Translations under genes and position numbers: made by a program | Source: an uncultured Clostridia bacterium | GTDB taxonomy: Bacteria; Bacillota; Clostridia; Oscillospirales; Acutalibacteraceae | DNA length: 64,000 bases | Direction of reading: 5' to 3' | Assembly (NCBI GenBank): GCA_946186665.1 | Contig: CAMHOE010000002.1 | Span: forward strand, 31,014 to 95,013 | The notes under the pieces: model-generated | Databases searched by the model: none | The model's input: only the letters and a program-made list of their open reading frames with translations | Told to the model about the DNA's origin: nothing | Shown here: in pieces, positions 1 through 64,000 of the stretch | Position numbering within the stretch: position 1 is the first letter of the stretch | Layout of the letters: the number at the start of each line of letters is the position of its first letter

Positions 1-71
1 ATATAAAGCTCACCTACCCATTTGATTTCACCCTTGCTGTAGCGATACTTACATAAATGCGTATAAAAATT

Positions 72-121
72 TGGAATGTGGAATGTGGAAAGTGGAATTA
101 GTTGTGGACTCAAGTCTTGCT
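72..121 (+). repeat. Heptad array H1 (TGGAATG/TGGAAAG, about 4 units) plus conserved flank TTAGTTGTGGACTCAAGTCTTGCT
   Basis: Read directly: tggaatgtggaatgtggaaagtggaat followed by tagttgtggactcaagtcttgct. The same two-part module recurs at 56043-56100. Confidence 0.8.
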
Positions 122-142
122 ATTATCTGCAATATTAAAATG

Positions 143-190
143 AAATGGCTGTATGTTTTTGTACATCGAAAACATACAGCCATTTTTGCA
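143..190. terminator. Bidirectional intrinsic terminator hairpin
   Basis: A perfect 17-nt inverted repeat, aaatggctgtatgtttt / aaaacatacagccattt, with a T-run on the plus side and an A-run on the other side. It lies downstream of the minus-strand GNAT gene. Confidence 0.75.
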
Positions 191-242
191 TAAAAAGTCT
201 CCTGCAAGAGTTTCCTCTTACAGAAGACAGATAGTAAGAATA

Positions 243-704
243 TCAGATATTGCCTTTGTGGATATACATTCTTGTCATATCAGGCTCTCCGTCACCCTGC
301 ACCATGCAGAGAAATTCCCAGCCGTAACGCTCGTAAAACGAGGTGTGGTCGGTAACAAGATATACGGGCGATATCCCCTTGCTTTTCAAATCTCTTACAG
401 CCATGTTCAGAAGCTCTCCTGCGATACCCTGTCTGCGGTATTCTTCCTCAGTATATACGGCGCACACATTCGGGGTAAGGTCCTTTCTGTCATGAAAGTC
501 ATTTTCAATGACACCCAATCCGCCGGTTATCTTTTCTCCGTCAAGGCACAAGTACCAGCCAAGCTCTGTCTCTCCTGCAAGATAAGCATCCATACATTCA
601 AGGTAGGCTTCTGTGGGTACACACCATTTCTGATGGAACCACTCAGCCGCCTTTTCTTTTATTTCAGGCTTCTCACGAAGTGTGATGTATTTATACTTAT
701 TCAT
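243..704 (-). CDS. GNAT family N-acetyltransferase
   Basis: 153 aa ORF with an acetyl-CoA binding-type motif (RRQGIAGELL) and the usual GNAT size. GGGAGGA RBS upstream of the ATG at 704. Confidence 0.8.
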   Translation of the reverse strand: MNKYKYITLREKPEIKEKAAEWFHQKWCVPTEAYLECMDAYLAGETELGWYLCLDGEKITGGLGVIENDFHDRKDLTPNVCAVYTEEEYRRQGIAGELLNMAVRDLKSKGISPVYLVTDHTSFYERYGWEFLCMVQGDGEPDMTRMYIHKGNI

Positions 705-770
705 ATCTTTGTTTCCTCCCTTTGTTAACCTTATTTATTTAAAATGTGTAGTCTACTCCCCCGAAAGGGA

Positions 771-1440
771 AAGCTTCAAGCTAACCACTAACCACTATTT
801 CGTCTTTGAGTACGCTGCGTATACGGCGGGTGACCCCGCAGGACGACTTAACAACGCATCTGCTTTTGTCTGAACCGTCCGCGTCACGCTCTAAAGGAGC
901 GCTTTAGCTACTACTGTACACGTCTCAAAATGCCGAACAGGAACCCTCTGCTGAAATCGGAAGTTTAAACTCTGACCACTTCCCACTAACCGCTAACCAC
1001 TATTTCGTCCTTGAGTACGCTGCGTATACGGCGGGTGACCCCGCAGGACGACTTAACAACGCATCTGCTTTTGTCTGAACCGTCCGCGTCACGCTCTAAA
1101 GGAGCGCTTTAGCTACTACTGTACACGTCTCAAAATGCCGAACAGGAACCCTCTGCTGAAATCGGAAGTTTAAACTCTGACCACTTCCCACTAACCGCTA
1201 ACCACTATTTCGTCCTTGAGTACGCTGCGTATACGGCGGGTGACCCCGCAGGACGACTTAACAACGCATCTGCTTTTGTCTGAACCGTCCGCGTCACGCT
1301 CTAAAGGAGCGCTTTAGCTAATACTGTATACGTCTCAAAATGCCGAACAGGAACCCTCTGCTGAAATCGGAACTTTAAACTCTGACCACTTCTCACTAAC
1401 CACTAACCACTATTTCGTCCTTGAGTACGCTGCGTATACG
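771..1440. repeat. 205-bp tandem repeat, about 3.2 copies. Each unit holds CCACTAA-type heptads, a copy of the last ~37 nt of the crp-family CDS, and the ~125-nt module M10.
   Basis: The anchor ACCACTATTTCGTC occurs at 791, 996, 1201 and 1406. Units differ by about 1-5 mismatches. The last partial unit is the true 3' end of the CDS at 1396-2004. Confidence 0.95.
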
Positions 1441-2004
1441 GCTCAGCGATTCCGGCTTTATCCCAAGATATGTAGCTATATGCTTCTTTGGTACACGTTC
1501 AACAAGCTCGGGATACAGCTTCTTGAAATGAAGATAACGCTCTGTTGCGTTCTCCACAAGAAAGCCGTTTTCTCTGTACATCTTGTACCGCAGACTCTGC
1601 TCCAGCATATTTATCCAGATAGTTTTCAGACCTTCATTTCCCATGATAAAGGCTTTCAGCTCGGAGACATCAAACAGCATTACAACAGTCTCTTCAATAG
1701 TCTCCCACATACATATATGCTCCTTATAGCCCATCATGCCCTCATCCATGCACCAGCCGCCCGGGATACCAAAGCCCCTTGTAATGTCGTTTCCGTCACC
1801 GTCAATGTAATAGCTTCTTACAAGACCGTCAACAACTATACCGGCTGTACCGGCTGTTTCGCCTATACCTGTAACAACGGCGTTTTTGGGATATACCCTG
1901 AACCTTGCCATCTCCACAGCACGACTCAGCACACCTTCCTCAAATCTGACATCGTATTTATCAGCAAGGGCTTTAAGCTGTAAAACTATAGACTCCTTAT
2001 TCAT
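1396..2004 (-). CDS. Crp/Fnr family transcriptional regulator (cNMP-binding domain plus C-terminal HTH)
   Basis: 202 aa with a C-terminal HTH (HIATYLGIKPESLSRIRSVLKDE). The start is 1 nt from the stop of the upstream CPBP gene. The stop TAG and the last residues IVVSG lie inside the heptad repeat. Confidence 0.8.
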   Translation of the reverse strand: MNKESIVLQLKALADKYDVRFEEGVLSRAVEMARFRVYPKNAVVTGIGETAGTAGIVVDGLVRSYYIDGDGNDITRGFGIPGGWCMDEGMMGYKEHICMWETIEETVVMLFDVSELKAFIMGNEGLKTIWINMLEQSLRYKMYRENGFLVENATERYLHFKKLYPELVERVPKKHIATYLGIKPESLSRIRSVLKDEIVVSG

Positions 2005-2005
2005 A

Positions 2006-2728
2006 TCACATCACTCCGTTTACTACAAACGCATAAATTATAGCCGCTAAGTTTGCTCCGCCGTGAGCGATCATTCCCGGCAGAAGGTGATTTGTCTTTT
2101 TGTACGCAAATATCCACACAAGACCTGCCGCAAACGAGAAGCCGAAATTATACCAGTCAAGCATTGCGAACATAAGGTTGAAAAGGAGCAGTGCTTGTGT
2201 CTCACCCATGACCTTGCCGACAAAGCACTTTGCAAGCCCTCTGAAATATATCTCCTTGAAAATGCCGCTTACAAATGCCAGCGCTATAATACTCATAACT
2301 GTAGTGGACAGAGATAGGTCGCTTTGGTTATAAGCCGACATATCTGTACCTCCCAGAGTAATGCCATACGAATAAACAAGGCTGAGAACACACGTAACTG
2401 CAAGCGCACCGATACCAAAAAGAATATCCCTGACAAGAGTTTTCTTCTGCGTTATCTCTTTCATAATGCTTATGTCATTCTTTTTGTAAAGCATTATCGC
2501 TGAGGGCAGAAGTATCATATTTACAAGTATAAGTACAATACAATAGATTACTCTGGGATATGTGGCATAGCTTGCGACGTCAAATACGTTCATGCCCGGT
2601 TTACTGCCGGAATAAGCCATAAACACCTCAAAGCCTGCGACAAAGAACGTCAGTACTGTGGTTATGGTCAATGCCCTCTCTGCGTTCCTGAAATTGGTTT
2701 CTTTTTCTTTGATATTGATTTCTTTCAT
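2006..2728 (-). CDS. CPBP family (CAAX/Abi) intramembrane metalloprotease
   Basis: 240 aa polytopic membrane protein with a KEIYFRG motif (EExxxR-like) and a later conserved-His region (MIAHGGANL). GGAGG RBS. Confidence 0.7.
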   Translation of the reverse strand: MKEINIKEKETNFRNAERALTITTVLTFFVAGFEVFMAYSGSKPGMNVFDVASYATYPRVIYCIVLILVNMILLPSAIMLYKKNDISIMKEITQKKTLVRDILFGIGALAVTCVLSLVYSYGITLGGTDMSAYNQSDLSLSTTVMSIIALAFVSGIFKEIYFRGLAKCFVGKVMGETQALLLFNLMFAMLDWYNFGFSFAAGLVWIFAYKKTNHLLPGMIAHGGANLAAIIYAFVVNGVM

Positions 2729-2800
2729 GTTTATCTACCTCCTGAAATAAGGATACCATTTCAGCAGGCACTTTGCATTGATGTATGTTAAGTGAAGTAA

Positions 2801-2840
2801 TTTTTTTAAAAAAGGACTGAGCATAAGTTCAGTCCTTTTC
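2801..2840 (-). terminator. Intrinsic terminator downstream of the transglutaminase-like gene
   Basis: Hairpin aaaggactga / tcagtccttt, followed by a T-run on the minus strand. Confidence 0.7.
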
Positions 2841-2867
2841 ATCAATGCTAATTACTCTGTTTTGATA

Positions 2868-4229
2868 TCAGCCGTCCTCATACTGATAAGAAAGCTTTAC
2901 TCTCAGTGTTCCTGCCGCTTCATTTTTCAGCACAGAAACGCCGTCTGTTTTTATCTTGTGGTTGTCGTCCAGAGTATCGTTTGCACAATCTATACAGTAG
3001 TAAAACTCGTAGGGTGCTTCATTGAACAGTTTGGTAAAATATTCATTATAGGTCATATCCGTACCAAACCTCAGAGGAACATAAGTCTCTCCCATAAGGG
3101 CTGTCTCTCTTATCTTTGCACTCAGGGTATCTGTGAGCCTTTCATCAAAGCTCTGTACCACAACACCCTCCGCATAATAGTAGTTCATGTCCTTTGATGT
3201 ACACATCGGAACAAAGAAATTGTATCTTATCAGGCTGTTTGCATCCTCTTCCCTGCGTGACTCCGATATCTCCGTTATGCTCTCGGATATGGAATGGTTA
3301 GCGCATATATACTCTGTTGTGACATTGAAATACTCATAGTTTATATTATCATCATTATCGTCCCATGTGGCATCCAGATGATACCATTCTCCGTTCATCT
3401 CCACCACGTTCCACATATGCGCAACACCGTCTGCTTCACCCCTTACGGTACTGCACACGATACCTACCCTTGTCATAAGAAGCTGTATTGCTTTGGAATA
3501 GCCCTCACACACAGCTTCTCCGTCAACGACAGCACCATATGCGGAAAAATACTGCCAGCCGTCAGAGGACGAAGTAACGCCTGTTTTATACGTACAGTTT
3601 GAGATAAGCTTATCATGAATGATTTTTTCCCTCTGATACTCAGTTCTGCCGGAGCCGACTGATGACAAGATCTCATCGACCCTCTGGTTAAAGCGGTCTA
3701 TATAAATTTCACATTCATCAGAGGATATCACAGAATAGAACTCAACTATTGTACAATCATCAACATAAGCATAGCCAAAGATATTTTCCATCCAGAATAT
3801 TTCAGGGTTATCGCTTATATAGGCATTAACGACCTCACGAATATCAAATTCAGAGAGCTTAACGCCGGGTATTCTTATTCTCGAGGTACGATATCTTCCG
3901 TTTGCATCCGGTTCATTAGTAACTCTGTACACACTCCCGTGAATTCGGTCATAGAGATCACGTTTTACATCGGTATCCAGTGCATTATAGCCTGTTTTCA
4001 CTGTAACGAGTCTATAGTTCTCAGCGGAGTAGTTATATACCTCTGTATTTATTTTTTCATACTCAGTCTCTTCTTTACCGTCATCGCTTATTTCTATTGC
4101 TTCTATATCATCATAGACACTGCCCGCCTTATTTGATGTTGTAAAAAAGAGCATAAAACAAGCTATCAAAAGAGTTACTGCAAACCCAAAAAACAACACA
4201 TAGAGTAAATTCGAAACAACCCTTTTCAT
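2868..4229 (-). CDS. Transglutaminase-like (cysteine protease fold) protein with an N-terminal TM anchor
   Basis: Contains a Cys..His..Asp core (CEGYSKAIQLL ... HMWNVVEMNGEWYHLDATWDD). I place the start at ATG 4229 (MKRVVSN), which has a GGGAGGG RBS. The ORF-track start at 4247 lies in a repeat hairpin. Confidence 0.7.
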   Translation of the reverse strand: MKRVVSNLLYVLFFGFAVTLLIACFMLFFTTSNKAGSVYDDIEAIEISDDGKEETEYEKINTEVYNYSAENYRLVTVKTGYNALDTDVKRDLYDRIHGSVYRVTNEPDANGRYRTSRIRIPGVKLSEFDIREVVNAYISDNPEIFWMENIFGYAYVDDCTIVEFYSVISSDECEIYIDRFNQRVDEILSSVGSGRTEYQREKIIHDKLISNCTYKTGVTSSSDGWQYFSAYGAVVDGEAVCEGYSKAIQLLMTRVGIVCSTVRGEADGVAHMWNVVEMNGEWYHLDATWDDNDDNINYEYFNVTTEYICANHSISESITEISESRREEDANSLIRYNFFVPMCTSKDMNYYYAEGVVVQSFDERLTDTLSAKIRETALMGETYVPLRFGTDMTYNEYFTKLFNEAPYEFYYCIDCANDTLDDNHKIKTDGVSVLKNEAAGTLRVKLSYQYEDG

Positions 4230-4241
4230 ACAACCCTCCCG

Positions 4242-4672
4242 GCGCAAGGCTTGCGCTCCCGATTCACGCTATCGTTCGCTTACGCTCACTCTGATATCCA
4301 GACCTCAACTTTTCCTGTCCGCGATTAACGGCGCAGACTTGCCAGACAATATTCCCCACCCGCCGGCGCAGGCTAAGAGCCTGCTGTTTCGGCTGTTTTA
4401 ACCGCACAAATAGTTTTATTCTCCTACTCAACTTTATGCGCCTGCATATCCCAATGTGCAATGTGCAATGTTCAATGAAATAGCTCAAAGCCCAAAGCCT
4501 CCCCTTTAGGGTAAGTGACAGAAATTTACATAGTAAATATTTGCCAGACGGGTTCCATTCAGCGAATGCACTCGCAATTCTTTACAGCACTTGCTATATT
4601 TCGTTTTCGCTAAAGCGAAAACGTACCACAACTATTCACTATTCGTTATTCACTATTCATTATTCACTATTT
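4242..4672 (+). repeat. Full-length mosaic intergenic repeat (archetype). Module order is M1 hairpin-27mer, M2, M3, M4, M5, H3 heptads, M7, M8, H2 heptads.
   Basis: M1 is gcgcaaggcttgcgctcccgattcacg. M4 is ..ccgccggcgcaggctaagagcctgctgtttcggctg. H3 is caatgtgcaatgtgcaatgttcaatg. M8 is ..ttcgttttcgctaaagcgaaaacgtaccacaa. H2 is (ctattca)n. Each module is found again at 6326-6913, 10039-10487, 18566-18818 and 38584-39100, among other sites. Confidence 0.9.
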
Positions 4673-4676
4673 CCGG

Positions 4677-5162
4677 TCACGCACCGCCTGATTTTTTTGT
4701 TCCGGAGTTTTTGTTCTGAAAATTTTTAAGGCTCTGTCTTGTTTTTTTCAGGGCTGCAAGATTTGCGGAAAGCTCATCGTCAGCCTTTTTCATTATGTTG
4801 TCTATATAGCTGTTGGCAGCGTTCCTGATTTTTGCAGCTTCTGCATTTGCTTTGTTGATTATCTCACTTGCCCTCTGCTGAGCCTGCCTTGTGATTTCAT
4901 TATGCTCCACCATAGCTTTGGCTCTTTCCTCTGCCTGCTGAACTATCGTCTCTGCTTCCTGCTTTGACTTTGCTAAAATGTTGCTGCGGTCTGCCGCAAT
5001 ACTCTTTGCCTGTCTTACCTCCTGCGGCATATTGGTGCGCATCTCGTCTACTATCTCCTGTATACGCTCTGCATTGACTACTTTTTTGCCGCCTGAAAGG
5101 GGCATTTTCGCTGAGGTATCGATTATCTCCTGAAGCTCGTCTATCAACATTTCCAGTTTCAT
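4677..5162 (-). CDS. Coiled-coil protein of unknown function (ATPase subunit b/G-like heptad-rich helix)
   Basis: 161 aa, rich in A/E/K/Q and predicted helical. It overlaps the coaD stop by 4 nt, which suggests translational coupling. Confidence 0.5.
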   Translation of the reverse strand: MKLEMLIDELQEIIDTSAKMPLSGGKKVVNAERIQEIVDEMRTNMPQEVRQAKSIAADRSNILAKSKQEAETIVQQAEERAKAMVEHNEITRQAQQRASEIINKANAEAAKIRNAANSYIDNIMKKADDELSANLAALKKTRQSLKNFQNKNSGTKKSGGA

Positions 5163-5653
5163 TTCATATTACTCCTTTGTTTTATTCTCAACAAGATTTC
5201 ATCATGTATACATTCCGGTACAAAAGGCGATACGTCTCCGCCAAGCGCACCCACCTGTTTTACTATACTCGAACTCAGATACATATTATCCGCACTCGTT
5301 GTAAGAAAAACAGTTTCCAGATTGCTGTCCAGCTTTCTGTTGGTCAGTGCCATCTGAAATTCATATTCAAAGTCCGATACGGCACGCAAACCCTTCACAA
5401 TGGCAGAAGCCTTTTTTTGTGCGGCAAAATCCGCAAGCAGACCGCTGAAGCTCATTATCTCTACATTATCTATATCTGCTGTTGCCTTGCGCAGAAAATC
5501 CGTTCTTTCTTCAATTGTAAACCAAGGTTTCTTATCAAGGTTCACAAGAACGGCAACGATAACATGGTCAAAAAGCTTTGATGCTCTTTTTATAATATCG
5601 ATATGCCCTACTGTTACGGGGTCGAAGCTTCCCGGACAGATAGCTGTTCTCAT
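5159..5653 (-). CDS. coaD: Phosphopantetheine adenylyltransferase
   Basis: N-terminus MRTAICPGSFDPVTVGHIDII is the canonical T/HxGH nucleotidyltransferase signature. 164 aa. Confidence 0.95.
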   Translation of the reverse strand: MRTAICPGSFDPVTVGHIDIIKRASKLFDHVIVAVLVNLDKKPWFTIEERTDFLRKATADIDNVEIMSFSGLLADFAAQKKASAIVKGLRAVSDFEYEFQMALTNRKLDSNLETVFLTTSADNMYLSSSIVKQVGALGGDVSPFVPECIHDEILLRIKQRSNMK

Positions 5654-6201
5654 ATACCATCCACTTCCCTTTGCGAATACACGGTTATCATTATCTTACC
5701 GTATTTATAATTTTTCTTGATGACAAAATCTCCTGTCTGTTCAGGAAGCTGTTCATCAAAGGGATGCTCACATATAATTATCCCGCTCCCTTTCATCACC
5801 TTCGGCAGGCGCATAAGAGCAGACTGAAGAAGTCCCGTTTTGTACGGCGGGTCAAGAAAAGCTATATCAAAACGCTGTGAAGTACCTGAAAGATAGCTCA
5901 GGGTATCGCCGTTTCTGACCTCAGCCTTTTCTGCAAGACCTGTTGTCTCCAGATTTTTTCGTACAGCGTCAAGCGAACGTCTGCTGTTATCAATAAAAAC
6001 CGCCTTTTCAGCACCTCTGCTCAATGCTTCTATACCCATCTGACCGGAACCTGCAAAGGCGTCAAGGAACACTCTTCCCTCGACCGAGAACTGTATTATA
6101 CTGAACACTGATTCCTTTACATTATCGGTAGTAGGGCGGACATCATCACCCGAAGGTGTTATCAGCCTGCGTCCCCTTGACGACCCGGTAATCACTCTCA
6201 T
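5650..6201 (-). CDS. rsmD: 16S rRNA (guanine966-N2)-methyltransferase RsmD
   Basis: 183 aa with a DPPY motif, an AGSG SAM-binding motif, and conserved rsmD-coaD synteny. Confidence 0.9.
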   Translation of the reverse strand: MRVITGSSRGRRLITPSGDDVRPTTDNVKESVFSIIQFSVEGRVFLDAFAGSGQMGIEALSRGAEKAVFIDNSRRSLDAVRKNLETTGLAEKAEVRNGDTLSYLSGTSQRFDIAFLDPPYKTGLLQSALMRLPKVMKGSGIIICEHPFDEQLPEQTGDFVIKKNYKYGKIMITVYSQREVDGI

Positions 6202-6254
6202 ACACTCACTGTCCTATCATTCTGATATTCTTACGCTACAATATCACACTATAA

Positions 6255-6282
6255 ATTATAATTTATTACGTCAAAAAGTCAA
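6255..6282 (-). promoter_or_regulatory. Sigma-A type promoter for rsmD-coaD
   Basis: Minus strand reads TTGACT - 16 nt - TATAAT, about 55 nt upstream of the rsmD ATG. Confidence 0.6.
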
Positions 6283-6325
6283 TAGACTTTTTGCATATCA
6301 TTAACAAAAATTAATCCGAATTTTC

Positions 6326-6913
6326 GTCAGGCGGGTAACCCCGCCGGACGACTTAGAACGCATAGACTTTATTAAGAACCGTCCGCGTCACGCACCTAAA
6401 GGTGCGCTTTGGCTACTGCTGTACACGTCTACAACTGCCGAGTGGAACCCCTACGTCAAAGATTTACTATGTAAATTTTTGACACCTCCCCTTTCAGGAG
6501 AGACGGAAATAGTGAATAGTGAATGGTGAATAATGAATAGTGAATAGTTGTGGTGCGTTTTCGCTTAGGCGAAAACGAATTATAGTAAGTATAATATAAA
6601 CTACAACTTCAAACAGTACAGGCGCACATATTTACGGAGGAGGAGAAACTGTCTGCTCGAAGAGTGCAGCCGAAACAGCAGGCTCTTAGCCTGCGCCGGC
6701 GGATGGGGATGAGGGTCTGCCGGTTCCGCGCCGTTAATCGCGGACAGTAAAAGTTTTGGTTATACTAAACAGAGTGAGCTTTAGCGAACGCCAACGCGAA
6801 TCGGGTGCGCAAACCTTGCGCCGCCGTTTATCGCGGACAGGAAAATGTTTGGTCATACTATCAGAGTGAGCTTTAGCGAACGCCAACGCGAATCGGGTGC
6901 GCAGGCTCTGCGC
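6326..6913 (-). repeat. Mosaic intergenic repeat in the opposite orientation to 4242-4672. Plus-strand order is M10, M7, H2, M8, M5, M4, then (M3-M2-M1) x2.
   Basis: The reverse complement of 6666-6715 matches M4 of 4337-4396. H2 here reads gaatagtgaatagtgaatggtgaataatgaatagtgaatag. A 93-bp unit is duplicated (ccgttaatcgcgg at 6731, ccgtttatcgcgg at 6824). The last hairpin abuts the uvrC stop. Confidence 0.9.
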
Positions 6914-6914
6914 T

Positions 6915-8750
6915 TTAACCGTTTTTCCGGTAATGGTTATATACGGACTCTGCCGCAGGTCGGTTCATGCCCTTGACTTGCAGAAGCTCCTCAATATCGG
7001 CTTCTTTTATCCTTGTTATGGTTTTGAAGTAGGAAAGCAGGGCTTTGGCGCGCTCCTCTCCGATACCGTCAATTTCAGTGAGTGATGATGAAAACGCCTT
7101 TTTGCTCCGTGCCTGCCTGTGGTAGCCTATAGCAAATCGGTGTACCTCATCCTGTAGCTTTGATACAAGCGTGAATGCCTGTCTTTTTGATGTTATGGAT
7201 ATCTCATGTCCTTCGTCTGTTATGGCTCGGGTACGGTGCTTGCTGTCCTTTACCATTCCGAACAAGGGTATATCAAGCCCAAAATGTTCAAGCACTGAAC
7301 GCACAGCGGCTACCTGTCCCTTGCCGCCGTCAAGCAGTATCAGGTCGGGAAGCTGTCCGAAGCCATCACCGCTGTCTTTGTTTTTGAAGTATTCTTCAAA
7401 CCGCCTTGTAAGTACCTCGTGCATTGAAGCATAGTCATCCTGCCCCACAAAGCCCTTTATCCTGAAACGCCTGTAGGAGCTTTTGTAGGGTCTGCCGTTT
7501 TTGAACACCACCATACCTGCAACATTTTCCGTTCCCATCAGATTGGAAATATCGTAGGACTCTATAAATACAGGCGGCTTTGAAAGTCCTAAAAGTCCTG
7601 CAAGCTCATCAAGCGCAGAAAGCTCATGACCGTAATGTCCCCTGCTCTGGGCAAGCTTTTCCGCTGCATTCTGCTTTGACATTTCAAGTATCTTCTGCTG
7701 CTCGCCCTTCTGGGGATAATGAAATTTTACTTTTTTACCTCTCAGCTCAGACAGCCTGCCGAGTATAAGTTCTTCGTCTTCGGGAACACCGTCAAGTGTT
7801 ATTATGGGTGGAATGTTCTTCCATATTGAATAGTACTGCATAAGAAACTCTGCCCTTGCCGCTGACAAGTCGGCGTTCTCACCCAAATCTTTTATAACGA
7901 AATCCTCTTTGTCATACAGCCGTCCGCCGTTAAAGCGCAGCACTGCAAAGCAAGCATCAGCACCTTCTGTCATAAGTGAGATAACATCCTGCTCCTCCAC
8001 AGACGCCGCAACGACCTTCTGTTTCTCGGTTATCTTCTTTACAGCATTTATCCTGTCCCTGAGCTTTGCAGCCAATTCAAAATCAAGATTTTCTGCTGCT
8101 GCATTCATTTTTTCGGTCATAAGCTTTATAGAGTCGCTGTCTCCTTTTTTGAGGAAATCCACAGCCGCATTGACTCTTTCGCTGTAGTCTTTAAGTGACA
8201 CTTTACCACTGCACGGAGCGCAGCACTGTTTTATATAGTAGTTAAGGCAAGGGCGCCCTTTTTTGCAGTCTCTGGGAAACACCTTATTGCACGAGGGCAG
8301 CATAAATATTTTCTGTGCTTCATCAACTGCATTTTTTGCATACCATGCGCTCATATAGGGTCCCAGATACTCAGCCCCGTCATCGGACTTCTGCATAACG
8401 AAGCTTAGCTTTCTCCACTGGTCAGCCGACACACGGATATAGCTGTAGCCCTTGTCATCCTTGAGCAGTATATTATACTTCGGCTTATGCTGCTTTATCA
8501 GACTACATTCCAGCACAAGAGCCTCAAATTCACTTGTGCAAAGTATATAATCAAAGTCCCACACATTGGAAACCATCCTCTTTACCTTTTCCTGATGATT
8601 TCTGTCCGAACCGAAATACTGACTCACACGGTTTTTCAGTGCCTTTGCCTTACCTATATATATTATCTCTCCGTCTTTATTCTTCATTATGTAGACTCCC
8701 GGACTAAGCGGGAGTCTCATTGCTTTTTCTCTCAGTTGTTTAATATCCAT
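6915..8750 (-). CDS. uvrC: Excinuclease ABC subunit C
   Basis: 611 aa with an N-terminal GIY-YIG domain (GVYIMKNKDGEIIYIGKA), a UVR domain and a C-terminal HhH. Confidence 0.95.
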   Translation of the reverse strand: MDIKQLREKAMRLPLSPGVYIMKNKDGEIIYIGKAKALKNRVSQYFGSDRNHQEKVKRMVSNVWDFDYILCTSEFEALVLECSLIKQHKPKYNILLKDDKGYSYIRVSADQWRKLSFVMQKSDDGAEYLGPYMSAWYAKNAVDEAQKIFMLPSCNKVFPRDCKKGRPCLNYYIKQCCAPCSGKVSLKDYSERVNAAVDFLKKGDSDSIKLMTEKMNAAAENLDFELAAKLRDRINAVKKITEKQKVVAASVEEQDVISLMTEGADACFAVLRFNGGRLYDKEDFVIKDLGENADLSAARAEFLMQYYSIWKNIPPIITLDGVPEDEELILGRLSELRGKKVKFHYPQKGEQQKILEMSKQNAAEKLAQSRGHYGHELSALDELAGLLGLSKPPVFIESYDISNLMGTENVAGMVVFKNGRPYKSSYRRFRIKGFVGQDDYASMHEVLTRRFEEYFKNKDSGDGFGQLPDLILLDGGKGQVAAVRSVLEHFGLDIPLFGMVKDSKHRTRAITDEGHEISITSKRQAFTLVSKLQDEVHRFAIGYHRQARSKKAFSSSLTEIDGIGEERAKALLSYFKTITRIKEADIEELLQVKGMNRPAAESVYNHYRKNG

Positions 8751-8777
8751 AATTGCCCCCTGAGCGCAGATACAATG

Positions 8778-10016
8778 TCAGTAGTAAATACTCAGTATAC
8801 ATCCGGATGTGCTCACAGAATAGGATATCCCATCATTTATCCGGTCAATATCAAAAACCTTCTGCTCCACAATAAGCTCGTTCATAGCTTCATCCAATAC
8901 CTCCGGCGATGAAAACTTCACCGACAGTCCGCCGTCTGCATAGTACCATTCCGCCGCATCCTGTACATAGCTGAAATCGTAATCTTCAAAATACAAGCCG
9001 TTATATACGTAGTAATTGTACTTTGTTCCTGTTTCATCCGGTACGGGCATAGTGCCGTCTATCGTGTGAGTGTTCTTCATGTCATCATAAGATATCAGAA
9101 AGTATTCATAGGTTTTAGTATTTTCTCCGTCATCCTTTATAGGGTCGTCCCATGTCAGGTCAATAAAGTAGTATTCGCCGTCCACGCATACATAGTTCCA
9201 TTGGTGAGAACCGCTTTCTGACGCTCTTGTGCCGTTCACCTTGCCGCACTCTATGCCAAGCCTGTGCATTATCAGCTGAAAGGCAGTGGAATACCCGGAG
9301 CATATCGCAGTGTTTTCCACAAGACAGCCGTATGCTGTTGAAGCGTTCAGCAAGCCTTCATTCTCTTCCGCTTTGATAAGCGCAAGGGTTTCGGTGTCGT
9401 ATACGGTATTATTTATTATATAGTCGTGAACATAAAGTATCTTTTCATAGGTGTTCTCTTTTGAAGCGGCTTCATTCACTATATCAGATACTATACTCTC
9501 TAATTCCTTCTGAGCCTTGATTATCTCATCGTCATCATCGCTGAACAGTGTTGGAGAAACGGTTATCTCTGATTGTTCGCCGAGTGTTTTCATCTGGTAG
9601 GTAAAGCTTTTTCCAAGCCAGAAATATTCCGGATGGTCGTCAAGCACAGCATAATAGGCAGTCTTTACATCATCCTCAGCTTCATTTTCAAAGACAAATT
9701 CTGTTTCCAGCTCTTCTATCATAACTGTAAAGCGGTTATAGAGTTCCGTTTGTTTTTCGCTGAGGGTATTCTTCAGTGAATACCGATACTCCTGCATAGA
9801 GTCAGAAGACTCAGCCCATGATATTTCAGATTTTTCCTCACTGCTCTCTGCTAAGGGAGCTTCACTGTCTTCCTCAATTCCGGCACTTACAGAATGTTCC
9901 GGTTCTATCGGAGCATCATCTCTGATAAGATGTTCCCAATCCACAGAGCATCCGCCCAGAACACAAGTCGCTGCGACTGCCGCAGCCGTAATCCTTATTC
10001 CATTTTTCACTCTCAC
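8778..10016 (-). CDS. Transglutaminase-like lipoprotein, paralog of 2868-4229
   Basis: Lipobox VLGGC, an acidic linker, and a core CSGYSTAFQLI ... HQWNYVCVDGEYYFIDLTWDD. GTG start with a GGGGGA RBS. Confidence 0.7.
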   Translation of the reverse strand: MRVKNGIRITAAAVAATCVLGGCSVDWEHLIRDDAPIEPEHSVSAGIEEDSEAPLAESSEEKSEISWAESSDSMQEYRYSLKNTLSEKQTELYNRFTVMIEELETEFVFENEAEDDVKTAYYAVLDDHPEYFWLGKSFTYQMKTLGEQSEITVSPTLFSDDDDEIIKAQKELESIVSDIVNEAASKENTYEKILYVHDYIINNTVYDTETLALIKAEENEGLLNASTAYGCLVENTAICSGYSTAFQLIMHRLGIECGKVNGTRASESGSHQWNYVCVDGEYYFIDLTWDDPIKDDGENTKTYEYFLISYDDMKNTHTIDGTMPVPDETGTKYNYYVYNGLYFEDYDFSYVQDAAEWYYADGGLSVKFSSPEVLDEAMNELIVEQKVFDIDRINDGISYSVSTSGCILSIYY

Positions 10017-10038
10017 CCTTATCCCCCTTTCGCCGGCG

Positions 10039-10200
10039 GCGCAGAGCCTGCGCTCCTAATTCGCGGCGCAGAGCCTGCGCTCCCAATTCGCGGCGCAGAG
10101 CCTGCGCTCCCAATTCGCGGCGCAGAGCCTGCGCTCCCAATTCGCAGCGCAGAGCCTGCGCTCCCAATTCGCGGCGCAGAGCCTGCGCTCCCGATTCGCG
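10039..10200 (+). repeat. 27-bp tandem array x6 of module M1 (hairpin GCGCAGAGCCTGCGC plus TCCCAATTCGCG)
   Basis: GCGCAG occurs at 10039, 10066, 10093, 10120, 10147 and 10174. There are no spacers. Confidence 0.95.
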
Positions 10201-10487
10201 TTGCCGTTCGCTGAAGCTCACTCTGATATTCTGACCAAAACTTTTCCTGACCGCGATTGACGGCGCAGACATGACAGATAATCGTTCCCATCCGCCGGCG
10301 CAGCCCTTAGAGGCTGCTGTTTCGGCTGTTTCATCCGTACAAATAGTTTTATTCTCATACTCAACTTTATGCGCCTATACATCGTAAAGCTGTAGTTTAT
10401 TATATTCTTACTATGATTGTTTTCGCCGCAGCGAAAATATACCACTATTATTCATTATTAAGTCTTAAGTTTTCAGTATTCATTAAT
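10201..10487 (+). repeat. Mosaic repeat continuation: M2, M3, M4, M5, promoter-like M8 variant, and an AT-rich H5 tail
   Basis: gttcgctgaagctcactctgatatt ... ccgccggcgcagcccttagaggctgctgtttcggctg ... ctgtagtttattatattcttactatgattgttttcgccgcagcgaaaatataccactattattcattattaagtcttaagttttcagtattcatta. The tail matches 37258-37527. Confidence 0.9.
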
Positions 10488-10490
10488 TTA

Positions 10491-11564
10491 TCACACCAGC
10501 GTTCTTCCTTCGCAGTATTTGCAGAGGAGCATATCGCCGCCGAGAGGTCTGAATATTTTGGGAAGATATGCTTCTGTTGTGGTGATACAGTTTGGGTTGC
10601 AGCATTTTACATTGTGGGTATCGAAGCGTCTGGGCATGGGCTTTTTGTCGGCATTTTCAAGCATTTTCATAATGAGCGCCATTCTTGCGTACATACCGTA
10701 GATGGTCTGGATGAAGTACTTTGCCCTGTCGTCATAGTCTACATCTTCGGTTATCTCATCAACTCTGGGAAGGGGATGAAGTATCTTCATATCGTGTCTT
10801 GCAAGGCGAAGTTTTTCGCTGTCCAGTACAAACACACCCTTCTGTTTTTCGTAATCCTCAGGACTTTTGAAGCGTTCTCTCTGTATTCTTGTCATGTACA
10901 GGACATCAAGCATGGGCAGAGCTTCTGCAAGGCTCGGCACTTCTATATGGCGGCAGCCCGAAGCGTTCATTATATCCTTGATGTACTGCGGAACGGTAAG
11001 CTCCGGTGTAGATATCAGCACAAAAGTATTGCCCTTGAAATGAGACATTGTTTTTATGAGGGAATGTACAGTCCTGCCGTTTTTCAGGTCGCCGCAAAGA
11101 CCAATGCACATATTGTCAAGTGTACCCTTTTCGTTGTAAAGCGTTACAACATCTGTCAATGTCTGTGTGGGATGAAGATGTCCGCCGTCGCCTGCGTTTA
11201 TGACGGGAGCAGCAGAGTACATTGAAGCTGCCTTTGCAGTGCCTTCAAGGGAATGTCTTATTGCTATTATGTCGGCATATCCGCCAACAACAGTCACTGT
11301 ATCTTTAAGACTCTCGCCCTTTGAAACAGAGGAATTCTGCGGATTGTCAAAGCCTATGATACTTCCCCCAAGACGGAGCATGGCAGTCTTGAAGGACATC
11401 TGTGTTCTTGTTGAAGGCTCATAAAAAAGCGTGGCGAGTATCTTTCCCCTGCAAGCCTCTGAATACGCTGAGGGATCGTTCATTATATTATTTGCAAGCT
11501 CTATAATTTCTATAAGCTCCTCTTTTGAAAGACTGTCAAGATCTATTAAATGTTTTGTTTTCAT
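10491..11564 (-). CDS. pyrB: Aspartate carbamoyltransferase catalytic chain with a C-terminal PyrI-type zinc-domain extension
   Basis: Carries STRTQ, HPTQ and HPLPR motifs. The last ~55 aa (KCCNPNCITTTE...LLCKYCE) match the PyrI Zn-binding domain pattern. I place the start at ATG 11564 (MKTKHL), which has a GGGTGAGGA RBS. The ORF-track start is a TTG inside that RBS. Confidence 0.9.
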   Translation of the reverse strand: MKTKHLIDLDSLSKEELIEIIELANNIMNDPSAYSEACRGKILATLFYEPSTRTQMSFKTAMLRLGGSIIGFDNPQNSSVSKGESLKDTVTVVGGYADIIAIRHSLEGTAKAASMYSAAPVINAGDGGHLHPTQTLTDVVTLYNEKGTLDNMCIGLCGDLKNGRTVHSLIKTMSHFKGNTFVLISTPELTVPQYIKDIMNASGCRHIEVPSLAEALPMLDVLYMTRIQRERFKSPEDYEKQKGVFVLDSEKLRLARHDMKILHPLPRVDEITEDVDYDDRAKYFIQTIYGMYARMALIMKMLENADKKPMPRRFDTHNVKCCNPNCITTTEAYLPKIFRPLGGDMLLCKYCEGRTLV

Positions 11565-11579
11565 ATCCTCACCCTTTTT

Positions 11580-11750
11580 CAATGTTCAATGTACAATGTG
11601 CAATGTGCAATTAATAACTTCAAAGCTCAAAGCTTCACTCAGCGAAGAGATCCACAGATCCTATTGCACTTACTATAATTCATTTTTGCTTTAGCAAAAA
11701 TGTACCACAACTATTCGTTATTCACTATTCACTATTCATTATTCACTATT
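11580..11750 (+). repeat. Short mosaic repeat: H3 heptads, M7 fragment, M8 (TATAAT plus hairpin), H2 heptads
   Basis: caatgttcaatgtacaatgtgcaatgtgcaatt ... cttactataattcatttttgctttagcaaaaatgtaccacaa ... (ctattca)n. Confidence 0.9.
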
Positions 11751-11756
11751 ATAATT

Positions 11757-11783
11757 AAAGCCTGTCGGTATACGGCAGGCTTT
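11757..11783 (-). terminator. Hairpin immediately after the ftsZ stop
   Basis: aaagcctgtcggtatacggcaggcttt forms an 11-bp stem with one G-U pair. The downstream U-tract is weak. Confidence 0.5.
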
Positions 11784-11789
11784 AAGAGA

Positions 11790-13103
11790 TTATTTGTTGT
11801 TGAAGATGTCCATTATATCCATGAATGAATCGTCTGAGTCACCGTTATTAACGGCCGGCTTTGCCGGTGCAGGCTTTGTGGAGCTGCTTACGGGAGCCTT
11901 AGTGTTTGCATTGGGGTATACGGGAGCTGCCTGCTGGGGCGGCTCGGGCTGCGGTGCAGGACGATTGTACATTGGCTGCTGATAGGGGTTGTGCTGAGGT
12001 CTGGGCTGTCTCTCAGGCTGAGGCTTGGTTACGGTTCCGAAGCGCGCCGGGTCCGGTCTGGGAGCTACAGCTGTGCCATACTGAAAGGGCGAAGCAGGTT
12101 TCTTCTCATCCTTCTTAGCACCGCCTAAAGCCGGCGGAAAACCGCTGTCTGTTGTGGGGAAGCCTGTAGCGATAACTATTACGCTGATAGCGTCCTCCAT
12201 CTCCTCATCAAGAGCAGCACCCCAGATGATGATAGCGTTCTCGTCTGCCTGCTCGGAAATCATTGTTGAAGCATCCTGTATCTCATCAAGTCCGATATCA
12301 GGAGATGCCTTTATGTTTACGATAAGTCCCTTTGCACCCTGAATAGATGTGCCGAGAAGCGGACTGGATATTGCATTCTGAGCTGCGATCTTTGCCTTGT
12401 CTTTACCGGAAGCAACGCCCACACCCATAAGTGCGTAGCCTGCGTCCTTCATGACGGAGGTAACGTCTGCAAAGTCAAGGTTTACAAGACCGGGTATTAC
12501 GATAAGGTCTGTGATACTCTGAACGCCCTGACGGAGAACATCGTCTGCTGCAAAGAATGCGTTCTGGAGTGTTATCTTCTCATCGCTGATGTGCTTGAGT
12601 CTTTCATTAGGGATAACGATAAGTGAGTCTACGTGCTGCTTGAGCTTCTGGATGCCCTGCTCAGCCTGTTCCATACGGCGCTTGCCCTCGAACAGGAACG
12701 GTGTTGTAACGATACCTACTGTGAGGATACCCATTTCCTTAGCGACCTCTGCAACTACAGGAGCAGCACCTGTGCCGGTACCGCCGCCCATACCTGCGGT
12801 GATAAATACCATATCTGTATCCTGAAGAAGCTCTGCTATTACCTCACGGCTCTCTTCAGCGGCTTTTTCGCCTACTTCCGGCTTAGAGCCTGCGCCCTTG
12901 CCGTGTGTTATCTTTTCGCCTATCTGTACCTTCTGTGTAGCCTTTGAGCGGTTCAGAGCCTGCTTATCGGTGTTGATAGAGATAAACTCCACACCGGTAA
13001 CATACTCCACCATTCGGTCGATAGCGTTTCCGCCGCCGCCGCCGACTCCTACAACCTTAATATGCACTATGCTTTCAACTTCGTTTTCAAATTCGTAAGG
13101 CAT
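11790..13103 (-). CDS. ftsZ: Cell division protein FtsZ
   Basis: GGGTGTG tubulin signature and [10 protein letters not shown], with a long P/Q-rich C-terminal linker. Start at ATG 13103 (MPYEFE), which has a GGAGGGAG RBS. Confidence 0.95.
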
Positions 13104-13317
13104 TTGTTTGACTCCCTCCAAAATTAACATCTGACAGAATTTCTGCTGTCTTACATTCTGACTTGCTTTATTTTTTTACATACAACTACTATTAATTTAC
13201 CACTTTTCCACCGGAATTTCAATACGATAAAGGACTTTTTACACAGATTTATCATTCTTTAGGTAATAAGCCTATATTATAACGTCATTTTTGTTGATTA
13301 TGACAAGGCATAATTAA

Positions 13318-14931
13318 TTACTCTTCATAGTACTCATCGCCGGTATAATCATAGGTCTCATCGTCCGCATAATCTTCATCTTCTTCGTAATAGTACGCAT
13401 CCCCGAAATCATAATCTTCATCCGTGCCGTCATCGTCTGTATACTCGCCGTCATCATATGTGCCGTCATCGTCTGTATATTCGCCGTCATCATCCGTGCC
13501 GTCATCGTCTGTATACTCGCCGTCATCGTCCGTGCCGTCATCGTCCGTATACTCGCCGTCATCATATGTGCCGTCATCGTCCGTATACTCGCCGTCATCA
13601 TCCGTGCCGTCATCGTCCGTATACTCACCGTCATCATATGTGGTCTCATCGTCGGTTTCCTCTCCGGTGGTTTCGGGGTCGCCGGTGTCAGCGTCACTTG
13701 TCTCATCCTCATTGGCGCCGCTTTCTTCTGCTTTGCTGCTTTCAGACGAGGACTCTGTCTTTTTCTTTGTGTCCGAAGTTGTCTTAGGCTTTGATACCTT
13801 TGACGCCTGAGCGGAGCTTTCATCAGCCTGTGAGCTGTAGTATGACTTTCCTCCCTCAGCGGAGCAAAGAGACACGTCAAGTATTCCTTTGTCCTTTTCG
13901 GAGAGACTCTTTTCGATTATCTTCTTTGCCGTTTTGAGCTTATAGTCAATGCTTTCCGGCGTACCGATGACGATACGCAGTCCCTGCTTGGTGGTAAGCG
14001 TTATCTTTGACATATTGGAAATATCAATGATATCGATCGTACCCAGCTTATATTTCTCCTCAGCGTCAAGGATCTCGTTGATATATCCCTCTACGTTTTC
14101 ATCCTTGTACTTTACAGCAGAGGACAGCTTCGGTTCTTTGAGCTTCGCACCCATTATCTTGGGTATGTTTGTATTTCGCAGGGTGTCGGAAATATCTATT
14201 ATCTTTCCGCTCTCGCTGAGCAGAACATACTTACCCTCACTCTCGATAACGCAGGTGGGAGTTGCTTCCTTGACTGTTATCACAATCCTGTTGAACAGTT
14301 CTTTGCTGATAGTTACCTTTTCTATGTACGGGAATTTCTCCCAGATATTTTTTTCTCCCGGAGATGTATTGCAAAGGATGAGGTTATCACCCTGTTTTAT
14401 CATGCAGGAGGATTTTATCTCATCTCCGCTGTAGCGTGATTTTCCCTTTACTTCTATTTCGTCTATCTTGAAGAATACCGTAAGGGAAAGCACAAAGCAT
14501 ACAGACACAAGCACAAGCAAGGTCACCGCATAAAACAGCACTCTTAGTACCTTGCGCTTATAGGGGCTTCTGGGTTCCTTCGCCGGAGGCAAAGGCTTTA
14601 CATAGTGCAGACCGCTTTCTCTCGGAGGTCTTTTCAGCATATTCTCGGCACTCTTGTCTATCTCTCCCTGAAACGCCATGTCCTCTTTATAGCTTCCGGC
14701 ATCATTCATCTTGATGCTGTTTTTGCTTCTGTTCTTTTTAAGACTGGTATTGCTTATTTTCCTTACCGGCTGCGGAGTACTCTTTGCACTTCCTGAGCTT
14801 TTCTCGTTTGGATTTCTTCTGCCCTTTTGAGGCGGAGATTTTCCGCTGCCGGCGGTTCCTTTTATATTTGACGGTATGGGTTTTTTCTTGCCTTCACCGC
14901 TTCGGTCTTTACCCGATGGCTTTTTGCTCAT
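13318..14931 (-). CDS. ftsQ: FtsQ/DivIB-type cell division protein with a basic N-terminus, one TM segment, POTRA/FtsQ domains and a long acidic repetitive C-terminal tail
   Basis: Sits between murG and ftsZ. TM segment VLFYAVTLLVLVSVCFVLSLTVFF is followed by IDEIEVKGKSRYSGDEI (POTRA-like). The tail is (DGEYTDDDGT[YD]D)n. Confidence 0.75.
   Translation of the reverse strand: MSKKPSGKDRSGEGKKKPIPSNIKGTAGSGKSPPQKGRRNPNEKSSGSAKSTPQPVRKISNTSLKKNRSKNSIKMNDAGSYKEDMAFQGEIDKSAENMLKRPPRESGLHYVKPLPPAKEPRSPYKRKVLRVLFYAVTLLVLVSVCFVLSLTVFFKIDEIEVKGKSRYSGDEIKSSCMIKQGDNLILCNTSPGEKNIWEKFPYIEKVTISKELFNRIVITVKEATPTCVIESEGKYVLLSESGKIIDISDTLRNTNIPKIMGAKLKEPKLSSAVKYKDENVEGYINEILDAEEKYKLGTIDIIDISNMSKITLTTKQGLRIVIGTPESIDYKLKTAKKIIEKSLSEKDKGILDVSLCSAEGGKSYYSSQADESSAQASKVSKPKTTSDTKKKTESSSESSKAEESGANEDETSDADTGDPETTGEETDDETTYDDGEYTDDDGTDDDGEYTDDDGTYDDGEYTDDDGTDDDGEYTDDDGTDDDGEYTDDDGTYDDGEYTDDDGTDEDYDFGDAYYYEEDEDYADDETYDYTGDEYYEE
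13424..13639 (-). repeat. In-frame 36-bp tandem repeat x6 encoding the acidic FtsQ tail
   Basis: The unit gtgccgtcatcgtctgtatactcgccgtcatcatat starts at 13424, 13460, 13496, 13532, 13568 and 13604. Confidence 0.9.
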
Positions 14932-14962
14932 TACTTTTCATTCCCTTCACAAAAGCCAGAAC

Positions 14963-15091
14963 TCAATATTCAATGTACAATGTGCAATATTCAATGTTCA
15001 ATCTTTCACTCAAAACACTTACTATAATTCGTTTTAGATTTATCAAAAACGCACAGTCATTCCACATTCCACTTTTCACATTCCACATTTT
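14963..15091 (+). repeat. Short mosaic repeat: H3 heptads, M8 variant (TATAAT), reverse-complement H1 heptads abutting the murG stop
   Basis: tcaatattcaatgtacaatgtgcaatattcaatgttcaatc ... cttactataattcgttttag ... cattccacattccacttttcacattccacatttt. Confidence 0.9.
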
Positions 15092-15093
15092 AA

Positions 15094-16224
15094 TTAAAGG
15101 CTTTTTGCTGCGGAGAGTACCTCGATGATTATGGAGTATATCCTCTTTGAAGCGTCAGATATCGCCATGCGCTTTGCATTTTCGGAATATTCCGCAAGAC
15201 GTATCGGGTCGCTTGCAAGCTTGTCTATCTCTTCGGTAAGCTTCTCCGGTGTAAGATCCTTTTCCTCTATCATGACCGCTGCATTTTCCTTTACAAGTGC
15301 CATTGCATTATGGAACTGGTGATTTTCTGCAACATTCGGCGAAGGGATAAGTATTGAGGGCTTTCCCTTTACCTGTATCTCACTGAGTGTGATAGCTCCT
15401 GCTCTTGCGATGACTACATCTGCCGCCGCAAGACACACGGGCATATCGTTGATGTATTCCCTTATGTCAAGGTTATCTGCCTTTTCAAGGTCGGCTCCCT
15501 TATCCTTAAGAAGCTGAGGAAACCATTTGCCATACTGTCCGTATGCGTGAATGTGCTGATACTTTCCGTCACCTGCGCTTCTTGCGATAACATCAGCTAA
15601 GGCTTCGTTTATCTTTCTTGCGCCAAGACTGCCGCCGAAGGAAAGTATCACGGGTCTGTTGTCAAGTCCCAATTTCTTTCTTGCTTCTTCCTTTTCCTGA
15701 ATGAGTATCTCGCCTCTTACAGGGTTTCCGGTGTCTACAAAGTTGCATTTGCCCTTGAAATGCTCCCTTGCAGCAGGCATTGCAAGCATTACCCTTGTGG
15801 CGTGTTTTGAGAGCATTTTGTTTGTTACTCCGGGATAAGCATTCTGCTCATGTATAAGAGTGGGTATTCCCAGCTTTGCAGCCGCCCTCAGCACGGGGCC
15901 GCTTACATAACCGCCTGTACCGATACATATATCGGGCTTGAACTCCTTTATTATCTTTTTGGAGTCTCTGCCGGCTGACACTGCCTTTTTCACGGTAACG
16001 ATATTATCCTTGAGTGCGCCTAAGGATATCTTTCTCTTAAAGCCCTGCACTGTTATTCCCTTGAATTCAAAGCCTGCCTGCGGCACAAGTCTTTCCTCCA
16101 TGCCGCCTTTAGCTCCGATATAAAGTATCTCAGCATCGGGCTGACGTTCCCTTACATATCCGGCAATGGCAAGAGCAGGATTGATATGACCTGCCGTACC
16201 GCCGCCTGCAAATATTATCCTCAT
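15094..16224 (-). CDS. murG: UDP-N-acetylglucosamine--N-acetylmuramyl-(pentapeptide) pyrophosphoryl-undecaprenol GlcNAc transferase
   Basis: N-terminus MRIIFAGGGTAGHINPALA is the canonical MurG N-terminus. 376 aa, in dcw context. Confidence 0.95.
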   Translation of the reverse strand: MRIIFAGGGTAGHINPALAIAGYVRERQPDAEILYIGAKGGMEERLVPQAGFEFKGITVQGFKRKISLGALKDNIVTVKKAVSAGRDSKKIIKEFKPDICIGTGGYVSGPVLRAAAKLGIPTLIHEQNAYPGVTNKMLSKHATRVMLAMPAAREHFKGKCNFVDTGNPVRGEILIQEKEEARKKLGLDNRPVILSFGGSLGARKINEALADVIARSAGDGKYQHIHAYGQYGKWFPQLLKDKGADLEKADNLDIREYINDMPVCLAAADVVIARAGAITLSEIQVKGKPSILIPSPNVAENHQFHNAMALVKENAAVMIEEKDLTPEKLTEEIDKLASDPIRLAEYSENAKRMAISDASKRIYSIIIEVLSAAKSL

Positions 16225-16237
16225 AACAAAACACCCC

Positions 16238-17485
16238 TTAAACTTTTTCCAGTGCTGACGTTCTGGATATGGACAGCACTATTCCCATCTGTGCAAGAAG
16301 CATGATAAGTGACGAGCCGCCATAGCTGAAAAACGGCAGGCTGATACCTGTGTTCGGCAGCCAGTCGGTGATTACCATAATGTTGAGTATCACCTGTATT
16401 CCTATCTGTGCTGAAAGTCCTATGCCCAGAAGCGAACCGAATTTATCCTTAGCTCTCATGGAAAGGGTAATGCCCCTCCATACAAGAAGCGCAAACACGC
16501 AGAGTATTATCATAGCTCCGATAAAGCCCAGCTCCTCACAAACCACCGCAAATACAAAGTCGTTCTGTACTTCGGGGATATAGAGGAACTTCTGTCTTGA
16601 CTGACCCAGTCCCTGTCCGAACAAACCGCCGGAGCCGATAGCATAAAGGGAGTTTCTTGTCTGATAGGTGTCCTGCCACATTTTATCGTTAGTATACACC
16701 AGTGCCTGTCCCCAGCCTGCAAGTCTGCTCATTGCATAGCCAAGCTTATTTGTAATCAAAAGAACAGCTACGATAAGCACAACAGCTATACCTGCAATAA
16801 CAAAATATCTTATCTTCACACCGCTTATATACATCATAAGGGCAACCAGTATCAATATGATAACAATACCGGAATAATGGGGCTGTAAAAACAGAAGCGG
16901 ACAAATAAGGAGGAGAATTATTATCGCAGGGAGGACGCCGTATCTGAAGGTGTCCATTTTCTTAAAGAACTTTGAACCCCAGTGAGCCATAAAAAGTATG
17001 ACCGCAAACTTCGCCACCTCAGAGGTCTGAACCGTGAAGGCACCGAAGCCTATCCAGCGGTGAACACCGGATTCGTTAGGCCAGAACAAGGTCACACCAA
17101 GAAGTATTACGGAAAAAACAAATATCGGCAATGCAAGCTTATGGAAATGGTGATAGTCAAAATATGAAAGCAAAAACATTGCAGCGATACCGCCCAGTGC
17201 AAAAAGGCCCTGTCTTTTAAGGTAATAGAAGCTGTCATCCAGATATTCAAAGGCTGAGGGGTAGCTTGCGGAAAACATCATGACAAGTCCTACTATAACA
17301 AGCACTATTACAAGGAACAGGAACATCATATCCAGTCCGAGTCTTATGGAAAATACCTTCAGACGTTTCTTTACTTTTTTTGGTATATTAAGCTTTTCGA
17401 CATTACTGCTTTCCGGACGTTTTTCGGGTCTGCGCTCCGGCGACGGAGTGGGAAGCTTTCTTGCCGGTGAGGAATCCATTCTCAA
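16238..17485 (-). CDS. ftsW: FtsW/SpoVE (SEDS family) peptidoglycan polymerase
   Basis: 415 aa polytopic protein with SEDS motifs (PEVQNDFVFAVVCEELGFIG, LPFFSYGGSS). Probable TTG start at 17485 or ATG at 17479. Confidence 0.9.
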   Translation of the reverse strand: MRMDSSPARKLPTPSPERRPEKRPESSNVEKLNIPKKVKKRLKVFSIRLGLDMMFLFLVIVLVIVGLVMMFSASYPSAFEYLDDSFYYLKRQGLFALGGIAAMFLLSYFDYHHFHKLALPIFVFSVILLGVTLFWPNESGVHRWIGFGAFTVQTSEVAKFAVILFMAHWGSKFFKKMDTFRYGVLPAIIILLLICPLLFLQPHYSGIVIILILVALMMYISGVKIRYFVIAGIAVVLIVAVLLITNKLGYAMSRLAGWGQALVYTNDKMWQDTYQTRNSLYAIGSGGLFGQGLGQSRQKFLYIPEVQNDFVFAVVCEELGFIGAMIILCVFALLVWRGITLSMRAKDKFGSLLGIGLSAQIGIQVILNIMVITDWLPNTGISLPFFSYGGSSLIMLLAQMGIVLSISRTSALEKV

Positions 17486-17527
17486 TTAATGACACTTCCT
17501 TTCTTGATGAAATGGTCATAGAATCCG

Positions 17528-18553
17528 TCAGGACGAAAACGCAGCTATTGGGTAGCTGCCGAATGCAACAGCCATATATGAAAGACAGCCGCATATCATG
17601 GTGAATACACTGAATATTACTACTATCTTTACCTCAGACCAGCCGCTCATCTCGAAATGATGATGTATAGGGCTCATCTTGAAAAGTCTCTTACCCTTTG
17701 TGGCTTTGAAGTAAAGCACCTGAAGTATAACAGAGAACATCTCTGCAAAATATATAAGTCCGATTATTATAAGTATTATCGGCATATCAAGGGCAAAGGC
17801 AATTGCGCACACAAAGCCGCCGAGATATAGAGAACCGGTGTCTCCCATGAACACCTTTGCCGGATGGAAGTTCCAGAGTAAAAAGCCCAGACAAGCGCCT
17901 GCCATTGCAGCCGACATTATGGACACGCCCATTCTGCTGACAAAGCTTGCGATAAGCATAAAGAAAACACAGACAAAGAAGGTCACTGAACCGTTGAGTC
18001 CGTCAATACCGTCTGTAAGGTTAACGGCATTGACCGTACCAACAATGAAAATAGCAGCTATGGGATAGTATAAAAGACCTAAATCGACCATGCCGTAAAA
18101 CGGTATATAAGTCTGTGTTTCGCCGCCGAAGAAGAACACCGTTGCAAGATACGCAGCAGCTACTATAAATTGCAGTATAAGCTTTTGCAGCGCAGTAAGT
18201 CCTAAATTTCTTTTCTTCACCGCTTTGATATAGTCATCTATAAAACCTATAGCGCCATAAGCTGCCGCCATAAACATACCTGCAAACATCTTTGCGTTCA
18301 TGAGCGGAGTCTCGTCCACACCGAAAATATGGTACAGTATTATGCAGGCAGTTCCCACAACTATGCTTGCGGCGATAAACATAAATCCGCCCATGATAGG
18401 TGTTCCCTGCTTTGAATTATGCCACTTGGGACCCTCTTCTCTGATAGTCTGTCCGAAGTGTATCTTCTTCAGAAACGGCACCAGCCACATACCAAAGATA
18501 CCTGCAAACGCAAACGCAGCAGCCGCTGCGATAATTGTCCATATTCCTGTCAT
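17528..18553 (-). CDS. mraY: Phospho-N-acetylmuramoyl-pentapeptide transferase
   Basis: 341 aa with NAVNLTDGIDGL and HHHFE motifs. AAGGTGGAG RBS. Confidence 0.95.
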   Translation of the reverse strand: MTGIWTIIAAAAAFAFAGIFGMWLVPFLKKIHFGQTIREEGPKWHNSKQGTPIMGGFMFIAASIVVGTACIILYHIFGVDETPLMNAKMFAGMFMAAAYGAIGFIDDYIKAVKKRNLGLTALQKLILQFIVAAAYLATVFFFGGETQTYIPFYGMVDLGLLYYPIAAIFIVGTVNAVNLTDGIDGLNGSVTFFVCVFFMLIASFVSRMGVSIMSAAMAGACLGFLLWNFHPAKVFMGDTGSLYLGGFVCAIAFALDMPIILIIIGLIYFAEMFSVILQVLYFKATKGKRLFKMSPIHHHFEMSGWSEVKIVVIFSVFTMICGCLSYMAVAFGSYPIAAFSS

Positions 18554-18565
18554 ATCAACAACTCC

Positions 18566-18818
18566 ACCTTATTCGTTATTCGTTATTCTTTATTCACTAT
18601 TTCCGCACAACACGGATGGTTCAAGTAAAAGCATTATGCGTTGTTAAGTCGTCCAGTACGGTCACGCACCGCCGGCGCCGCCCTCAAGGGCTGCTGTTTC
18701 GGCTGCTTTATCCGGACATACAGTCTTTTTCGCCTGCACAGCTTTACGCGCCTGCATATTACAATGTTGAATGTATAAGCTCAAGCAAACCGGAATCCAC
18801 ATCAAGCTTACTATAACA
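18566..18818 (+). repeat. Mosaic repeat with rearranged order: H2 heptads (rc), M10 fragment, M4, M5, H3, M7 fragment, start of M8
   Basis: cttattcgttattcgttattctttattcactattt ... gcgttgttaagtcgtccagtacggtcacgcaccgcc ... ggcgccgccctcaagggctgctgtttcggctgc ... acaatgttgaatgta ... cttactataac. It ends 5 nt from the stop of the next gene. Confidence 0.85.
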
Positions 18819-18823
18819 AAGTT

Positions 18824-19360
18824 TTAAGTTCTGTTAAAATAGCCAAGCACCGGCGCAAGGGGAATACCTGCCGCTATAAGCACGGAAATGCAGGTGAGCA
18901 CCTCCTCTACAGAATACAGGCTGCTGTCTATCCTTGCACGGCTGAGGATACCGCCGCTTACAACGTCAAATACCGTTGAGTCGCCGTGTACACTGATATT
19001 CCTGCACGCCACATCCGCCGAGTAATTATCAACGGAAAATGTCAGCAGACGTTCATCATCCTCCAGACCCGACGCTGCGAACTCATATGGCGCAGCAACT
19101 TTCCGGAAAACGGATGTTTTATCTAAGCAGCTGCAAGTCTCATCCACTATAGCGGTATCAGCAATGATGCCATCCGGTATATCATCACCGCATACGCTGC
19201 CGGAAATAACAAAATCCGTATTCTCTGAAAAAACATCTATACAGCTGTTGTAAGAGCAGAAGTTCAGAATATCCGATATAAGCTCAGAAATACGTTCCGA
19301 ATTTTTGCACATAACAAATATCAGCTTTGGATATTGTACAGTCTTTATCCTGTTTGTCAT
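18824..19360 (-). CDS. Hypothetical protein occupying the dcw position where murE/murF normally sit
   Basis: 178 aa with ATG and a GGAGGTG RBS. No P-loop. Only the C-terminal ~45 aa (..SVEEVLTCISVLIAAGIPLAPVLGYF) loosely recall the end of a Mur-ligase central domain. Confidence 0.45.
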   Translation of the reverse strand: MTNRIKTVQYPKLIFVMCKNSERISELISDILNFCSYNSCIDVFSENTDFVISGSVCGDDIPDGIIADTAIVDETCSCLDKTSVFRKVAAPYEFAASGLEDDERLLTFSVDNYSADVACRNISVHGDSTVFDVVSGGILSRARIDSSLYSVEEVLTCISVLIAAGIPLAPVLGYFNRT

Positions 19361-19502
19361 TTAACGCACCTCCGCGAAGGCTCTTGGCCTGCCTTTTAAA
19401 AAGTCCTGTGCAGAAACACACTTCCGATAAATACATATCAGGCTATGCGGCACACAGCTGTACCGCATTGCCTGTCGTCTTATCATATTGCTTATCTTAT
19501 CG

Positions 19503-21752
19503 CTACATGATACCGTTGTCCTGATTGAAGGTAACGGTGATAACAGTATACGGGTCCACCTTTGTTCCGGCGGCTATATCCTGTTTCTTTGCGTATGTCG
19601 TACCCTCTGAGGATATGGAACCGTTGATACTGATATTAAGCTTGCTTTCCGCCGCAAGCTCATTCACATCAGAAAGGCTCATATTCGAGAAGTCAGGTAC
19701 CTTCACCTGTTTTATCTCCGTATCCTCTTCGGTGTAGAGAACTACTGTTCCGTCCTTTGGCATTGAAGAGTATGCCGCCGGATTTTGTGCGATTACAGTA
19801 TCGCCCTTTCCTACTACAACAGCTGTAAGGCCGTCATTCTTTACAGCCGCCTTTGCATCTTCAACGCTCACGCCTGTATAGCCTCCTGCTGTCGTGTCGA
19901 GATTTCCTATCTCCTCATCAGAATATACCTTTTCTATTCCAAGATACGGCAGAACCTCACTCAGAATATTTCTGAAGCAGGGACCTGCAACAGCAGAACC
20001 ATAGTAGTTTATTTCAGGGTCAGGCGTATCGAAATAACATATCAGGGCTATCTCGGGGTCATCAGCCGGTGCAAAGCCGCAGAACGAACCGATGTAGTCA
20101 TCTGTGGGGTTGCCGTCGTCATCGACCTTTTTCTGGGATGTACCTGTCTTAGCTGCTATTCTGTAGCCTGCGATATATCCGTTTGTACCACCGCCGCTTA
20201 CAACGTTGTTTTCAAGCATCCTGCACATCTGGGACGCTACATCTGTGGATATTGCCTGATGCCTTACGGTAGGTTCTGTTATCTTTACTACGTTTCCGTT
20301 GGAATCCGAAATGCTTGACACAACATAAGGCGTCATAAGATTTCCGTCATTTGCAATCGCTGCGCAGGCTGAAAGCATCTGGATAGGAGTTATCTTGAAG
20401 TTCTGTCCGAAGGACGCAACGGCAAGGTCTGTAAGGTCCATTCCGTGTACGCCATCGTGGTTAAAGAAGTAATCGTCACTCTCACCGGGCAGGTCAATAC
20501 CAGTTTTCTCGGACATACCGAAAGCGACATAGTATTCATAGAATTTTTCACGTCCGAGCATGAAGCCCATCTGCATGAAAGCAGGGTTGCAGGAATTGCA
20601 TAGTGCCTGCTCCAGCGTCTGCGTGCCATGACCGGAGCTGAGCCAGCAGGTGATCTCGCCCGAACCCTCAAAGGGAGCGTAGGAACCTGAACACTCAAAC
20701 CTTGTATCCTTTTCTATCATTCCCTCAGACAGCACAGACGAAGCCGTTACCATCTTGAAAACGGAACCGGGAATATAGGTATCACTCACGCCCTTATTTC
20801 TCCATTGCTGCTGCTGCGCCTTAGCGGTCGCCTCATCCTGTTCATCCTCAGGAAGCTCTTCAATCTGCTTTGCGATTTTTTCATCCGCTATCTTGTACGG
20901 CTCGTTCGGATTGAAGGAGCCTTCACAGGCAAAGCCCAGTATAGCGCCTGTCTTGACGTTCATCATTATTGCGCAGCCTCTGTTTGCAACATTGAACTCG
21001 TCAATCGTTTCCCTCACGTATTTTTCCATAACACTCTGGATATACTCATCCACTGTAAGCGTAAGGTTATAGCCGTCTATGGCGTCAACCTTCTGTTCAT
21101 ACTCGTAAGGCATTTCCTCACCGGCGGCATTCCTTGCAATAACAAGTCTGCCGGGCTGACCGGTCAGATACTCGTCATACTGGTACTCTATACCGGAAAG
21201 TCCCTGACTGTCTGCACCCGTAAAGCCCATTACGTCCGCTAAGAAGTTATCGTTTGTATAATATCGCTTGTAGTTCTCGACTGCTTTTATCACACCCGAG
21301 ATACCGTTTTTCTCCTTTTTTTCCGCAGCAAAATTCAGCACCTCGTCCTTTACAGCCGTGTCAACCTTTCTTTTGACAACGGAGTAATAGCCCTCTTCCT
21401 TTGTCAGCTCAAAAACCTCTGCTTCCTCTAAGTCCAGTATCTTTGCAAGGCCCTGAGCAATAATAAGTCCGTCATCTTCGCTTTTGATATTAGCAGGCTC
21501 CAGTACGATATCCCAGACTGTAACACTCTGAGCCAGCAGTGTACCGTTACAGTCATATATACTTCCGCGTTTTGCGCTGAGAACAGTATCGGACAGCTGC
21601 TGATTTACCGCCTTCTGCTGGAGCCATTCAGACTCTGAGGTTTGCAGGTAAAGCAGTCTGCCTGAGATAGTTCCGAAGCCCAGAACTATTATCAAGACCA
21701 TCACTATTATAGACCTTGTCCACAGCTTTGCAGAAGCTCCTTTCTTTGCCAT
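19503..21752 (-). CDS. Class B penicillin-binding protein (FtsI/PBP2B/SpoVD type) with two C-terminal PASTA domains
   Basis: 749 aa with an N-terminal TM, SxxK (GSVFK), SxN (SCN) and KTG(T) motifs, and two PASTA-like repeats at the C-terminus. In dcw context after ftsL. Confidence 0.9.
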   Translation of the reverse strand: MAKKGASAKLWTRSIIVMVLIIVLGFGTISGRLLYLQTSESEWLQQKAVNQQLSDTVLSAKRGSIYDCNGTLLAQSVTVWDIVLEPANIKSEDDGLIIAQGLAKILDLEEAEVFELTKEEGYYSVVKRKVDTAVKDEVLNFAAEKKEKNGISGVIKAVENYKRYYTNDNFLADVMGFTGADSQGLSGIEYQYDEYLTGQPGRLVIARNAAGEEMPYEYEQKVDAIDGYNLTLTVDEYIQSVMEKYVRETIDEFNVANRGCAIMMNVKTGAILGFACEGSFNPNEPYKIADEKIAKQIEELPEDEQDEATAKAQQQQWRNKGVSDTYIPGSVFKMVTASSVLSEGMIEKDTRFECSGSYAPFEGSGEITCWLSSGHGTQTLEQALCNSCNPAFMQMGFMLGREKFYEYYVAFGMSEKTGIDLPGESDDYFFNHDGVHGMDLTDLAVASFGQNFKITPIQMLSACAAIANDGNLMTPYVVSSISDSNGNVVKITEPTVRHQAISTDVASQMCRMLENNVVSGGGTNGYIAGYRIAAKTGTSQKKVDDDGNPTDDYIGSFCGFAPADDPEIALICYFDTPDPEINYYGSAVAGPCFRNILSEVLPYLGIEKVYSDEEIGNLDTTAGGYTGVSVEDAKAAVKNDGLTAVVVGKGDTVIAQNPAAYSSMPKDGTVVLYTEEDTEIKQVKVPDFSNMSLSDVNELAAESKLNISINGSISSEGTTYAKKQDIAAGTKVDPYTVITVTFNQDNGIM

Positions 21753-22095
21753 TGATTATCCCCTTCCCGAACAAATGCCGCGCTATTATCCTCCTACAGA
21801 TATTCCCTGCGGCAGCAGCGCTGCATCACCTCATCTTATAATAAAACAATGCGTGAAACAGCTAAACTTTCAAAAGTAACAAAACGGGCGGCGTGTACAA
21901 AGGAACGCTGTACAAATAATCCCCATACCCCAAAAGACTTTTCAGCCGCAAAAGCTTCAAAACTGTCTCCTGATACACGGACAATGTGTACAGCGATGTT
22001 TCCTCATAAGAGAATACTGTATCCCCTTATTCTGCATCCACCCTATTATATTTACGAGACCGTGCTATTATGATGCTCTCTGCTTCATCACAAGC

Positions 22096-22629
22096 TCATG
22101 AGCCGGAAAACATACTTGCAAAAGTATCGAAGAAAGAATCTCTTTCACCTTCATTTATGACCTCACCCACATCACCGTCAGTAAGGGATACGAACTCCTT
22201 CTGAGCGTTGTTTGCCTGAGTCATGCCAAGCTTTGTTTCCGCATACTGCTGTACAAGCTCTGCTGTGAGCTTTCTGTCTATCTGGAGCTGATACTGAGCT
22301 TCGAGATTATTCTGGTTCTCGATGACCTTATTTGCCTGAAGTATCTTTTCATTCAGCTCGTTGATAATAACATTGTTATACACAATAAAGCCGCAAATCG
22401 CCGTAACTGCAACAGTCAGCAGTGATATAACGAATATCAACAGAGGATTTCTCTTTCTTCTCTGGGCTTTTTCCGAAGTATCGGTGTCCAGTCTTATCAC
22501 TTTGCTTTTATCGTTCTTTTCCTTTTTGTCATCTTTTGCAGCTTTGTTTTCTTTAGATTTTTTTTCCTTCGGGTCCGGCTCGAACAAAGACAGGTCGTAT
22601 GCCAGCCCGTTACGTTTATTATCTGACAA
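22096..22629 (-). CDS. ftsL: FtsL-like cell division protein (single TM plus coiled coil)
   Basis: 177 aa with a K/E-rich N-terminus, TM LLIFVISLLTVAVTAICGFIV, then a coiled coil. Sits upstream of the PBP. TTG start with a GGAAAGGAAG RBS. Confidence 0.7.
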   Translation of the reverse strand: MSDNKRNGLAYDLSLFEPDPKEKKSKENKAAKDDKKEKNDKSKVIRLDTDTSEKAQRRKRNPLLIFVISLLTVAVTAICGFIVYNNVIINELNEKILQANKVIENQNNLEAQYQLQIDRKLTAELVQQYAETKLGMTQANNAQKEFVSLTDGDVGEVINEGERDSFFDTFASMFSGS

Positions 22630-22705
22630 AACCGTAACTTCCTTTCCTCAGAATCATATTTTCATAAATAACTATAGCGATTTCTAAAAATCAGCAGATA
22701 GTATA

Positions 22706-23128
22706 TCACAGGTCTGCTTCACCGAGTAGTTTATCAAACTCGCCATCAAATTCGTCTGTGAGATCCAGTTCTTCAAGCAGACGCTCAACGTCGATTTCGT
22801 CGTCATCGTCGTTATCGCTTTCATTGAATTTATCTTCTTGGTTCAATTCATCAAAAATTTTTTTAAATTCCTCATCATCGTTATCATTTTCATTTATTTC
22901 CTTTTCAAGGTAAAAAGTATAGCCAGTGTGGTAGAACATATAAGAGCCCGGTTGTCCCTGAATCGCAGGTGAATATTCCGGTAATATCTGCTTTACCTCA
23001 TAGTGCATTAATAACAGCTTGTTCATTATGTCCTCAATTTTTGGATAATACTCTGCGAAAAATCTGTTTCCGTTAGTAAGTTCCTCAGAATTGCCATCGT
23101 TGATATGTAAGACCCTGCATTTTTTCAT
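22706..23128 (-). CDS. Hypothetical protein with a strongly acidic C-terminal half, inserted between rsmH and ftsL
   Basis: 140 aa ORF. I recognise no family. D/E/N-rich tail. The RBS is weak. Confidence 0.45.
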   Translation of the reverse strand: MKKCRVLHINDGNSEELTNGNRFFAEYYPKIEDIMNKLLLMHYEVKQILPEYSPAIQGQPGSYMFYHTGYTFYLEKEINENDNDDEEFKKIFDELNQEDKFNESDNDDDDEIDVERLLEELDLTDEFDGEFDKLLGEADL

Positions 23129-23279
23129 ATCAGTAATACATCTCCCGTTCTATTCAAAATATATAGTAAACAACGTTAATATTTGTCTGCTGTTATTCCG
23201 AATGCGGTGAGGAATCTTTTACAGGATTCTTCGTTTCTATCTCTACTCAGAATGACATATAGGGCTGTTTATTTAGTCG

Positions 23280-23435
23280 TTTACTATAAATGTTCAATGA
23301 ATTATACAGACATTTGAATACCATCACCGCACTATTGTTTGCGGGCACATACCTATCCTTTCACTCAGAAGCCGCAGCGCGAATTGACAGCGGAGGCACT
23401 CCGCCGCGAATCGGGTGCGCAAGCCGGGCGCAGCA
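23280..23435. repeat. Partial mosaic repeat (M8/H3 fragments and two reverse-orientation M1 units) overlapping the 3' end of rsmH
   Basis: tttactataaatgttcaatg ... cgcgaattgacagcggaggcactccgc and cgcgaatcgggtgcgcaagccgggcgc. Compare 38712-38765. Confidence 0.75.
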
Positions 23436-24341
23436 GCGGAGCTTTGCGCTTCGGCTGCGGGGGTTTTCCGCAAGCTCCTCAGCGGACGCTTCAATGGGCT
23501 TTCTGTAAATAAGCTTTGCTTCGGGCGTTTTGCCGCAGACGCAAACCGGAAAATCCTTCGGACAGGTGCATCCGGTACACCACTTTGCCATTCTCTGCTT
23601 GACAAGCCTGTCCTCTAAAGAATGAAATGTTATTACAGACAACCTTCCACCGGGTCTGAGTGCATTAAAGGCATTGTCAAGCCCCTGTGAAAGTCTGTCG
23701 AGTTCACCGTTCACTGCTATGCGCAGTGCTTGAAAGGTTTTTCTTGCAGGGTGCTTATCGTGTCTTTTAGCGGCAGGATAAGCAGACTTTACTATTTCCG
23801 CAAGCCTGAGAGTCGAATTTATCGGCTCTTTTTCTCTTTCTCTTTCTATTGCCCTTGCTATCTGCTTTGCGAATTTTTCTTCTCCATAGGCATATAATAT
23901 ATGCACAAGCTCGGAGTAGGAAAGAGTATTCACAAGGTCAGAAGCAGATGTTCCGCTCTGACTCATCCGCATATCAAGCGGCGCGTCATAGTGATAAGAA
24001 AAGCCTCTGCCGGCAGTATCAAGCTGATGAGACGAAACGCCTATATCCAGCAGAACACCGTCCAGAAGTTCAATGCCAAGCCCCGAAAGAATCTCGGGTA
24101 TCTCGGAAAAATTTGAGCGTACAATTGCTACGTTTTCACAGCCGTCAAAGCGCTTGTGGAGCGTTTCGATCGCGTCGGGATCCTGGTCGACGCATATCAG
24201 CCGTCCTGTTTTCAATGCTTTAAATATCTCTGCGGAATGACCTCCGCCGCCTGCCGTTCCGTCAAGGTAGACACCGTCAGGCTTTATATCCAGCGAATTT
24301 ATCGTCTCTGCAAGCAAAACAGACTTATGAGAAAATTCCAT
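23361..24341 (-). CDS. rsmH: 16S rRNA (cytosine1402-N4)-methyltransferase RsmH
   Basis: N-terminus HKSVLLAETI..., GGGGHS motif, DLGVSS-like LDIGVSSHQLD, and ..NPRSRSAKLR near the C-terminus. The last ~24 aa are encoded by repeat module M1. Confidence 0.95.
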   Translation of the reverse strand: MEFSHKSVLLAETINSLDIKPDGVYLDGTAGGGGHSAEIFKALKTGRLICVDQDPDAIETLHKRFDGCENVAIVRSNFSEIPEILSGLGIELLDGVLLDIGVSSHQLDTAGRGFSYHYDAPLDMRMSQSGTSASDLVNTLSYSELVHILYAYGEEKFAKQIARAIEREREKEPINSTLRLAEIVKSAYPAAKRHDKHPARKTFQALRIAVNGELDRLSQGLDNAFNALRPGGRLSVITFHSLEDRLVKQRMAKWCTGCTCPKDFPVCVCGKTPEAKLIYRKPIEASAEELAENPRSRSAKLRCCARLAHPIRGGVPPLSIRAAASE

Positions 24342-24352
24342 AATTCACCGTC

Positions 24353-24772
24353 CTAAATTTCGTACATATTCATGACCTCAAGCACTTGACTTTCAGATAT
24401 TTCTTCATTATACTTATTCCAGCGGTCAAGGTCCCATATCTCTACTCTGGAGCCTGTACCGATTATCATAACATCCTTGTCAAGATGTGCATAATCTCTG
24501 AGAACCTGCGGAATAAGCACTCTGCCCTGTTTATCAGGAATAAGCTCAGCGGCACTTGAAAACAGAAAACGTTTCAGATCCTTTGTCTGTGCTGAAGGCA
24601 GGGAGCAGATCTTTTCACCAAGCTCATCCCATGCTTGTTTTGAAAGAACCGTGATAGACTCATCTGTTCCTTTGGTAGCATAAAAAACCTCACCAAGCTC
24701 CTCACGGAACTTAGCAGGCATTATCACTCGACCCTTGACGTCGATATTATGTTGAAATGAACCCATCAACAT
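24353..24772 (-). CDS. mraZ: Transcriptional regulator MraZ
   Basis: MLMGSFQHNIDVKGRVIMPAKFRE is the canonical MraZ N-terminus (SpoVT/AbrB-like duplication). The ORF-track 5' extension covers the leader and I reject it. Confidence 0.9.
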   Translation of the reverse strand: MLMGSFQHNIDVKGRVIMPAKFREELGEVFYATKGTDESITVLSKQAWDELGEKICSLPSAQTKDLKRFLFSSAAELIPDKQGRVLIPQVLRDYAHLDKDVMIIGTGSRVEIWDLDRWNKYNEEISESQVLEVMNMYEI

Positions 24773-24818
24773 ATCTGCCACCGTTTTACGAAAGCTGTAC
24801 ACTCTCTGCCCGAATGTG

Positions 24819-24845
24819 CCACTTCCAACCACCTTTCACCACTTT
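24819..24845 (-). promoter_or_regulatory. Three direct GTGG boxes with exact 10-nt spacing in the mraZ leader (candidate MraZ operator)
   Basis: Minus strand reads AAAGTGGTGAAAGGTGGTTGGAAGTGG. On the plus strand CCAC sits at 24819, 24829 and 24839. The boxes lie immediately downstream of the predicted -10. Confidence 0.5.
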
Positions 24846-24853
24846 ATGTTATT

Positions 24854-24882
24854 ATTATAAAATAAACGGGAATAAATTTCAA
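24854..24882 (-). promoter_or_regulatory. Sigma-A type promoter of the dcw operon (Pmra)
   Basis: Minus strand reads TTGAAA - 17 nt - TATAAT. Confidence 0.65.
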
Positions 24883-25054
24883 GTTTATTAAAGAATAATT
24901 ATCTGTGTTTTTTAGTTTTTTTACAGAGAAATTTTTACACAACAAAGAAAACTGTCGATTTTTCAAACAATAGTTCGATTTTTATTCATCTTTTGCACAA
25001 TGAATAATCTTCTGTTTTGTGCAAAGAATATAATTGAAACGGAGTGGTGGAAAA

Positions 25055-25408
25055 TTGCAGTATTTATATTCTTTCATTATAGGCGGTATGCTCTGCGTAA
25101 TTGCTCAGATCCTGATAGACAAAACTAAGCTCACTCCGGCGAGGATACTTGTCACATATGTTTGTGCCGGAGTACTTCTGACCGCCATAGGAGTATATGG
25201 ACCATTAGTCGATTTTGCAGGAGCCGGAGCGACAGTTCCCCTGACGGGCTTCGGCTATTCACTTGCAACAGGCATTGAAGAAGCCGTTGCAAAGGACGGC
25301 TGGCTGGGAGCTTTCAGCGGCGGACTCACAGCCTGCTCAGCAGGAATTGCCGCAGCGATATTCTTTGGACTTATCGCGGCACTCATAAGAAAAGCCGTAT
25401 CAAAATAA
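25055..25408 (+). CDS. spoVAE: Stage V sporulation protein AE (SpoVAE, C-terminal-type)
   Basis: GGMLCVIAQILIDKTKLTPARILV ... GAGATVPLTGFGY ... matches the SpoVAE family pattern. Probable TTG start at 25055 after GGAGTGGTGGA. Confidence 0.8.
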   Translation: MQYLYSFIIGGMLCVIAQILIDKTKLTPARILVTYVCAGVLLTAIGVYGPLVDFAGAGATVPLTGFGYSLATGIEEAVAKDGWLGAFSGGLTACSAGIAAAIFFGLIAALIRKAVSK

Positions 25409-25430
25409 TTTTTCTCGTTCAGATAAAGAT

Positions 25431-25632
25431 ACCCCTCCGGCAATAATTTACATTGTAAATCATTGTCAGAGGGGTTTTCGCGCTAACTTGTGGTTCGTAT
25501 GAAAACTGCGTCCATATCAAACCTACTATAATTCGATTTTGCTTTAGCAAAATCGTACCGCAACTATTCACTATTCTCTATTCACTATTCTCTATTCACT
25601 ATTCTCTATTCACTATTCTCTATTCACTATTT
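25431..25632 (+). repeat. Mosaic repeat: M7 (stem acccctc/gaggggt around ATTTACATTGTAAAT), M8, and a long H2 array with 14-bp super-period x5
   Basis: cctactataattcgattttgctttagcaaaatcgtaccgcaa then (ctattcactattct)x5. The final unit contains the mnmA TAG stop (25627-25629). Confidence 0.9.
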
Positions 25633-26703
25633 CTGTCTTCCTCCGCAGATCACGAGGTCGCCGATGTACGCTACTATAGCCTGACCGGGAGTTATTGCCC
25701 TCTGGGGTACGTCGAACACAACTTTTATACTGCCGTCTGCTAATGGGTAGAGAGTCGCAGGCTGTTCCTTCTGATTGTATCTTACTTTTGCGCTTACCCT
25801 TATCGGTTCATCAGGACAAGCTATTGAGAGCCAGTTCACATCATCTGCATACACTGTTGATGAAAACAGATCTTCATTATCTCCCAGCACGACTGTGTTG
25901 TTTTCTATATTTTTTGATATCACATAAGCCGGCTTTCCAAGCGCGATACCCAAGCCTTTGCGCTGTCCGATAGTGTAGCGTATTATTCCGTCGTGCTCTC
26001 CAAGTACATTTCCGTCCTTATCAACAAAGCTGCCCTTCGGGAACTTCCTTCCGGTATACTTTTCGATAAAGCTTGCGTAATCTCCGTCAGGTACAAAGCA
26101 GATATCCTGACTGTCCGGCTTTGAAGCATTGAGCAGTCCGTACTGCCGTGCTATCTCTCTGGTTTCAGATTTTGTAAGCTCCCCCACCGGAAACAGCGTT
26201 TTGCTGAGCTGCTCCTGTGTCATACCGTACAGAACATAGCTCTGGTCTTTGCTTTCATCTGCGCCTTTTCTAAGGGTGTATCGCCCTGTGCTTTCATCAT
26301 ATCTCCTGCGGACATAATGTCCCGTAGCAATATAGTCATTTTCAAGAAGCTCTGCCCTTTTCAGCAAAGCATCAAATTTTATAAAACGGTTGCAGTCGAT
26401 ACACGGATTAGGAGTAAGACCGTTTATATACGAATTGTTGAACTTGTCTATCACACATTCTCTGAAGCGTTCACCGAAGTTATATACATAATGGTCAAAG
26501 CCAAGCTTCTGCGCTACGAAACGCGCATCCTCAACATCATCCAGCGAACAGCAGCTTTTATGCTTATCAAGCTGTATATCCTCATTTGTGAAGAGTCTCA
26601 GGGTCGCACCTGTAACATCATAGTCTTTCATAAGAACAGCCGCCGCTACAGAGCTGTCTACTCCGCCGCTCATCGCCACAAGAACTTTTTTTCTTTCACT
26701 CAT
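25627..26703 (-). CDS. mnmA: tRNA 2-thiouridine(34) synthase MnmA
   Basis: VLVAMSGGVDSSVAA PP-loop, 358 aa from ATG 26703 (MSERKK), GAGGGA RBS. Confidence 0.95.
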   Translation of the reverse strand: MSERKKVLVAMSGGVDSSVAAAVLMKDYDVTGATLRLFTNEDIQLDKHKSCCSLDDVEDARFVAQKLGFDHYVYNFGERFRECVIDKFNNSYINGLTPNPCIDCNRFIKFDALLKRAELLENDYIATGHYVRRRYDESTGRYTLRKGADESKDQSYVLYGMTQEQLSKTLFPVGELTKSETREIARQYGLLNASKPDSQDICFVPDGDYASFIEKYTGRKFPKGSFVDKDGNVLGEHDGIIRYTIGQRKGLGIALGKPAYVISKNIENNTVVLGDNEDLFSSTVYADDVNWLSIACPDEPIRVSAKVRYNQKEQPATLYPLADGSIKVVFDVPQRAITPGQAIVAYIGDLVICGGRQK

Positions 26704-26716
26704 ATCTGTTGGTCCC

Positions 26717-27415
26717 TCAATCATTTATAACATCCCAGGGTGTCAGCATAGCTTCTATCCTGCCGGACATACTTCCGTTATCCGTAAGAAATATCACAGC
26801 AAGACGCCGGCTTCGCTGAGTACGCTTTTCAAACTCACTTCTGACCTCAAAGAGAGTGGCTGTTTCAGGCAAAAACAAGAACTTCTCGTTATCATGCTTA
26901 TCAGGCGGAAGCAGTTCTCTCAGGTCATCAAGTATCATATCATCCCTCAGACATTCAAAACCGTTTCTGATAGCGTACCCGAAAATTGTTCCAATGCTGA
27001 ACACTCCCACAAGCTCACCGCTTTCAAGCACCGGCACATGAGAAAATCCCAGCTTCTGCATTTTCTTCATGACGGTCTGCACCTTCTGATTAGGGCTTGC
27101 TTTCAGGATATCCTCAAAATGTGTTGCATATGATATAGCAAGCGGAGGTTTGCGCAGATACTCCGTAACTTCACGGAGCGACTGTATTATAGAATCGGAA
27201 GGCTCTACTACCGGCTCACCGTCCAGTTCGGAATGGTGCGAAAGAAAGTTGCGTATCTCTCTGCACATATTGAGCCGTTCTTTAAAGGCTCTGCCCTCCT
27301 TATCGTTTATAAACCTGACAACAGGACTTCCGTACTTTTCATCGTAATTATATTTCTTTGTCAGTTCCTCTTCAAGCATACGATACTGATTAAGGAACTC
27401 ATCCGCCTTACTCAT
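26717..27415 (-). CDS. CBS-pair domain protein with an N-terminal helical domain carrying an RNxxxH (HEPN-like) motif
   Basis: Two CBS-like repeats (..VMKKMQKLGFSHVPVLESGELVGVFS.. and ..RLAVIFLTDNGSMSGRIEAMLTPWDVI). The N-terminal domain ends in CREIRNFLSHH. ATG 27415 has an AGGTGA RBS. Confidence 0.6.
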   Translation of the reverse strand: MSKADEFLNQYRMLEEELTKKYNYDEKYGSPVVRFINDKEGRAFKERLNMCREIRNFLSHHSELDGEPVVEPSDSIIQSLREVTEYLRKPPLAISYATHFEDILKASPNQKVQTVMKKMQKLGFSHVPVLESGELVGVFSIGTIFGYAIRNGFECLRDDMILDDLRELLPPDKHDNEKFLFLPETATLFEVRSEFEKRTQRSRRLAVIFLTDNGSMSGRIEAMLTPWDVIND

Positions 27416-27428
27416 CGCTTTCACCTAT

Positions 27429-27447
27429 ATTCCACATTCCACATTTT
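27429..27447 (-). repeat. Minimal H1 heptad block just upstream of the CBS-protein RBS
   Basis: attccacattccacatttt. Confidence 0.6.
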
Positions 27448-27490
27448 ATTTATAAGCCTTTAAGTTTATTGGGTTTGCTGTCAGGTGTTC

Positions 27491-29092
27491 TCAGCTTACT
27501 TCATATCTCTCGGCAAGATATTCGTCATAGGACTCTGTTACATCCCTTATGCCGTCTTTCTCAAGCACTATTATTCTGTTTGCCACTGTAGATATGAACT
27601 CATGGTCATGAGATGTGAACAGCACAACACCCTTAAAGCTCTGTAAGCCCTTGTTCACCGCTGTAATAGACTCAAGGTCAAGGTGGTTTGTGGGCTGGTC
27701 AAGAATAAGACAGTTTGCGCCGAACATCATCATTCTTGAAAGCGTACAGCGAACCTTCTCGCCGCCGGAAAGTACATTTACAGGCTTGAACACATCGTCT
27801 CCGGAAAACAGCATTCTTCCCAGAAAACCTCTGAGGTAAGTATCAGTATCGTCATTTCCTCTTACATACTGACGTATCCAGTCCAGTATGCTCATGTCGT
27901 TGCCCTCAAAGAAGCTTGTATTATCCTTCGGGAAATATGACTGTGAAGTACTTATTCCCCACTTGAACTTGCCCTCGTCAGGCTCCATATGCTCAGTGAG
28001 TATTTCAAACAAGGTCGTTACTGCGATCTCATTATCACAAAGGAATGCCACCTTATCAGTACGCTCTATGCGGAAGGATACATTATCAAGCACCTTTTCT
28101 CCGTCAACAGTTTTTGAAAGGTTCTCTACAGTGAGTACCTCCTTACCGACCTCTCTGTCCATCGTAAATCCTACAAACGGATAACGTCGGCTTGAAGCAG
28201 GCATTTCCTCGACAGTGAGCTTTTCAAGAAGCTTTCTCCTTGAAGTAGCCTGCTTTGACTTTGATTTGTTTGCAGAGAAGCGCTGTACAAAGCTTTGCAG
28301 TTCCTTTATCTTTTCCTCAGTCTTTTTGTTCTGCTGTTTTATCATGGACTGAATAAGCTGTGATGACTCGTACCAGAATTCGTAGTTGCCCACATACATC
28401 TTTATCTTGTTGTAGTCGATATCCACCATATGGGTACAAACAGTGTTGAGGAAATGTCTGTCATGGGAAACAACTATAATGGTTCCCTCATAATCAAGTA
28501 TAAAATCCTCCAGCCATGCAATAGCCTTGACATCAAGGTTGTTTGTAGGCTCGTCAAGAAGTATTATTTCCGGATTGCCGAAAAGCGCCTGTGCAAGAAG
28601 CACCTTCACTTTTTCATTACCTGTAAGGGCGCTCATCATTGAATACAAAATGTCCTCCGAAAGACCAAGACCCTGTATCAGCTTTGAAGCATCACTTTCC
28701 GCTTCCCAGCCGTTCAGCTCCGCAAATTCCGCTTCAAGCTCCGAAGCTCTTATGCCGTCCTCATCAGAAAAATCCTCTTTCTGATATATCGCATCCTTTT
28801 CTTTCATTATATCGTACAGCTTTTTATTGCCGTATATTACAGTGTCAAGGACTGTATAGCTGTCAAAAGCAAAGTGATCCTGTTTCAGAACAGACATTCT
28901 TGTGTTTTCAGGTATTATCACCTCACCCTTTGTGGGTTCAAGCTCACCCGAAAGCACCTTCAGAAAAGTTGACTTTCCTGCGCCGTTAGCTCCTATTATA
29001 CCGTAGCAGTTTCCGTCTGTAAATTTCAGATCTACATCTGAAAAAAGCGGTGTACCGCTGAAATTTATCGAAACATTCGATACTGTTATCAT
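27491..29092 (-). CDS. ABC-F family ATPase (YbiT-like, two ABC domains, no TM)
   Basis: 533 aa with two Walker A motifs (GANGAGKST, and a weak one in the second half), LSGGEK signatures and an inter-domain linker. Confidence 0.85.
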   Translation of the reverse strand: MITVSNVSINFSGTPLFSDVDLKFTDGNCYGIIGANGAGKSTFLKVLSGELEPTKGEVIIPENTRMSVLKQDHFAFDSYTVLDTVIYGNKKLYDIMKEKDAIYQKEDFSDEDGIRASELEAEFAELNGWEAESDASKLIQGLGLSEDILYSMMSALTGNEKVKVLLAQALFGNPEIILLDEPTNNLDVKAIAWLEDFILDYEGTIIVVSHDRHFLNTVCTHMVDIDYNKIKMYVGNYEFWYESSQLIQSMIKQQNKKTEEKIKELQSFVQRFSANKSKSKQATSRRKLLEKLTVEEMPASSRRYPFVGFTMDREVGKEVLTVENLSKTVDGEKVLDNVSFRIERTDKVAFLCDNEIAVTTLFEILTEHMEPDEGKFKWGISTSQSYFPKDNTSFFEGNDMSILDWIRQYVRGNDDTDTYLRGFLGRMLFSGDDVFKPVNVLSGGEKVRCTLSRMMMFGANCLILDQPTNHLDLESITAVNKGLQSFKGVVLFTSHDHEFISTVANRIIVLEKDGIRDVTESYDEYLAERYEVS

Positions 29093-29112
29093 AAACTCTT
29101 TCCTTCCCCTTT

Positions 29113-29239
29113 TTTAAAATGTGGAATGTGGAAAGTGGAAAGTGGAATAGCACTTAGTGCCGCTCCTTGAACGAGAAGCTTTTGAACACTTTGGGCTTTG
29201 AGCTTTCCACTGACCACTAATCACTAATCACTAATCATT
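29113..29239 (+). repeat. Compact mosaic element bounded by heptad arrays: H1, central hairpins, reverse-complement H4
   Basis: aaaatgtggaatgtggaaagtggaaagtggaat ... gcacttagtgc ... ctttgggctttgagcttt ... ccactgaccactaatcactaatcactaatcatt. The last heptads encode the trmL C-terminus and its TAG stop. Confidence 0.9.
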
Positions 29240-29734
29240 CCATTTGTATTCTCTGAGCTGACCGTGATTGAGAAGCTCAGGAAAATCCCATTGTCTTAAT
29301 ATCTCATATGCCGCGATAGCAACGGAATTTGAAAGATTAAGACTTCTTGCGTCGCTTATCATTGGTATGCGCACTGTAGTTTTTGGATTGTCGAAAAGAA
29401 GCTTTTCAGGCAGTCCCTTAGTTTCCTTGCCAAACACTATATAGCACTTGTCAGGATAGTTTATATCCGTATATTTCTGTGGTGCTTTGGTGGAGAAGTA
29501 ATAGAACACTCCGCCTTCGTTTTTTGCAAAGAAATCGTCAAGTCCCTCGTAATAGGTTATGTCAAGCAGGTGCCAGTAATCAAGCCCTGCTCTTTTCAGA
29601 TGTTTGTCTGTCGGGGTAAATCCCATAGGTTTTACTATATGCAGCCTTGCGCCTGTTGCGGCACAGGTTCTTGCAATATTACCTGTATTCTGTGGTATCT
29701 CAGGCTCCACAAGAACGATATTAAGTTCTGACAT
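29231..29734 (-). CDS. trmL: tRNA (cytidine/uridine34-2'-O)-methyltransferase TrmL (SpoU/TrmH family)
   Basis: IPQNTGNIARTCAATGARLHIV plus the C-terminal SLNLSNSVAIAAYE trefoil-knot motif. Start most likely ATG 29734, which is 6 nt after GGAGGA. Confidence 0.85.
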   Translation of the reverse strand: MSELNIVLVEPEIPQNTGNIARTCAATGARLHIVKPMGFTPTDKHLKRAGLDYWHLLDITYYEGLDDFFAKNEGGVFYYFSTKAPQKYTDINYPDKCYIVFGKETKGLPEKLLFDNPKTTVRIPMISDARSLNLSNSVAIAAYEILRQWDFPELLNHGQLREYKWND

Positions 29735-29753
29735 TTTCATTCCTCCGGATGTC

Positions 29754-29785
29754 GTTAGTGATTAGTAGTTAGTTGTTAGTAATTA
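29754..29785 (+). repeat. H4 heptad array directly upstream of the trmL RBS, inverted relative to the array at 29207-29239
   Basis: gttagtgattagtagttagttgttagtaatta. Confidence 0.85.
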
Positions 29786-29880
29786 CTCCGATCGAACCGA
29801 CAGATAAGACACGAGAAGCCCTGCTGTGGGTTCAGGAGCAAATCCCCTGAGGAATCAGACAGAAGCAGCCGTTACAAATA

Positions 29881-29918
29881 AAACAAAAATGGTGCATCGT
29901 ACAGCTTACAATGCACCT
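29881..29918 (-). terminator. Intrinsic terminator after accA
   Basis: Stem ggtgcat/atgcacc followed on the minus strand by ATTTTTGTTTT. Confidence 0.7.
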
Positions 29919-29956
29919 TGTGACCGTACCGCAGGGTCTGACGTTTTGCGGGACGA

Positions 29957-30727
29957 TCAGAATTTGCGGAAACGATTGTATCTCATGTCAATGAGCTTGT
30001 CGGGGTCGATAGCCGACTTCTTTCTGAGAGTGTCCGCAATTAGCTTTTTTAAGCTGTCCACAAGCTTGCTCTCTATGTCTTTTGGCTCCCTTATTATCCT
30101 TTCGATAACTCCTAACTTAAACAGATCCTGAGCCGTGAGCTTCAGACATTCAGAGGCTTCGGCTGTCTTGCCGGGGTCCTTCCAAAGGATACTTGCACAA
30201 CCCTCCGGTGAAATAACAGAGTAGATCGCATTCTCCAGCATCCATACTTCATCGGCTACTGCAAGGGCAAGCGCTCCTCCGCTGCCGCCCTCACCGATAA
30301 GAATTGAAAGCACCGGTGTTCTGAGAGTCATCATTTCCATAAGGTTTTCAGCTATTGCCTGACCCTGTCCGCGCTCCTCTGCACCGATACCGCAGTATGC
30401 GCCTGAGGTGTCTACAAAACAAATAACGGGTCTGTGGAATTTCTCTGCCTGCTTCATAAGACGCAGTGCTTTTCTGTAACCCTCCGGATGTGCAGAACCA
30501 AAGTTTCTCTGCATCCTCTCCTTGAGATCTCTGCCCTTTTCAAGACCGATAACTGTTACCGGCATACCCTCAAGCTCCGCTATTCCGCCGATAACTGCCT
30601 TGTCATCAGCAAAACGCCTGTCGCCGTGAAGTTCGAAAAAGCTGTCTCCGAACATCCTTGTTATATAATCTATTGAGGTAGGTCTGTCGTTGGCTCTTGC
30701 CGCCGTAACGTGATCATACGCACTCAT
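29957..30727 (-). CDS. accA: Acetyl-CoA carboxylase carboxyltransferase subunit alpha
   Basis: Crotonase-fold CT-alpha motifs (FVDTSGAYCGIGAEERGQ, GEGGSGGALA). ATG 30727 has a GAGGAGG RBS and overlaps the accD end. Confidence 0.9.
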   Translation of the reverse strand: MSAYDHVTAARANDRPTSIDYITRMFGDSFFELHGDRRFADDKAVIGGIAELEGMPVTVIGLEKGRDLKERMQRNFGSAHPEGYRKALRLMKQAEKFHRPVICFVDTSGAYCGIGAEERGQGQAIAENLMEMMTLRTPVLSILIGEGGSGGALALAVADEVWMLENAIYSVISPEGCASILWKDPGKTAEASECLKLTAQDLFKLGVIERIIREPKDIESKLVDSLKKLIADTLRKKSAIDPDKLIDMRYNRFRKF

Positions 30728-31616
30728 CCGTCTCAACCTCCTCATTTACAGCTGTACTATGAAGCCTGATAAGCTTTGCAAGTGCGGCTTTCATATCTTC
30801 TCTTTGTACCACCGCGTCTATAAAGCCCTTGTCAAGCAAAAACTCGGCGGACTGGAAATCCTTCGGGAGCTTTTGCCTTATCGTCTGTTCAATAACTCTC
30901 GGTCCCGCAAAGGCTATAAGCGCATGGGGTTCGGACAGGATAATGTCTCCCTCCATCGCAAAGCTTGCAGTAACACCGCCTGTGGTGGGGTCTGTAAGTA
31001 CGGTGATGTACAGAAGTCCTGCATCGCTGTGACGCTTTGCAGCGCCGCTGGTCTTTGCCATCTGCATAAGGGAAAGTATACCCTCCTGCATCCTTGCGCC
31101 GCCGGATACGGTGAATATTACTATAGGCAGCCTGTTTGCAGTTGCATATTCAAAAGCCCTTGTGATCTTCTCTCCTGTGACCGTCCCCATAGAGCCCATC
31201 ATAAACTGAGAGTTCATAACGGCGATAACAGTCTTTTCTCCAAGTATCTCGCCGACACCGGTAATTACAGACTCATTTTCGCCGCTACTGAGCTTTGCGC
31301 TTTTCAGCTTCTTGTCATAATCGGGAAAATCTATCTTGTTGGTAGAATTCATATCGGCATCAGCTTCTATGAAGGTACCTTCGTCTATAGTCATTTCAAT
31401 GCGCTGTCTTGCAGCTATCCTGAAATGGTAATTGCACTTCGGGCATACCTTATGATTGTCCATAAGGTCTGAGGAAAGGATAACATTCTTGCACACGGGA
31501 CATTTTATCCACAGCTCTTCGGGGATGTACGGATGGTTCTCCGCAAACTCCCCCTGATTTTCCAGCTCGTTTTTGGGCTGCAAAAAATTGAACAGATTCT
31601 TTGTCAGATTATTCAT
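30714..31616 (-). CDS. accD: Acetyl-CoA carboxylase carboxyltransferase subunit beta
   Basis: N-terminal zinc ribbon CPVCKN...CPKCNYH followed by the CT-beta domain. Confidence 0.9.
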   Translation of the reverse strand: MNNLTKNLFNFLQPKNELENQGEFAENHPYIPEELWIKCPVCKNVILSSDLMDNHKVCPKCNYHFRIAARQRIEMTIDEGTFIEADADMNSTNKIDFPDYDKKLKSAKLSSGENESVITGVGEILGEKTVIAVMNSQFMMGSMGTVTGEKITRAFEYATANRLPIVIFTVSGGARMQEGILSLMQMAKTSGAAKRHSDAGLLYITVLTDPTTGGVTASFAMEGDIILSEPHALIAFAGPRVIEQTIRQKLPKDFQSAEFLLDKGFIDAVVQREDMKAALAKLIRLHSTAVNEEVETDECV

Positions 31617-31706
31617 AAACTAACCAACCCTCGATCATATATTATAATGCACAAGAAAGCACCGAACAGGATATTACTATATTCAGTGCTTTCGTATATG
31701 TCGGTC

Positions 31707-33062
31707 TTATTCTTTTTCTTTTTCTCTTTCCTGACGCTCTGCCATAAAGCTTGTGGTATATTCTCCTGAAACAAAGGCAGGGTCTGATAAAATATCAATA
31801 TGAAGATTTCTGTTGTGCTTTATACCATTAATGGTAAGCTCACTCAGTGCCATCTTCATCTTGCGAATAGCCAGCTCTCTGGAGCGAGCCTGAACTATAA
31901 GCTTTCCGATCATGGAATCGTAATACGGAGGAATTGAATAATTCTGGTAGATAGCAGTATCAAAGCGAACGCACGGACCTCCCGGTATATGTATGAAATT
32001 GAGAGTGCCGCAGCTTGGTATGAAGTTGCGGTCGCAGTCCTCTGCGTTGATACGGCATTCTATCGCATTACCGTGCATATATACCCTGTCCTGTGTTACG
32101 GTGAGCTTTGCGCCGGAGGCAATTCTTATCTGCCACTGCACAATATCAATGCCCACTACCATTTCCGTTACAGGGTGTTCTACCTGAAGTCTTGTATTCA
32201 TCTCCATAAAGTAGAAATTCTTATCCTTGTCAAGCAGGAATTCTACCGTTCCGGCATTTTCGTAATTCACAGCCCTTGCCGCCTTTACAGCAGCCTCCAT
32301 CATTTTCTTTCTCATGTCAGGTGTAACGGCCGGGGACGGACTCTCCTCTATGAGCTTCTGGTTCTTTCTCTGAACAGAACATTCGCGCTCCCCAAGACAC
32401 ACAACATTTCCATACTTATCGCACAAAAGCTGCATCTCGATATGCTTTACAGGAGTGAGGAACTTCTCCATATAAACCGCGCCGTCGCCAAAGGCACTCT
32501 GCGCTTCAGCCTTTGCAGAGAGAAAAGCATTGTCGAAATCCTCAACACGGTCTACCCGTCTTATACCTCTGCCGCCGCCTCCGGAACGTGCCTTTACAAG
32601 CAGCGGAAAGCCTATCTCAACGGCGTTGGCACGGGCTTCGTCAAGGTCATCTATGACATCGCTTCCGGGTGTTACCGGAACACCTGCGTTTCTCATGGTT
32701 TTTCTTGCTTCGTCCTTATCCCCCAGCTTCTCTATCATAGCTGAGGAGGGACCGATAAATTCTATATTACACTTTTCACAAAGAGACACAAACTTTGCAT
32801 TCTCAGACAAAAGTCCATATCCCGGATGTATTGCCTGCGCTCCCGAAACTACGGCAGCTTCAAGTATCGCAGCCATATTAAGGTAGCTATCAGCGACCTG
32901 AGGGCCGCCTATACAGTAGCTCTCATCCGCCATACTAACATGAAGCGCGTCCTTATCCGCCTGTGAATATACCGCAACAGTAGATATACCCATCTCACGG
33001 CAGGCGCGTATTATCCTTACAGCTATTTCGCCTCTGTTGGCTATCAATATCTTAGAAAACAA
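31707..33062 (-). CDS. accC: Biotin carboxylase
   Basis: FSKILIANRGEIAVRIIRAC, ATP-grasp domain, about 450 aa. The start is either TTG 33062 (preferred; GAGAGG 8 nt upstream) or GTG 33071. Confidence 0.9.
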   Translation of the reverse strand: MFSKILIANRGEIAVRIIRACREMGISTVAVYSQADKDALHVSMADESYCIGGPQVADSYLNMAAILEAAVVSGAQAIHPGYGLLSENAKFVSLCEKCNIEFIGPSSAMIEKLGDKDEARKTMRNAGVPVTPGSDVIDDLDEARANAVEIGFPLLVKARSGGGGRGIRRVDRVEDFDNAFLSAKAEAQSAFGDGAVYMEKFLTPVKHIEMQLLCDKYGNVVCLGERECSVQRKNQKLIEESPSPAVTPDMRKKMMEAAVKAARAVNYENAGTVEFLLDKDKNFYFMEMNTRLQVEHPVTEMVVGIDIVQWQIRIASGAKLTVTQDRVYMHGNAIECRINAEDCDRNFIPSCGTLNFIHIPGGPCVRFDTAIYQNYSIPPYYDSMIGKLIVQARSRELAIRKMKMALSELTINGIKHNRNLHIDILSDPAFVSGEYTTSFMAERQEREKEKE

Positions 33063-33159
33063 TATCTGCACCTCTCATTCTGCCCTTCGGACAGCTTCGT
33101 AACAACACAGGGAGTTCTCCCCTGCCAACGCTCTTCCTCTGCGGGCTGCACATAAAACA

Positions 33160-33315
33160 AGCTCAAAGTAGTGGTCAGTGATCAGTAGTTAGCGGTTAGT
33201 GTTCAAAGCCTCCCCTTCAGGGGAGGCGGCACAAAGTACCGGAGGGGTCCCATCCGATACAGCCGCAGTTCTTTACAGAACGCACAGCAATTCCACTTTC
33301 CACTTTCCACATTTT
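33160..33315 (-). repeat. Compact mosaic element, inverted version of 29113-29239: H4, M7 hairpin, M8 fragment, reverse-complement H1 abutting the fabZ stop
   Basis: gtagtggtcagtgatcagtagttagcggttagtg ... cctccccttcaggggagg ... ttctttacagaacgcacag ... attccactttccactttccacatttt. Confidence 0.85.
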
Positions 33316-33318
33316 ATA

Positions 33319-33750
33319 TTAGTTCTGTACCTTGTCCTTCGGGACAAGCGCAAAGGAAAAATCTGCCTGTACACAAAGCTTGCCGTTGACATAGCCCTTT
33401 CCTGTGATAAAATAGAACATTCCTCTGCTCTTTGTAAGCTCGCATTTGATATCAAGAGTATCGCCGGGCTTAACCTGACCCTTGAACTTAGCTTTTTCTA
33501 TACCGGTAAAAAACGGTATGCTCTCTGCGGATACGTCTGCCATTATCACAGCACTGGACTGTGCCATTATCTCGCAGAGTATTACTCCCGGAACGACCGG
33601 ATTTCCGGGAAAATGTCCGTCAAGGAACCATTCCTCGCCGGTGATGTATTTCTTGCCCTCACTGGTATTATCCCCGGTCTTTACCGCTTCATCAATGAGA
33701 AGCATGGAATTTCTGTGGGGGATTATTGCTTCAAGCTCTTTTTTATTCAT
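33319..33750 (-). CDS. fabZ: 3-hydroxyacyl-ACP dehydratase FabZ
   Basis: IIPHRNSMLLID ... GHFPGNPVVPGVILCEIMAQ hotdog-fold signature, 143 aa. Confidence 0.9.
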   Translation of the reverse strand: MNKKELEAIIPHRNSMLLIDEAVKTGDNTSEGKKYITGEEWFLDGHFPGNPVVPGVILCEIMAQSSAVIMADVSAESIPFFTGIEKAKFKGQVKPGDTLDIKCELTKSRGMFYFITGKGYVNGKLCVQADFSFALVPKDKVQN

Positions 33751-33768
33751 AGCGTTCTACCTCGTCTG

Positions 33769-34230
33769 TTATGATCCTATAGTAAACAAAGTCTCGCCGT
33801 ATTCCACTACCTGTCCGTTTTCAGCGCATACGGATGTTATCACACCGCTCTGCTCGGCAGTCACCTCGTTCATAAGCTTCATGGCTTCGATAAGGCAGAG
33901 AACATCTCCCTTGTTCACTCTTGTGCCTACTGTTACATAAGGCTCTTTGTCCGGTGCCGGTGCTGAATAGAATACACCCACCATCGGAGAAGTTACGGCT
34001 GTGCCGCTGTTCTCTGTTTTTTCATCCTCATGTATAAACGGTACAGAAGTCTTTTCAGAGACAGCCGTCTGCACCTGCTGCGGAACCGCTGTAGACTCAC
34101 ATACCGATACTACTGTGTTTTTCTGTGTTATGGTCAGACCCTCGCCGTTCTCTGTGACTATTTCAAGCTTTGTAGCTTTGGAGCCGTCAAAAGCCTTCAG
34201 AAGCTCCTTGATCTCTTCTACACTGTACAT
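33769..34230 (-). CDS. accB: Biotin carboxyl carrier protein
   Basis: C-terminal biotinyl domain with the CLIEAMKLMNEV motif, 153 aa. Confidence 0.9.
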   Translation of the reverse strand: MYSVEEIKELLKAFDGSKATKLEIVTENGEGLTITQKNTVVSVCESTAVPQQVQTAVSEKTSVPFIHEDEKTENSGTAVTSPMVGVFYSAPAPDKEPYVTVGTRVNKGDVLCLIEAMKLMNEVTAEQSGVITSVCAENGQVVEYGETLFTIGS

Positions 34231-34264
34231 ATCTATATACCACCCTTTTGTTATTTAAAAGCCA

Positions 34265-35482
34265 TCACTTACGGAACACAATACAAGCATTATGTCCGCC
34301 AAAGCCGAATGTCGTAGAAGCAGCAAGCGTAATATCAGCCTCTGCTGCCTTGTTCGGGGTATAGTCAAGATCACACTCAGGGTCGGGTTCCTTATAGCCT
34401 ATTGTAGGCGGAATGATACCCGTTCTCAGTGCCATTACAGAAGCTATTGCTTCAACAGCGCCGGTTGCACCCAGCATATGACCTGTCATTGATTTTGTCG
34501 AGCTTATATGTGCTTTATATGCCTGCTCACCAAGTGCTTTCTTGAAGGCCTTAGTCTCTACAGAGTCGTTCATCGGCGTACTTGTGCCGTGAGCATTGAT
34601 ATATATTTCCTCTTTGCCGTCATAGCCTGCTTCTTCAAATGCAAGGCTCACACATCTTGCAGCGCCCTCAGCATCCGGATCGGGAGCTGTAACATGATGT
34701 GCGTCACAGGTATTGCCGTAGCCGCAAAGCTCAGCATATATTGTCGCACCTCTTGCGACAGCGTGTTCGTATTCTTCAAGTATGAGTATACCTGCGCCCT
34801 CTCCCATTACAAAGCCGTTTCTGCGCTTATCAAAGGGCATAGAAGCATTTTCAGGGTCATCGCTGAGAGTAAGTGCCTTACAGCTTGTAAAGCCCTTTAT
34901 GGAAAGAGGATGGATAGCAGCCTCTGCACCTCCTGCGATTATCGCATCTGCAAAGCCGAATTTTATCGCACGATATGCTTCGCCTATCGCATGAGTGGAT
35001 GTGGAACAAGCAGTTACAACAGGCAGACAGGGACCCTTTGCGTTATTTCTTATAGCCACCTCACCTGCTGCGATATTGCTTATCATCATGGGTATAAAGA
35101 AGGGCGAAACATTCTTGTCCGTATAGAGATTGACGCTCTGATCATAGAATGTATTCATTCCGCCGATACCGGAACCCACGTATACACCGAAGCGTTCCGG
35201 TTCGATCTTGTCCTTTATGCCGCTGTCGGCAACTGCCTGAGCTGCCGCTGCAATAGCGTACTGACAATAAAGGTCTGTACGGCGGCACTCTCTTTTTTCT
35301 ATATATTCTGTCGGGTCAAAGTTCTTTACTTCGCCTGCGACCTTTGCCTTTGTTTTTGAAACATCATATCTTGTGATGATGCCTATACCGCTCTTTCCGT
35401 TTTTCAGGGACTCCCATGTCTGCTGAACATTATTTCCGACAGGTGTCACTGCGCCCATACCGGTTACAACAACTCTTCTCAT
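34265..35482 (-). CDS. fabF: 3-oxoacyl-ACP synthase II
   Basis: RRVVVTGMGAVTPVGN, active-site ACSTS, and HGTSTP / GHxxGA motifs. An alternative ATG lies 12 nt upstream at 35494. Confidence 0.9.
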   Translation of the reverse strand: MRRVVVTGMGAVTPVGNNVQQTWESLKNGKSGIGIITRYDVSKTKAKVAGEVKNFDPTEYIEKRECRRTDLYCQYAIAAAAQAVADSGIKDKIEPERFGVYVGSGIGGMNTFYDQSVNLYTDKNVSPFFIPMMISNIAAGEVAIRNNAKGPCLPVVTACSTSTHAIGEAYRAIKFGFADAIIAGGAEAAIHPLSIKGFTSCKALTLSDDPENASMPFDKRRNGFVMGEGAGILILEEYEHAVARGATIYAELCGYGNTCDAHHVTAPDPDAEGAARCVSLAFEEAGYDGKEEIYINAHGTSTPMNDSVETKAFKKALGEQAYKAHISSTKSMTGHMLGATGAVEAIASVMALRTGIIPPTIGYKEPDPECDLDYTPNKAAEADITLAASTTFGFGGHNACIVFRK

Positions 35483-35532
35483 CAAATCAACCATCCTTTG
35501 ATATCAAATCCTTTGGCAATAAGTATCTCCCA

Positions 35533-36279
35533 TCAGATAGCCATACCGCCGTCAACTCTGATGACCTCGCCTGTGATATATGAAGCGGCATCGCTTGCAA
35601 GGAACGCCGCAAGGTTCGCTATATCCTCAACCTCTCCTGCACGCTTCATAGGTATAGATGCAAGAGCTGCTTCCCTTGCCTTTTCAGGCATAGCGTCTGT
35701 CATATCTGTTCTGATAAAGCCCGGAGCTATTGCATTGGCTGTGACGTTTCTTGAGCCAAGCTCCTTTGCAACTGATTTTGTAAGACCTATCATTCCTGCC
35801 TTTGCAGAAGCATAGTTAGCCTGTCCTGCGTTGCCGTTTATACCAACTATAGAGGAAATGTTTATTATCCTGCCTCTGCGCTTTTTCATAAAGTGCTGAT
35901 AAATATTCTTTGTCATATTGAACGCGCCCTTGAGGTTAACGCTTATTACAGCGTCAAAGTCTGCCTCTGACATCTGCAATATGAGCTTGTCCCTTACAAT
36001 GCCTGCATTGTTTACAAGGATGTGCACCTCGCCGAACTCTTTTATGACCTCGTCAATGACCTGCTTTGAAGCTTCAAAATCAGCCACGTTGCAGTCATAC
36101 GCCTTTGCCTTTACGCCGAGAGCTTCAAGCTCCTTTACAGTCTCCTCTGCCTTTTCTCCGTCATTGAAGTGCATAAAAGCTATATTCGCGCCAAGAGACG
36201 CATATTTCAAAGCTATGCCCTTTCCTATTCCTCTTGAAGCGCCGGTGATTATCGCTGTCTTTCCTGATAGATCAAACAT
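35533..36279 (-). CDS. fabG: 3-oxoacyl-ACP reductase
   Basis: SDR family with TGASRGIG, NNAG and YxxxK (YASAKAG). ATG 36279 (MFDLSGK). Confidence 0.9.
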   Translation of the reverse strand: MFDLSGKTAIITGASRGIGKGIALKYASLGANIAFMHFNDGEKAEETVKELEALGVKAKAYDCNVADFEASKQVIDEVIKEFGEVHILVNNAGIVRDKLILQMSEADFDAVISVNLKGAFNMTKNIYQHFMKKRRGRIINISSIVGINGNAGQANYASAKAGMIGLTKSVAKELGSRNVTANAIAPGFIRTDMTDAMPEKAREAALASIPMKRAGEVEDIANLAAFLASDAASYITGEVIRVDGGMAI

Positions 36280-36305
36280 AATACGCCCCCGATATACCCT
36301 ATAAA

Positions 36306-37202
36306 TCAAAGGTTATCGAGTCCCTCCTTGTTTTCAATATTTACAGCAGTAACATCTGCATTTATCTTTTTGATAAGACCCGTAAGCGTCTTTCCTACGC
36401 CGACTTCAATAAATCTGTCTGCGCCCTGAGCTATCATATTTTCAACTGTTGTCTGCCATCTTACGGGGTGGTTTATCTGCTTTGAAACAAGCTCCTTCAT
36501 ATCCCCTGCATAAGGCTGTGCGTTATAGTTTGCATATACAGGGAGCTTCGGCTCCTTCAGCTCAATATCCTTAAGATATTCTGCCATAGACTCAGACGCC
36601 TTATCCATAAACGGAGAATGGAACGCACCGCTTACAGCAAGTTTTACAGCCTTGCCCTTAGCTTCCTTGACCTTTACGCAAAGCTCATCTATCTCGTCCT
36701 CAGCCGCTGCAACGACTGTCTGTGCCGGACTGTTGTAATTTACAGGATATGCTTTTTTGAAGCCTGCACAGATCTCCTCAGTCTGCTGAGGGGTAAGCTT
36801 CATAACGGCAGCCATTGCTCCGGGTTCTTCCTTTGCAGCCTTGTCCATAAGCTCCGCTCTCCTGCACACAAGCCTGAAAGCATCCTCATACGAGAGTACA
36901 TCTGCAAACGCAAGCGCTGCTATCTCTCCAAGAGAAAATCCAGCGACAAAGTCCGGCTCCACTCCTTTTTCCTTTACAGCAGCTGCCGCAGCAAGGTCGG
37001 TAATAAACACACAAGGCTGTGTATTTATTGTCACTGAAAGCTCCTCTTTAGTACCCTCAAAGCACTGTCTGAGCGTACCGGGTCTTATACTCTCTGCCAT
37101 ATCGAACACTGCTTTTGCAGCAGGCGAACACTCATAAAGCTCCTTACCCATTCCGGGATACTGAGCGCCCTGTCCCGAAAACACCAATGCCGTCTTAGCC
37201 AT
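36306..37202 (-). CDS. fabD: Malonyl CoA-ACP transacylase
   Basis: ALVFSGQGAQYPGMG and GFSLGE active site, 298 aa. Confidence 0.9.
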   Translation of the reverse strand: MAKTALVFSGQGAQYPGMGKELYECSPAAKAVFDMAESIRPGTLRQCFEGTKEELSVTINTQPCVFITDLAAAAAVKEKGVEPDFVAGFSLGEIAALAFADVLSYEDAFRLVCRRAELMDKAAKEEPGAMAAVMKLTPQQTEEICAGFKKAYPVNYNSPAQTVVAAAEDEIDELCVKVKEAKGKAVKLAVSGAFHSPFMDKASESMAEYLKDIELKEPKLPVYANYNAQPYAGDMKELVSKQINHPVRWQTTVENMIAQGADRFIEVGVGKTLTGLIKKINADVTAVNIENKEGLDNL

Positions 37203-37257
37203 CCGTATTCCTCCGTTTTATATTATTTTGTGTATATTTTGTGTAACATGAAAACCT

Positions 37258-37527
37258 CTGAAGTTGCAGTTTATATTATACTCACTATAGGGAACCTCTA
37301 AAAACCTCCCTCACGGCGATTTTGCTATGTCTTTTTCCGTATACTTCGTTGTTAAGCCTTTTAATACATAAAGTATTAATGCGGCTTTCCGCCTCGTCTA
37401 CGAAAAAATCCATATACGCAAACTCGCTCGTGTTCCGGTTTTTAGAGAACCCCTATAATTGTTTTCGTTGTACGAAAACAAAACCACTATTATTCATTTT
37501 TAAGTTTTAAGTTTTCAGTATTCATTA
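37258..37527 (+). repeat. Mosaic repeat (promoter-like M8 variant plus H5 tail, same type as 10381-10487) interrupted by a 164-bp insertion
   Basis: gaagttgcagtttatattatactcacTATA [insertion] TATAattgttttcgttgtacgaaaacaaaaccactattattcatttttaagttttaagttttcagtattcatta is colinear with 10388-10487 once the insert is removed. Confidence 0.85.
37290..37453. mobile_element. MITE-like non-autonomous insertion (164 bp) with imperfect 17-nt terminal inverted repeats and a TATA target-site duplication
   Basis: Left end is GGGAACCTCTAAAAACC. The reverse complement of the right end is GGGGTTCTCTAAAAACC (14/17 match). TATA flanks it at 37286-37289 and 37454-37457. It splits the TATAAT box of module M8. 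No ORF inside. Confidence 0.65.
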
Positions 37528-37530
37528 TTA

Positions 37531-38490
37531 TTATTTTGCCCATCTGATAACGCAGCTGCCTGTAGTAAGGCCTGCGCCAAAAGCACACATAGCGATAATG
37601 TCGCCCTTTTTCAGCAGACCTGCGCGGTTAGCCTCATCCAGAGCAAGCGGAACGCTTCCGGATGATGTATTTCCGTAGTGATTTACATTGCAGAAGAATT
37701 TCTCTCTGGGTATTCCAAGATTTTTCGCAGAAGCGTTAATTATTCTGATATTTGCCTGATGCGGTATAACATGGTCAACATCGTCCTCTGTAAGCCCTGC
37801 ATCGCCAATAGATTTTTTTATACCTGTTGCCATAGCATTTACGGCAAATTTATATACTTCATTACCTGCCATATGCAAAACAGCTCTTTCCTCTTCATGC
37901 TTATAGAAGGGTGAAGAGTTAGTACCGTGAGGAATTCTGAGCACCTCATCATTTCCGTTTGCTGTAAGGTTTATAGAGAGAAGGTCATCGCCTTCGCCCA
38001 GAACGGCAGCAGCACCGCCGTCACCGAAAAGCACGCAGGTAGAGCGGTCCTTCCAGTCAGTGATATTGGAAAGGTTATCCATAGAAACGACCAGAACGTA
38101 TTTTACTTTTTTACGGACAAAATATCCGTCTGCGATATCAAGCGCATAAATGAAGCCCGAACACGCAGCATTCACATCAAAAGCCGGACAGGTAGCACCT
38201 ATTTCTTTTTGTATCATACAGCCCTGTGAGGGTGTGATATTCTCGCCTCTCATAGTAGAGCAGATTATAAGGTCAAGCTCCTCAGGCTTAACGCCTGCAT
38301 CTTCAAGAGCGGCGGTTGCGGCTTTTACAGTAAGCTCTGTAATAGTCTCATCCTTGCAGACTCTGCGTTCTTCTATACCGGTTCTTGTTTTTATCCATTC
38401 ATCGTTTGTATCGACCATTGTAGACAGTTCATCATTTGTAAGAATATATTCAGGCACTGCCTTACCCGTTCCAAGAATACTGAAGCTCAT
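37531..38490 (-). CDS. fabH: 3-oxoacyl-ACP synthase III
   Basis: 319 aa with active-site AACSGF, and His/Asn motifs (HQAN, GNTSSGS). Confidence 0.9.
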   Translation of the reverse strand: MSFSILGTGKAVPEYILTNDELSTMVDTNDEWIKTRTGIEERRVCKDETITELTVKAATAALEDAGVKPEELDLIICSTMRGENITPSQGCMIQKEIGATCPAFDVNAACSGFIYALDIADGYFVRKKVKYVLVVSMDNLSNITDWKDRSTCVLFGDGGAAAVLGEGDDLLSINLTANGNDEVLRIPHGTNSSPFYKHEEERAVLHMAGNEVYKFAVNAMATGIKKSIGDAGLTEDDVDHVIPHQANIRIINASAKNLGIPREKFFCNVNHYGNTSSGSVPLALDEANRAGLLKKGDIIAMCAFGAGLTTGSCVIRWAK

Positions 38491-38551
38491 TTTTTCTCCT
38501 CCGAAATCTATCTATTTAATTACCGCACACTTACCTACTTTAATTATCCCT

Positions 38552-38580
38552 ATTCTATACTATTTTCTTCCATTTGTCAA
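38552..38580 (-). promoter_or_regulatory. Sigma-A type promoter for the fab operon
   Basis: Minus strand reads TTGACA - 17 nt - TAGAAT, about 60 nt upstream of the fabH ATG. Confidence 0.55.
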
Positions 38581-38583
38581 CCA

Positions 38584-39100
38584 CGCAGAGCCTGCGCTCC
38601 CGATTCGCACTCTCGTTCGCTAAAGCTCACTCTGATATTCAAACCGAACATTCACTGCCCGCGTTTAACGGCGCAAATTTGTCAGACAATATTCCCCATC
38701 CGCCGGCGCAGGCGCAGAGCCTGTGCTCCCGATTCGCGGCGGAGCGCCTCCGCTGTCGATTCGCGCTCTCGTTCGCTAAAGCTCACTCTGACAATATGAC
38801 CAATACTTTTCCTGCCCGCGTCGGACGGCGCAGAACCAGCAGACATCCATCCCCATCCGCCGGCGCAGCCTTAGGGCTGCTGTTTCGGCTATACTCTCTG
38901 AACAGAAAGTTTTTTTGCTCACTCAACCTTATGCGCCTGTATATTCCAATGTACAATGTTCAATGTAAAATTTTCATTATTCTGTACCAAAACTACAGAC
39001 GTGAACGAAAATAGCCAAAGTGCTCCTCTATGGAGCACGACGCGGACGTTCCTTAGCATAGTTTATGCGTTCTAAGTCGTCCAGTGCGGTCACGCACCGG
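38584..39100 (+). repeat. Large mosaic repeat: M1-M2-M3-(partial M4)-M1-M1'-M2-M3-M4-M5-H3-spacer-M10(rc)
   Basis: cgcagagcctgcgctcccgattcgc / gcgcagagcctgtgctcccgattcgcg / gcggagcgcctccgctgtcgattcgcg; two copies of gttcgctaaagctcactctga; ccgccggcgcagccttagggctgctgtttcggct; ccaatgtacaatgttcaatg; ..atgcgttctaagtcgtccagtgcggtcacgcacc. Confidence 0.9.
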
Positions 39101-39158
39101 CTTGAACTTGGGGGGAATTTGTGGTATGATGGGTTATCATAGATATGTGACGGTGAAA

Positions 39159-41075
39159 ATGATGGCAGTTGTAACGGTGAGCGGACTTTCAATGGAGTTC
39201 GGCGAACAAAAACTTTTTGATAACATGTGCTTTGAAGTGCAAAGCGATGACAGAATAGGACTTATCGGAGTCAATGGCTGCGGTAAGACGACCTTGTTTA
39301 AATTACTTACCGGTGAGTATTCCCCCTCTGACGGCAGTATCATTATCAATAAGAATACTCAGATAGGTTATATGGAACAGCACGTTTGCAGAGACCTGGA
39401 CAGGTCTGCGTATGATGAGGTACTGTCGGTTTTCAGTGAGCTGCTGAATATGGAAACGGAGCTTGAACAGCTTAATGAAAAAATACACTCCGGCTCCGGT
39501 GACCTCGATGCCCTCGTGGAAAGACAATCCTTTCTTAATGATGAGTTCACAAGAAGAGACGGTCTTACCTGCCGCGCAAGGGCAAGGTCTGCGCTGCTCG
39601 GTCTTGGCTTTGACGATGACAGAATGAGCCTGCCTATACGCTCACTCAGCGGCGGACAGCGTGCAAAGCTTCAGCTTGCTAAATTGTTGCTGTGCGGCGC
39701 TAACTTTCTCCTGCTTGATGAGCCTACCAACCACATGGATACTCAATCTGTTGAGTGGCTTGAGGAATACCTTGTTAACACTAAATGCGCATATCTCGTT
39801 ATTTCTCATGACCGCTATTTTCTTGATAAAGTCACACACAGGACATTTGAACTTGAAAATAAAAAAATGACTGCGTATAAAGGAAACTACTCCGCCTATC
39901 TTCCTCAAAGGGATGAACGCAGACTTGCAGCGCAAAGAGTGTACGATAATACCGTAAAGGAAATAAACCGTCTGGAGGGTATCATCGAACAGCAAAGAAG
40001 ATGGAACCGTGAGAAGAATATTAAAACTGCCGAGAGCAAACAAAAAATCGTGGATAAGCTGGAACAGAATCTTGAACGTCCCGAAAAACTGCCGGAAGCT
40101 ATGAGCTTTAAGCTCGGTATAAACGAACAAAGCGGTGAGGATGTTTTAGAGGTAAGCAATGTATCGCTGAGCTTTGACGGCAATACACTGTTCGATAACG
40201 TCAATATGGAAATACACAGGGGCGAGAAAATATTCATACTCGGACCCAACGGCTGCGGAAAAACCTCTCTTATAAAGACCCTGCTTGGACAATATACGGC
40301 AGACAGCGGAAGGATACGCTACGGTGTCGGAGTAAAAACAGGCTACTACGACCAGATACAGACCGGCATGGACAGCAGCAAAACTGTATTTGAGGAAATA
40401 TCCGACAGCTTCCCGTCAATGACAAATACTGAAATACGCAGCACACTGGCTCGCCTGCTTTTCAAAAACGATGACGTTTTCAAGCCGCTTTCAACACTCA
40501 GCGGCGGCGAACGCGCAAAAGTCCTGCTTACAAAGCTCATGCTGTCAAGAGCGAATTTCCTCATGCTGGACGAGCCTACCAACCATCTCGATATCAATTC
40601 CTGCGAGGCATTGCAGGACGCATTGTCCGAATACGAAGGGACCGTACTTGCAGTTTCCCACGACAGATATCTTATCAATAGTATCGCTGACAAGATCTTT
40701 TATCTTACACCAAACGGGATAGAAGTCTATGAAGGAAATTACGAGGGCTTCCTGAAAAAGTTCCAGCCCTTTAAGGAACCTGAAAAACAAAAAGCTATAC
40801 AGCCCGAAAAACAGCTTGACTACAAAAACAAAAAGGAACGTGACGCGCTTCGCCGGAAGAACAAGGTCAGACTGTCAAAGCTTGAGACAGGCATATCCGA
40901 ACAGGAGGATAAGATATCAGAGCTTGAAAACGAGCTTAACGACCCTGCAAACTCTTCCGATTATGAAAAAACTCTCTCCCTGACAGAAGCTCTTGACAAT
41001 GCTCAGCAGACACTTGAAGGTATGTACGAGCAGTGGGAGGAGCTGAGCCTGTGGCTTGCAGAAAACGAACAATAA
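39159..41075 (+). CDS. ABC-F family ATPase (Uup-like, with a C-terminal coiled-coil extension)
   Basis: Two ABC domains (GVNGCGKTT, GPNGCGKTS, LSGGQRAK / LSGGERAK) and a K/E-rich C-terminal coiled coil. I place the start at ATG 39159. The ORF-track GTG 39084 lies inside repeat module M10. Confidence 0.85.
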   Translation: MMAVVTVSGLSMEFGEQKLFDNMCFEVQSDDRIGLIGVNGCGKTTLFKLLTGEYSPSDGSIIINKNTQIGYMEQHVCRDLDRSAYDEVLSVFSELLNMETELEQLNEKIHSGSGDLDALVERQSFLNDEFTRRDGLTCRARARSALLGLGFDDDRMSLPIRSLSGGQRAKLQLAKLLLCGANFLLLDEPTNHMDTQSVEWLEEYLVNTKCAYLVISHDRYFLDKVTHRTFELENKKMTAYKGNYSAYLPQRDERRLAAQRVYDNTVKEINRLEGIIEQQRRWNREKNIKTAESKQKIVDKLEQNLERPEKLPEAMSFKLGINEQSGEDVLEVSNVSLSFDGNTLFDNVNMEIHRGEKIFILGPNGCGKTSLIKTLLGQYTADSGRIRYGVGVKTGYYDQIQTGMDSSKTVFEEISDSFPSMTNTEIRSTLARLLFKNDDVFKPLSTLSGGERAKVLLTKLMLSRANFLMLDEPTNHLDINSCEALQDALSEYEGTVLAVSHDRYLINSIADKIFYLTPNGIEVYEGNYEGFLKKFQPFKEPEKQKAIQPEKQLDYKNKKERDALRRKNKVRLSKLETGISEQEDKISELENELNDPANSSDYEKTLSLTEALDNAQQTLEGMYEQWEELSLWLAENEQ

Positions 41076-41094
41076 ACGGCTTCAATAAATTATC

Positions 41095-41128
41095 AAAATA
41101 AAAAACAGCACGGTCAAGCCGTGCTGTA
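41095..41128 (-). terminator. Intrinsic terminator, strong for the minus-strand HPr-like gene and also positioned after the plus-strand ABC-F gene
   Basis: Stem cagcacgg/ccgtgctg with a T-run on the minus strand (TTTTTTATTTT). Confidence 0.75.
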
Positions 41129-41136
41129 AAGATATA

Positions 41137-41379
41137 TCATGCTTCATCATATACAAAAGGTTTAAGATCCTCGATGAACTCCTCAGGCGGGTCTACATTG
41201 GGAACAACGAGAGTCATGGGATGTGTGATATCCAGACTTATTATTCCGATCAGGGAATGTGCGTCAATAGTGTAGATATCGGAAATAAGGTTGATCTTGA
41301 GCTTGTCATACTTTGCGGTCATAGCAGCAAACTGCTTTACGTTCGTGATGTCCTTCAAAAAGATTGTCGTGGTATACAT
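41137..41379 (-). CDS. Small HPr-like domain protein
   Basis: 80 aa. The pattern ..DIYTIDAHSLIGIISLDITHPMTLVV resembles the short clostridial HPr-family proteins (xVDAKSIlGvlsLdl). The assignment is from memory only. Confidence 0.45.
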   Translation of the reverse strand: MYTTTIFLKDITNVKQFAAMTAKYDKLKINLISDIYTIDAHSLIGIISLDITHPMTLVVPNVDPPEEFIEDLKPFVYDEA

Positions 41380-41753
41380 TATTTTCGACCTCCGGATCTC
41401 TCTGTTGTTTTTTCAATTTTTAATCCTGATACAAACTCTCTCAAAGTACAGAATGTCATGTCGTGTACTGCGGCGGAAAGAGAATATCGTATCCCGTGCT
41501 GCCTGCAAAATAAATCAGGTCAATGATCTGCCCGAAAGCTCAGATCAAAGGAACACACATAAAGCCCGGCGTTCAGAACACCGGTGAGTATATGATCTCC
41601 CTGTATTATGGTTTCATTTTAACAGTTTATTTACAATTGGTCAACTGCAAAATTGACCACAAAAACGAATTATTCAATTTTTGTATCAAAAACTATATTT
41701 TAACAAAAGTGTCGCAAATTTTAGTCTTTTATGACAAAACGAAAGGATCCATT

Positions 41754-43070
41754 ATGAAAGTTAAAATTGTCACATTAGGATGTAAAGTAAATCAGTTTGA
41801 ATCGCAGGCGATGTTCAGGGATCTTATGGACAACGGCTTTGAGATCGTGGGCGAAAACGAAAAAGCCGATATATCCATCATAAACTCCTGCGCTGTAACT
41901 CAGGTCAGTGAGCAGAAGGCGGTAAAACTCATACGCCGCACAAGAAGAGAAGCTCCCGATACCGTCATTGTACTTACAGGATGTATGGCGCAGGCATTTC
42001 CGGAATCAGGCAACCGCCTTGATGAAGTGGATATAATACTTGGCAACAAGCGCAGAAAGGATCTTGTACCCACTTTAAAAAAATACTTTGCCGACAGACA
42101 AAAGCTGACATTTGTTGAGGACTACTCAAAGCATGACGAATACGAGAGTCTGTTTGTAGACGATTTCATAAACCGTACAAGGGCATTCCTGAAAATAGAG
42201 GACGGCTGCAACCGTTTCTGTTCTTACTGCATAATCCCCTATGCAAGGGGCAGGGTACGTTCATGTTCCATTGATTATATAAAGGAAGAGATAAAAGCTT
42301 TTGCCGCAAACGGCTATAAAGAGGTAGTGCTTATCGGCATAAACCTGTCCGCTTACGGCAGCGATATCGGACTGAAATTTTCCGACGCAGTAAAAGCCGC
42401 CTGTGAGAGTGCCGATATCAGGATAAGGCTCGGTTCACTGGAGCCGGAGTCTATGGATATAGACACGCTCCGTCTGCTTGCGCAATACGAAAACTTTTGT
42501 CCCCAGTTTCATCTGTCACTGCAAAGCGGCTGTGACGAAACGCTTAAGCGCATGAACCGACACTACACGACCGCAGAATACGCCGAGATAGTAAAAAACA
42601 TCCGCAGTGTATTTGAAAACCCTTCTATCACCACAGATGTAATGGTAGGCTTTGCCGGCGAGACGGAGGAAGAGTTCAGGAAGTCTATGGAATTTGTAGA
42701 GAGCATCGGATTTGCTAAGGTACACATTTTCCCATATTCACGCCGTGCAGGGACCGCAGCAGACAAAGCGCCGGATCAGGTATCGCCGGAAATAAAGAAG
42801 CAGCGTGCCGCACTTATGGCTGAGGTTGCGCAAAGAAGCACTGCTGCCTTTTTAGAGTCACAGATTGGCAGGACAGAGCAGGTACTTATTGAATCGCGCA
42901 ACAAAGACGGCTTATACGAAGGTTACACAAAAAACTACACCCCCGTACTCGTAAACACAGACGACACCTCCATAGGCAATCTCCTCACCGTAACCCTCGT
43001 GCAGAGCCTGCACTCCCAATTCGCGGCGGCGTTCGCTAAAACTCACTCAGACATTCTGACCGAAACTTGA
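41754..43070 (+). CDS. mtaB: Radical-SAM methylthiotransferase, MtaB-type (tRNA t6A37 methylthiolation)
   Basis: MKVKIVTLGCKVNQFESQAM N-terminal UPF0004 domain, a CNRFCSYC radical-SAM cluster, and a TRAM-like end. ATG 41754 has an AAAGGA RBS. The last 23 codons are repeat modules M1-M3. Confidence 0.8.
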   Translation: MKVKIVTLGCKVNQFESQAMFRDLMDNGFEIVGENEKADISIINSCAVTQVSEQKAVKLIRRTRREAPDTVIVLTGCMAQAFPESGNRLDEVDIILGNKRRKDLVPTLKKYFADRQKLTFVEDYSKHDEYESLFVDDFINRTRAFLKIEDGCNRFCSYCIIPYARGRVRSCSIDYIKEEIKAFAANGYKEVVLIGINLSAYGSDIGLKFSDAVKAACESADIRIRLGSLEPESMDIDTLRLLAQYENFCPQFHLSLQSGCDETLKRMNRHYTTAEYAEIVKNIRSVFENPSITTDVMVGFAGETEEEFRKSMEFVESIGFAKVHIFPYSRRAGTAADKAPDQVSPEIKKQRAALMAEVAQRSTAAFLESQIGRTEQVLIESRNKDGLYEGYTKNYTPVLVNTDDTSIGNLLTVTLVQSLHSQFAAAFAKTHSDILTET

Positions 43071-43336
43071 CTGCCCGCGTTTCTCCGCCCAACACGCCCC
43101 TTACGGTGCGCTTATGGGCGGTTTTGGTTTTGGAGGAAAGTTAAAGTCGTGTACTGTAATAGCCAAAGTGTTCCCTATGGAGCACGATGCGGACGGTTCA
43201 GACAAACATAGATGCGTTCTAAGTTGTCCAGTGCGGTCACGCACCGACGCGGACGGTTATATCAAAAGCAGCTGCGTTGTTAAGTCGTCCTGCGGGGTCA
43301 CCCGCTGCGTTGTTAAGTCGTCGGCCGGGTCACCCG
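42999..43336 (+). repeat. Mosaic repeat beginning inside the mtaB 3' end: M1-M2-M3, spacer, M10(rc) with an internally triplicated arm
   Basis: gtgcagagcctgcactcccaattcgcgg cggcgttcgctaaaactcactcagacattctgaccgaaact ... atagccaaagtgttccctatggagcacgatgcggacgg ... gcgttctaagttgtccagtgcggtcacgcacc / gcgttgttaagtcgtcctgcggggtcacccgc / gcgttgttaagtcgtcggccgggtcacccgc. Confidence 0.9.
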
Positions 43337-43388
43337 CAAAACAAAATGACCGCATGGAGCGAATACATAAATCGTTCCATGCGGTCAT
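43337..43388 (-). terminator. Intrinsic terminator of the tRNA operon
   Basis: Perfect 13-bp stem atgaccgcatgga/tccatgcggtcat followed on the minus strand by TTTGTTTTG. Confidence 0.8.
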
Positions 43389-43392
43389 GTAC

Positions 43393-43468
43393 TGGTGGGA
43401 ACAATAGGGCTCGAACCTATGACCCTCTGCTTGTAAGGCAGATGCTCTCCCAGCTGAGCTATGCTCCC
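43393..43468 (-). tRNA. tRNA-Val (anticodon TAC), CCA encoded
   Basis: The reverse complement GGGAGCATAGCTCAGCTGGGAGAGCATCTGCCTTACAAGCAGAGGGTCATAGGTTCGAGCCCTATTGTTCCCACCA folds as a cloverleaf with anticodon loop CTTACAA. Confidence 0.95.
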
Positions 43469-43494
43469 ATTTACACTTTTCAATCGGAAAAAGT

Positions 43495-43581
43495 TGGTGC
43501 GGGTAACAGGACTTGAACCTGCACCTCCTTGCGAAGACCAGCACCTGAAGCTGGCGCGTCTGCCAATTCCGCCATACCCGC
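43495..43581 (-). tRNA. tRNA-Leu (anticodon CAG), long variable arm, CCA encoded
   Basis: Reverse complement is GCGGGTATGGCGGAATTGGCAGACGCGCCAGCTTCAGGTGCTGGTCTTCGCAAGGAGGTGCAGGTTCAAGTCCTGTTACCCGCACCA, with anticodon loop TTCAGGT. Confidence 0.95.
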
Positions 43582-43615
43582 TCATCACGGACACCGGATT
43601 TCCGACTGCTTGATT

Positions 43616-43644
43616 ATTATATCAAACACTTTATCTTTTGTCAA
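43616..43644 (-). promoter_or_regulatory. Consensus sigma-A promoter for the tRNA-Leu/tRNA-Val operon
   Basis: Minus strand reads TTGACA - 17 nt - TATAAT, about 30 nt upstream of tRNA-Leu. Confidence 0.8.
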
Positions 43645-43875
43645 GAGTTTTTTAAAAAAATTTTATCCATATGTTCATATCCTCATTTTACACGTTTTTT
43701 TGCAACTTTACCAAATTATTATGTATATTTTATCTCTGTAATTATGAATTATAATTCTATAAAGGAAAATAATACAAAAGATCATATGTTATAATATCTT
43801 ATGTTGCTTGAAAAAATATCTTTAGCAGGTATCTTTTTCAGAACAGTAAAAGGAGAAAATATAAGAGGTAAGAAT

Positions 43876-44199
43876 ATGAAATTTGAAGAAAGCTATAAGC
43901 TCGTAAAAAATAAGTTCAATACAATGGATATGTCAAAGGTGGATAAGAATTTTTCCGCTATAATCTGCCTTACAGGTAACGACGGCGGATACATATACGG
44001 TGCTTATATTGACGGCAAAAAAATCATTGAACCAATAAAGCATGACAGCGCAAATATCTTCGTCACAATGTCTGACCAGACTTTTGAGGATATAATACAG
44101 AAAAAAATCGACCCCTTCAAGGCGTTTACCACCGGAAAGATCAAGGCAAAGGGAAATGTCTTTCTGGCTATTTCCCTGTACAAGAAGCTCAAGAAATAA
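43876..44199 (+). CDS. SCP2 sterol-binding-domain protein
   Basis: 107 aa. The C-terminal pattern ..DIIQKKIDPFKAFTTGKIKAKGNVFLAISL is typical of SCP2 domains. AGAGG RBS. Confidence 0.6.
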   Translation: MKFEESYKLVKNKFNTMDMSKVDKNFSAIICLTGNDGGYIYGAYIDGKKIIEPIKHDSANIFVTMSDQTFEDIIQKKIDPFKAFTTGKIKAKGNVFLAISLYKKLKK

Positions 44200-44361
44200 T
44201 TTGCGCCGGTTATCGCTGACCACTGCTGATATTTTATCAGCAGCAGTTTCTACACACGCCTGACTATGTCACGACAGTTTTATCCATGTGTCTAATGACA
44301 GGATAATACTTTTAATTTAAAATATACTACAGAAGAGAGAATTATTACAGGAGATGATAAG

Positions 44362-46278
44362 ATGTCAGCTTTTTCCATGGATGAGTTTTATCGCGGAGAT
44401 TCTATGAACGCATACAAGTTTTTTGGTGCGCACCCTGTTTCCGATGATATGTCGGGAATAATATTCAGAGTTTATGCTCCCAACGCATGGCAGATGGAAG
44501 TAATAGGTGATTTCAACGGCTGGAACGGCTGCAACCACAGAATGAATAAGATCAATTCCGGTGTTTTTGAGCTTTGCGTTCCGGAGGCAAGAGCCGGACA
44601 GCTCTATAAATTCAGAGTATATCAGCAGGGCGGAAATGTTGTTGACAAAGCAGACCCCTATGCTTTCCATAGCCAGCTCAGACCTGATACAGCGTCTGTT
44701 ATCACAAGAATTTCAAGGGCTGAGGTTTTCCACGATGAAGAGTGGATGAAGAACCGTTCAAAGTGCTATGACAAGCCGATGAACATCTACGAGATGCACA
44801 TGGGTTCATGGAGAAAGCCGGAGGGCAAGTCCGAAGCTGACGGCGGCGCTCAATGGTTCAGATATGATGAGGTGGCTTACGATCTTGTAAAATATATGAA
44901 GGAAAACAACTTCACCCACGTTGAGGTAATGCCGCTTGCAGAGTACCCGTTTGACGGTTCATGGGGATATCAGGTATCACAGTATTACAGCGCTACTTCA
45001 AGATACGGCACACCGGAACAGCTTATGAAATTTGTTGATGTTTGTCACCAGAACAACATTGGCGTAATAATAGATTTTGCCTTTGTACATTTTGTAAAGG
45101 ATAATTATTCTCTCGGTAACTTTGACGGCACATCACTTTATGAATATCCGCCCTCAGACGTTGCCCAGAGTCAGTGGGGTTCATACAACTTTAACCTCTC
45201 TAAGGGCGATGTTCAGAGTTATCTTATGTCCTGTGCCGCTTTCTGGCTGGACGCATATCACTTTGACGGTATACGTATGGATGCTATCAACAACGGCATT
45301 TACTGGATGGGCGATAAAAACAGAGGCGTCAATGACCGCTCTGTAGACTTCTTCAAGAAGATGAACTATAACCTGAACAAGAAATTCAAAAATGTTATGC
45401 TTATCGCAGAGGACTCCTCTGATTATCCCGGTGTTACTCAGCCTGTCGAAAACGGCGGTCTTGGCTTTGACTATAAGTGGGATATGGGCTGGATGAACGA
45501 TACACTTGAATATATGAAGATAGACCCTCTCTGGAGAAAGGGCAGTCACAACAAGATAAACTGGTCAATGGCGTATTTCTATTTCGAGCGCTTTATACTT
45601 CCCCTTTCTCATGACGAGGTAGTTCACGGCAAGGCAACTATCGTACAGAAGATGTTCGGCGGAGATTACCATAACAAATTCGCACAGGCACGTACACTGT
45701 ATGCTTATATGATGACTCATCCCGGAAAGACTCTCAACTTTATGGGCAATGAGCTTGGTATGTTCAGAGAGTGGGACGAGACAAAGGAAATGGATTGGTT
45801 CCTGCTGAACGATTACCCGATGCACCAGATGTTCCACAGCTTCTTTAGAGACATTAGCGGTCTTGTAACAAAAAATCCTGCTTTCTATGAAAAGGACTAT
45901 GAACAGGACGGCTTCCTCTGGATAGATGCAGATAACGCAAACGAAAATATGTACGCATACTATCGTATGACTGACGGCCAGAAATATGCAGTTGTTCTTA
46001 ATATGTCGCCTGTTACAAGAGAGAACTTCCGTATGGGTCTTAAGGATGACTGTACGCTTATTGAGGTTCTCAACACCGACAGTCAGTGCTACGGCGGTAC
46101 AGGTGTTACTAATCCTCAGCCTATCAAATCTGAGCCTGTACGCCATAATCAGTGGGATAATTCCGCTGTGTTTACTCTGCCGCCTTTCGGAACCTGTATC
46201 TTTGAAGTAAAGGATACTCCGAAGCCTAAGGCTAAAAAAACAGCAGATACCAAAGCCAAAGCTAAAGCTAAAAGCTGA
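44362..46278 (+). CDS. glgB: 1,4-alpha-glucan branching enzyme
   Basis: 638 aa GH13 enzyme with motifs GVIIDFAFVHF, FDGIRMDAI, LIAEDSS and LSHDEVVHGK, plus an N-terminal CBM48-like region. Confidence 0.9.
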   Translation: MSAFSMDEFYRGDSMNAYKFFGAHPVSDDMSGIIFRVYAPNAWQMEVIGDFNGWNGCNHRMNKINSGVFELCVPEARAGQLYKFRVYQQGGNVVDKADPYAFHSQLRPDTASVITRISRAEVFHDEEWMKNRSKCYDKPMNIYEMHMGSWRKPEGKSEADGGAQWFRYDEVAYDLVKYMKENNFTHVEVMPLAEYPFDGSWGYQVSQYYSATSRYGTPEQLMKFVDVCHQNNIGVIIDFAFVHFVKDNYSLGNFDGTSLYEYPPSDVAQSQWGSYNFNLSKGDVQSYLMSCAAFWLDAYHFDGIRMDAINNGIYWMGDKNRGVNDRSVDFFKKMNYNLNKKFKNVMLIAEDSSDYPGVTQPVENGGLGFDYKWDMGWMNDTLEYMKIDPLWRKGSHNKINWSMAYFYFERFILPLSHDEVVHGKATIVQKMFGGDYHNKFAQARTLYAYMMTHPGKTLNFMGNELGMFREWDETKEMDWFLLNDYPMHQMFHSFFRDISGLVTKNPAFYEKDYEQDGFLWIDADNANENMYAYYRMTDGQKYAVVLNMSPVTRENFRMGLKDDCTLIEVLNTDSQCYGGTGVTNPQPIKSEPVRHNQWDNSAVFTLPPFGTCIFEVKDTPKPKAKKTADTKAKAKAKS

Positions 46279-46300
46279 TAGACCTATAGGAAATATTTAT

Positions 46301-46345
46301 GAGATGACCGTCGGTTTTATGACCTGACGATCATCTCTTTGTTTA
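46301..46345 (+). terminator. Intrinsic terminator after glgB
   Basis: Stem gagatgaccgtc/gacgatcatctc (one mismatch) followed by TTTGTTTAT. Confidence 0.65.
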
Positions 46346-46463
46346 TGGCAACTAATTCCATTTGTTTAGTTTGACAATATTCAACACATTTCTTTGTGTA
46401 TAACAGCAATGAATTTTTGTATTTTTAACAAAGTTAAGTTGCAATATTCTTGCACTATAACTA

Positions 46464-46492
46464 TTGTTATTTAAAACACAATCTATTATAAT
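46464..46492 (+). promoter_or_regulatory. Sigma-A type promoter for the XRE-def pair
   Basis: TTGTTA - 17 nt - TATAAT, about 50 nt upstream of the XRE start. Confidence 0.5.
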
Positions 46493-46542
46493 CTACATGG
46501 TAACTTTTTAGACTGATAAAATTAGTGAAGGAGGTGTTATGT

Positions 46543-46830
46543 ATGAGATTACGCAAGCAGGCACTCGGTACAAGAAATCTTATAGGTACGCGAGTGGAAG
46601 AAGCTCGTAAAAAAAAGAATATGAAGCAAAAGGAACTGCTTGCCCAACTTCAGGTACGTGGTGTTGATATGAACGCTTCCGGTCTTTCAAAGCTGGAAGG
46701 TCAGATAAGATATGTGACAGATGTAGAGCTTGTGGCTCTTGCAGATATTTTAGAAGTACCCGTTGACTATCTTTTAGGAAGAGCGGAGCTTCCCAAAAAA
46801 ACAATAAAGGATAAAAAAACACAGCCATGA
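46543..46830 (+). CDS. XRE family helix-turn-helix transcriptional regulator
   Basis: IGTRVEEARKKKNMKQKELLAQL... is a typical Cro/C1 HTH. ATG 46543 sits 8 nt after GGAGG. Confidence 0.75.
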   Translation: MRLRKQALGTRNLIGTRVEEARKKKNMKQKELLAQLQVRGVDMNASGLSKLEGQIRYVTDVELVALADILEVPVDYLLGRAELPKKTIKDKKTQP

Positions 46831-46860
46831 TATCGGTTGTGTTTTTTAATGGAGATAATT

Positions 46861-47274
46861 ATGATAAAGAATATTATTCACGACACCATGCTGTTGATGA
46901 AAAAGTCAAAGCCGGCTTCAAAAGCAGATATTCAGACAGCAAGAGATCTTGTTGACACGCTGAAAGCAAACTCCTACAGATGTGTGGGGCTTGCCGCAAA
47001 TATGATCGGAGTACATAAAAATATAATAGCCGTTATTATACTTTCTGTTCCTGTAGCAATGATAAACCCTGTAATGATATCCCATTCTGAAGAAAGCTAC
47101 GAGGCGGAGGAAGGATGCCTGTCACTGGAAGGAACAAGAAAAACCACACGTTATAACACCGTTGAAATAGAATACTATGATATGATGATGAAAAAACACC
47201 GCAATACTTATACTGGTTTTACAGCGGAGATCATTCAGCACGAGCTTGACCATTGCAGTGGGATCATAATATAA
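46861..47274 (+). CDS. Short peptide deformylase-like metallohydrolase
   Basis: All three Def motifs are present: GLAANMIG (motif 1), EGCLS (motif 2) and QHELDH (motif 3). It is only about 137 aa. ATG 46861 follows GGAGA. Confidence 0.7.
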   Translation: MIKNIIHDTMLLMKKSKPASKADIQTARDLVDTLKANSYRCVGLAANMIGVHKNIIAVIILSVPVAMINPVMISHSEESYEAEEGCLSLEGTRKTTRYNTVEIEYYDMMMKKHRNTYTGFTAEIIQHELDHCSGIII

Positions 47275-47360
47275 GATAAATGAACTCTTTTAAAATAAAC
47301 AGAAGATATTCAGCGGTTCTAGGAAAGGGTTTTCCCCATGTAGCCGTCCTTTCAAATTTC

Positions 47361-47396
47361 AGGGGGCTGTCAGCAAGTGACAGCCCCCTGTTTTTT
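47361..47396 (+). terminator. Intrinsic terminator after def; sits tail-to-tail with clpX and overlaps its stop codon
   Basis: Stem agggggctgtca/tgacagccccct followed by TTTTTTAT. Confidence 0.8.
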
Positions 47397-48708
47397 ATGC
47401 AGTATGCTTTTTTGATTTTTTCTTGGAGGATTTCTTAGCTGTTGTGAACTTGCGTACGCGCTTTGTCTTTGCTCTCTCAAGCTCAGCCTCAGCCTCTCCC
47501 CTGACAGTAGCATCGGTTATGATGATCTTAGTAACTGTCTCATCAGAGGGGATATTGTACATCAGATCCTTGAGTATATCCTCCATAATGGAGCGCAGTC
47601 CTCTCGCTCCTGTGTGACGGTCTATCGCTTTCTTAGCAACTTCAGCGAGTGCCTCGTCTTTAAACTCCAGTTCAACGCCGTCCATCTCAAACAGCTTTGT
47701 ATACTGCTTTACAAGCGAGTCCTTAGGCTCTTTCAGTATGCGTACAAGAGAAGCCTCGTCAAGTCCGTTAAGAGCTGTCAGAACAGGAAGTCTGCCCACA
47801 AGCTCCGGTATAAGACCGAACTTTACAAGATCCTGAGGTATTACGTCGGACATCCAGCTTGTTGTATCAAGCTCTTTTTTGGATCTTATATCTGCATTGA
47901 AGCCAAGCACAGAGGAACCCATACGCTTCTCTACAGTCTTTTCAAGACCGTCAAATGCTCCGCCGCAGATAAAGAGGATGTTGGTAGTATCTATCTGAAT
48001 AAATTCCTGCTGAGGGTGCTTTCTGCCGCCCTGAGGAGGAACGTTGGACACTGTACCTTCAAGGATCTTCAGGAGTGCCTGCTGTACACCCTCACCGCTT
48101 ACATCACGGGTGATAGACGGGTTCTCGGACTTGCGTGCGATCTTGTCTATTTCGTCAACGTAGATTATGCCCCTCTCTGCGCGGGAAATATCATAATCCG
48201 CAGCCTGAATAAGACGCAAAAGAATATTCTCTACATCCTCACCCACATAGCCTGCCTCAGTAAGTGTTGTAGCATCGGCTATAGCAAACGGAACATCAAG
48301 TATCCTTGCAAGGGTCTGTGCAAGAAGAGTCTTGCCTACACCGGAAGGACCCAGCAGAAGAACATTACTCTTGTTCAGGGCAACATCATCATCTTCCTGA
48401 CAGTTTATCCTCTTATAGTGGTTATATACCGAAACAGCAAGTGCGATCTTGGCGTCATCCTGTCCGATAACATATTCATCTAATTTTTCCTTGATCTGCT
48501 TCGGCTTCGGAAGCTCGTCAAAATCCAGAAACAGGTCGCCGCTTTCCTCTTCGATATACGGCTCATTTTTCAGGATCGAATTGCAGAGCTGAATACACTC
48601 GTCACAGATATAGGCACCTGCTCCCTGTATCATTCTGCCAACAGTTTCCTGTGATTTTCCGCAGAAGGAGCAATATATTGTTTTTTTGCTGTCATCCTTG
48701 TTTGCCAT
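47395..48708 (-). CDS. clpX: ATP-dependent Clp protease ATP-binding subunit ClpX
   Basis: N-terminal zinc finger CSFCGK...CDEC, Walker A GPSGVGKT, 437 aa, downstream of clpP. Confidence 0.95.
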
Positions 48709-48720
48709 TTGCGCAACTCC

Positions 48721-49302
48721 TTATCGCTGTGTGATCACCTTGTCGATCAAGCCATACTCCAATGCCTGCTGTGCTGTCATAAAGTTATCACGCTCGGTAT
48801 CCCTTGCGATAACATCGTACGGCTGACCTGTCTTTTCTGAAAGTATTGTATTGAGCTTTTTCTTTGTCTGGATAATGTGGTCGGCATGAATCATTATATC
48901 CGTTGCCTGACCCTGTGCGCCGCCGCTTGGCTGATGGATCATTATATCACTGTTGGGCAGTGCAAAGCGCTTACCCTTTGTGCCTGCCGCAAGAAGAAAT
49001 GCTCCCATGCTTGCAGCCATACCCATACAGATAGTTGAAACATCGCACTTGATGTACTGCATGGTGTCATATATAGCCATACCATCCGTTACAGAGCCGC
49101 CGGGACTGTTGATGTAAAGGCTGATATCCTTTGTAGAGTCCTGTCCCTCAAGATAGAGCAGCTGAGCCACTATAAGGCTTGCGGTCACGTTGTTTACTTC
49201 CTCTGTAAGCATGATTATTCTGTCGTTGAGCAGTCTTGAATAGATATCATAAGAGCGCTCGCCTCTGTTTGTTTGTTCAATGACATAGGGTATTGTTGCC
49301 AT
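48721..49302 (-). CDS. clpP: ATP-dependent Clp protease proteolytic subunit
   Basis: Ser-His-Asp triad context ([17 protein letters not shown]), 193 aa. Confidence 0.95.
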
Positions 49303-49478
49303 AGTAATGACCTCCGTTTCGGGTGTATATGCTACACCGGTGTAGTTAATGAAAGAATTGTCTTTTCTTTCAAATTCTATTCAAGCCGACCCTGAATAGT
49401 GTCATTCAGAGCCGGCATGACCGTAAATATCATCATGGTGCAAAGCCGTATGTACCGATGTACCATGACACTGTTTTA

Positions 49479-50795
49479 TTATTCCTCTGTTTTTTCTTCT
49501 GCTGTCTCTTCCTCAGCTGCTTCTTTAGCCTCGTTTCTGACAAGATCAAGAGCCTTTTCAGCTTTTGCATCGCCTTCAATATCCTTAGCCGGGAATACGT
49601 TCTTTACTCTGTCGATATCAACATTGTATCTCTCTGAAAGCTCCTTGTATCTGTTCTCGATATCCTCTTCTGAAACCTCGATATTCTCAAGCTCAGCGAT
49701 CTTATTAAGTGCAAGTCTTACCTTGATCTGAGAAACAGCTCTGTCATAGAAGCTCTCACGGAGCTTATCCTCTGTAAGACCTGTGTACTGCATATATGTG
49801 TCAATGTCAAGACCCTGTGATCTCAGGTTGAGTGCAAATTCATCCATGAAAGCATCTACCTGATTATTGAACATAGCCTCAGGTATCTCACCCTCAAGAA
49901 GCTCTTCAAGCTTCTCTGCGAGCTGTGCATCCTTATCGTTCTTTGCTTCCTCCTGACGTGACTTTTCAAGCTTCTCTCTGATATCAGCCTTGTATGCGTC
50001 AACAGTATCGAACTCGCTTACGTCCTTTACGAACTCATCGTCAAACTCAGGAAGCTCCTTCTTCTTGATCTCATGAAGCTTTATCTCGAACTGAACAGCC
50101 TTGCCCTTAAGCTCCTCTGCCTGATAATCCTCAGGGAAGGTCACGTCAATGGTGAACTCCTCGCCTGTGCTGTGTCCTATAACCCGCTCCTCAAAGCCGG
50201 GGATGAAGGAACCGCTGCCAAGTGTAAGGCTGTAGTTTTCTGCTGTGCCGCCCTCAAAAGCAACTCCGTCAAGAAGTCCCTTGAAGTCGATAACTGCGAT
50301 ATCTCCGTCCTCTGCTGCTCTGTCCTCTACTGTTACAAGACGGCTGTTTCTCTCAAGTACTTTCTTGATATCCTCTTCTACATCCTCATCTGTAACCTCA
50401 AGTGATACAGGCTTGTACTCAATACCCTTGTAGTTTTCGATATTGACCTCAGGCTCTACAGTTACAACAGCCTTCAGTACGACGCCGTCCTTGTCTGCCT
50501 TGTCAATATCAACATCTACTCTGTCCTTTACAAGAGCAAGTCCTGCTTCTTCTGAAGCGTCAAGAATTGCCTGAGGATAAAGCTCCTTGAGTGCATCCTC
50601 ATAGAATACGCCCTCGCCGTATGTCTTTTCGATTATTTTGCGGGGAGCCTTGCCCTTTCTGAAGCCGGGAATGCTGATGTTCTTTACCTGCTTTTTATAA
50701 ACCGAATCAACGGCGTTCATGAATGTTTCGCCGTCTATTTCGATAACAAGCTCATAGCGGTTTGTCTCTACCTTGTTTGATGAAATAAGTTTCAT
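49479..50795 (-). CDS. tig: Trigger factor
   Basis: GFRKGKAP ribosome-binding motif, central PPIase domain, tig-clpP-clpX synteny. ATG 50795 has a GGAGGA RBS. Confidence 0.9.
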   Translation of the reverse strand: MKLISSNKVETNRYELVIEIDGETFMNAVDSVYKKQVKNISIPGFRKGKAPRKIIEKTYGEGVFYEDALKELYPQAILDASEEAGLALVKDRVDVDIDKADKDGVVLKAVVTVEPEVNIENYKGIEYKPVSLEVTDEDVEEDIKKVLERNSRLVTVEDRAAEDGDIAVIDFKGLLDGVAFEGGTAENYSLTLGSGSFIPGFEERVIGHSTGEEFTIDVTFPEDYQAEELKGKAVQFEIKLHEIKKKELPEFDDEFVKDVSEFDTVDAYKADIREKLEKSRQEEAKNDKDAQLAEKLEELLEGEIPEAMFNNQVDAFMDEFALNLRSQGLDIDTYMQYTGLTEDKLRESFYDRAVSQIKVRLALNKIAELENIEVSEEDIENRYKELSERYNVDIDRVKNVFPAKDIEGDAKAEKALDLVRNEAKEAAEEETAEEKTEE

Positions 50796-50945
50796 TTTAA
50801 AAATCCTCCGTAATAGCTGAAAATCAATAACGATTATAACATATAATTTAGCAATTATCAAGTTTTCAAGCCTTTTTTTCTTATAAATTTTATGGACCAT
50901 TCTGCTTCAGCGGATATACATGTACAATATTTTGTACACCATAGC

Positions 50946-51635
50946 TTATCTGACGGACAGAGGAGTAAAGCCCAGATAGTCACAGGCTATAAGCTGAAAG
51001 CGTATCCCGTACTTTTCTCCGATAAATGCTTTTTTCGCAGCGCTGCCGCCGTGTATATGACCGTAGAAGCATTTTTTTATATTGTACTCCTTCAGCACAC
51101 TAAGTATCTCCTCACACTCCATATTGTTATATATCGGCGGATAATGAAGAAACACTATGGGGTCGTAGCCGTCCCTTACAGCAGGTTCTATGGACATCCT
51201 GAGTCTGCCTACCTCACGGTTGAGAATAAGCATATCCGCATCTGTCTCTGCATCATAGAACCAGCCCCTTGAACCGCATATTGCGATACCGTCTGCAACA
51301 TAATAGTTATTGTGCAGTATGGACATGGTGCTGAAGCCTTTTTCAATAAGGTACTTATCCATTTTTCCCTTTGTTGACCACCAGTAATCGTGGTTGCCCT
51401 TCAGAATTATCTTTCTGCCATTCAGCTCATTGATATAACGGAAATCCGCCTCTGTCTCTGAAAGCTTCATAGCCCATGAAATATCTCCTGCTATTACCAC
51501 AGTATCCTCAGGCTCCACAAGATGCTGCCAGTTATTTTTTATGCGCTCAGTGTAATTGGACCAGCCGCCGAACACATCCATTGGCTTATTAGTGCCAAAT
51601 GAAAGGTGCAGGTCAGCTATTGCGTAAACTGACAT
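50946..51635 (-). CDS. Metallophosphoesterase family protein
   Basis: Motifs AIADLHL, GDISW, GNHDYWW and GHIH. 229 aa. Confidence 0.8.
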   Translation of the reverse strand: MSVYAIADLHLSFGTNKPMDVFGGWSNYTERIKNNWQHLVEPEDTVVIAGDISWAMKLSETEADFRYINELNGRKIILKGNHDYWWSTKGKMDKYLIEKGFSTMSILHNNYYVADGIAICGSRGWFYDAETDADMLILNREVGRLRMSIEPAVRDGYDPIVFLHYPPIYNNMECEEILSVLKEYNIKKCFYGHIHGGSAAKKAFIGEKYGIRFQLIACDYLGFTPLSVR

Positions 51636-51644
51636 AACCTATCC

Positions 51645-53150
51645 TCAGTTTATGGAAAGACTGTTAAGTACAGTTTCCGGCATCTCATCCACCTTGCACT
51701 CTTCCTTAAAGCGCACCTCTGCATTTTTGAGAGAAGCAAGCGGAAGCGGCACGGATGTCTTTGTAATAGCTGAAAGCTCATCCACCATTGCATACTCATC
51801 CTCAGGCAGCTTTTCATCCGACACTGCCTCCAGTACGCTCTTTGCAAATTTATAGGGGCTCGCAGTGGAAGCTATAACAGCAGGTGTATTGTCTCCTGTC
51901 TCCTCTACATACTGCTTATAGACATTCACAGCCACAGCAGTATGGGTATCGCAAAGATAGCTTTCATTTTTATACATTTCCCTGATAGTTGCACGGGTAT
52001 TGTCGTCATCACAACAGCCGCCGTAGAACAGCTCATCAAGCTTTGACTTCACGTAACTGTCGACTGTATAGCTGCCGTTTGCGGAAAGCTCATTCATCCA
52101 CTGTGCAACCTTCTCGGCATTACCGTCAGTGAGATGATAGAGAAGTCTTTCCAGATTACTTGAAACAAGGATATCCATTGATGGAGAGATAGTTGTATAG
52201 AACTGTCTCTTTCTGTCATAGGTACCTGTCTTTATAAAGTCCGTGAGGACATTGTTTGCATTTGAAGCGCAGATGAACTTATTAACGGGAAGTCCCATGT
52301 TCATTGCATAGAAGGAAGCAAGTATATTGCCGAAGTTGCCCGTAGGAACAACTACGTTTATTTTGTCGCCGGCATTGATCTTCTTTGCATTGAGAAGCTC
52401 ACAGTATGCCGAGAAATAGTATACTATCTGAGGAAGAAGTCTGCCCCAGTTTATTGAGTTGGCACTGGAGAAGAGCATATTGTTCTTTTCAAGCTTTGCC
52501 TTGATCTCACTGTTTGTGAAGATCTTCTTTACTCCTGTCTGAGCATCATCGAAATTACCCTCTATAGCAACAACGCTGACATTATCGCCCTTCTGGGTCG
52601 CCATCTGACGCTTCTGCATGGGGCTTACGCCGTTAACAGGATAGAACACCATGATCCTTGTACCATCAACATCCTTGAAGCCTTCAAGAGCAGCCTTGCC
52701 TGTATCGCCGCTTGTAGCAACGAGAATAACTGCTTCCTTGCCGCTGTATGTCTTTTTTACAGACTTTGTAAGAAGATGAGGAAGTATCTGAAGAGCCATA
52801 TCCTTGAAGGCGCAGGTAGGACCGTGCCACAGCTCCAGTATGGACATTTTTGTGCTGCCGCTTTCAATGTATGATATGGGAGCGGGATCGTCAGAGCCAA
52901 ACTTTTCGGGAGTATAAGCCGCCTCTACACTCTGGCTGATTTCCTCTTCTGTAAAGTCGCCTAAAAAATCTCCGAATATCTTTTTTGCTCTTCCTCTGTA
53001 ATCGGTCTGTGCAAGAGCCTTGATATCATCGAGAGTATACTTCGGGAGCGACTGCGGTACAAAAAGTCCGCCCTCCTCCGAGATACCCTGAGCTATCGCC
53101 TGAGAAGCGGTAACTACCTTGCTTTTGTCTCTTGTGCTGTTGTAGTTCAT
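51645..53150 (-). CDS. thrC: Threonine synthase (long form)
   Basis: 501 aa with a PLP lysine context (PTCAFKDMALQ) and the characteristic N-terminus ..GLFVP. Confidence 0.9.
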   Translation of the reverse strand: MNYNSTRDKSKVVTASQAIAQGISEEGGLFVPQSLPKYTLDDIKALAQTDYRGRAKKIFGDFLGDFTEEEISQSVEAAYTPEKFGSDDPAPISYIESGSTKMSILELWHGPTCAFKDMALQILPHLLTKSVKKTYSGKEAVILVATSGDTGKAALEGFKDVDGTRIMVFYPVNGVSPMQKRQMATQKGDNVSVVAIEGNFDDAQTGVKKIFTNSEIKAKLEKNNMLFSSANSINWGRLLPQIVYYFSAYCELLNAKKINAGDKINVVVPTGNFGNILASFYAMNMGLPVNKFICASNANNVLTDFIKTGTYDRKRQFYTTISPSMDILVSSNLERLLYHLTDGNAEKVAQWMNELSANGSYTVDSYVKSKLDELFYGGCCDDDNTRATIREMYKNESYLCDTHTAVAVNVYKQYVEETGDNTPAVIASTASPYKFAKSVLEAVSDEKLPEDEYAMVDELSAITKTSVPLPLASLKNAEVRFKEECKVDEMPETVLNSLSIN

Positions 53151-54109
53151 TACTTTTTCCCTCTTTCATATTGTTGTCCGGAAATGTCATATCTGCTGAA
53201 AAAGCCTGCGGCATTATTAAAGAAAATATCCCTGACAAGCTCTTCGCTGTAATTGTGGTGCAAGAACATCTCATAAAGCTCGGGCAGAGACTCCAGTCCC
53301 TTCATATCCTTCGGGATATCGGCACCGTCAAGATCTCCCCCTATGGCGATAGTTTTTTCTCCGCCAAGGGACAGAAAATGTTCTGCGTTTTTTATTATAT
53401 CATACATTTCGGCATTTGTCTCGGTTTTATTAAGAAAATCCCGGCAAAAATTCAGACCCACAATGCCGCCTTTCTGTTGAATTATCCTGAACTGCTCGTC
53501 CGTCAGATTTCTCCTGTGGGGACACACGGCCTTTGAGTCTGAATGTGAAGCAGCAAAGGGACGTCTTGCAAGTGCGGCTGTTTCATAGAACAGCTTCTCG
53601 CTTGCGTGAGAGATATCAATGATTATATCGTTCCTCTCCAATTCAGGGATAACAGACCTGCCGAAGTCCGTAAGTCCCCCTGCGTTTTCAACTCCCACGC
53701 CGTCTCCAAGCTCGTTTCTGCCGTTCCATGTGAGGGTCATCATTCTTACTCCGTTTTCTTTCAGCATCTTTACATTTTCAAGCTTTCCTGAAAGGACCGC
53801 TCCGCCCTCAACTGTAAGCACAGTGCCTGTTTTATTATTTTTCCTTACATATTCAATATCCTCAGCCGTAACACATCTGTACACATCAGTACCTGAAAGC
53901 TGCTCTTCAATCTTCTTTACACAGCCGTGAAATAATTTAACAGCTGCTTCTCCCCTGTATTCATCAGGTATCCATACCGCAAAGCACTGTATATACGGGA
54001 CAATGCCCTGACTTTTGTTGAGAGAAATATGGAAGCTGTCATTGAACAATGTACTGTTTTCAGTATATGCACGGTACAGTGTGTCACAGTGCAGGTCAAA
54101 TAGCATCAT
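53150..54109 (-). CDS. Membrane dipeptidase (peptidase family M19)
   Basis: FDLHCDTL N-terminal metal site, ..ISHASEK.., ..ASHSDS... The stop overlaps the thrC start by 1 nt. The start is uncertain (ATG 54109/54106 or GTG 54121). Confidence 0.8.
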   Translation of the reverse strand: MMLFDLHCDTLYRAYTENSTLFNDSFHISLNKSQGIVPYIQCFAVWIPDEYRGEAAVKLFHGCVKKIEEQLSGTDVYRCVTAEDIEYVRKNNKTGTVLTVEGGAVLSGKLENVKMLKENGVRMMTLTWNGRNELGDGVGVENAGGLTDFGRSVIPELERNDIIIDISHASEKLFYETAALARRPFAASHSDSKAVCPHRRNLTDEQFRIIQQKGGIVGLNFCRDFLNKTETNAEMYDIIKNAEHFLSLGGEKTIAIGGDLDGADIPKDMKGLESLPELYEMFLHHNYSEELVRDIFFNNAAGFFSRYDISGQQYERGKK

Positions 54110-54135
54110 CTGTTCTATCACTCCTTATGGGGTCA

Positions 54136-54537
54136 TCAGAAGGGTACATATCCGCCCTCCATCCAGAAAGCATTTTCTATATGGTTGATATACGGCTTCT
54201 CCCTGCTGTTATCAAATACAACCTCTACTACATCAAAGCGCGGCTGCAAATCATAACTATGCTCCGACAAAAAAACTGTGGCTGTCTTTATCAGCTTTTT
54301 CTGCTTGCGCAGATCCACCCATTCAGAGGGTCTTGCAACAGAGGAAATATTTCTCGACTTGACCTCGACAAATACGATATACTTATCACTGCTGACTATC
54401 AGATCTATCTCGCCGAAGCGTGAATGATAATTTCTGAATTCTTGCTTATATCCCTTTGAAATAAGATATTTAAGAGCCTGTTCCTCTCCGTATGCGCCTG
54501 CTGCCTGAGCATTGGTTTTTTTATTATCCTTTTGCAT
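54136..54537 (-). CDS. yraN: YraN family (UPF0102) endonuclease-fold protein
   Basis: GEEQALKYLISKGYK...GEIDLIV...VFVEVKSR signature. Conserved position after rnhB. Confidence 0.85.
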   Translation of the reverse strand: MQKDNKKTNAQAAGAYGEEQALKYLISKGYKQEFRNYHSRFGEIDLIVSSDKYIVFVEVKSRNISSVARPSEWVDLRKQKKLIKTATVFLSEHSYDLQPRFDVVEVVFDNSREKPYINHIENAFWMEGGYVPF

Positions 54538-55162
54538 TATTTTCTCCCAGTATTTTTTTCAGAAACGACGGACGATGAATCTCACACGGTCCGTATTCTA
54601 AAATAAGCTCCCTATGAAGCTTTGTGCCATAGCCCTTATGCTTTTCAAATCTGTATTCGGGATATTTTTCCGCAAGGGACATCATCAGCCTGTCACGGCT
54701 CACCTTTGCAAGTATTGAAGCTGCCGCAATTGAGTGGGACAGATAATCTCCCTTTACAATGGACACACAGGGAATATCAACAGGCGGAGTTTTATTGCCG
54801 TCTATAAGCGCAAAATCCGCGCTGACAGACAAGCCCTCTATCGCCCTTTTCATCGCAAGCATCGCTGCATTGAGAATATTTATCTCCTCTATTTCTTCTA
54901 TGCTCGCCCATGCAATACTGTAAGCAGCCGCTTCTGACTTTATTATATCAAAAAGCTTTTCACGCTTCTTTTCGGAAAGCTTCTTGGAATCAGTCACTCC
55001 ATCAATAATATGTCCCTTCGGCATTATAACAGCAGCCGCACATACAGGCCCTGCCAATGGTCCCCTGCCTGCTTCATCCACCCCGCAGATATTGCTGTAT
55101 CCCTGCGAGTAATACAGCTTTTCATATTCAAGTACATCAAATTCTGACATCTGTACATTCAT
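54524..55162 (-). CDS. rnhB: Ribonuclease HII
   Basis: GVDEAGRGPLAGPV and DSKKLS motifs. Start probably ATG 55162. Confidence 0.9.
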   Translation of the reverse strand: MNVQMSEFDVLEYEKLYYSQGYSNICGVDEAGRGPLAGPVCAAAVIMPKGHIIDGVTDSKKLSEKKREKLFDIIKSEAAAYSIAWASIEEIEEINILNAAMLAMKRAIEGLSVSADFALIDGNKTPPVDIPCVSIVKGDYLSHSIAAASILAKVSRDRLMMSLAEKYPEYRFEKHKGYGTKLHRELILEYGPCEIHRPSFLKKILGENNAKG

Positions 55163-56024
55163 CTGCCTTATCAAGCGTTATTTTTCCTAAGGTCGCATTT
55201 CTGAATTCATCCAGTACTGTGGCTGCGGCGCGTTCGGTATTTATTTCTCCTCCGGAAATAAGCATACCTCTTTTCCTGCCTACAAGCTCCAGTATCTCAT
55301 AGCCCTGAATGTCGCTTATCTCCTGCATAGTCATCTTATATCTTGCACAAAGCGGTTCCGGATAATTGTCCCTGAGATATTCAAGAAGCCGTCCCGCAAG
55401 ATGTTCCGTATCAAGCACATCGTCCTTTACCGAACCGATAAATGCCAGCTTCTCTCCTACCAGCTTGTCGTCAAACTTCGGCCACAATACTCCGGGAGTA
55501 TCCAGCAGGTCAAACCCTTTTCCAACTGTAAACCACTGATTGCCCCTTGTAACGCCGGGTCTGTCCTCCACCTTTGCACGTGACTGCTTTGACATCCTGT
55601 TGATGAATGACGACTTGCCCACATTAGGTATCCCCACTACCATCACCTTTATTGTCCGGCCTGTCATGCCCTTTGAATTCCACGACTGTATCTTGTCTGC
55701 AAGGACGTTTTTAACTGTGGGTATAAAAGCATTTAAGCCCTTGCCTGATTTACAGTCAAGAGCGATAGCACTGATATTCTTTTCCTTGAATTTCCTTATC
55801 CATTTCTGCGTCTCGGCAGAATCAGCCATATCGCACTTGTTAAGCACCACAAACCGCGGCTTATTGTTTACGACGCTCCTGAGATCAGGATTACAGCTTG
55901 AATAAGGTATCCTTGCATCCAGCAGTATGGCAACTGCATCGATAAGCTTCAGCTGTGATTCTATCTTTCTTTTGGTTTTGGTCATATGACCCGGAAACCA
56001 CTGTATTGATTTCAGTTCCTCCAT
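55137..56024 (-). CDS. rbgA: Ribosome biogenesis GTPase A (YlqF)
   Basis: IQWFPGHM, circularly permuted G-motifs (NKCD ... GIPNVGKSS ... DTPG). ATG 56024 has a GGGGG RBS. The ORF-track 5' extension translates the H1 repeat and I reject it. Confidence 0.9.
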   Translation of the reverse strand: MEELKSIQWFPGHMTKTKRKIESQLKLIDAVAILLDARIPYSSCNPDLRSVVNNKPRFVVLNKCDMADSAETQKWIRKFKEKNISAIALDCKSGKGLNAFIPTVKNVLADKIQSWNSKGMTGRTIKVMVVGIPNVGKSSFINRMSKQSRAKVEDRPGVTRGNQWFTVGKGFDLLDTPGVLWPKFDDKLVGEKLAFIGSVKDDVLDTEHLAGRLLEYLRDNYPEPLCARYKMTMQEISDIQGYEILELVGRKRGMLISGGEINTERAAATVLDEFRNATLGKITLDKADECTDVRI

Positions 56025-56042
56025 CTTTACCCCCATACTTTT

Positions 56043-56232
56043 AAAAAATGTGGAATTTGGAAAGTGGAAAGTGGAATTATTTGTGAACTCAAGGCTTGCT
56101 GTTGTTCCGGCTTTTGCCTGAACCATAGTTGCCTCTCTTAAAAGAGAAGAAGCTTTAACTATTCAACTATCCACTAATCATTAATCATTAATCACTAACC
56201 ACTAACCACTAACCACTAACCACTAACCACTG
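56043..56232 (+). repeat. Compact mosaic element bounded by heptad arrays: H1 plus conserved flank, central spacer, long reverse-complement H4 array (about 9-10 units)
   Basis: aaaaaatgtggaatttggaaagtggaaagtggaatt atttgtgaactcaaggcttgct ... ccactaatcattaatcattaatcactaaccactaaccactaaccactaaccactaaccactg. It ends 5 nt from the signal peptidase stop. Confidence 0.9.
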
Positions 56233-56237
56233 AATTT

Positions 56238-56888
56238 TCAGGATACGAAGCCGAATTTATCAAAGGGCGCTATGCGGAAAAACGCCTTGCCTATAATATT
56301 CTCTACAGGGATAAGTCCGATTTTTACGCTTCTGCTGTCCAGTGAGTCCTCACGGTTGTCTCCCATAACAAATACATAGCCCTCCGGAATAACATCAGGT
56401 ATCTCTGTAGGATTCGGCCGCTGTATGGTCTTACCCTTTATATATGGCTCATCCAGAACTGTACCGTCAACTGTCACTTCATTGGTTTCGTAGTCTATGG
56501 AAAGCTTCTGTCCCTCTGTAGCGATGATTCTCTTTACAATAGGCTCGTTATATTTTTCTCCGTGGGTAATAATTACAATATCACCACATGCGGGAGTATA
56601 CATAAAGCTTGCAACGATAAGTCTGTCATCATTCTGGAGGGTATCGTTCATAGACCTGCCGTTGACTGTGACCTGTCTGAAAAAGAATGTCATTATCAGC
56701 AGCACTACCACAAGTGCAGCAAAAAGAGTATTTGCCCATTCAAACACGATTTCCGAAATGGGTACTCTGTCATCATCTTCTGTTTCCTCAGCTGCCTCTA
56801 AAGCTGCTTCTCCGACCGACCCTGCGGATAATTCGTATGATCTTTCCTCGTCTATATCCTCGATTGTTTCCTTTGTTCTCTTTGACAT
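56238..56888 (-). CDS. lepB: Signal peptidase I (S26A) with an acidic N-terminal extension
   Basis: Catalytic-Ser box VNGRSMNDTL, Lys box (KRIIATEGQ) and GDNREDSLDSR. Confidence 0.9.
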   Translation of the reverse strand: MSKRTKETIEDIDEERSYELSAGSVGEAALEAAEETEDDDRVPISEIVFEWANTLFAALVVVLLIMTFFFRQVTVNGRSMNDTLQNDDRLIVASFMYTPACGDIVIITHGEKYNEPIVKRIIATEGQKLSIDYETNEVTVDGTVLDEPYIKGKTIQRPNPTEIPDVIPEGYVFVMGDNREDSLDSRSVKIGLIPVENIIGKAFFRIAPFDKFGFVS

Positions 56889-56920
56889 ATCTGCACCTCA
56901 AAAATCAATATATATTCCCC

Positions 56921-57625
56921 TTATGACAAGAAGCCGAAGGTATCAAAAGGAGATATCCTGAAAAATGCCTTTCCGATAATATTTTCAACAGGAACAAGAC
57001 CAACTCTCTTCGAGCGGCTGTCAAGGGAGTTTTCTCTGTTATCTCCCATTACAAAGACATAGCCTTTCGGAATGACCTCCGGTATCTCTGTAGAGTTCAA
57101 TTCCTTTACAGTTGTTCCGATTATATAATCTTCCTTCAGCAGCACGCCGTCCACAGTGACCTCACCGGTGCTGTAGTCTATTTTCAAACGCTGTCCCTCT
57201 GTCGCAATGACCCTTTTAACGATTTTTTTATCAAGCTCTTCACCATGTGTCACTATCACTATGTCACCGTTCTGAGGCGTATAGTTAAAGCAGGACACAA
57301 GAAGCCTGTCCGCATCCTGAAGAGTATTGTTCATGGAAGGTCCGTCTACAGTTACCTGTCTTACAAAAAAAGTCATAACAATAAACAGCACTGCAATTGC
57401 AACTATAATCGTTCCTGCCATTTCATATATGAACTGTGGACCACTGATGACCTCATCATCTTCATCAGGCTCCGACTCATCTTCATCAACTTCAGAAGAT
57501 TCAGTCTCACCCTCGCCCTCAGAAAGCTCCTTGTCCTCTGTCATATCTTCGGCAGAATCCTCGCCCTGTTCAATGTTTTCTTCAGTTTCATAATCCTCTG
57601 AAAGTTCATTTTCTTTTTCCGACAT
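56921..57625 (-). CDS. lepB: Signal peptidase I (S26A), tandem paralog with a very acidic N-terminal extension
   Basis: VDGPSMNNTL, KRVIATEGQ and GDNRENSLDSR. Confidence 0.9.
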   Translation of the reverse strand: MSEKENELSEDYETEENIEQGEDSAEDMTEDKELSEGEGETESSEVDEDESEPDEDDEVISGPQFIYEMAGTIIVAIAVLFIVMTFFVRQVTVDGPSMNNTLQDADRLLVSCFNYTPQNGDIVIVTHGEELDKKIVKRVIATEGQRLKIDYSTGEVTVDGVLLKEDYIIGTTVKELNSTEIPEVIPKGYVFVMGDNRENSLDSRSKRVGLVPVENIIGKAFFRISPFDTFGFLS

Positions 57626-57734
57626 TTGTAAACACCTCTGTTTTATATTCTTACAGCATCCATATCCTCTCCTGAAATGGGAGATGTTAATAATCTACAT
57701 AATCAATTATTACAAGAGGGGTTCCCGCTCAACA

Positions 57735-57806
57735 CTTATCATAATTCATATTCGCCGCGCCGCAAACACCGTAATTACACATTCCACATTTATAAAGTAT
57801 TCAGTA
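57735..57806 (+). repeat. Degenerate mosaic fragment (M8-like, short H1 rc, H5-like) abutting the stop of the next gene
   Basis: cttatcataattcatattcgccgcgccgcaaacaccgtaattacacattccacattt ... aagtattcagtatta. Confidence 0.6.
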
Positions 57807-58373
57807 TTATTTCAGATAATCGGCTGTCCTTCCGAACATTGAGAAGGGATAGAGTATAAATCCGACTTTTCCGGCTACACGCTCTTTGGGGATAAGTTCA
57901 CCTATCCTCAGATCTCCCGAAGGGTCAATATTGCTGCTTAAAAGAACATAGTCCTTTGGAACATCCAGCCCGCCTATCGCTTCTTCAAGCTCTTCATAAG
58001 AGAAATATCTGGCGCCGTTGTACTGTACGCAGTTTACAGCGTCCGATTTGCCCGTACCCATTAGTATCTTTTCATTTTCTCCGGCAATGACTTTTGCATC
58101 CGAGAAAGAAGTGCCAACATCTACACAGACTATATCTCCGCTGTGCGGAACATAGTTATAGCTTACGGTTACCACACTATAGCTTTTTGTGGTGTTTCCG
58201 GACTTTTTGGTATATGATACGACCCTGAAAAACGAACTGAAAACAGCGACTGCTGCAAGCACAAGCAAAATGACACCGTAAAGAAACTCGAACGAGCTTT
58301 TTGTAAGCGCACGTCCGTCAGCTCTTACACTGTCATTATATTGCTTTGTCCGCCTCAGCTTACTGTACTTCAT
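57807..58373 (-). CDS. Signal-peptidase-I-like membrane protein lacking the catalytic Ser/Lys and GDNR..S.DSR boxes (probable pseudo-peptidase)
   Basis: 188 aa with a single TM. The C-terminus ERVAGKVGFILYPFSMFG parallels IIGKAFFRI(A/S)PFD.FG of the two neighbours. There is no SM..T box and no GDNR box. Confidence 0.55.
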   Translation of the reverse strand: MKYSKLRRTKQYNDSVRADGRALTKSSFEFLYGVILLVLAAVAVFSSFFRVVSYTKKSGNTTKSYSVVTVSYNYVPHSGDIVCVDVGTSFSDAKVIAGENEKILMGTGKSDAVNCVQYNGARYFSYEELEEAIGGLDVPKDYVLLSSNIDPSGDLRIGELIPKERVAGKVGFILYPFSMFGRTADYLK

Positions 58374-58505
58374 TTTGTACGTCCTCCGTTTTATTTTTCA
58401 CACCAACATACTGACCGGAACCTTCAATGCTAAAAGCAGAAAACTGAAACTCCGGATATGCGGATGCTGATAAGCCATACCGCATATCCGAAAAAAACTT
58501 CAGGA

Positions 58506-58534
58506 TAACAAAAAAGGGACAATAATGTCCCTTT
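58506..58534 (-). terminator. Intrinsic terminator after rplS
   Basis: Stem aaagggac/gtcccttt followed on the minus strand by TTTTTGTTAT. Confidence 0.75.
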
Positions 58535-58539
58535 CAGTT

Positions 58540-58890
58540 TTATCTGATTTGTTCCTTGACCTTTGCAGCCTTACCAACTCTGTCACGGAGATAATAGAGT
58601 TTGCTTCTGCGAACACGGCCTCTTCTTATTACCTGAACAGCAACAACGTTAGGTGAATGAACAGGGAAAACTCTTTCAACACCTACACCGTATGATACAC
58701 GGCGTACTGTAAAGGTCTCAGCTACACCGCTGCCTCTGCGAGCGATGACCGTGCCTTCAAACATCTGAATTCTTTCTCTTTCTCCCTCACGGATGTTAAC
58801 GCTGACCTTTACTGTGTCACCGATCTCAAACTTAGGGATGTTGTTCTCTTCCTTCAGAGAGCTTGCTGCAATTGTTTTAAGTGCGTCCAT
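58540..58890 (-). CDS. rplS: 50S ribosomal protein L19
   Basis: ..[35 protein letters not shown].. is the canonical L19 sequence. ATG 58890 has an AGGAGGA RBS. Confidence 0.95.
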
Positions 58891-59018
58891 TTTTATTCCT
58901 CCTGTTATTTCAGACATTCTTGCAGGATGATTCCGTGCAGAGGACTGCCCGTTTCAAAGTACGGCTCCCGCCGGGCTTCGAACCCCACCACAAGCAGCGG
59001 TTTTCAAAGACTTAAATA

Positions 59019-59047
59019 TTATACCACATACTCATTCGTTATGCAAG
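59019..59047 (-). promoter_or_regulatory. Sigma-A promoter with an extended -10 for rplS
   Basis: Minus strand reads TTGCAT - 17 nt (ending TGG) - TATAAT. It predicts a leader of about 120 nt. Confidence 0.7.
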
Positions 59048-59105
59048 CATTTTTTTCTTTTATACAGAATTTTTTTACAATTAAATATTTAGGGTCATAG
59101 AATAA

Positions 59106-60695
59106 TCAGGCGGTAAATTTTCCGCGCTCAATATTCTTGCCTGATGAAAGGTATTCTCTCTGATAAATATACAGATCCTGAATATCCACCACTCCGTCAC
59201 AGTTTATATCAGCTGCCAATAACTTGAATTCGTCAAGCATACTCTCACCTGTCAGATGCTTTGATAAAGACAGGATATCCTTAGAATTCAGGTTTCCTTC
59301 ACCTGTCAGGTCGCCCATGATAACTATAGTATAGCTTTCATTTCCCACAGCACTGCAAAAATCAACCGTAAATCCGGTACCAAGAACACCGCTCGTCACG
59401 GTCTTACCGTTATGGTTCACAAAAGAAACAGTATATCCGGAGAACTCTATATTCTTTTTGAAGGCTGCGATAGTTGTACCGTCAGGCACTCCGGTTATCA
59501 TTCCGCTTTCTATCGTGTAAACACTGCTTGAGATTTCTCCGGTCTGCTGTACATAATATGAACTGACGCTTCCATTGTGTGTTTCTGAAGGTGAAGTATC
59601 AGCCGTACATGAGCTTTCTGAGGAGATGCTCTCCTGCGGTGTACCCACACTGATATCACCGCTTTCGTCCGACAAGATATCAGGTTTTTCTGAAACTTCC
59701 GGAGATAATGTTTTGACATCGGATATTTCGGATATTTCTGACGCATCGGGCTTACCGCTGCTCACCACAGCCGTTGAAGCTTCAGATATCTGTTCCTCTT
59801 CATAAGGCACAAACATACCGATATTCACCACAAGCATCTCACCGCCGGATAATATCACCAGAGAAGAGCCGCTTGAATACATATCATTTATCGTTCCGTC
59901 CGGAGTGAAGCAGGACAATATATTTCCGCTCAGATCAGTCATATAAATCGTGCCGTCTCTGACTTCGAACATCTTTTCATCCATATAACACAGACTTTCG
60001 CAGTCCACAGTAACGAGCCTTGTAAATCCCGTCTCACTGTCAAACGAATAAAGAGAACCGTTTCTGTCAGTGTAATATCCTTCATTCTGCCTGAATGGAA
60101 CATCAGGAACATCGCATGGAATAAAAGCGCCATTCCGAACATCATATATCCCACCGTCTACAACAGCATAAGGACTGTTGCCCGAAATATCGGTAAATAA
60201 CATCCTGATATTCCTGTCAAGCCGGACTGTGCCGGATAATGACTTAAAATTTCTGTATATCATTATTTCATTCGGGGAACCTTCATCGCAGAGATAAAGC
60301 TCCTTGTCCCCTGCGGCAGTAATGCAGCCGTCTTTGATATTGACACCTTCAATTATGCTGACTTCTGTTTTTCTGAATACATCAATGACATAAAAAAGGT
60401 TTTCATCCATGCTTATCAGACAGCATCTGTCAGCACAAGGGATCACATGATCTATATGCCTGCTCTCGGTTGACAGCTTCACTTTTAAGCCATCCTTCCT
60501 CAGCATCGTAAGAACATATTTGTCCCTGTGGTTTTCAAGAAGATAGAAGTTACCCTGTCCATCAGGATATACCTCAAACTGTACTTCATCAGCTGAAACA
60601 TATTTATAAACATTCATACACAAGACATATAACAGGCACAGGATCAACGAAGCACAACATATCCTTTTAAACATCCTCATTAGCCTGCACCTCAT
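59106..60695 (-). CDS. Secreted dockerin-containing protein (N-terminal signal/anchor, repeat-rich beta region, S/T/P-rich linker, C-terminal type I dockerin)
   Basis: The C-terminus GDLTGEGNLNSKDILSLSKHL...ADINCDGVVDIQDLYIY holds two Ca-binding dockerin loops. Hydrophobic N-terminus MFKRICCASLILCLLYVLC. The true start is probably 60674-60680. Confidence 0.65.
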   Translation of the reverse strand: MRCRLMRMFKRICCASLILCLLYVLCMNVYKYVSADEVQFEVYPDGQGNFYLLENHRDKYVLTMLRKDGLKVKLSTESRHIDHVIPCADRCCLISMDENLFYVIDVFRKTEVSIIEGVNIKDGCITAAGDKELYLCDEGSPNEIMIYRNFKSLSGTVRLDRNIRMLFTDISGNSPYAVVDGGIYDVRNGAFIPCDVPDVPFRQNEGYYTDRNGSLYSFDSETGFTRLVTVDCESLCYMDEKMFEVRDGTIYMTDLSGNILSCFTPDGTINDMYSSGSSLVILSGGEMLVVNIGMFVPYEEEQISEASTAVVSSGKPDASEISEISDVKTLSPEVSEKPDILSDESGDISVGTPQESISSESSCTADTSPSETHNGSVSSYYVQQTGEISSSVYTIESGMITGVPDGTTIAAFKKNIEFSGYTVSFVNHNGKTVTSGVLGTGFTVDFCSAVGNESYTIVIMGDLTGEGNLNSKDILSLSKHLTGESMLDEFKLLAADINCDGVVDIQDLYIYQREYLSSGKNIERGKFTA

Positions 60696-60764
60696 ATCAA
60701 TTCAGAAATGTATCATGTTTAGTCTATAGGCTTCTGCGATTTACACTGTTCATTATAACAAGGC

Positions 60765-63098
60765 TCAGAGCACCTCAAGCCTGATCTCATCATCAGCAGT
60801 TACATTTATAGCGGCAATTTCGCCTGTTCTGCTGTTGACAATAGCAGCTGCGATCTTATCCTCGACCTCTCTGCGTATGAGGTTGCGGAGATCTCTTGCG
60901 CCGCTCTTTCCGCCATATGCTTTCTTTGCAAGATATTTCTGTGCTTTTTCATCATAAGTAAAGCTGATACCCTTTTCTTTGAGGGTATCCACATATTCCT
61001 TCAGCATAAGATCGGATATCAGAACGAAATCCTCTTCTGAAAGCTGTCTGAAAATGATTATCTCATCCAGACGGCTGAGAAACTCCGGACGCAGGAACTC
61101 TGACAAAGCCGTGCGGACTTTATCAGCCGTAGCCTCTGCTTCTGTCTTTGCAAAGCCCAGCGCATTTTCTCTGCGCTCGCTTCCTGCATTTGAGGTCATC
61201 ACGATGACTGTATTGCTGAAATTGACCTTCCTGCCCTGCGCATCTGTCAGGACACCCTCATCAAGTATCTGTAAAAGTATGTTAAGCACATCCGGATGTG
61301 CCTTTTCTATTTCATCAAAGAGCAGAACTGAGTACGGACGGCGTCTTACCTTTTCCGTTACCTGACCTGCCTCCTCGTAACCCACATATCCCGGAGGCGA
61401 ACCTATGATCTTTGACACAGAATGTTTCTCCATAAACTCAGACATATCAAGCCTTATAAGAGTCTCCGGAGTGTTGAACAGCTCCTCTGAAAGTACCTTT
61501 ACAAGTTCTGTCTTTCCCACACCTGTAGGTCCTACGAAAATAAAGGACGACGGTCTGCGTCTGGGACTTATCTGTACCCTGCTGCGCTTTACGGCAGCCG
61601 AAAGGGCTTCTACAGCTTCATCCTGTCCGATGACCTTACTCTTAAGGTGCTGTTCAAGGTCGGCAAGCTTATTAAGCTCATTCTCCTGCACCTTTGAAGC
61701 GGGTATGCCCGTCCACAGCTCAATAACATGAGCGATATCCTCTTCTGTAACGTCTGCTGTGAGAGAAGCCTTGTCGATCTCGCCAAGACTCTTTTCAAGC
61801 TTTGCGATATCGTAACGTACTGTTGCCAGCTTCTCATAGTCTATCTCATTCTGTGAAGCAAGCTCTTCTTCCTGATCCTTAAGCTCTGCAAGCTTTGCGT
61901 TGTCACGGTCAAAGGTTTCCAGCTCCTTGTTTCTCAGAGCCGCATGGGTACATGACTCATCAAGAAGATCTATCGCCTTGTCCGGCAGGAAACGATCGGT
62001 AATATATCTTTCTGAAAGTATTACAGTTTTGCGGACTATCTCATCCGACATCTTTACTCTGTGATAATCCTCATAGTAGGACTTGACGCCCTTTATAACG
62101 TCGATCGTATCACCTATTGACGGTTCTGCCACCGTTACAGGCTGGAAACGTCTTTCAAGTGCCGCATCCTTCTCGATATACTTTCTGTATTCATTGAAGG
62201 TCGTTGCGCCAATTACCTGTATCTCACCTCTTGAAAGGGCAGGCTTCATGATATTTGCAGCGTTCATGGAGCCTTCCGACTCACCGGCGCCCACAAGGCT
62301 GTGCACCTCGTCGATAAAGAGTATGACATTTCCGTCTGCCTTTACCTCTTCTATAAGACCCTTTATCCTGCTTTCAAACTGTCCCCTGAACTGTGTGCCG
62401 GCAACAAGTGAAGTTAGGTCAAGAAGATGTATCTCCTTGTTCTGAAGTCTGAGCGGAACATCTCCTGCAACTATTTTAAGCGCAAGACCCTCTGCTATTG
62501 CCGTTTTACCAACACCCGGCTCTCCTATAAGACAGGGATTGTTCTTTGTTCTTCTGCTGAGTATCTGTATAACACGGGACAGTTCGTTTTCTCTTCCGAC
62601 TATTCTGTCAAGCTCGCCGTCCCTTGCACGCTTTGTAAGGTCGGTACAGTATGCGTCAAGGTGCTTGCGTTTGCGCTTTTTAGCAGCCTTTGCATCGTCC
62701 TTTTTGCCTTTGCTCTTATTGTCATCTTTCTCGGCTCTGGGTTTCTGGTTACCGCCGGAAAAAAGATTTTTAAAGAACGGCGGAAAAGCAGGTGCGCCCC
62801 CTCTGCTGAAATCATCATCGTCACCATCGTCCTCAGCGTCCATAGACTCTTCGCCCATATCCGCAAGACCGCTCATATCCTCCGGTATCATACCGGACTC
62901 CATAAGCTCGCTCATCTGGTTCTGCATCATATCGATATCCTCTTCGGATATACCCATTTTCTCCATTATATCTGTTACAGGCTTTATGCCCGATTCTTTT
63001 GCACAGCTGAGACAGTATCCGACAGAATCGGACGAATCCGCAGAGTTCGACACAAACACTACCGCAGGCCTCTTGTTGCATTTACTGCAAAGCATCAT
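60765..63098 (-). CDS. Clp/Hsp100 double-AAA+ ATPase (ClpC/ClpA-like) with an N-terminal CxxC..CxxC zinc ribbon instead of recognisable Clp_N repeats
   Basis: Walker A GEPGVGKTA and GPTGVGKTE, with the sensor/ClpB D2-small region. N-terminus MMLCSKCNKRPAVVFV...YCLSCAKE. Confidence 0.85.
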   Translation of the reverse strand: MMLCSKCNKRPAVVFVSNSADSSDSVGYCLSCAKESGIKPVTDIMEKMGISEEDIDMMQNQMSELMESGMIPEDMSGLADMGEESMDAEDDGDDDDFSRGGAPAFPPFFKNLFSGGNQKPRAEKDDNKSKGKKDDAKAAKKRKRKHLDAYCTDLTKRARDGELDRIVGRENELSRVIQILSRRTKNNPCLIGEPGVGKTAIAEGLALKIVAGDVPLRLQNKEIHLLDLTSLVAGTQFRGQFESRIKGLIEEVKADGNVILFIDEVHSLVGAGESEGSMNAANIMKPALSRGEIQVIGATTFNEYRKYIEKDAALERRFQPVTVAEPSIGDTIDVIKGVKSYYEDYHRVKMSDEIVRKTVILSERYITDRFLPDKAIDLLDESCTHAALRNKELETFDRDNAKLAELKDQEEELASQNEIDYEKLATVRYDIAKLEKSLGEIDKASLTADVTEEDIAHVIELWTGIPASKVQENELNKLADLEQHLKSKVIGQDEAVEALSAAVKRSRVQISPRRRPSSFIFVGPTGVGKTELVKVLSEELFNTPETLIRLDMSEFMEKHSVSKIIGSPPGYVGYEEAGQVTEKVRRRPYSVLLFDEIEKAHPDVLNILLQILDEGVLTDAQGRKVNFSNTVIVMTSNAGSERRENALGFAKTEAEATADKVRTALSEFLRPEFLSRLDEIIIFRQLSEEDFVLISDLMLKEYVDTLKEKGISFTYDEKAQKYLAKKAYGGKSGARDLRNLIRREVEDKIAAAIVNSRTGEIAAINVTADDEIRLEVL

Positions 63099-63212
63099 AT
63101 TGTTTGCTCCTTTCCTTTTCCGCCCTGAGCTTCTCAGGACAATAACAAATATTCTGTTATTTTGAATATCATAACATATAATAATGAAATTGTCTATAAA
63201 AACAATCGGAAT

Positions 63213-63836
63213 TTATAGCTTCTTATCCTCATGCTCTTCGGCAGCTTCGGTTTTTTGGTCAGTCTGACCGCTTTTTTTCTCCTTAATAATTTCTACGAAA
63301 ACCATAAAATACATGGTCAGCGAGAACAGCATCGTCACTGTTGTAACGGCAATCAACGTTATACTGAGAACATGATTTGTAAATCCCCATACTGCCTTCA
63401 GCACCACAAGAGTGATTATTGATGTGTAGAATATTGTGGTAGATACTTTTCCGTACCACCTTGCAGCAGGCGGTTTGATCTTCATGCGCAGCAGAAAAGC
63501 TCCGCCGCACAGCATAAGTATCTCCTTGACAAACAGCACGATAATAAACATCAGCGTATCAGGGTACAGCACACTCATACACATTACCACTGCTATAAGT
63601 GTAAGCTTATCCGCTATAGGATCAAGTATCTTTCCCAGATCTGTTATCTGATCAAATTTTCTTGCGATAAACCCATCAAACAGATCGCTCAGTGCAGACA
63701 AAAGCAAAAGTGCGCCTGAGGCAATATAATTCTGTTTCAGCAGAAGCCTTGCCATCGGTGGGATTATCAATATCCTTATTGCAGTAAGCACATTAGGCAC
63801 TGTAAGATTGTGCCTGATATATTGTTTAAAAGACAT
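63213..63836 (-). CDS. pgsA: CDP-diacylglycerol--glycerol-3-phosphate 3-phosphatidyltransferase (CDP-alcohol phosphatidyltransferase family)
   Basis: DLFDGFIARKF...GKILDPIADK matches the D(x2)DG(x2)AR...G(x3)D(x3)D motif. Multi-TM, 207 aa. Confidence 0.8.
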   Translation of the reverse strand: MSFKQYIRHNLTVPNVLTAIRILIIPPMARLLLKQNYIASGALLLLSALSDLFDGFIARKFDQITDLGKILDPIADKLTLIAVVMCMSVLYPDTLMFIIVLFVKEILMLCGGAFLLRMKIKPPAARWYGKVSTTIFYTSIITLVVLKAVWGFTNHVLSITLIAVTTVTMLFSLTMYFMVFVEIIKEKKSGQTDQKTEAAEEHEDKKL

Positions 63837-64000
63837 GAGATATCTCCTTTAAAAAACATTCGCACTCTTATCCGAGAGAGATCCATGAGATGATCTTATC
63901 CGGAAGACTAAAATCATAAATAATTTTATAAAGCCATGAACCGTTGATACTGTCATTCACTGCCTTACAGCTGTCGGGCGGCAGGAACATCATTACAAAA

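Follow-up and report, generated by a model that had tools for sequence, protein, structure and literature searches.

The window, that is, the whole stretch of 64,000 nucleotides analysed here, carries close to its first letter a short series of minus-strand genes into which a tandem repeat array is set. Read along the minus strand, a CAAX-protease-like gene (2006-2728) lies upstream of a Crp/Fnr-like regulator gene (1396-2004), which is followed by the array (781-1442), by a GNAT acetyltransferase gene (243-704; Pfam Acetyltransf_9, E=3.2e-12) that has a Shine-Dalgarno sequence to itself, GGGAGG at 711-720 of the + strand, and by a terminator-like hairpin found in a terminator scan (197-228, minus strand). 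The CAAX-protease-like gene stops 1 nt ahead of the regulator ATG (TGA T ATG on the minus strand, window 2004-2008), and this closeness suggests that translation is coupled and that the three genes form a CAAX-regulator-GNAT operon. Between regulator and GNAT gene the spacer measures 691 nt, 615 nt of which are three repeat units; a relative, genome G008, has the same crp-to-GNAT order with a plain 202-nt spacer. Further along the window, 13343-13702 holds dense direct repeats with periods of 15, 21 and 36 nt, among them 13 overlapping 108-nt copies (family D1).

Tandem Repeats Finder (TRF) described the array as 3.2 copies of a 205-nt period with 98% matches, 0% indels and a score of 1275, and a repeat search returned three 259-nt copies, each 205 nt from the next (family D2). 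The anchor ACCACTATTTCGTC is found at 791, 996, 1201 and 1406; by chance, 0.01 matches would be expected, and four occurrences were reached in 0 of 100 shuffles. On the coding strand, GCCGTATACGCAGCGTACTCAAGGACGAAATAGTGGTTAG is likewise found 4 times in the array. All three analyses bear out the initial annotation, which had recognized a 205-bp tandem triplication with the anchor at these positions. With its constant period and its highly similar copies in head-to-tail order, the feature is a tandem repeat array of the minisatellite or VNTR kind.

On the plus strand, each unit begins with module M10 (98 nt) and linker K (46 nt), continues with 33 nt of four to five CCACTAA-type heptads (TAGTGGT-type when read on the strand of the gene) and closes with 28 nt, TCGTCCTTGAGTACGCTGCGTATACGGC, which represent, in reverse complement, the ten final codons of the regulator gene and encode (S)RIRSVLKDE. 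U1 (828-1032) is thus divided into M10 (828-925), K (926-971), heptads (972-1004) and a dead gene-tail copy T1 (1005-1032), and U2 (1033-1237) correspondingly into M10 (1033-1130), K (1131-1176), heptads (1177-1209) and a dead gene-tail copy T2 (1210-1237). U3 (1238-1442) comprises M10 (1238-1335), K (1336-1381), heptads (1382-1414) and T3 (1415-1442), which on the minus strand is the original coding tail and fits the family consensus SRIRKAMKEE. At the opposite end, U0 (781-827, plus strand) is a partial copy of 47 nt with two heptads (781-799) and a dead gene-tail copy T0 (800-827), and its homology to the full units breaks off within the heptads. The gene's last codons hence close each unit, as had been proposed, together with the view that the array copies the gene's 3' end along with downstream repeat modules; the conserved part of M10 is, however, 98 nt long and not the ~125 nt given before. 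In BLAST searches of the whole 2.55-Mb, 101-contig assembly, the 28-nt coding tail matched at this locus only, the heptads gave scattered matches and linker K had almost no further copy. Since the tail matches nowhere else and codes for the conserved C-terminal end seen throughout the family, the gene must be its source and the other three tails are copies.

U1 and U2 do not differ at all. U3 departs from both at five positions (window 1321, 1329, 1373, 1393 and 1402; by type C/A, C/T, G/C, C/T and G/A), and U0 shows one mismatch against the matching end of U3 and two against U1/U2. The outer heptad-plus-tail copies, U0 and U3, have a base in common that is changed in the inner ones. With 0-5 differences per 205 nt, the earlier view that near-identical units reflect a recent amplification can be maintained. 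Directly beyond U0, an older, diverged hairpin module K' (745-780, plus strand; tcccccgaaaggga followed by aagcttcaag) lies outside the recent array. Comparison with composite copies on contigs C31 and C34 showed that this type of module normally sits before CCACTAA heptads. A diverged fourth unit at 700-780 was considered and rejected, as K' and K are only ~55-60% alike by eye, a weak likeness, and gave no close MAFFT alignment; we treat K' as a probable older paralogous module.

With a probability of roughly 70%, we regard the feature as an ordinary local tandem DNA amplification in a very repeat-rich genome, without evident function. It is rather unlikely that the copy number is an assembly artefact, with fewer or more units in the genome and a repeat loop traversed the wrong number of times. 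The count comes from one draft assembly (101 contigs, 2.55 Mb) whose contigs often end in repeat arrays (C3 95686-95916, C7 5-1073, C54 1-658, C20 1-262), and a short-read assembler could miscount two units that are 100% identical over 205 nt. From the identity of U1 and U2 in a fragmented draft it follows that the exact count could be off by one or so. Against a wholly artefactual array, however, stand three distinguishable versions, U0, the U1/U2 type and U3, each with private variants; the 47-nt heptad-plus-tail segment itself varies (A/T, G/C and A/C at unit positions 165 and 183), so that at least two M10 copies and at least three gene-tail copies are backed by distinct sequence. Other arrays that are nearly perfect survive in the same assembly as well (216 bp x 2.0 and 148 bp x 2.0, both at 99%). 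Together, the junction between M10 and the gene tail and the three versions of the unit argue that the duplication is real. No second assembly of the species and no exact record of the regulator protein were found in the collections searched, and a 22-mer of the gene tail was absent from JGI metagenome contigs. The locus is well suited to testing assemblies for copy-number errors.

M10 is by far not restricted to this locus. BLAST of one unit against the 2.55-Mb assembly found 139 full-length copies, and the best of those elsewhere in the genome reaches 88% identity; of 178 matches, only ~20 run past unit position 100, in agreement with a conserved extent of 98 nt. The module is mostly intergenic, with 20 of the 139 copies overlapping a crude ORF (at least 110 aa) by more than 30 nt, and its neighbouring modules vary from copy to copy. 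High copy number and variable module combinations characterize it as a mosaic intergenic repeat of the BOX or REP type. Examples within the window lie at 6333-6452, 38980-39099 and 43128-43246. Among the genomes and contigs searched, M10 appears to be confined to this species: it was absent from 24 congeneric and 16 same-order genomes, and its core pattern (25 specified bases) was found neither in 185,579 GTDB representative genomes nor in JGI metagenome contigs.

Across 134 distinct copies, two small M10 hairpins are kept by double-sided, compensatory changes. In the 5' stem, T-A alternates with C-G and C-G with G-C, and the central stem pairs in 126-133 of the 134 copies with several pair types. 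Two 5'-hairpin variants predominate, GTGCGTGACCGCAC with ~95 copies and GCGGGTGACCCCGC with ~36, which are two compensatory pair changes apart. These hairpins might be indicative of a functional array in which three M10 copies, acting as RNA or as protein-binding DNA hairpins, tune read-through from the regulator to the GNAT gene or form a copy-number switch, and in agreement with this the two genes flanking the array share one orientation, and no terminator intervenes before the end of GNAT. In co-directional spacers, moreover, M10 is sense in 44 and antisense in 22 cases, a 2:1 bias that could mean relevance at the RNA level, although M10 at this locus is antisense to both flanking genes. 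Both stems are palindromic and fold on either strand, which fits a DNA-level repeat equally well, and hence hairpin conservation cannot tell RNA from DNA. No Rfam match was obtained at the gathering threshold or at E<=5, and on both strands the folding of the unit did not surpass that of shuffled sequence (z = +1.06 and +0.36). Within the array we found no promoter-like or terminator-like site, and no ORF of at least 40 aa on the strand of the gene. The relative has the same gene pair without such an element, and the useless gene fragment carried in the units fits passive co-amplification. We therefore consider a functional array improbable; a sign of function appears to be absent from the locus, but missing predicted structures or signals are no proof of functionlessness.

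A further claim of the initial annotation concerns the regulator gene. There, it had been proposed that the protein ends unusually early after its helix-turn-helix (HTH) domain because the repeat had replaced the original 3' end of the gene, truncating the C-terminal wing of a Crp/Fnr protein, with amplification of the junction following later. Our analysis of the ORF, its Pfam matches, homologues and the nearest structure points to an intact, full-length regulator of 202 aa. The Pfam evidence taken by itself is weak: cNMP_binding (PF00027) matches with 26.4 bits, under its cut-off of 27.5 (E=6.8e-6), and HTH_Crp_2 (E=0.0037, below the curated cut-off) spans only profile positions 22-52 of 70, so that the canonical wing is indeed absent. 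Precomputed PF00027 matches are found on most homologues. A search of 5.8 billion proteins gave 1736 homologues, the closest 68% identical over 98% of the length; the best 120 of these 1736 mostly have 197-200 aa, with SLSRIRKAMKEE directly before the stop as the usual ending. All 18 homologues inspected end in PESLSRIR-x-x-x-K/R-E/D-E/D (written out, PESLSRIRKAMKEE or something close to it), after which 0-7 residues remain. The same end point is seen in PDB 3DN7 (194 aa), the nearest solved structure (E=1.2e-9, aligned residues 32-192), where the alignment reaches residue 190 at the LSxIR recognition-helix motif and the chain ends 4 residues past it. The regulator probably shares the domain order of this short, wing-less protein and differs from it in a repeat-derived tail of five residues, IVVSG.

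Seven congeneric orthologues (51-67% identity) end in KEE, RDE, KDE or similar, directly followed by the stop, and have no repeats downstream. As homologues end at the same motif without any repeat, the outcome that the initial annotation itself had named as speaking against replacement, the short C-terminus is a family trait. With a C-terminal HTH, an early end and a total of ~195-200 aa, the proteins form a short, wing-less Crp/Fnr subfamily; judged by these alignments, the wing is lacking throughout the subfamily and the regulator is very probably not truncated. What the repeat did contribute is found at 1396-1413 (minus strand), where ORF, homologue C-termini and unit comparison agree on a heptad-derived end. 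After the shared ending SRIRSVLKDE, the regulator carries IVVSG, which is missing from most homologues, and its last codons and stop, ATA GTG GTT AGT GGT TAG, are drawn from the heptads, whose arrays elsewhere in the genome recurrently have AAATAGTGGT as their edge. That heptads supply VVSG and the TAG stop had been recognized correctly, with isoleucine now to be added. By the alignments, the heptads took over the stop codon, perhaps the last codon, and nothing more, and the protein is 5 residues longer than the norm and not shorter. A replaced 3' end is thus very hard to sustain. Because the first gene-tail copy is still joined to the gene, the regulator is unaffected by the amplification.

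Even less credible, to a degree that we dismiss it, is a mobile origin of the cassette, either as an element with a long target duplication or as part of a diversity-generating retroelement with a template and a variable repeat at the gene's 3' end: the gene's 3' end repeated just downstream superficially resembles a VR/TR pair and the order heptads plus tail, cassette, heptads plus tail a target-site duplication, but neither reverse transcriptase nor transposase is found among the neighbours within 10 kb (CAAX-protease and GNAT genes and, further off, the housekeeping genes transglutaminase-like, CoaD-like, RsmD-like and UvrC), and the unit differences are not adenine-specific. The same two observations led us to reject a diversity-generating retroelement as such. 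Insertion of a MITE or transposon with target-site duplication was rejected as well, since the other 136 M10 copies lack unique flanking direct repeats and the only repeats found around the 139 copies are other module arrays. In the scan of all M10 copies, no second cassette had the same unique DNA on both of its sides; that coding DNA was captured is hence an accident of junction position and not a property of the element. Mobilization by a RAYT or GIY-YIG enzyme was rejected because neither the Y1_Tnp remnant on contig C5 nor the genome's only small GIY-YIG gene on contig C15 has an adjacent M10. The former (C5:17311-17643, outside the window) is an IS200-like Y1 transposase remnant with an internal stop codon; the latter (C15:30817-31044, also outside) stands alone after a different mosaic module (ggggaaaaccc...ccccatacccctttcc).

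In every unit a single novel junction recurs, at which GTATACGGC is joined to GGGTGACC (827/828, 1032/1033 and 1237/1238), while the gene itself continues from GTATACGGC into TCAGCG; a single join repeated in this way, with so little homology, is what an illegitimate first duplication typically leaves. The GC or GGC at the junction is common to the usual 5' flank of M10 (..ggcGGGTGACC, ..agcGGGTGACC), and as other M10 copies are typically preceded by the same bases, the join would have used 2-3 nt of microhomology. We assume that the crp-GNAT spacer was first colonized by mosaic repeats, with heptads abutting the gene, then linker K and M10, and that the heptad array displaced the stop codon, so that the ORF came to run 5 codons into the heptads. 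An illegitimate join at the GC/GGC microhomology may then have linked the 5' edge of M10 (..GC before GGGTGACC) to the sequence of gene plus heptads, 47 nt into it (after ..GTATACGGC). The result would be a direct duplication of 205 bp in which 28 nt of coding DNA were included.

Either unequal homologous recombination or slippage during replication, acting between the copies, would subsequently have altered the copy number at least twice, in an older step that splits U3 from U1/U2 (2.4% apart) and in a very recent one that made the identical U1 and U2. Unequal homologous recombination is a plausible expansion route and a natural way to enlarge such an array, in line with the original suggestion that the junction was amplified in this manner. 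As the units are 98-100% alike and the best non-local M10 copy is only 88% identical, the units must be far younger than the spread of the family. Simple duplication yields whole-number copies, whereas the array has 3.2, with a partial copy of 47 nt that ends within the heptads; from this it follows that an extra event has to be postulated. One more heptad-to-heptad exchange might have removed the outermost M10-K pair. Alternatively, the initial event could have been a template switch in two steps, leaving at the microhomology and returning at the heptads. The genome contains no recent donor copy (best non-local M10 88%, K almost without other copy), on which ground templated insertion from a recent genomic donor was rejected, and this lack slightly favours the heptad-to-heptad exchange over the template switch. 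We infer the order and mechanism of these events; what the sequence shows directly is the array with its composition and junction, and that the gene is intact.

In bacteria, tandem amplification starts with an illegitimate or short-homology join, after which RecA-dependent unequal recombination changes the copy number, as studied in Salmonella and E. coli. The array resembles such amplifications in its one novel junction with 2-3 nt microhomology, in its near-identical head-to-tail copies and in that its inner copies are more alike than its edge copies. Unlike them, it has a unit of only 205 bp without a whole gene, and hence no dosage benefit that could be selected, and at one end it breaks off in a partial copy that borders on an array of 7-nt repeats. 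Like bacterial minisatellite or VNTR loci, it is a non-coding array of constant period at a gene junction that is likely to vary in copy number, but its unit is made of dispersed modules and a captured coding fragment instead of a simple, locus-specific sequence.

Pneumococcal BOX elements have the structure boxA-(boxB)n-boxC, and REP elements with their BIMEs are mosaics. The repeats at our locus are, like these, modular, hairpin-forming and of high copy number between genes, variably combined and sometimes in tandem; they have no sequence relation to either family, M10 is limited to this species within the genomes and contigs covered, and unlike for REPs with a RAYT, no linked mobilizing enzyme was found beside M10. 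Heptameric intergenic repeats have been described in Xanthomonas and Nostoc (GGGAATC type; PMC4692102) and in Beggiatoaceae (TAACTGA; PMC4679880). They are likewise reported as 7-nt tandem arrays concentrated between genes, and the array studied here abuts a gene end; our heptads differ in their TAGTGGT unit, which is not G-rich in the G-quadruplex sense, and in overlapping an ORF end to which they supply the stop.

The locus thus is a clean example of how dense, lineage-specific intergenic repeats reshape gene boundaries, and matters little on its own. Three effects on the boundary can be named: the stop codon was moved and five residues were added, the spacer grew from ~200 to ~690 nt, and dead copies of the gene tail were left behind. 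As regards annotation, the regulator should be taken as intact and its short C-terminus as normal for its family. Greater weight would be due only if a specific mechanism, and not generic recombination, turned out to make cassettes grow. One could imagine, for instance, that they spread and grow by replicative template switching between heptad arrays and module edges, carrying unique DNA along; the array would then be a coding capture caught in the act, and its copy number might vary in the population, thereby modulating regulator-to-GNAT read-through. We think it quite improbable that this is so.

Genome-wide TRF results are in agreement with an ordinary amplification. About ten other intergenic arrays consist of the same modules; their periods are 136-297, and they hold 1.9-2.7 copies at 91-99% match. 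This genome thus amplifies its module cassettes habitually, and incomplete copies at the ends of the arrays are frequent. Among these module arrays, the one described here has the most copies and the highest score, and it is the only one that clearly holds part of a well-supported gene. It is nevertheless not very unusual for the genome, but an ordinary tandem amplification within a remarkable repeat-rich background. Tandem composites that bear M10 together with other companion modules were also seen at C20:30059-30491, C21:7758-8265 and C2:13534-13836 (contig coordinates; the C2 site lies upstream of the window), with periods of 216, 207 and ~206 bp, respectively, a closeness that may be coincidence. 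The first 58-65 nt of M10, from the 5' hairpin to CCGTCCGCGTCG, form tandem arrays of their own with 3-4 copies at 96-99% identity (C3:95686-95916, C27:28252-28446, C24:25501-25692, C9:59122-59367), and short GGTGCGTGACC stutters often stand ahead of full M10 copies. At C39:2658-4760, outside the window, TRF additionally found a CRISPR-array-like structure with the repeat CTTTTCCCCGCACATGCGGGGGTGATCC and a period of ~61.

Follow-up and report, generated by a model that had tools for sequence, protein, structure and literature searches.

The repeat, comparative and structural data suggest that gaps between genes in the window, i.e. the whole 64-kb stretch of DNA analysed here, have been taken up by non-coding, non-autonomous repeats of the REP/BOX/STRR type, belonging to three classes, that are co-transcribed with their neighbors, are nearly neutral and were gained in this lineage; we give this reading as a whole a probability of roughly 0.55. 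The three repeat classes are (i) the A element, (ii) the B element and (iii) heptad-armed units. The mosaic is probably a further member of the REP/BOX/STRR-like repeat DNA known elsewhere, a dense but recognisable kind of intergenic DNA that is apparently new for this bacterial group.

Repeats make up 3704 of the 9640 intergenic nucleotides of the window (38%) versus 1.6% of the coding bases, and total approximately 3.7-4.5 kb. By self-BLASTN, they are found in the first half of the window at 65-121, 781-1442, 4240-4675, 6330-6914, 10036-10485, 11579-11750, 14963-15093 and 18570-18774, and in the second half at 23376-23415, 25514-25638, 29109-29148, 33289-33316, 37259-37527, 38584-39099, 43001-43337 and 56038-56100. 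TRF additionally reports 29 period-7 arrays, nearly all of which are intergenic. Chance recurrence is excluded because the window contains seven copies of module M2 and five of the M4 core, compared to none of either in 100 shuffles. Module copies have diverged (70-98% identity) and every gap has its own combination of modules. A preliminary description of this DNA had proposed that modules recur from gap to gap, and self-BLASTN, TRF and pattern counts recovered this recurrence while a Hamming scan reproduced the placements of M1-M5, M7, M8 and M10; its picture of a dispersed, modular, hairpin-rich intergenic mosaic, formally BIME/REP-, BOX- or NIME-like, and located in dcw and fab operons, is borne out. 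In three respects this picture has to be revised: the repeats had been said to fill most gaps, which is overstated given that 15 of the 41 gaps of at least 20 nt contain them by conservative detection and about 18 by eye; the total of 4.8 kb was too high; and the single family resolves into at least three classes with differing distributions. The proposal that nearly every module contains a hairpin applies with the restriction that M2, M3 and M5 have none of their own, joining long-range pairings instead. None of the modules matches Rfam 15, even at E<=1, and the same scan of the window returned two tRNAs only, at the gathering threshold or E<=1.

The A element is about 210 nt long and begins with one to six copies (1, 2 or 6 in the copies found) of the 27-nt M1 hairpin unit, a 15-nt palindrome followed by the tail TCCCGATTCGCG. 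M2-M3 follow, and then one of two alternative 3' halves, M4-M5 in the long type or a terminator-like stem in the short type. M1-M3 also occur as tandem units of 82-92 nt, both in the rumen MAG RUG13152 and in the window at 6729-6903. Structurally, the M1 stem has compensatory changes in all six pairs with 97% of cells paired, a result equalled in 0 of 500 shuffles, and the A consensus forms four helices with compensatory pairs in P1, P3 and P4. Since both strands fold alike (-32.7 versus -37.7 kcal/mol), the strand of the structure is not callable. The covariance model R1 detects seven A copies in the window, five of which are on the + strand and antisense to the flanking genes.

Long-type copies are exemplified by the M1-M5 element at 4242..4450 (+; 93 bits with R1), the M1 end of which adjoins the transglutaminase-like gene 2868-4247(-) at its RBS and start. 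The copy at 10036..10383 (+; 103 bits) has six tandem 27-nt M1 units before M2-M5 and likewise adjoins, with its M1 end, the RBS of gene 8778-10016(-); its M1 units at 10036-10200 are contiguous 27-mers without spacers, and a CRISPR array was rejected. In the copy at 6608..6914 (-), the M1 end of which adjoins the uvrC stop, M1-M2-M3 are duplicated (92-nt unit x1.9, 6729-6903). At 38583..38971 (+), two A elements are followed by (CAATGTA)n; the first breaks off within M4 and continues into two M1 units, and the second is full length. The short type is found at 42999..43130 (+), where M1-M2-M3 are followed by the stem CCGCCCA...TGGGCGG, which encloses about 23 nt, and a T-run (TTTT); the MiaB-like gene 41523-43070 takes its last 23 codons and its stop from this copy. 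The stem has weak z-scores against shuffles and is not called by the consensus terminator scan. An intergenic copy had also been proposed at 23280-23435. Here the clear part is limited to two M1 units at 23378..23431 (-), and these lie not between genes but within the 3' end of the rsmH ORF, where they encode a 21-aa C-terminal tail that sister species lack. Relatives of the A element were found in only a few other rumen MAGs (RUG13152, RUG11818 and one Acutalibacteraceae MAG), where they lie between genes, occur in either orientation and have been amplified in tandem. An M2 scan of viral contigs gave no match, and a search with the translated A-element ORF yielded no homologous protein.

The B element (module M10) is about 125 nt long, has 96.8% of its structure paired with four compensatory pairs, and starts with a tandemly amplified 33-nt hairpin unit related to that of A. 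At 781..1442 (+), B is bracketed by (CACTAAC) heptads in a 205-nt unit repeated 3.2 times at 98% identity, the last heptads of which supply the stop codon of ORF 1396-2004(-). Three further copies lie at 6330..6441 (+), forming the left end of the composite 6330-6914, at 39010..39099 (-), facing the A elements at the right end of the composite 38583-39099, and at 43146..43337 (-), where two more 33-nt B hairpin units follow in tandem. Hairpin units of unlike kind are inverted relative to each other only in the composite A...B arrangements at 6330-6914, 38583-39099 and 42999-43337. A scan of JGI metagenome contigs with the B element returned three chance matches only, all in contigs of 63% GC.

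Heptad-armed units consist of two inverted 7-nt arrays of the TAGTGNN and ATGTGNN types around one to three small hairpins (M7, M8, M9), with the two arms of one unit often being built from different heptads, e.g. ATGTGCA versus TAGTGAA. The archetype at 4242-4672 has the module order described initially: M1-M5, (CAATGTG)n, M7, the M8 hairpin and (ACTATTC)n. Its heptad-armed part comprises a left arm of the GTG type, (CAATGTG)3.7, at 4452..4477 (+); the core M7 at 4483..4540 (+), i.e. GCTCAAAGCCCAAAGC, a small hairpin and the palindrome ATTTACATAGTAAAT; the core M8 at 4590..4632 (+; z -4.7), i.e. CTTGCTATATTT, the hairpin CGTTTTCGC-TAAA-GCGAAAACG and TACCACAAC; and a right arm of the CAC type, (ACTATTC)5.9, at 4631..4671 (+), which ends 5 nt from the stop of gene 4677-5162(-). 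Further units with two arms are present on the + strand at 11580..11750 ((CAATGTG)n, M7a-like, M8, (ACTATTC)n; separating the ftsZ terminator from the pyrB RBS), 14963..15089 ((TCAATGT)n, M8, (CATTCCA)n; filling the murG-ftsQ gap), 29118..29237 ((AATGTGG)n, a core of M7a and a hairpin, (CACTAAT)n), 33172..33310 (three internal hairpins) and 56050..56231 ((GTGGAAA)n, M9 core, (ACTAACC)9.4). In predicted folds, the arms pair with each other in two of four armed units, those at 29118..29237 (z -3.6) and 33172..33310 (z -5.9), and the other two have no significant fold.

Elsewhere the core modules are shuffled, truncated and in both orientations. Self-BLAST, TRF and the Hamming scan place half a unit, (AATGTGG)4.4 plus the M9 core, at 65..121 (+), and the M7 palindrome, an (AATAGTG)5.9 array and M8 are present in reversed form at 6462..6589 (-). 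M8 with a degenerate heptad arm ends at the pyrB stop at 10404..10482 (+) and lies beside the fabH stop at 37447..37527 (+). At 18569..18818 (+), a shuffled mosaic contains heptads, a B hairpin unit (-), A M4-M5, heptads and an M8a remnant; at 25446..25631 (+), an M7b-like palindrome and M8 precede (ACTATTC)9.9 overlapping the mnmA stop; a lone arm, (GTTAGTR)n, at 29754..29785 (+) immediately precedes the RBS that serves the SpoU methylase gene; and a diverged M8-like hairpin plus CACATTCCACATT lies beside the stop of gene 57807-58373 at 57735..57806 (+). M8 has four compensatory pairs and eight of its nine copies are on the + strand. Its TATAAT was considered as a portable promoter and rejected, there being no conserved -35 box and one copy only (11651-11679) passing the consensus scan. 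As a speculation, the TAGTGNN arms might be binding sites for a HutP-like protein of the (UAG-N4)n type. M7, M8 and M9 are absent from all relative loci examined; with B, M7, M8 and M9 seen nowhere outside the window, their dispersal is documented within 64 kb only.

The repeats are located between the stop codon of one gene and the RBS or native promoter of the next, and in places they extend into the last codons, so that the C-terminal tails or stops of rsmH, miaB-like and crp-like genes are supplied by elements. They have grown in tandem by units of 27, 33, 92 and 205 nt. The native rsmD promoter (6282-6255), which is conserved in sister species, is retained downstream of the insert, and a simple terminator scan of 1-20000, i.e. 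the dcw region, found no intrinsic terminator inside modules on the gene strand. Such elements are a hazard for assembly and annotation, generating spurious ORFs and false C-terminal tails.

The comparison with four syntenic dcw loci (L026 and L030-L032) from different species, the MurG proteins of which are 87-89% identical, indicates that the repeats are a gain of this lineage after its split from the sequenced sister species because the sister loci lack the repeats and have much shorter gaps. The window and L026 are about 74% identical at the nucleotide level and colinear in gene order over 4.7-27 kb, and L030-L032 have the same order in the parts covered. The orthologous gaps in these loci are short and repeat-free: they contain no module and essentially no heptad array, with a single period-7 repeat in a coding region of L032, and model R1 finds no convincing A copy. 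The murG-ftsQ gap measures 17-45 nt in the sisters versus 162 nt in the window, the ftsZ-pyrB gap 63-72 versus 207 nt and the uvrC-rsmD gap 101-221 versus 713 nt, and in about 250 kb of related loci period-7 arrays are essentially nil. Many gaps within the dcw, fab and pyrB operons have been roughly doubled or tripled without visible disturbance of gene order, and the lineage constitutes a natural experiment on the tolerance of polycistronic operons for inserted non-coding DNA. The elements are characteristic of a narrow clade of uncultured bacteria from the rumen and could serve as strain markers.

In the reading that we favor, that of nearly neutral repeats, a 27-33-nt "hairpin plus tail" unit would amplify in tandem in A and B and the conserved body would fold back on the tail to form compact multi-helix structures of about 125-210 nt. 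We infer that mobility acts in trans: new gaps would be seeded by a factor whose gene lies in another part of the genome, most likely a single-strand DNA enzyme of the HUH/Y1 (RAYT/IS200-like) type that recognises hairpins. Another possibility is that the repeats spread by recombination between heptad arrays. After seeding, slippage and unequal crossing-over would account for local expansion. Persistence would follow from near-neutrality, with the repeats being co-transcribed in operon mRNAs and folding on themselves, and with the arm beside a gene end carrying stops in each of the three frames; if the processing or stability of mRNA is influenced, this would be a secondary matter. In agreement with the preliminary description, the window has no transposase, its 59 long ORFs giving housekeeping families only (Pfam/NCBIfam). 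A search by tblastn of 25 related MAG loci (~170 kb) with an approximate IS608 TnpA query yielded nothing below E=2. ORF 22706-23128 was considered as a small transposase and rejected, being an acidic, low-complexity sequence with no Pfam match. On inspection, neither a target-site duplication nor a classical terminal inverted repeat was seen at A and B ends, and the heptad-armed units have inverted arms without a flanking duplication. Integron attC sites and iterons of HUH replication origins were also rejected, the context being housekeeping operons with no Rep gene.

The hairpins of M1, A, B and M8 are kept by compensatory changes. This maintenance, together with the orientation bias (8/9 M8 and 5/7 A copies on the + strand), suggests selection on structure or strand, and the four-helix compensation and strand bias fit a functional role as RNA or single-strand DNA as readily as selfish DNA. 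The units could be selected cis-acting RNA elements of polycistronic mRNAs, in which arms and cores form inter-cistron stem-loops for RNase III-type processing, for stabilising 3' ends or for placing a stop by the next RBS, and in which the short-type A is an intrinsic terminator. The precise position of the units between stop and RBS of co-oriented genes, here and in phage structural operons, the compensatory changes, the two armed units with paired arms, the stem followed by a U-run in the short-type A and a GTG-first order of the arms that is identical on either transcribed strand all fit this possibility. We nevertheless consider it unlikely, because in sister species these essential operons work without the units, A is found in both orientations to transcription with both strands folding equally well, two of the four armed units lack a significant fold, and the terminator-like stems are neither significant against shuffles nor called by the consensus scan.

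Quite doubtful is the related possibility that A, and perhaps B, represents a multi-copy family of sRNA genes or riboregulators with their own transcription from M1 to M5 or to the terminator-like end. The conserved four-helix architecture with covariation, the short-type stem and U-run in the M1-to-M3 direction, and the shared orientation of five of the seven window copies antisense to flanking genes would be expected of such genes, whereas the remaining evidence would not: no conserved promoter lies upstream of M1, which often directly adjoins a stop codon or RBS; folding energy has no strand preference; there are truncated copies, tandem duplicates and fusions into ORF ends; and there is no Rfam match.

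The heptad arrays of the window belong to a cross-phylum phenomenon, and the same heptads are found in many unrelated phage contigs, in operons whose GC content is unrelated. In phage structural operons, too, the units occupy the space from the stop codon of one gene to the RBS of the next, co-oriented gene. Two heptad-rich phage contigs had no megablast match to known phages. In de-duplicated phage contigs, 21 of the 22 classified adjacent pairs have the polarity 5'-(..GTG..)n (..CAC..)n-3' (p about 1e-5), as do 14 of 15 contig clusters, and the order is the same on either transcribed strand. In the window, four pairs identified by script and one to two by eye are GTG-first, with one exception by eye. 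This fixed polarity across phage operons offers a concrete, testable regularity for the old question of intergenic heptamers. Because the polarity is near-invariant and the same four heptads are seeded de novo at many gaps of this lineage, the arrays could conceivably be, rather than slippage noise, the product of a dedicated, directional, horizontally spread mechanism common to distant bacteria and phages, which we regard as a long shot. Candidates would be an enzyme that adds repeats to 3' ends, a heptad-specific DNA enzyme or a mobile element with heptad-array ends, and the mosaic between the arms would be sequence captured or copied in the process. In a specific version to which we give slightly less credence still, the arrays would be scars left by a directional process acting on DNA ends, akin to head-to-head telomere fusions, in which G/T-rich heptads are added to both 3' ends before these are joined, sometimes with copied "filler" modules caught between them. 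This process would yield both the fixed polarity of phage and window pairs and the shuffled mosaic of truncated cores in both orientations, and the arrays are indeed seeded de novo at gaps that are empty in relatives. On the other hand, no enzyme with such activity was identified here and we know of none that adds heptads to DNA ends; a heptad-ended transposon or selection for RNA hairpins would also fix polarity; and arms with different heptads are not predicted by simple two-sided addition of one repeat.

That the gaps were made chimeric or inflated during metagenome assembly is scarcely credible: repeats do provoke misassemblies, and the sequence comes from an uncultured organism with MAGs as closest relatives, but gene order is colinear with L026 and L030-L032, the gaps have specific combinations of diverged rather than collapsed identical modules, and relatives of the elements are present in assemblies made independently.

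Known examples of dense mosaics built of hairpin repeats and heptads come from Proteobacteria, Neisseria, pneumococci and cyanobacteria, and in the literature searched we found no description of such mosaics in rumen Clostridia. Returning to the reading of nearly neutral repeats, one counterpart is the BOX element of Streptococcus pneumoniae, which has the modular intergenic structure boxA-(boxB)n-boxC and no transposase. Likened by description only, the elements described here are similarly modular intergenic repeats of a Firmicute, about 100-300 nt long and without a transposase, in which one short sub-unit (here M1) varies in tandem number and the ends fold on each other. They differ in that the variable unit is at one end rather than in the middle, in the 3' half, which exists in two forms (M4-M5 or the terminator-like end), and in their host, a rumen Acutalibacteraceae/Ruminococcus-like bacterium. 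The repeats bcr1-bcr18 of the Bacillus cereus group are intergenic, 100-400 nt long, in some cases MITE-like and in some transcribed, with predicted RNA structure supported by compensation. Again by description only, they resemble the present elements as Firmicute intergenic repeats with compensation-supported structure; unlike several bcr families, none of the elements here has a defined target-site duplication, and IS-matching terminal inverted repeats together with target-site duplication, which would indicate a MITE, were not found.

Cyanobacteria reportedly have STRR arrays of heptanucleotides with nested small dispersed repeats. The arrays in the window are likewise intergenic tandem heptamers of one lineage that are absent in relatives and resemble what is reported of the cyanobacterial arrays in the nesting of hairpin-bearing dispersed repeats into insertion-within-insertion mosaics; phylum and module sequences are different. 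Excerpts of two reports describe intergenic heptamer LSSRs, namely TAACTGA in Beggiatoaceae, Cyanobacteria and Bacteroidetes (PMC4679880) and GGGAATC/GGGGATT in Xanthomonas and Nostoc, with mention of Calothrix heptamers (PMC4692102). In these excerpts (PMC4679880, PMC4692102), LSSRs share with the present arrays the 7-nt unit, a copy number from 2 to >20, a location that is about 90% intergenic, near gene ends and often just 5' of start codons between co-oriented genes, a patchy phylogenetic spread and some paired inverted arrays. Compared with the same excerpts, the arrays here differ in their unit sequences, TAGTGNN and ATGTGNN, and in usually forming two inverted arms around hairpin cores interleaved with larger elements; a fixed GTG-first polarity is not mentioned there.

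Formal parallels also exist with REP/BIME, REPIN-RAYT and the dRS3/NIME sequences of Neisseria (PMC3116915, PMC3733652), which likewise involve short extragenic palindromes kept by compensation and arranged in mosaics with other motifs. As in REP/BIME, the elements are mostly 3' of genes, occasionally within gene ends, and tandemly amplified, and as in NIMEs, diverse modules are parted by a short repeat, a part that is played here by the heptad arrays. In contrast to REPs, the units here head longer elements of 125-210 nt; M1 and B-type units are mostly head-to-tail and not inverted dimers as in REPINs; no RAYT or IS200-like gene was found in the window; and, unlike in GTAG REPs, which are imperfect palindromes of 20-40 bp with that tetranucleotide conserved at one end, no GTAG lies beside any stem, M1 units having neither a GTAG nor a CGTC tag. 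The REP survey in PMC3733652 makes no mention of Firmicutes or Clostridia. The CGTC-tagged REPs described there have a CGTC, TGTC or CCTC tag at one end of an 8-9-bp stem, which carries a loop of 4-5 nt, and a short tail resembling CCA. On the reverse strand, B-type units read CGTC-C-TGCGGGGTCACCCGC or CGTC-CA-GTGCGGTCACGCAC, i.e. CGTC followed in the first form by one base and a stem with a 4-nt loop; their stems of 5-6 bp without A/T first positions differ from the 8-9-bp stems with A/T first positions of CGTC REPs. The units in RUG13152 read TGTC-CT-GTGCGGTCACGCAC, paralleling the variation between CGTC and TGTC described for the tags of CGTC REPs (PMC3733652).

The recurrence of intergenic repeats in the window is confirmed by self-BLASTN, TRF, a Hamming scan, shuffle counts and the intergenic share of repeated bases. 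Self-BLASTN of the window recovered the repeat coordinates of the preliminary description and placed repeated DNA almost exclusively in gaps, TRF detected 29 period-7 arrays as well as tandem units of 27, 33, 92 and 205 nt, and the Hamming scan, using the module consensus sequences of that description, mapped all of the repeat modules M1-M5, M7, M8, M9 and M10. M2 occurs seven times and the M4 core five times, each vs 0 in 100 shuffles. Of 9640 intergenic bases, 3704 (38%) are repeats, compared with 1.6% of coding bases, where the signal comes mostly from an unrelated tandem repeat and two paralogous signal-peptidase genes. On re-reading, the archetype mosaic (4242-4672) corresponded exactly to its described modules; the claim that the repeats fill most gaps proved too strong, as 15 of the 41 gaps of at least 20 nt, or ~18 by eye, hold them.

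Instead of the single family first proposed, we found three classes: A elements, B elements and heptad-armed units. The A element is headed by a 27-nt M1 unit, consisting of the hairpin GCGCAG-AGC-CTGCGC and the tail TCCCGATTCGCG, that is present in 1, 2 or 6 tandem copies followed by M2 and M3, and it has two alternative ends: M4-M5 in the long type (~210 nt; 4242-4450, 10174-10383, 38739-38945 and, reversed, 6608-6821) or a terminator-like stem with a T-run in the short type (42999-43130). The RNAalifold consensus of seven long copies from three genomes contains four helices, in which (i) P1 is the M1 hairpin, (ii) P2 forms between the M1 tail and M3, with M2 enclosed, (iii) P3 joins the end of M3 to M5, and (iv) P4 is the M4 hairpin. 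Among 13 distinct M1 units with ~10 different stems, compensatory changes occur at 6/6 pairs and pairing is kept in 97% of cells, matched by 0/500 shuffles; the finder behind most of these units required a perfect stem, and an M2-anchored list free of this selection yields the same stems. Two ORFs that run through A elements (38574-39014 on the plus strand, 146 aa; 10019-10291 on the minus strand, 90 aa) have no homologue among 5.8 billion proteins; such long ORFs are spurious, and repeats of this type could be mis-annotated as genes by gene callers.

The B element (M10) is built on the same logic. Its head is a hairpin unit, GCGGG-TGAC-CCCGC or GTGCG-TGAC-CGCAC followed by GGACGACTTA..AACGCA, which is also found in tandem (33 nt x2 at 43271-43337); beyond it, a helix GGACG/CGTCC encloses a variable spacer and is followed by a second hairpin. 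Pairing is kept in 96.8% of cells and each hairpin has two compensatory pairs. The unit is clearly akin to GGTGCGTGACCGCACAGGACAATTCGCG, the unit that heads the A elements of the rumen MAG RUG13152, and A and B therefore draw on a common family of head units. A and B elements face one another at 6330-6914, 38583-39099 and 42999-43337, so that hairpin units end up at both outer ends. A B element flanked by (CACTAAC) arrays at 781-1442 has expanded to 3.2 copies with 98% identity.

Heptad-armed units (e.g. 4452-4671, 11580-11750, 14963-15089, 29118-29237, 33172-33310 and 56050-56231) consist of two inverted arrays of 7-nt repeats, between which small hairpins (M7, M8, M9) form a core. All heptads of the window vary on two themes, ATGTGNN and TAGTGNN, and TAGTGNN arms carry stop codons in each of the three frames. 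Nine copies retain the M8 hairpin, which shows four compensatory pairs, and eight of them lie on the plus strand; in seven, the adjoining array extends as far as the stop codon of the gene next to it.

The exact M2 pattern, searched for in 185,579 species genomes, identified ~20 loci in rumen MAGs (RUG13152, ~17; RUG11818, three) and one further match in an Acutalibacteraceae MAG. Three matches in Bradyrhizobium and other leftovers look like chance, as does one in a Lachnospiraceae MAG in which M2 alone matches. In the rumen MAGs, A elements are intergenic, lie in either orientation, are often amplified in tandem and often abut a stop codon or RBS with their M1 end. They are the sole class common to the window and these loci, in which no B element, M7-M9 or heptads were found; the B element was likewise not found in JGI metagenome contigs.

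Comparison with sister species shows that the repeats were gained recently and specifically in the lineage of the window. One syntenic locus (L026, ~74% nucleotide identity) and three more keep the gene order; BLAST found no modules in these four, a search with a covariance model of the A element scored at most 19.7 bits, and heptad arrays are essentially lacking, the sole period-7 repeat lying in a coding region of L032. The corresponding gaps are 17-45 nt in sister species vs 162 nt in the window for murG-ftsQ, 63-72 vs 207 nt for ftsZ-pyrB, 101-221 vs 713 nt for uvrC-rsmD, and 72-90 vs 429 nt between the last gene and the transglutaminase gene. L032 has a long pyrB-transglutaminase gap of 417 nt (15281-15697) without any window module. 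In L026 (14302-14373) a lone GCGCAGAGCCTGCGC hairpin, exactly the M1 stem-loop without the tail, lies closely upstream of the pyrB RBS as a possible relic or seed of the M1 unit.

Native signals are retained beside the inserts, including the ftsZ terminator, the rsmD promoter and RBSs. The near-consensus rsmD-coaD promoter (TTGACT-16-TATAAT; 6282-6255, minus strand) lies in a region conserved in three sister loci, and the repeat mosaic is wholly upstream of it. Three genes have been invaded by elements at their extreme 3' ends: two M1 units are the source of a 21-aa extra tail in rsmH, an A element supplies the final 23 codons of a miaB-like gene, and the TAG stop of a crp-like gene lies within a heptad.

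The repeats grow in tandem, conserve structure, occupy the space from stop codon to RBS or promoter, and have no local mobilising gene; the reported lack of a transposase holds, and integrase and reverse transcriptase genes were likewise not found in the window. We suggest that they are REP/BOX/STRR-like, non-autonomous repeats whose seeding occurs in trans, the most plausible agents being a single-strand DNA enzyme that recognises hairpins or array-array recombination; slippage and unequal exchange would then expand them, and the host would tolerate them because they are co-transcribed, self-folding and rich in stops. Alternatively, the units may be RNA processing or stability elements under selection, or multi-copy sRNA genes. 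Both strands of the A element fold equally well and its active strand is therefore not assignable; a simple terminator scan of the dcw region (1-20000) found none within modules on the gene strand. Directional repeat addition at DNA ends is a further rival explanation. An assembly artefact is unlikely because the window is colinear with the sister loci. The repeats work like BOX, REP/BIME/NIME and cyanobacterial STRR/SDR mosaics; the proposed formal likeness to BIME/REP and BOX stands for the way of working and fails in the sequence-defined membership tests run, a GTAG tag, inverted dimers, TIR and target-site duplication all being lacking. No catalogued family in Rfam matches, and CGTC-tagged REPs are loosely resembled by the B-type unit alone. 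We regard this as a known kind of repeat system in a phylum that the REP survey searched (PMC3733652) does not mention, as Firmicutes or as Clostridia.

The by-product of the analysis that we least expected is a polarity of the heptads. Exact (CACTAAC)3 and (ACTATTC)3-like strings form 40 and 34 stretches in IMG/VR contigs (estimated chance expectation, ~0.05). Terminase, capsid, tape-measure and integrase genes mark these contigs (GC 30-70%) as genuine pieces of phages or prophages; heptads are the only sequence they share with the window, and many related arrays fill their gaps from the stop codon through to the RBS. In phage structural operons the gaps hold paired arrays of TAGTGG/CCACTA-type units (e.g. 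L060 1113-1275, L072 4971-5141, L065 3260-3460). Adjacent phage arrays have the near-invariant polarity 5'-(..GTG..)n (..CAC..)n-3' (GTG-first to CAC-first 21:1 after de-duplication, p about 1e-5; 14:1 by contig clusters). In the window a script classified four pairs, all of them GTG-first; by eye one to two more obey the rule, the exception being 18569/18760. The polarity is identical on both strands and therefore belongs to the duplex rather than to gene orientation. Nostoc, Calothrix, Xanthomonas, Beggiatoaceae and some Bacteroidetes are known to carry intergenic heptamers of unknown function, and the portions consulted of these reports (PMC4679880, PMC4692102) make no mention of such a rule. 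A contig labelled giant-virus MAG (IMGVR_UViG_GVMAG-M-3300020165-47_000001, 4337-4362) has an (ATAGTGA)n array, and low-GC contigs (30-34%) bear (TGAATAG)n arrays.

The window (GC 44.5%; leading strand, by GC skew, the gene-rich minus strand) encodes the housekeeping set of a sporulating Firmicute: mraZ-rsmH-ftsL-spoVD-mraY-ftsW-murG-ftsQ-ftsZ with pyrB and uvrC, accABCD-fabZ-fabF-fabG-fabD-fabH, and clpXP, tig, rplS and others. The nearest MurG proteins (87-89% identical) belong to MAGs of rumen or gut origin with the labels Acutalibacteraceae, Ruminococcus or Clostridia, and the type I dockerin at the C-terminus of a 529-aa protein (59106-60695, minus strand) is indicative of a fibre-degrading rumen organism of the cellulosome type. 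Within the ftsQ-like ORF (13318-14931), a 36-nt tandem repeat (13418-13653, x6.6, 90% identical) unrelated to the intergenic modules encodes a 12-residue repeat, owing to which the protein is longer than its sister orthologues (537 vs 484-516 aa). Two signal peptidase I paralogues adjoin at 56238-56888 and 56921-57625, which explains the coding self-match 56247-56410/56930-57093. Finally, an extra 140-aa ORF between rsmH and the ftsL-like gene (22706-23128, minus strand), acidic with a D/E-rich C-terminus and without a match in a Pfam search, lies in a gap of 731 nt vs ~100 nt in L026 and could be a genuine small gene or a piece of an insertion.

Follow-up and report, generated by a model that had tools for sequence, protein, structure and literature searches.

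The window, namely the whole 64,000-nt stretch of a rumen Clostridia lineage analysed here, carries tandem arrays of 7-nt units beside mnmA, ftsZ, murG, fabZ and other genes (Table 1). The array at the end of mnmA (about 25563-25631) comprises 9.9 heptads, or 4.9 perfect 14-nt units of CTATTCACTATTCT, as revealed by TRF at periods 7 and 14, and five perfect ACTAACC units occupy 56197-56231. Using TRF together with our own period scan (threshold score at least 8), we detected 29 period-7 arrays, compared to 0-5 in 20 third-order Markov simulations. The same scan yielded 0-3 arrays at periods 5, 8, 10 and 11, ten at period 6 and eight at period 9. As many as 26 of the 29 period-7 arrays are intergenic, in a window with a non-coding share of 15.5% (binomial P about 2e-18). 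The arrays reported in an earlier note on this DNA are thus real, being recovered by both methods, and its four families H1 to H4 all check out with their strands.

Further analysis revealed that the arrays share a common register of N-N-N-A-R-T-G, with A at position 4 in 77 of 88 units, T at position 6 in 73 and G at position 7 in 78. The pattern WWWNGTG, to which all arrays had been fitted, is too strict, as the first base is G or C in H1, H3 and part of H4. In the H2 units AATA is fixed and positions 5 and 6 vary, the units reading UAG, UAA or neither. The (GCTTTGA)n mini-arrays and the (AATACTG/AAAACTT)n arrays, here termed b-type, fall outside the register. One strand of the arrays lacks C and the opposite one lacks G. 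The GTG shared by the families is better explained by common descent and by partial complementarity of inverted arrays, in which the GUG and CAC cores pair. A likeness of the heptads to DnaA boxes (7/9 match) and a primase trinucleotide reading were dropped as numerology or untestable, as was complementarity to the 3' end of 16S rRNA, which spans 4-5 nt as expected by chance. An Rfam search of the window at gathering scores returned two tRNAs as the only known RNA families.

Table 1. Heptad arrays and M1 modules along the window, with strand and context.
Feature	Position	Strand	Context
H2 (AATAGTG/AATAGAG)x~10	25563-25632	-	G-rich in mnmA sense; first unit contains mnmA stop TAG (25629-25627)
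H2	4631-4672	-	begins about 5 nt past stop of ORF 4677-5162
H2	11711-11750	-	follows ftsZ terminator-like hairpin (11755-11785); other array type at orthologous L245 site
H2-like (AATAACG/AATAAAG)	18568-18602	-	abuts mraY RBS upstream; G-rich in sense, exception to orientation rule
H2	6505-6548	+	part of M1 module inverted relative to genes
H1 (AATGTGG)n	15058-15091	-	about 2 nt past murG stop; murG C-terminus altered relative to L245
H1 x2.4	27429-27447	-	ABC-F>CBS spacer; not in L081
H1 (AAAGTGG)n	33290-33315	-	8 nt past fabZ stop; L081 has about 2 units
H1 x2	57777-57791	-	3' of ORF 57807-58373
H1	68-98	+	G-rich on + strand; repeat family D17
H1, (UUCCACW)n in gene sense	29116-29148	+	just upstream of ABC-F RBS
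H1, (UUCCACW)n in gene sense	56043-56078	+	upstream of ylqF RBS
H3 (CAATGTG)n	4450-4477	+	C-rich in gene sense
H3	11578-11612	+	directly upstream of pyrB RBS
H3	14963-15003	+	upstream of ftsQ RBS; pairs with H1 array 15058-15091 (z -4.4)
H3, short	18761-18779	+	
H3	38946-38970	+	
H4 (GATTAGT/GGTCAGT)	29207-29239	-	contains trmL stop TAG (29233-29231)
H4 (GTTAGTG x5, ATTAATG x2, others)	56158-56232	-	6 nt past signal peptidase stop
H4 x4, one per 205-bp tandem unit	781-800, 975-1002, 1180-1207, 1394-1412	-	last holds stop of ORF 1396-2004
H4, (CTAACNA)n in gene sense	29754-29785	+	abuts trmL RBS; right end of 115-nt insertion absent from L081
H4, C-rich in gene sense	33168-33201	+	pairs with H1 array 33290-33315
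b-type (AATACTG AAAACTT AAGACTT AATAATG)	10447-10482	-	3-6 nt past pyrB stop
b-type	37489-37529	-	begins at fabH stop
(GCTTTGR)n mini-array	4482-4499		adjoins H3; others at 11620-11634, 29189-29206
M1 module (GGTAC, 8-bp covarying hairpin, GAATTATAGTA)	25510-25572	-	adjoins H2 array at mnmA end
M1, further copies	4578-4640, 11657-11719, 10395-10456, 15006-15068, 37437-37498, 57728-57783	-	
M1, further copy	6539-6601	+	

Thirteen arrays are G-rich in gene sense, 12 of which follow a stop codon, and 8-9 arrays that are C-rich in sense precede starts; the one exception (18569-18601) is G-rich in sense and precedes the mraY RBS. By our own reading, ten of 14 G-rich-in-sense arrays begin at most 8 nt from the upstream stop. 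The stops of mnmA, trmL and an ORF with a cNMP domain (1398-1396) lie inside arrays; H2 and H4 do supply working stops, as the earlier note had claimed, and comparison with a sister organism shows that they took the place of ancestral C-terminal codons. The third of these genes, labelled crp in the note, has only a sub-threshold match to a cNMP-binding domain (26.4 bits versus a cut-off of 27.5). Stop codons in all frames were found for the H2, H4 and AAAACTT types, which make up 9 of the 13 G-rich-in-sense arrays, but not for H1, which closes 0-1 frames. The H3 and H1 arrays that are C-rich in sense close 0-3 frames.

The sister is represented by L081 and L245, which share an ENA sample and are treated as one organism; protein identity to the window is 95% for mnmA and 97% for FtsZ. 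Their roughly 30 kb of sequence orthologous to window regions with about 14 arrays contains a single weak period-7 array in L081 and none in L245. Sequence alignment revealed array-bearing blocks specific to the window, namely a 115-nt insert that ends in the array at the trmL RBS, 50 additional nt between ABC-F and CBS, and replacements of the murG>ftsQ and trmL>ABC-F spacers. The ftsQ>ftsZ spacer, which bears a promoter, has no arrays and is about 95% conserved between the two organisms. Where an array or element abuts, the C-termini of mnmA (3 aa shorter than its L081 orthologue), trmL, fabZ, murG, uvrC and ORF 4677 are shortened or changed relative to the sister. Ten other genes were compared, eight of which have identical ends; in pyrB and accC a single C-terminal residue differs, and a b-type array lies just past the pyrB stop. 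Overall, the comparison shows arrays that are recent and dispensable, as the sister lacks most of them beside the same essential genes.

The arrays vary in length and sequence between the window and both L081 and L245, and related species differ in heptad sequence, for example TAATTCA and TTTCAAC in L082. The length polymorphism between isolates that the earlier note proposed to look for was not seen among L082-L085, four 99.8%-identical strains of another, related species, which argues against slippage that is fast on that timescale.

A hairpin module associated with the arrays, M1, has eight copies in the window, one in L081 and none in 1.3 Mb of sequence from 80 further Clostridia loci, and scanning JGI metagenomes for its pattern yielded no copy either. 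Both organisms keep M1 at two sites, after mnmA and after ftsZ, and the array type differs at both. The modules recur in the order of array, M1 hairpin, variable part, (GCTTTGA)n and inverted array. The arrays lie outermost in composite spacer elements, as the earlier note had stated, and several spacers have a central part that occurs nowhere else in the window. Similar to MITEs, these elements are short, non-coding, multi-copy (eight M1 copies) and present or absent between close relatives, with insertions relative to L081 and L245. Unlike MITEs, they are bounded by inverted heptad arrays that vary in type and length, instead of by defined terminal inverted repeats. The clean accA>trmL insertion shows no target-site duplication, and the 64-kb window has no transposase gene, RAYT/Y1 included. 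To call them mobile elements is therefore to argue from copy number and presence or absence, because a transposase, a target-site duplication and a clean terminal inverted repeat were not found. Two promoter candidates within M1 were rejected: TGGTAC-N5-TTGC as a sigma-54 promoter, as its GG-to-GC spacing is 11 instead of 12 by our own count, off by 1 nt; and TATAAT/TATAGT as a sigma-70 promoter, as promoter-like sites number 37 versus 34.6 in shuffles and have no consistent -35 element.

Ordered short modules in operon spacers, including a covarying hairpin, are also typical of REP/BIME- or BOX-like repeats. E. coli BIME/REP, pneumococcal BOX, ERIC and Correia elements are mosaic intergenic repeats with hairpin modules, which are operon-internal, strain-variable and co-transcribed with their neighbours. 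The window elements resemble them as modular, non-coding, multi-copy elements in operons with tandemly variable sub-units, but differ in that their end modules are 7-nt microsatellites instead of fixed inverted repeats, with no known RAYT or transposase and no target-site duplication seen.

Heptamer repeats themselves have been known in bacteria since 1990 (STRR) without an agreed function. Mazel et al. in 1990 reportedly described the cyanobacterial STRR heptamers CCCCAGT, TTGGTCA and CAACAGT. Heptamer repeats of Nostoc lie near start codons, with modest or unclear effects on reporters (bioRxiv 10.1101/2022.06.06.494920). Similar to these, the window arrays comprise several families per genome and are intergenic and often right at start codons, but they belong to another phylum and have other sequences, and stop-codon donation is not reported for STRR. 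The closest parallel is provided by the heptameric intergenic SSRs GGGAATC of Xanthomonas and GGGGAYT of Nostoc (Rehm et al. 2015, PMC4692102). Both sets consist of tandem 7-nt units with a strong intergenic bias and a preference for spacers between co-oriented ORFs; their G-rich strand is the coding one at most 50 bp after a stop, sometimes overlapping it, and the non-coding one at most 50 bp before a start. They also share inverted pairs, length and sequence variation between close relatives, housekeeping neighbours and the lack of a known function. Compared to the Rehm heptamers, the window units, N-N-N-A-R-T-G, are rich in AT and unable to form G-quadruplexes, several families coexist in a rumen Clostridia host, and the arrays are joined to other modules such as M1 and give stops to clipped genes. 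Long SSRs as defined by Mrazek form the general class, in which 7-nt units predominate according to the passage citing them in PMC4679880. In marine Beggiatoaceae, the direct repeat TAACTGA, a heptamer with two stop triplets for which S1, Csp or CsrA readers were proposed (MacGregor 2015, PMC4679880), is likewise intergenic, at gene boundaries and patchy across phyla. It is, however, a single heptamer mostly in 2-6 copies just 5' of starts, whereas the window has several heptads, mostly after stops, and inverted pairs. TRF and the period scan found no TAACTGA arrays in the window.

According to Rehm et al. (PMC4692102), the sense strand is the G-rich one directly after a stop, and directly before a start the G-rich one is antisense. 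We found the same bias in bystander arrays of 159 unrelated viral contigs, whose ORFs were called crudely as the longest ORFs of at least 90-120 aa. After stops, 98 arrays are G-rich versus 6 C-rich in sense; before starts, 51 are C-rich versus 23 G-rich. Adjacent pairs follow the order G-rich then C-rich in 84 cases and the reverse in 5, and the former order also holds for six spacers of the window. The contigs obeying this inward G-rich rule span 20-70% GC. Moreover, the bias persists at 10:0 in arrays without a stop on the G-rich strand, so that an artefact of ORF calling is rejected and stop donation is therefore not the whole reason for the orientation. The published rule thus extends to many unrelated contigs, is strand-symmetric and holds without stop codons. 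Avoidance of Rho loading was dropped as a reason, as cyanobacteria, which to our knowledge lack Rho, obey the rule. In addition, arrays of AATAGTG and TTAGTGG occur in 48 and 76 viral contigs, compared to 9 and 14 for two control heptads of matched composition, a 3-8-fold excess that hints at sequence-specific selection or spread beyond neutral slippage.

On balance, we favour as most likely the explanation that the arrays belong to the STRR or long-SSR class of heptanucleotide simple-sequence repeats already described in other bacteria, that they serve as end modules of lineage-specific, non-coding mosaic spacer elements which have proliferated recently, and that they are selfish or neutral, slippage-prone repeats, selection passing those orientations that are harmless to translation. 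Composite elements and arrays are quickly gained, lost and replaced, hence a sister without most of them. They would grow and change by replication slippage in steps of 7 or 14 nt, which would account for runs that are locally perfect and for the differing array types at one orthologous site. From either end of a spacer the G-rich strand reads inward in the 5' to 3' direction, an orientation that is probably what purifying selection lets through. The C-free strand is stop-rich, so that an element entering the last codons would end the ORF at once in any frame. We infer that the G-free strand facing the next gene would offer neither AUG or GUG starts nor Shine-Dalgarno-like runs. Once transcribed within operons, inverted arrays are predicted in silico to pair as an interrupted stem, with 5-bp blocks and 2-nt loops in alternation, which could tolerate register shifts and loop out the inserted element. 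Any effect of the arrays on expression would then most likely be a side effect rather than a designed regulatory code.

Such stems might instead be what selection maintains: post-stop and pre-RBS arrays would pair as RNA zippers, loop out the spacer and join a stop to the next RBS, thereby coupling translation or protecting the mRNA. Coupling or mRNA protection by paired repeats has been proposed for REP/BIME, ERIC and BOX. The order of G-rich and C-rich arrays in six window spacers and in 84 of the 89 inverted pairs elsewhere agrees with this idea, as do array-array duplexes that are significant in four of six spacers (z -2.5 to -4.4), long-range pairing in the minimum-energy folds of the spacers (z -2.0 to -3.0), and the alternative pairing of a C-rich array with the purine-rich RBS. 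However, the z-scores of whole-spacer folds are modest (-1.5 to -3.0), H2/H3 array pairs have no significant pairing, many arrays stand alone, and the sister copes with short array-free spacers. We thus consider selected zippers unlikely.

The earlier note had proposed an RNA-binding oligomer. On a reading of this kind, the arrays would be tracks for a protein with a 7-nt footprint, either HutP-like (UAG-N4) or of the cold-shock, S1 or CsrA type, through which the neighbouring cistrons would be controlled in their termination, read-through or stability. H2 and H4 indeed read exactly (UAG-N4)n in sense, and the note correctly gave the spacing of the HutP site in the Bacillus subtilis hut leader, which has XAG triplets with 4-nt spacers and a 7-nt period on single-stranded RNA (PMC2425495). 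The sense strand after stops is almost C-free and should be unstructured and accessible; the excess of AATAGTG and TTAGTGG arrays over the controls and the readers proposed for TAACTGA repeats (PMC4679880) point the same way. But HutP requires two sets of three XAG triplets flanking a terminator stem in a 5' leader (PMC2425495), whereas the arrays consist of 3-10 continuous units at 3' ends or in operon spacers, with no such terminator and no two XAG sites 12-17 nt apart. Three XAG triplets with 4-nt spacers are present in H2 and H4 and absent from H1, H3 and the other heptads, so half of the families have none, and H2 itself varies at positions 5 and 6, AATA being its fixed part. A TRAP site consists of 9-11 (G/U)AG triplets 2-3 nt apart, a spacing that does not fit the 4 nt found here. 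Searches against protein-family libraries found no HutP-, TRAP-, Hfq- or CsrA-like protein among 46 ORFs scanned in these 64 kb of the genome, about 10 further ORFs, mostly fab/acc, lying outside the scan. Furthermore, heptad sequences are not constant between related species, and the same housekeeping genes in the 95-97% identical sister have almost no arrays or another type, which argues against a conserved regulon. The oligomer is thus unsupported, and we regard this reading as distinctly doubtful.

Equally doubtful in our judgement is that inward G-rich arrays at stops are a cross-phylum functional device instead of junk, built on a conserved factor with a 7-nt footprint or on undiscovered mobilisation machinery. 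If true, the ARTG heptads seen here would represent one dialect of such a device in a rumen lineage.

Alternatively, the arrays may act on DNA, for example as iterons bound by a protein, as signals for the nucleoid or replication, or as ends recognised by an unknown transposase or recombinase. The strand symmetry of the inward G-rich rule, as for element ends, and the inserted blocks bordered by arrays are in line with this possibility. We nevertheless consider it very improbable, as consecutive sites 7 bp apart fall on different helical faces, sigma-70-type sites are not enriched, the sigma-54-like match in M1 is off in spacing, and neither a transposase gene in the window nor a target-site duplication was seen. 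That the arrays are phase-variation (contingency) loci switching their neighbours by length change is barely credible: they are tandem repeats with a unit that is not a multiple of 3 and a copy number that differs between lineages, but they lie at 3' ends and in operon interiors of housekeeping genes (dcw, fab, tRNA modification) instead of at surface or virulence genes, in their promoters or 5' coding regions, show no length polymorphism within the four nearly identical strains L082-L085, and resemble heptamers for which Rehm et al. concluded likewise against it (PMC4692102).

Altogether, the window adds a Clostridia example to the bacterial heptamer repeats, in which arrays arrive as parts of mosaic elements, clip gene ends and donate stop codons, and for which the sister, without most arrays at the same essential genes, serves as a natural control. 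For annotation, C-termini adjoining these repeats derive from the array, and contigs are prone to break at such sites. The strand symmetry and stop-independence of the orientation rule narrow the candidate explanations for these repeats.

A period scan of the 64-kb window detected 29 arrays with a period of seven nucleotides, compared with 0-5 in third-order Markov simulations; periods of 5, 8, 10 and 11 gave 0-3 arrays, a period of 6 gave ten and a period of 9 gave eight. Non-coding DNA makes up 15.5% of the window yet houses 26 of the 29 (P about 2e-18). The four families distinguished in the earlier note, H1 (GAATGTG/GAAAGTG)n, H2 (AATAGTG)n, H3 (CAATGTG)n and H4 (GTTAGTG/ATTAGTG)n, had all been placed and stranded correctly, and two further heptads were found, (GCTTTGA)n and the b-type (AATACTG/AAAACTT)n. 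The consensus WWWNGTG could not be upheld, the best common register being N-N-N-A-R-T-G. The arrays include perfect runs of 14-nt and 7-nt units, a sign that they expanded locally and recently. The window covers chromosomal housekeeping genes of an uncultured Clostridia bacterium that forms spores and bears a cellulosome; among genomes, a MAG from roe-deer rumen matches best (MnmA identity 76%). The window contains the dcw cluster (mraZ, rsmH, spoVD, mraY, ftsW, murG, ftsQ and ftsZ), pyrB, uvrC, mnmA, an ABC-F gene and trmL, in addition to an acc/fab cluster, clpXP, tig, rplS and a dockerin protein; most genes lie on the minus strand.

The spacers share a recurrent order in gene sense: stop codon, G-rich C-free array, the hairpin module M1, a variable part, (GCTTTGA)2, C-rich array, and RBS with start codon, where G-rich and C-rich refer to the strand read in the direction of the adjoining gene. 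The post-stop array is of type H2, H1, H4 or b-type, and the pre-RBS array is H3, H1 or H4 read in reverse. On our reading of the spacer maps, the upstream stop lies within 8 nt of the start of 10 of 14 G-rich-in-sense arrays, and three stop codons lie inside arrays. Of the 13 G-rich-in-sense arrays tallied for stops and composition, 12 lie after a stop codon, and the remaining one (18569-18601) lies ahead of the mraY RBS; their C count is 0-3, mostly 0 or 1, and five of nine C-rich-in-sense arrays have no G. All three reading frames are closed by nine of the 13, so that the claim of stops in all frames holds only for H2, H4 and b-type arrays, H1 arrays closing none or one.

The window was compared with sister contigs L081 and L245 (same ENA sample; MnmA 95% and FtsZ 97% identical), which are taken as a single organism and share synteny with the window over about 30 kb. 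Across this region the window carries about 14 period-7 arrays, compared with one weak array in L081 and none in L245. Pairwise alignment revealed a clean window-only insertion of 115 nt, which has as its right end a (CTAACNA)n array immediately next to the trmL RBS. The trmL>ABC-F and murG>ftsQ spacers have been replaced, the ABC-F>CBS spacer has 50 nt more in the window, including (AATGTGG)2, and some other sites have insertions in the sister only. The spacer at ftsQ>ftsZ, which bears a promoter and has no arrays, shows about 95% identity between the two organisms. M1 lies 3' of mnmA and of ftsZ in both organisms, whereas the adjoining array differs, being AATAGTG-type in the window and AATACTG/AAAACTT-type, ending in AATAATAG, in the sister. 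Judged by these alignments, the heptad arrays are recent and dispensable. A different species, represented by four strains (L082-L085, MnmA 83%), has its own element, which in four genes begins at the stop codon, in constant orientation relative to the gene.

Compared to the sister, the C-termini of mnmA, trmL, fabZ, murG, uvrC and ORF 4677, all abutted by arrays or elements, are shortened or altered. Ten comparison genes were inspected (ftsZ, ftsQ, pyrB, a transglutaminase-like gene, spoVD, accA, accB, accC, fabF and an ABC-F gene), eight of which end as in the sister; in pyrB and in accC a single C-terminal residue is different, and a b-type array also lies 3-6 nt past the pyrB stop. Stop donation is therefore real: elements have inserted into the final codons of genes, or have grown into them, and the new stop comes from the element.

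M1 is invariably beside a heptad array, and its hairpin shows compensatory changes at four pairs. It is confined to the window organism and its sister: with a covariance model, eight copies were detected in the window and one in L081, and 80 further Clostridia loci (1.3 Mb in total) had none, a pattern scan of JGI metagenomes found none, and Rfam gave no match. As a sigma-54 promoter it was rejected, and as a sigma-70 promoter it is not convincing. Separately, the long hairpin between mnmA and spoVAE looks like a bidirectional terminator.

Positions of arrays, repeat modules and associated genes
Feature	Contig	Positions	Description
Array at mnmA	window	25563-25631	9.9 tandem heptads, or 4.9 perfect 14-mer copies of CTATTCACTATTCT; minus strand (mnmA sense) (AATAGTG AATAGAG)n
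mnmA stop TAG	window	25629-25627	within first unit of the array
M1	window	4578-4640, 6539-6601, 10395-10456, 11657-11719, 15006-15068, 25510-25572, 37437-37498, 57728-57783	GGTAC + 8-bp covarying A/U-rich hairpin + GAATTATAGTAAG
205-bp unit	window	781-1442	3.2 copies, 98% identity; one H4-type array per unit
cNMP-binding-like ORF	window	1396-2004	3' end overlapped by last 205-bp unit; final codons and stop repeat-derived
27-nt hairpin unit GCGGCGCAGAGCCTGCGCTCCCAATTC	window	10036-10200	REP-like, 6 tandem copies
Copies related to GCGGCGCAGAGCCTGCGCTCCCAATTC	window	38711-38765, 6729-6903, 4240-4270	
Paralogous transglutaminase-like genes	window	2868-4247, 8778-10016	GCGGCGCAGAGCCTGCGCTCCCAATTC directly 5' of both RBSs
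Larger composite module (repeat families D5, D6, D10, D12)	window	4215-4450, 10147-10383, 38585-38916, 18683-18760	GC-rich hairpins, e.g. GCGCAGGCTAAGAGCCTGC; second repeat family, interleaved with heptad elements
TGCGTTGTTAAGTCGTCC...GGTCACGCACCGC module	window	18637-18672, 39065-39100, 43212-43308	four copies, two in tandem adjoining the tRNAs
tRNA-Val and tRNA-Leu	window	43393-43581	
ORF	window	4677-5162	3' end similar to part of TGCGTTGTTAAGTCGTCC...GGTCACGCACCGC
Long hairpin CCCCTCTGACAATGATTTACA / TGTAAATTATTGCCGGAGGGG	window	~25440-25490	between convergent mnmA and spoVAE; kept in L081
Signal peptidase I genes	window	56238-58373	three tandem paralogues, heptad elements in spacers between them
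ABC-F ATPase genes	window	27491-29092, 39084-41075	
ftsQ/divIB-like gene repeat	window	13418-13653	in-frame 36-nt repeat, 6.6 copies; acidic Tyr/Asp/Glu-rich C-terminal tail
(TAATTCA/TAATGCA)n then TAATTRCCCTGYGGG	L082	55-95, 1921-1965, 8240-8265, 13575-13617	example sites
NNNAGTG-type heptad arrays	L086	907-1095	example
NNNAGTG-type heptad arrays	L093	1130-1193	example
NNNAGTG-type heptad arrays	L129		example

Heptad arrays are a general, previously described phenomenon. The heptameric repeats of Xanthomonas and Nostoc favour spacers separating co-oriented ORFs, with the coding strand G-rich within 50 bp past the stop (stop overlaps included) and the non-coding strand G-rich within 50 bp ahead of the start; they occur in inverted arrangements, are transcribed, vary among close relatives, and were assigned no function (Rehm et al. 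2015, PMC4692102). TAACTGA repeats were described by MacGregor 2015 (PMC4679880), where Mrazek is cited as having found long SSRs to be dominated by units of 7 nt, perhaps via polymerase slippage. We scanned IMG/VR viral contigs for three window types, AATAGTG (H2, 48 contigs matched), TTAGTGG (H4, 76, several from human microbiome samples) and AATGTGG (H1, 12), and for two controls of H2 composition, ATAAGTG (9) and AATATGG (14). Orientation was tallied in these 159 viral loci (20-70% GC), with the caveat of crude ORF calls, using "bystander" arrays, i.e., those other than the search seeds. On the sense strand, 98 arrays after stops are G-rich versus 6 C-rich, and 51 before starts are C-rich versus 23 G-rich; adjacent pairs run G>C in 84 cases and C>G in 5, an asymmetry independent of the strand read. 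Arrays without a stop codon on the G-rich strand still show an after-stop bias of 10:0, and the bias is thus not an artefact of ORF truncation. NNNAGTG-type arrays occur in many unrelated contigs of the viral set, including human-gut and giant-virus MAG contigs, frequently as neighbouring pairs in inverted orientation, predicted to fold into long hairpins.

Within a spacer, the array after the stop and the one before the RBS run in opposite orientations and are partially complementary via GUG(G)/(C)CAC cores. One reading is an RNA zipper whose function is under selection. Array-array duplex energies are better than those of shuffles in four of six spacers, namely murG>ftsQ (z-score -4.4), signal peptidase>ylqF (-4.2), trmL>ABC-F (-3.1) and fabZ>accC (-2.5), and long-range array pairing is visible in whole-spacer folds, whose z-scores are modest (-1.5 to -3.0). 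Against this, pairing in both H2/H3 combinations is not significant versus shuffles, and we consider such a zipper improbable. Slightly less likely still are arrays read by a binding protein with a 7-nt footprint, the HutP analogy being formally correct for H2 and H4 but breaking down over the site architecture, over H1 and H3, and over the lack of arrays in the near-identical sister.

On the favoured reading, mosaic spacer elements would travel with the arrays as their end modules, and selection would pass only arrangements harmless to translation of the neighbouring genes. The C-free, stop-rich strand would meet incoming ribosomes, and the next RBS would be faced by the G-free strand, in which AUG, GUG and purine-rich Shine-Dalgarno-like runs are impossible. 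This selective rationale is incomplete, because stop-free arrays follow the orientation rule as well. Neither a target-site duplication nor a transposase was found within the window and sister alignments, so that the word "mobile" is based on copy number and presence/absence. The first three steps, namely turnover, local expansion and orientation of the arrays, are demonstrated here. Altogether, the arrays are best explained as heptanucleotide repeats that are prone to slippage, are selfish or neutral, and form the end modules of mosaic spacer elements.

Follow-up and report, generated by a model that had tools for sequence, protein, structure and literature searches.

The window (the whole 64-kb stretch of DNA that was analysed) carries, in a neighbourhood where all genes lie on the minus strand, fabH (3-oxoacyl-ACP synthase III; 37531-38490), whose ortholog in a related strain, L121, carries Pfam ACP_syn_III, and downstream of it fabD (malonyl-CoA:ACP transacylase; 36306-37202; PF00698), with fabG next. 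The 328-bp spacer between fabH and fabD holds a 164-bp element (37290-37453), inserted 3 nt past the short hairpin that trails fabH and ~85 nt ahead of the fabD start codon. The segment 37286-37457 reads TATA, then GGGAACCTCTAAAAACC, 130 bp and GGTTTTTAGAGAACCCC, then TATA again. Both copies of the TATA target-site duplication were read directly; the left (37286-37289) agrees with the 4-bp rule found across the family described below, and the right (37454-37457) with the alignment of the interrupted module. The left 17-bp TIR (GGGAACCTCTAAAAACC; 37290-37306, plus strand) is of the same 17-mer type that delimits full-length IS5-family elements. The right TIR (37437-37453, minus strand, on which it reads GGGGTTCTCTAAAAACC) is its inverted counterpart, with 14/17 positions matching and three mismatched. 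The insert with TIRs and TATA flanks that the initial annotation described can thus be read directly from the DNA.

That annotation had also stated that the insert has no ORF, which is nearly right. One ORF is present, of 42 aa on the minus strand (37285-37413), and it is unconserved among 24 relatives; the longest ORF in related copies ranges from 9 to 42 aa. Within the 64-kb window no second copy of the element was found by sensitive BLAST, the 17-mer end had no third match at up to three mismatches (0.2 expected by chance), and no transposase is present. The element has no match in Rfam 15 at gathering score, and a permissive Rfam 15 scan of 37150-37600 gave only chance-level hits (E 4.7-6.6). 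There was likewise no protein match to the 164 bp, a plasmid BLAST returned one match at chance level, and a full-text literature search for the end sequence returned unrelated primers only.

The element interrupts a repeated intergenic module, M8. The left part of this module (37240-37289) aligns with a paralog at 10388-10414, and its right part (37458-37530, directly after the fabH stop codon) comprises a short hairpin, GTTTTCGTTGTACGAAAAC, and an AT-rich repeat tail; this right part belongs to family D7 and is 84% identical to 10411-10485. When 37290-37453 and one TATA are deleted, the restored site can be aligned, through the junction, to the 10388-10445 module and to those near 4595, 11674, 25527 and 15016 (five paralogous intergenic modules in all). 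The modules have a conserved core, CTTACTATAATTC, followed by the short hairpin and then an AT-rich heptamer tail. Compared with the 10388 copy, the left flank has a local score of 16 (maximum of 15 in 2000 shuffles) and the right flank a score of 51 (shuffle maximum, 20). The restored M8 had been called colinear with 10388-10445, and this stands: the interrupted and uninterrupted copies are homologous on both flanks, each of which scores above all shuffles. The TATAAT motif that the insertion splits is real, lies on the plus strand and is conserved in the modules. As a promoter element it is at most putative: a promoter-like match on the plus strand occurs in one module only, and the counts are not above those in shuffles. 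The proposal that elements here insert into one another holds in part: M8 is repeated in the window, interrupted at this site and absent from the spacer of L121. Mobility of M8 itself would go beyond this.

Modules of the M8 type (10411-10485, 11674-11748, 25527-25601, 15016-15054 and 37453-37527) always lie directly 3′ of a minus-strand gene; the genes that precede them are ORFs 10491-11582, 11790-13130 and 25627-26724, and fabH. Read on the minus strand, they consist of the heptamer tail, GTGGTAC, a hairpin with an 8-bp stem, and then GAATTATAGTAAG. Because no T-run follows the stem they are not like a classical terminator, and they look more like a shared 3′-end cassette.

At the boundary between element and flank, a promoter-like hybrid site facing fabD is predicted on the minus strand (37275-37302), with TTTAGA as a −35-like hexamer within the TIR, a 16-nt spacer and the TATAAT of the flank (10/12 consensus matches). 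On reading the uninterrupted module, no comparable −35 is seen at the equivalent distance. The element may affect fab expression, in that the insertion could supply a promoter for fabD, a strong hairpin in the read-through transcript, or both. In strain L121, whose FabD is 97% identical, the fabH-fabD spacer is 156 bp long (3845-4000), compared with 37203-37530 in the window; both M8 and the MITE are missing from it, two GACCGGAAGGG units are present, and it shares only the last ~40 bp before fabD with the window. Because a strain this close has a different spacer, the intergenic spacers and repeat modules of the lineage must turn over fast. The junction expected of an empty site, ACTCACTATAATTGTTTTCG, had no match in metagenome contigs, and neither this search nor the L121 spacer yielded an orthologous empty allele.

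Other repeats are plentiful in the window. Six tandem 27-bp units (GCGGCGCAGAGCCTGCGCTCCCAATTC) lie at 10009-10224, each with a small GC-rich palindrome (families D3, D5, D6 and D18); relatives of this unit are dispersed as single or double copies in other spacers (38585-38870, 4215-4373, 43001-43092, 6770-6913 and 23380-23431), usually followed by the same ~90-bp tail. Many spacers have arrays of 7-bp repeats of the CACTATT, CACTAAC and CAATGTG types (D4, D9 and D13), at 4628-4675, 11707-11768, 25560-25635, 56163-56238, 29204-29239, 14957-15005 and 11580-11628. Three tandem 205-bp units, 96-100% identical, span 774-1442, with a related partial copy near 6357-6452 (D2, D11 and D15). At 13343-13702, inside a long minus-strand ORF (13318-14931), the sequence repeats with a 36-bp period, divided into sub-periods of 15 and 21 bp, and probably encodes a repetitive stretch of the protein. 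Two minus-strand tRNA genes at 43396-43581 are the only Rfam matches in the window.

Copies elsewhere were sought in one scan of 185,579 species-representative genomes for the paired core CTCTAAAAACC-N(115-145)-GGTTTTTAGAG. This pattern of paired ends occurs at at least 120 loci in other genomes, so that the other copies with TIRs that the transposition reading leads one to expect do exist. Among the matches listed, most come from gut and rumen MAGs of Ruminococcus, Oscillospiraceae and 'Clostridia', in which several loci per genome are frequent, and a minority come from other phyla, with Spirochaetota, Bacteroidota, Thiotrichales and Francisella represented. Conservation continues for six bases beyond the core at either end, as GG(G/T)NNN, which extends the TIRs to 17 bp. 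Copies among the matches listed are 149-178 bp long, and nearly all are intergenic (2/84 scorable listed copies lie inside a long ORF). Several contigs end within a copy, and this family therefore breaks assemblies of Ruminococcus and Oscillospiraceae MAGs.

A perfect 4-bp direct repeat immediately outside the TIRs flanks 83/119 of the listed copies (82/118 by a stricter count). As controls, the next 4-mer outward matched in 0/118, and randomly re-paired flanks gave a mean of 7 matches and a maximum of 17 among the 118 listed copies. The match rate peaks sharply at 4 bp in the listed copies. The duplications are AT-rich (ATAA, TATA, TTAA, TAAA and TATT, among others), and some, such as CTGT, AGTC, GAAA and TTGC, have no TA. 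The initial annotation had expected TA or TATA duplications at this and other copies; flanking duplication is confirmed, with TATA at both ends here and perfect repeats at 82/118 listed copies, but the rule is one of length, 4 bp and AT-rich in general rather than specific for TA. Across the 120 listed MITE loci (859 kb), no end pairs 0.6-4 kb apart were found, and no recurrent family of transposase-like ORFs was evident among clusters judged by size, unannotated.

Shorter and clustered forms also occur. A 44-bp relative (L123, 3061-3104) has two almost abutting TIRs and the duplication TTAT, a TIR-TIR palindrome lies in a rumen MAG (L036, near 3862), and 99-bp copies with the duplication TATA were found in viral contigs (L140, 3983-4081; L142, 6459-6557). 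Five IMG/VR contigs classed as viral (L131-L135) contain 159-bp members, four of them with perfect 4-bp duplications (ATAA or TTAT), and the family is therefore also present in (pro)phage-associated DNA. In L016 two copies lie end to end (3820-3880, with a right end at 3836 and a left end at 3862), and additional degenerate solo ends occur in the same 8-kb stretch; from this, some MAGs have a high local density of elements.

Clustering the listed copies on their interiors alone gave 25 clusters. The cluster that contains the window copy comprises 25 elements, each 161-164 bp in length, from Ruminococcus sp., Oscillospiraceae and Eubacterium sp. CAG:786. Across 24 members of this subfamily the core CTCTAAAAACC does not vary, and 12/24 have in common the GGGGTT/GGGAAC asymmetry of the TIRs. 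No sampled copy is more than 78% identical to the one in the window, which therefore did not arrive recently from any of the lineages sampled; judging by this divergence, the window copy may be old and immobile. Within single MAGs identity is higher: MAG CAKSPH01 has four copies on different contigs that are 96.9-99.4% identical, and MAG JAZRCW01 has copies on different contigs that are 93-96% identical, a pattern that indicates recent spread within these two genomes. With at least 120 loci elsewhere, 4-bp duplications at 82/118 listed copies and near-identical copies at different sites within single MAGs, the earlier reading of the insert as a MITE-like transposition is upheld.

The entire 164 bp folds as a long imperfect hairpin (z = −9.9 and −9.1 as RNA, −7.8 as DNA), with the minus-strand RNA fold at −74 kcal/mol (z = −9.9). 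Covariation was assessed in an alignment of 24 subfamily members (A2), for which RNAalifold predicts 57 pairs. Standard pairs fill 98% of the cells (24 sequences by 57 pairs), and two-sided changes are seen at 24/57 pairs, at some of which three or four kinds of pair occur. In 500 column shuffles no value reached any of the observed covariation measures, and pairing fell to 30-43% when partners were slid by 1-3 columns. The internal loops are conserved, asymmetric and purine-rich; one of them is GGAA/AGGGA in 13 sequences and GGGA/AAGGA in 11. One strand folds better than the other in 24/25 subfamily members, by ~8 kcal/mol on average; for the window copy, the better-folding strand is the one transcribed together with fabH and fabD. 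Between co-directional genes the listed copies as a whole have no orientation bias, the better-folding strand being co-transcribed in 18 cases and antisense in 17, and thus there is no sign of the host using the element in one orientation. The stem would seem to be maintained at the level of the element, with end-to-end meeting, or arm-to-arm correction in quasi-palindromes, as candidate causes.

An autonomous parent, which the initial annotation had raised as a possibility, was found by scanning viral contigs for single 17-mers and then metagenome contigs. The ends of the MITEs, GGNNNNCTCTAAAAACC, match the ends of full-length IS5-family insertion sequences of 1.2-1.3 kb. One of these, on L122 (6626-7921), is 1296 bp long, with the ends GGGCACCTCTAAAAACC and GGGAACCTCTAAAAACC (GGGCACCTCTAAAAACC at 6626 and GGTTTTTAGAGGTTCCC at 7921) and CTCT on both sides. 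Its transposase of 367 aa has the Pfam domains DDE_Tnp_1 and DUF772 and scores 273 bits (cut-off, 140) with the NCBIfam model NF033581, 'IS5 family transposase'. A Diaphorobacter plasmid (L125) encodes a 66%-identical transposase in a 1273-bp element with the ends GGGAACCTCTCAAAACC and the duplication TCAC. A profile from five such transposases identified 80 metagenome loci, 59 of which have a span of 1.0-2.0 kb (mostly 1.2-1.3 kb) bounded by GGNNNNCTCTAAAAACC-type ends at up to three mismatches; perfect 4-bp duplications flank 19 of these 59 spans.

Three gut-derived, low-GC elements (L207, L217 and L218), whose proteins score above the NF033581 cut-off, have GGTAACCTCTAAAAACC at both ends, exactly the variant found in seven members of the window subfamily, and exact 17-mers are present in L122, L207, L217, L218 and L227. 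The L218 protein has very many relatives (2905 sequences fall into one 90% cluster, typically on contigs of ~1.3 kb), and a Christensenellales MAG that carries one (L226) has a 1230-bp insertion sequence with the duplication ATAT. On L227 a 159-bp MITE, a member of the largest subfamily, and a full insertion sequence (1447-2673, duplication TGAA) are 1.2 kb apart, the one case in which MITE and insertion sequence were seen on the same contig; the same insertion sequence occurs on L228 at another site, with the duplication GGGA. The transposases with matching ends are ~28% identical to those of Escherichia coli IS5 and ISKpn26. Beyond the 17-bp ends, the insertion sequences and the MITEs have unrelated interiors, so that simple internal deletion does not explain the MITE; the link between the two rests on ends and duplication length rather than on descent by deletion. 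There is precedent for assigning MITEs to IS5-family parents by their shared TIRs (PMC4596501). IS701, with a 4-bp duplication and the TIR consensus ---YACT-Y--YR (PMC2266710), was also considered as parent and was dropped when the full-length elements with identical ends proved to be of the IS5_4 type.

We conclude that the 164-bp element is very probably a non-autonomous MITE that was put into a TATA site between fabH and fabD by an IS5-family DDE transposase acting in trans. The enzyme would be of the NCBIfam transpos_IS5_4 type, with the domains DUF772 and DDE_Tnp_1. It would recognise the 17-bp ends GGNNNNCTCTAAAAACC and cut the target with a 4-bp stagger, repair of which would leave the AT-rich 4-bp duplication. 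Folding back of the hairpin, joining both ends or otherwise aiding spread, would be the most likely reason for its upkeep. Which transposase moved the window copy, and when, we infer rather than observe.

Other origins for the element fit the evidence less well. The ends and duplication length would also be those of a full-length IS5-family element that lost its interior in place, but 24 other copies of 161-164 bp with the same internal hairpin occupy unrelated sites in other genomes, and the subterminal regions of the insertion sequences show no relationship to the interior of the element, which makes an in-place remnant very unlikely. The TA within the local TATA, and the AT-rich targets of many family members, would suit a TA-duplicating MITE of the IS630/Tc1-mariner type, like Correia or RUP. 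We take this to be extremely unlikely given the sharp peak of the match rate at 4 bp (83/119 listed copies), the duplications without TA (CTGT, AGTC, GAAA and TTGC) and ends that match the IS5 family and not IS630. An immobile palindrome (a terminator or REP-like sequence, for instance) with a chance pair of TATA in AT-rich DNA is hardly credible as an identity for the element. That reading would suit a strong hairpin lying between genes in a genome with many intergenic repeats, but it would account neither for the family-wide duplication rule nor for near-identical copies at different loci in one MAG, the stem has no T-run after it, and the break in M8 is precise, the module being colinear with its paralogs apart from it. 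REP/BIME sequences (20-40-bp palindromes, RAYT-linked and without duplications) were set aside as a candidate identity for an element of 164 bp with TIRs and 4-bp duplications.

A different kind of alternative, compatible with the MITE reading, is that the element is primarily a functional structured hairpin of RNA or ssDNA (an mRNA stabiliser, RNase III site, attenuator or small RNA) that is incidentally mobile or has been exapted. The conserved hairpin would then benefit the host, or the RNA of the element itself, and not transposition. The strong covariation along the whole stem points this way, as do the conserved asymmetric loops with their two-sided A/G swap (13 versus 11 sequences), the consistency of the better-folding strand in 24/25 members and, in the window, the coincidence of that strand with the one transcribed through fabH and fabD. 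Against it, the listed copies are balanced in orientation relative to co-directional genes (18 versus 17), Rfam has no match, and one ancestral change apiece could explain the strand asymmetry and the A/G swap. The arms of quasi-palindromes can, moreover, co-evolve by template switching without selection. On balance we consider a primarily functional hairpin unlikely.

The closest known systems are the insertion sequences of the IS5 group. IS5 itself is reported to prefer YTAR targets, the targets here being AT-rich in general, and the group makes 4-bp duplications and has GG ends (ISfinder summary). IS5-group elements (IS5, ISKpn26; transpos_IS5_4 type) resemble the window element in their 17-bp ends starting with GG, their 4-bp duplication and the presumed enzyme, a DDE transposase with DUF772 and DDE_Tnp_1; the window element differs in having no transposase gene, in its length (164 bp versus 1.2-1.3 kb) and in its unrelated hairpin interior. 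Several bacterial families of 100-170 bp are likewise intergenic, often co-transcribed and able to form long hairpins: Correia/NEMIS in Neisseria, ERIC in enterobacteria, RUP in Streptococcus pneumoniae and bcr1 in the Bacillus cereus group. Correia, ERIC and RUP duplicate TA, and bcr1 duplicates TTTAT; the window family differs from all four in its 4-bp duplication, its ends and its presumed transposase family. Among plant MITEs, those of the Tourist/PIF-Harbinger type are mobilised by the superfamily that includes bacterial IS5 and prefer AT-rich targets, but are found in eukaryotes, duplicate 3 bp (TWA) and depend on a second, Myb-like protein. BrickBuilt, MITE293 and MITE700 of Porphyromonas gingivalis and ATR of Neisseria are, like the window element, short, non-coding, multi-copy and intergenic, with TIRs identical or nearly so to those of IS5-family elements, although their ends are GAGACCTTTGCA, as against GGNNNNCTCTAAAAACC here (PMC4596501). 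BrickBuilt has an internal minisatellite and irregular duplications (PMC4596501), whereas duplications in the window family are regular at 4 bp and the hairpin spans the whole element.

The element is a clear but ordinary kind of mobile DNA that leaves general concepts unchanged; its one less ordinary aspect is the strongly maintained, strand-asymmetric hairpin. The compensatory changes at 24/57 pairs, the conserved asymmetric purine-rich loops and the better-folding strand suggest that this hairpin might be a selected, strand-specific RNA or ssDNA structure in IS5-dependent MITEs across gut Clostridia, a proposal to which we give rather little credence. If it were true, the hairpin would be needed for transposition, which is unusual for DDE cut-and-paste, or would act on host transcripts such as the message of the fab operon. 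For the window, one part of a very repeat-rich intergenic landscape now has a firm mechanistic explanation, as a piece that very probably arrived by transposition. More broadly it defines a large MITE family, with the 17-bp ends GGNNNNCTCTAAAAACC, a 4-bp AT-rich duplication, a length of about 145-175 bp and a whole-length hairpin, and ties this family to an abundant IS5-type insertion sequence of gut Clostridia. The family can serve in annotation and in strain typing by filled and empty sites, and offers a test case for long hairpins in bacterial MITEs.
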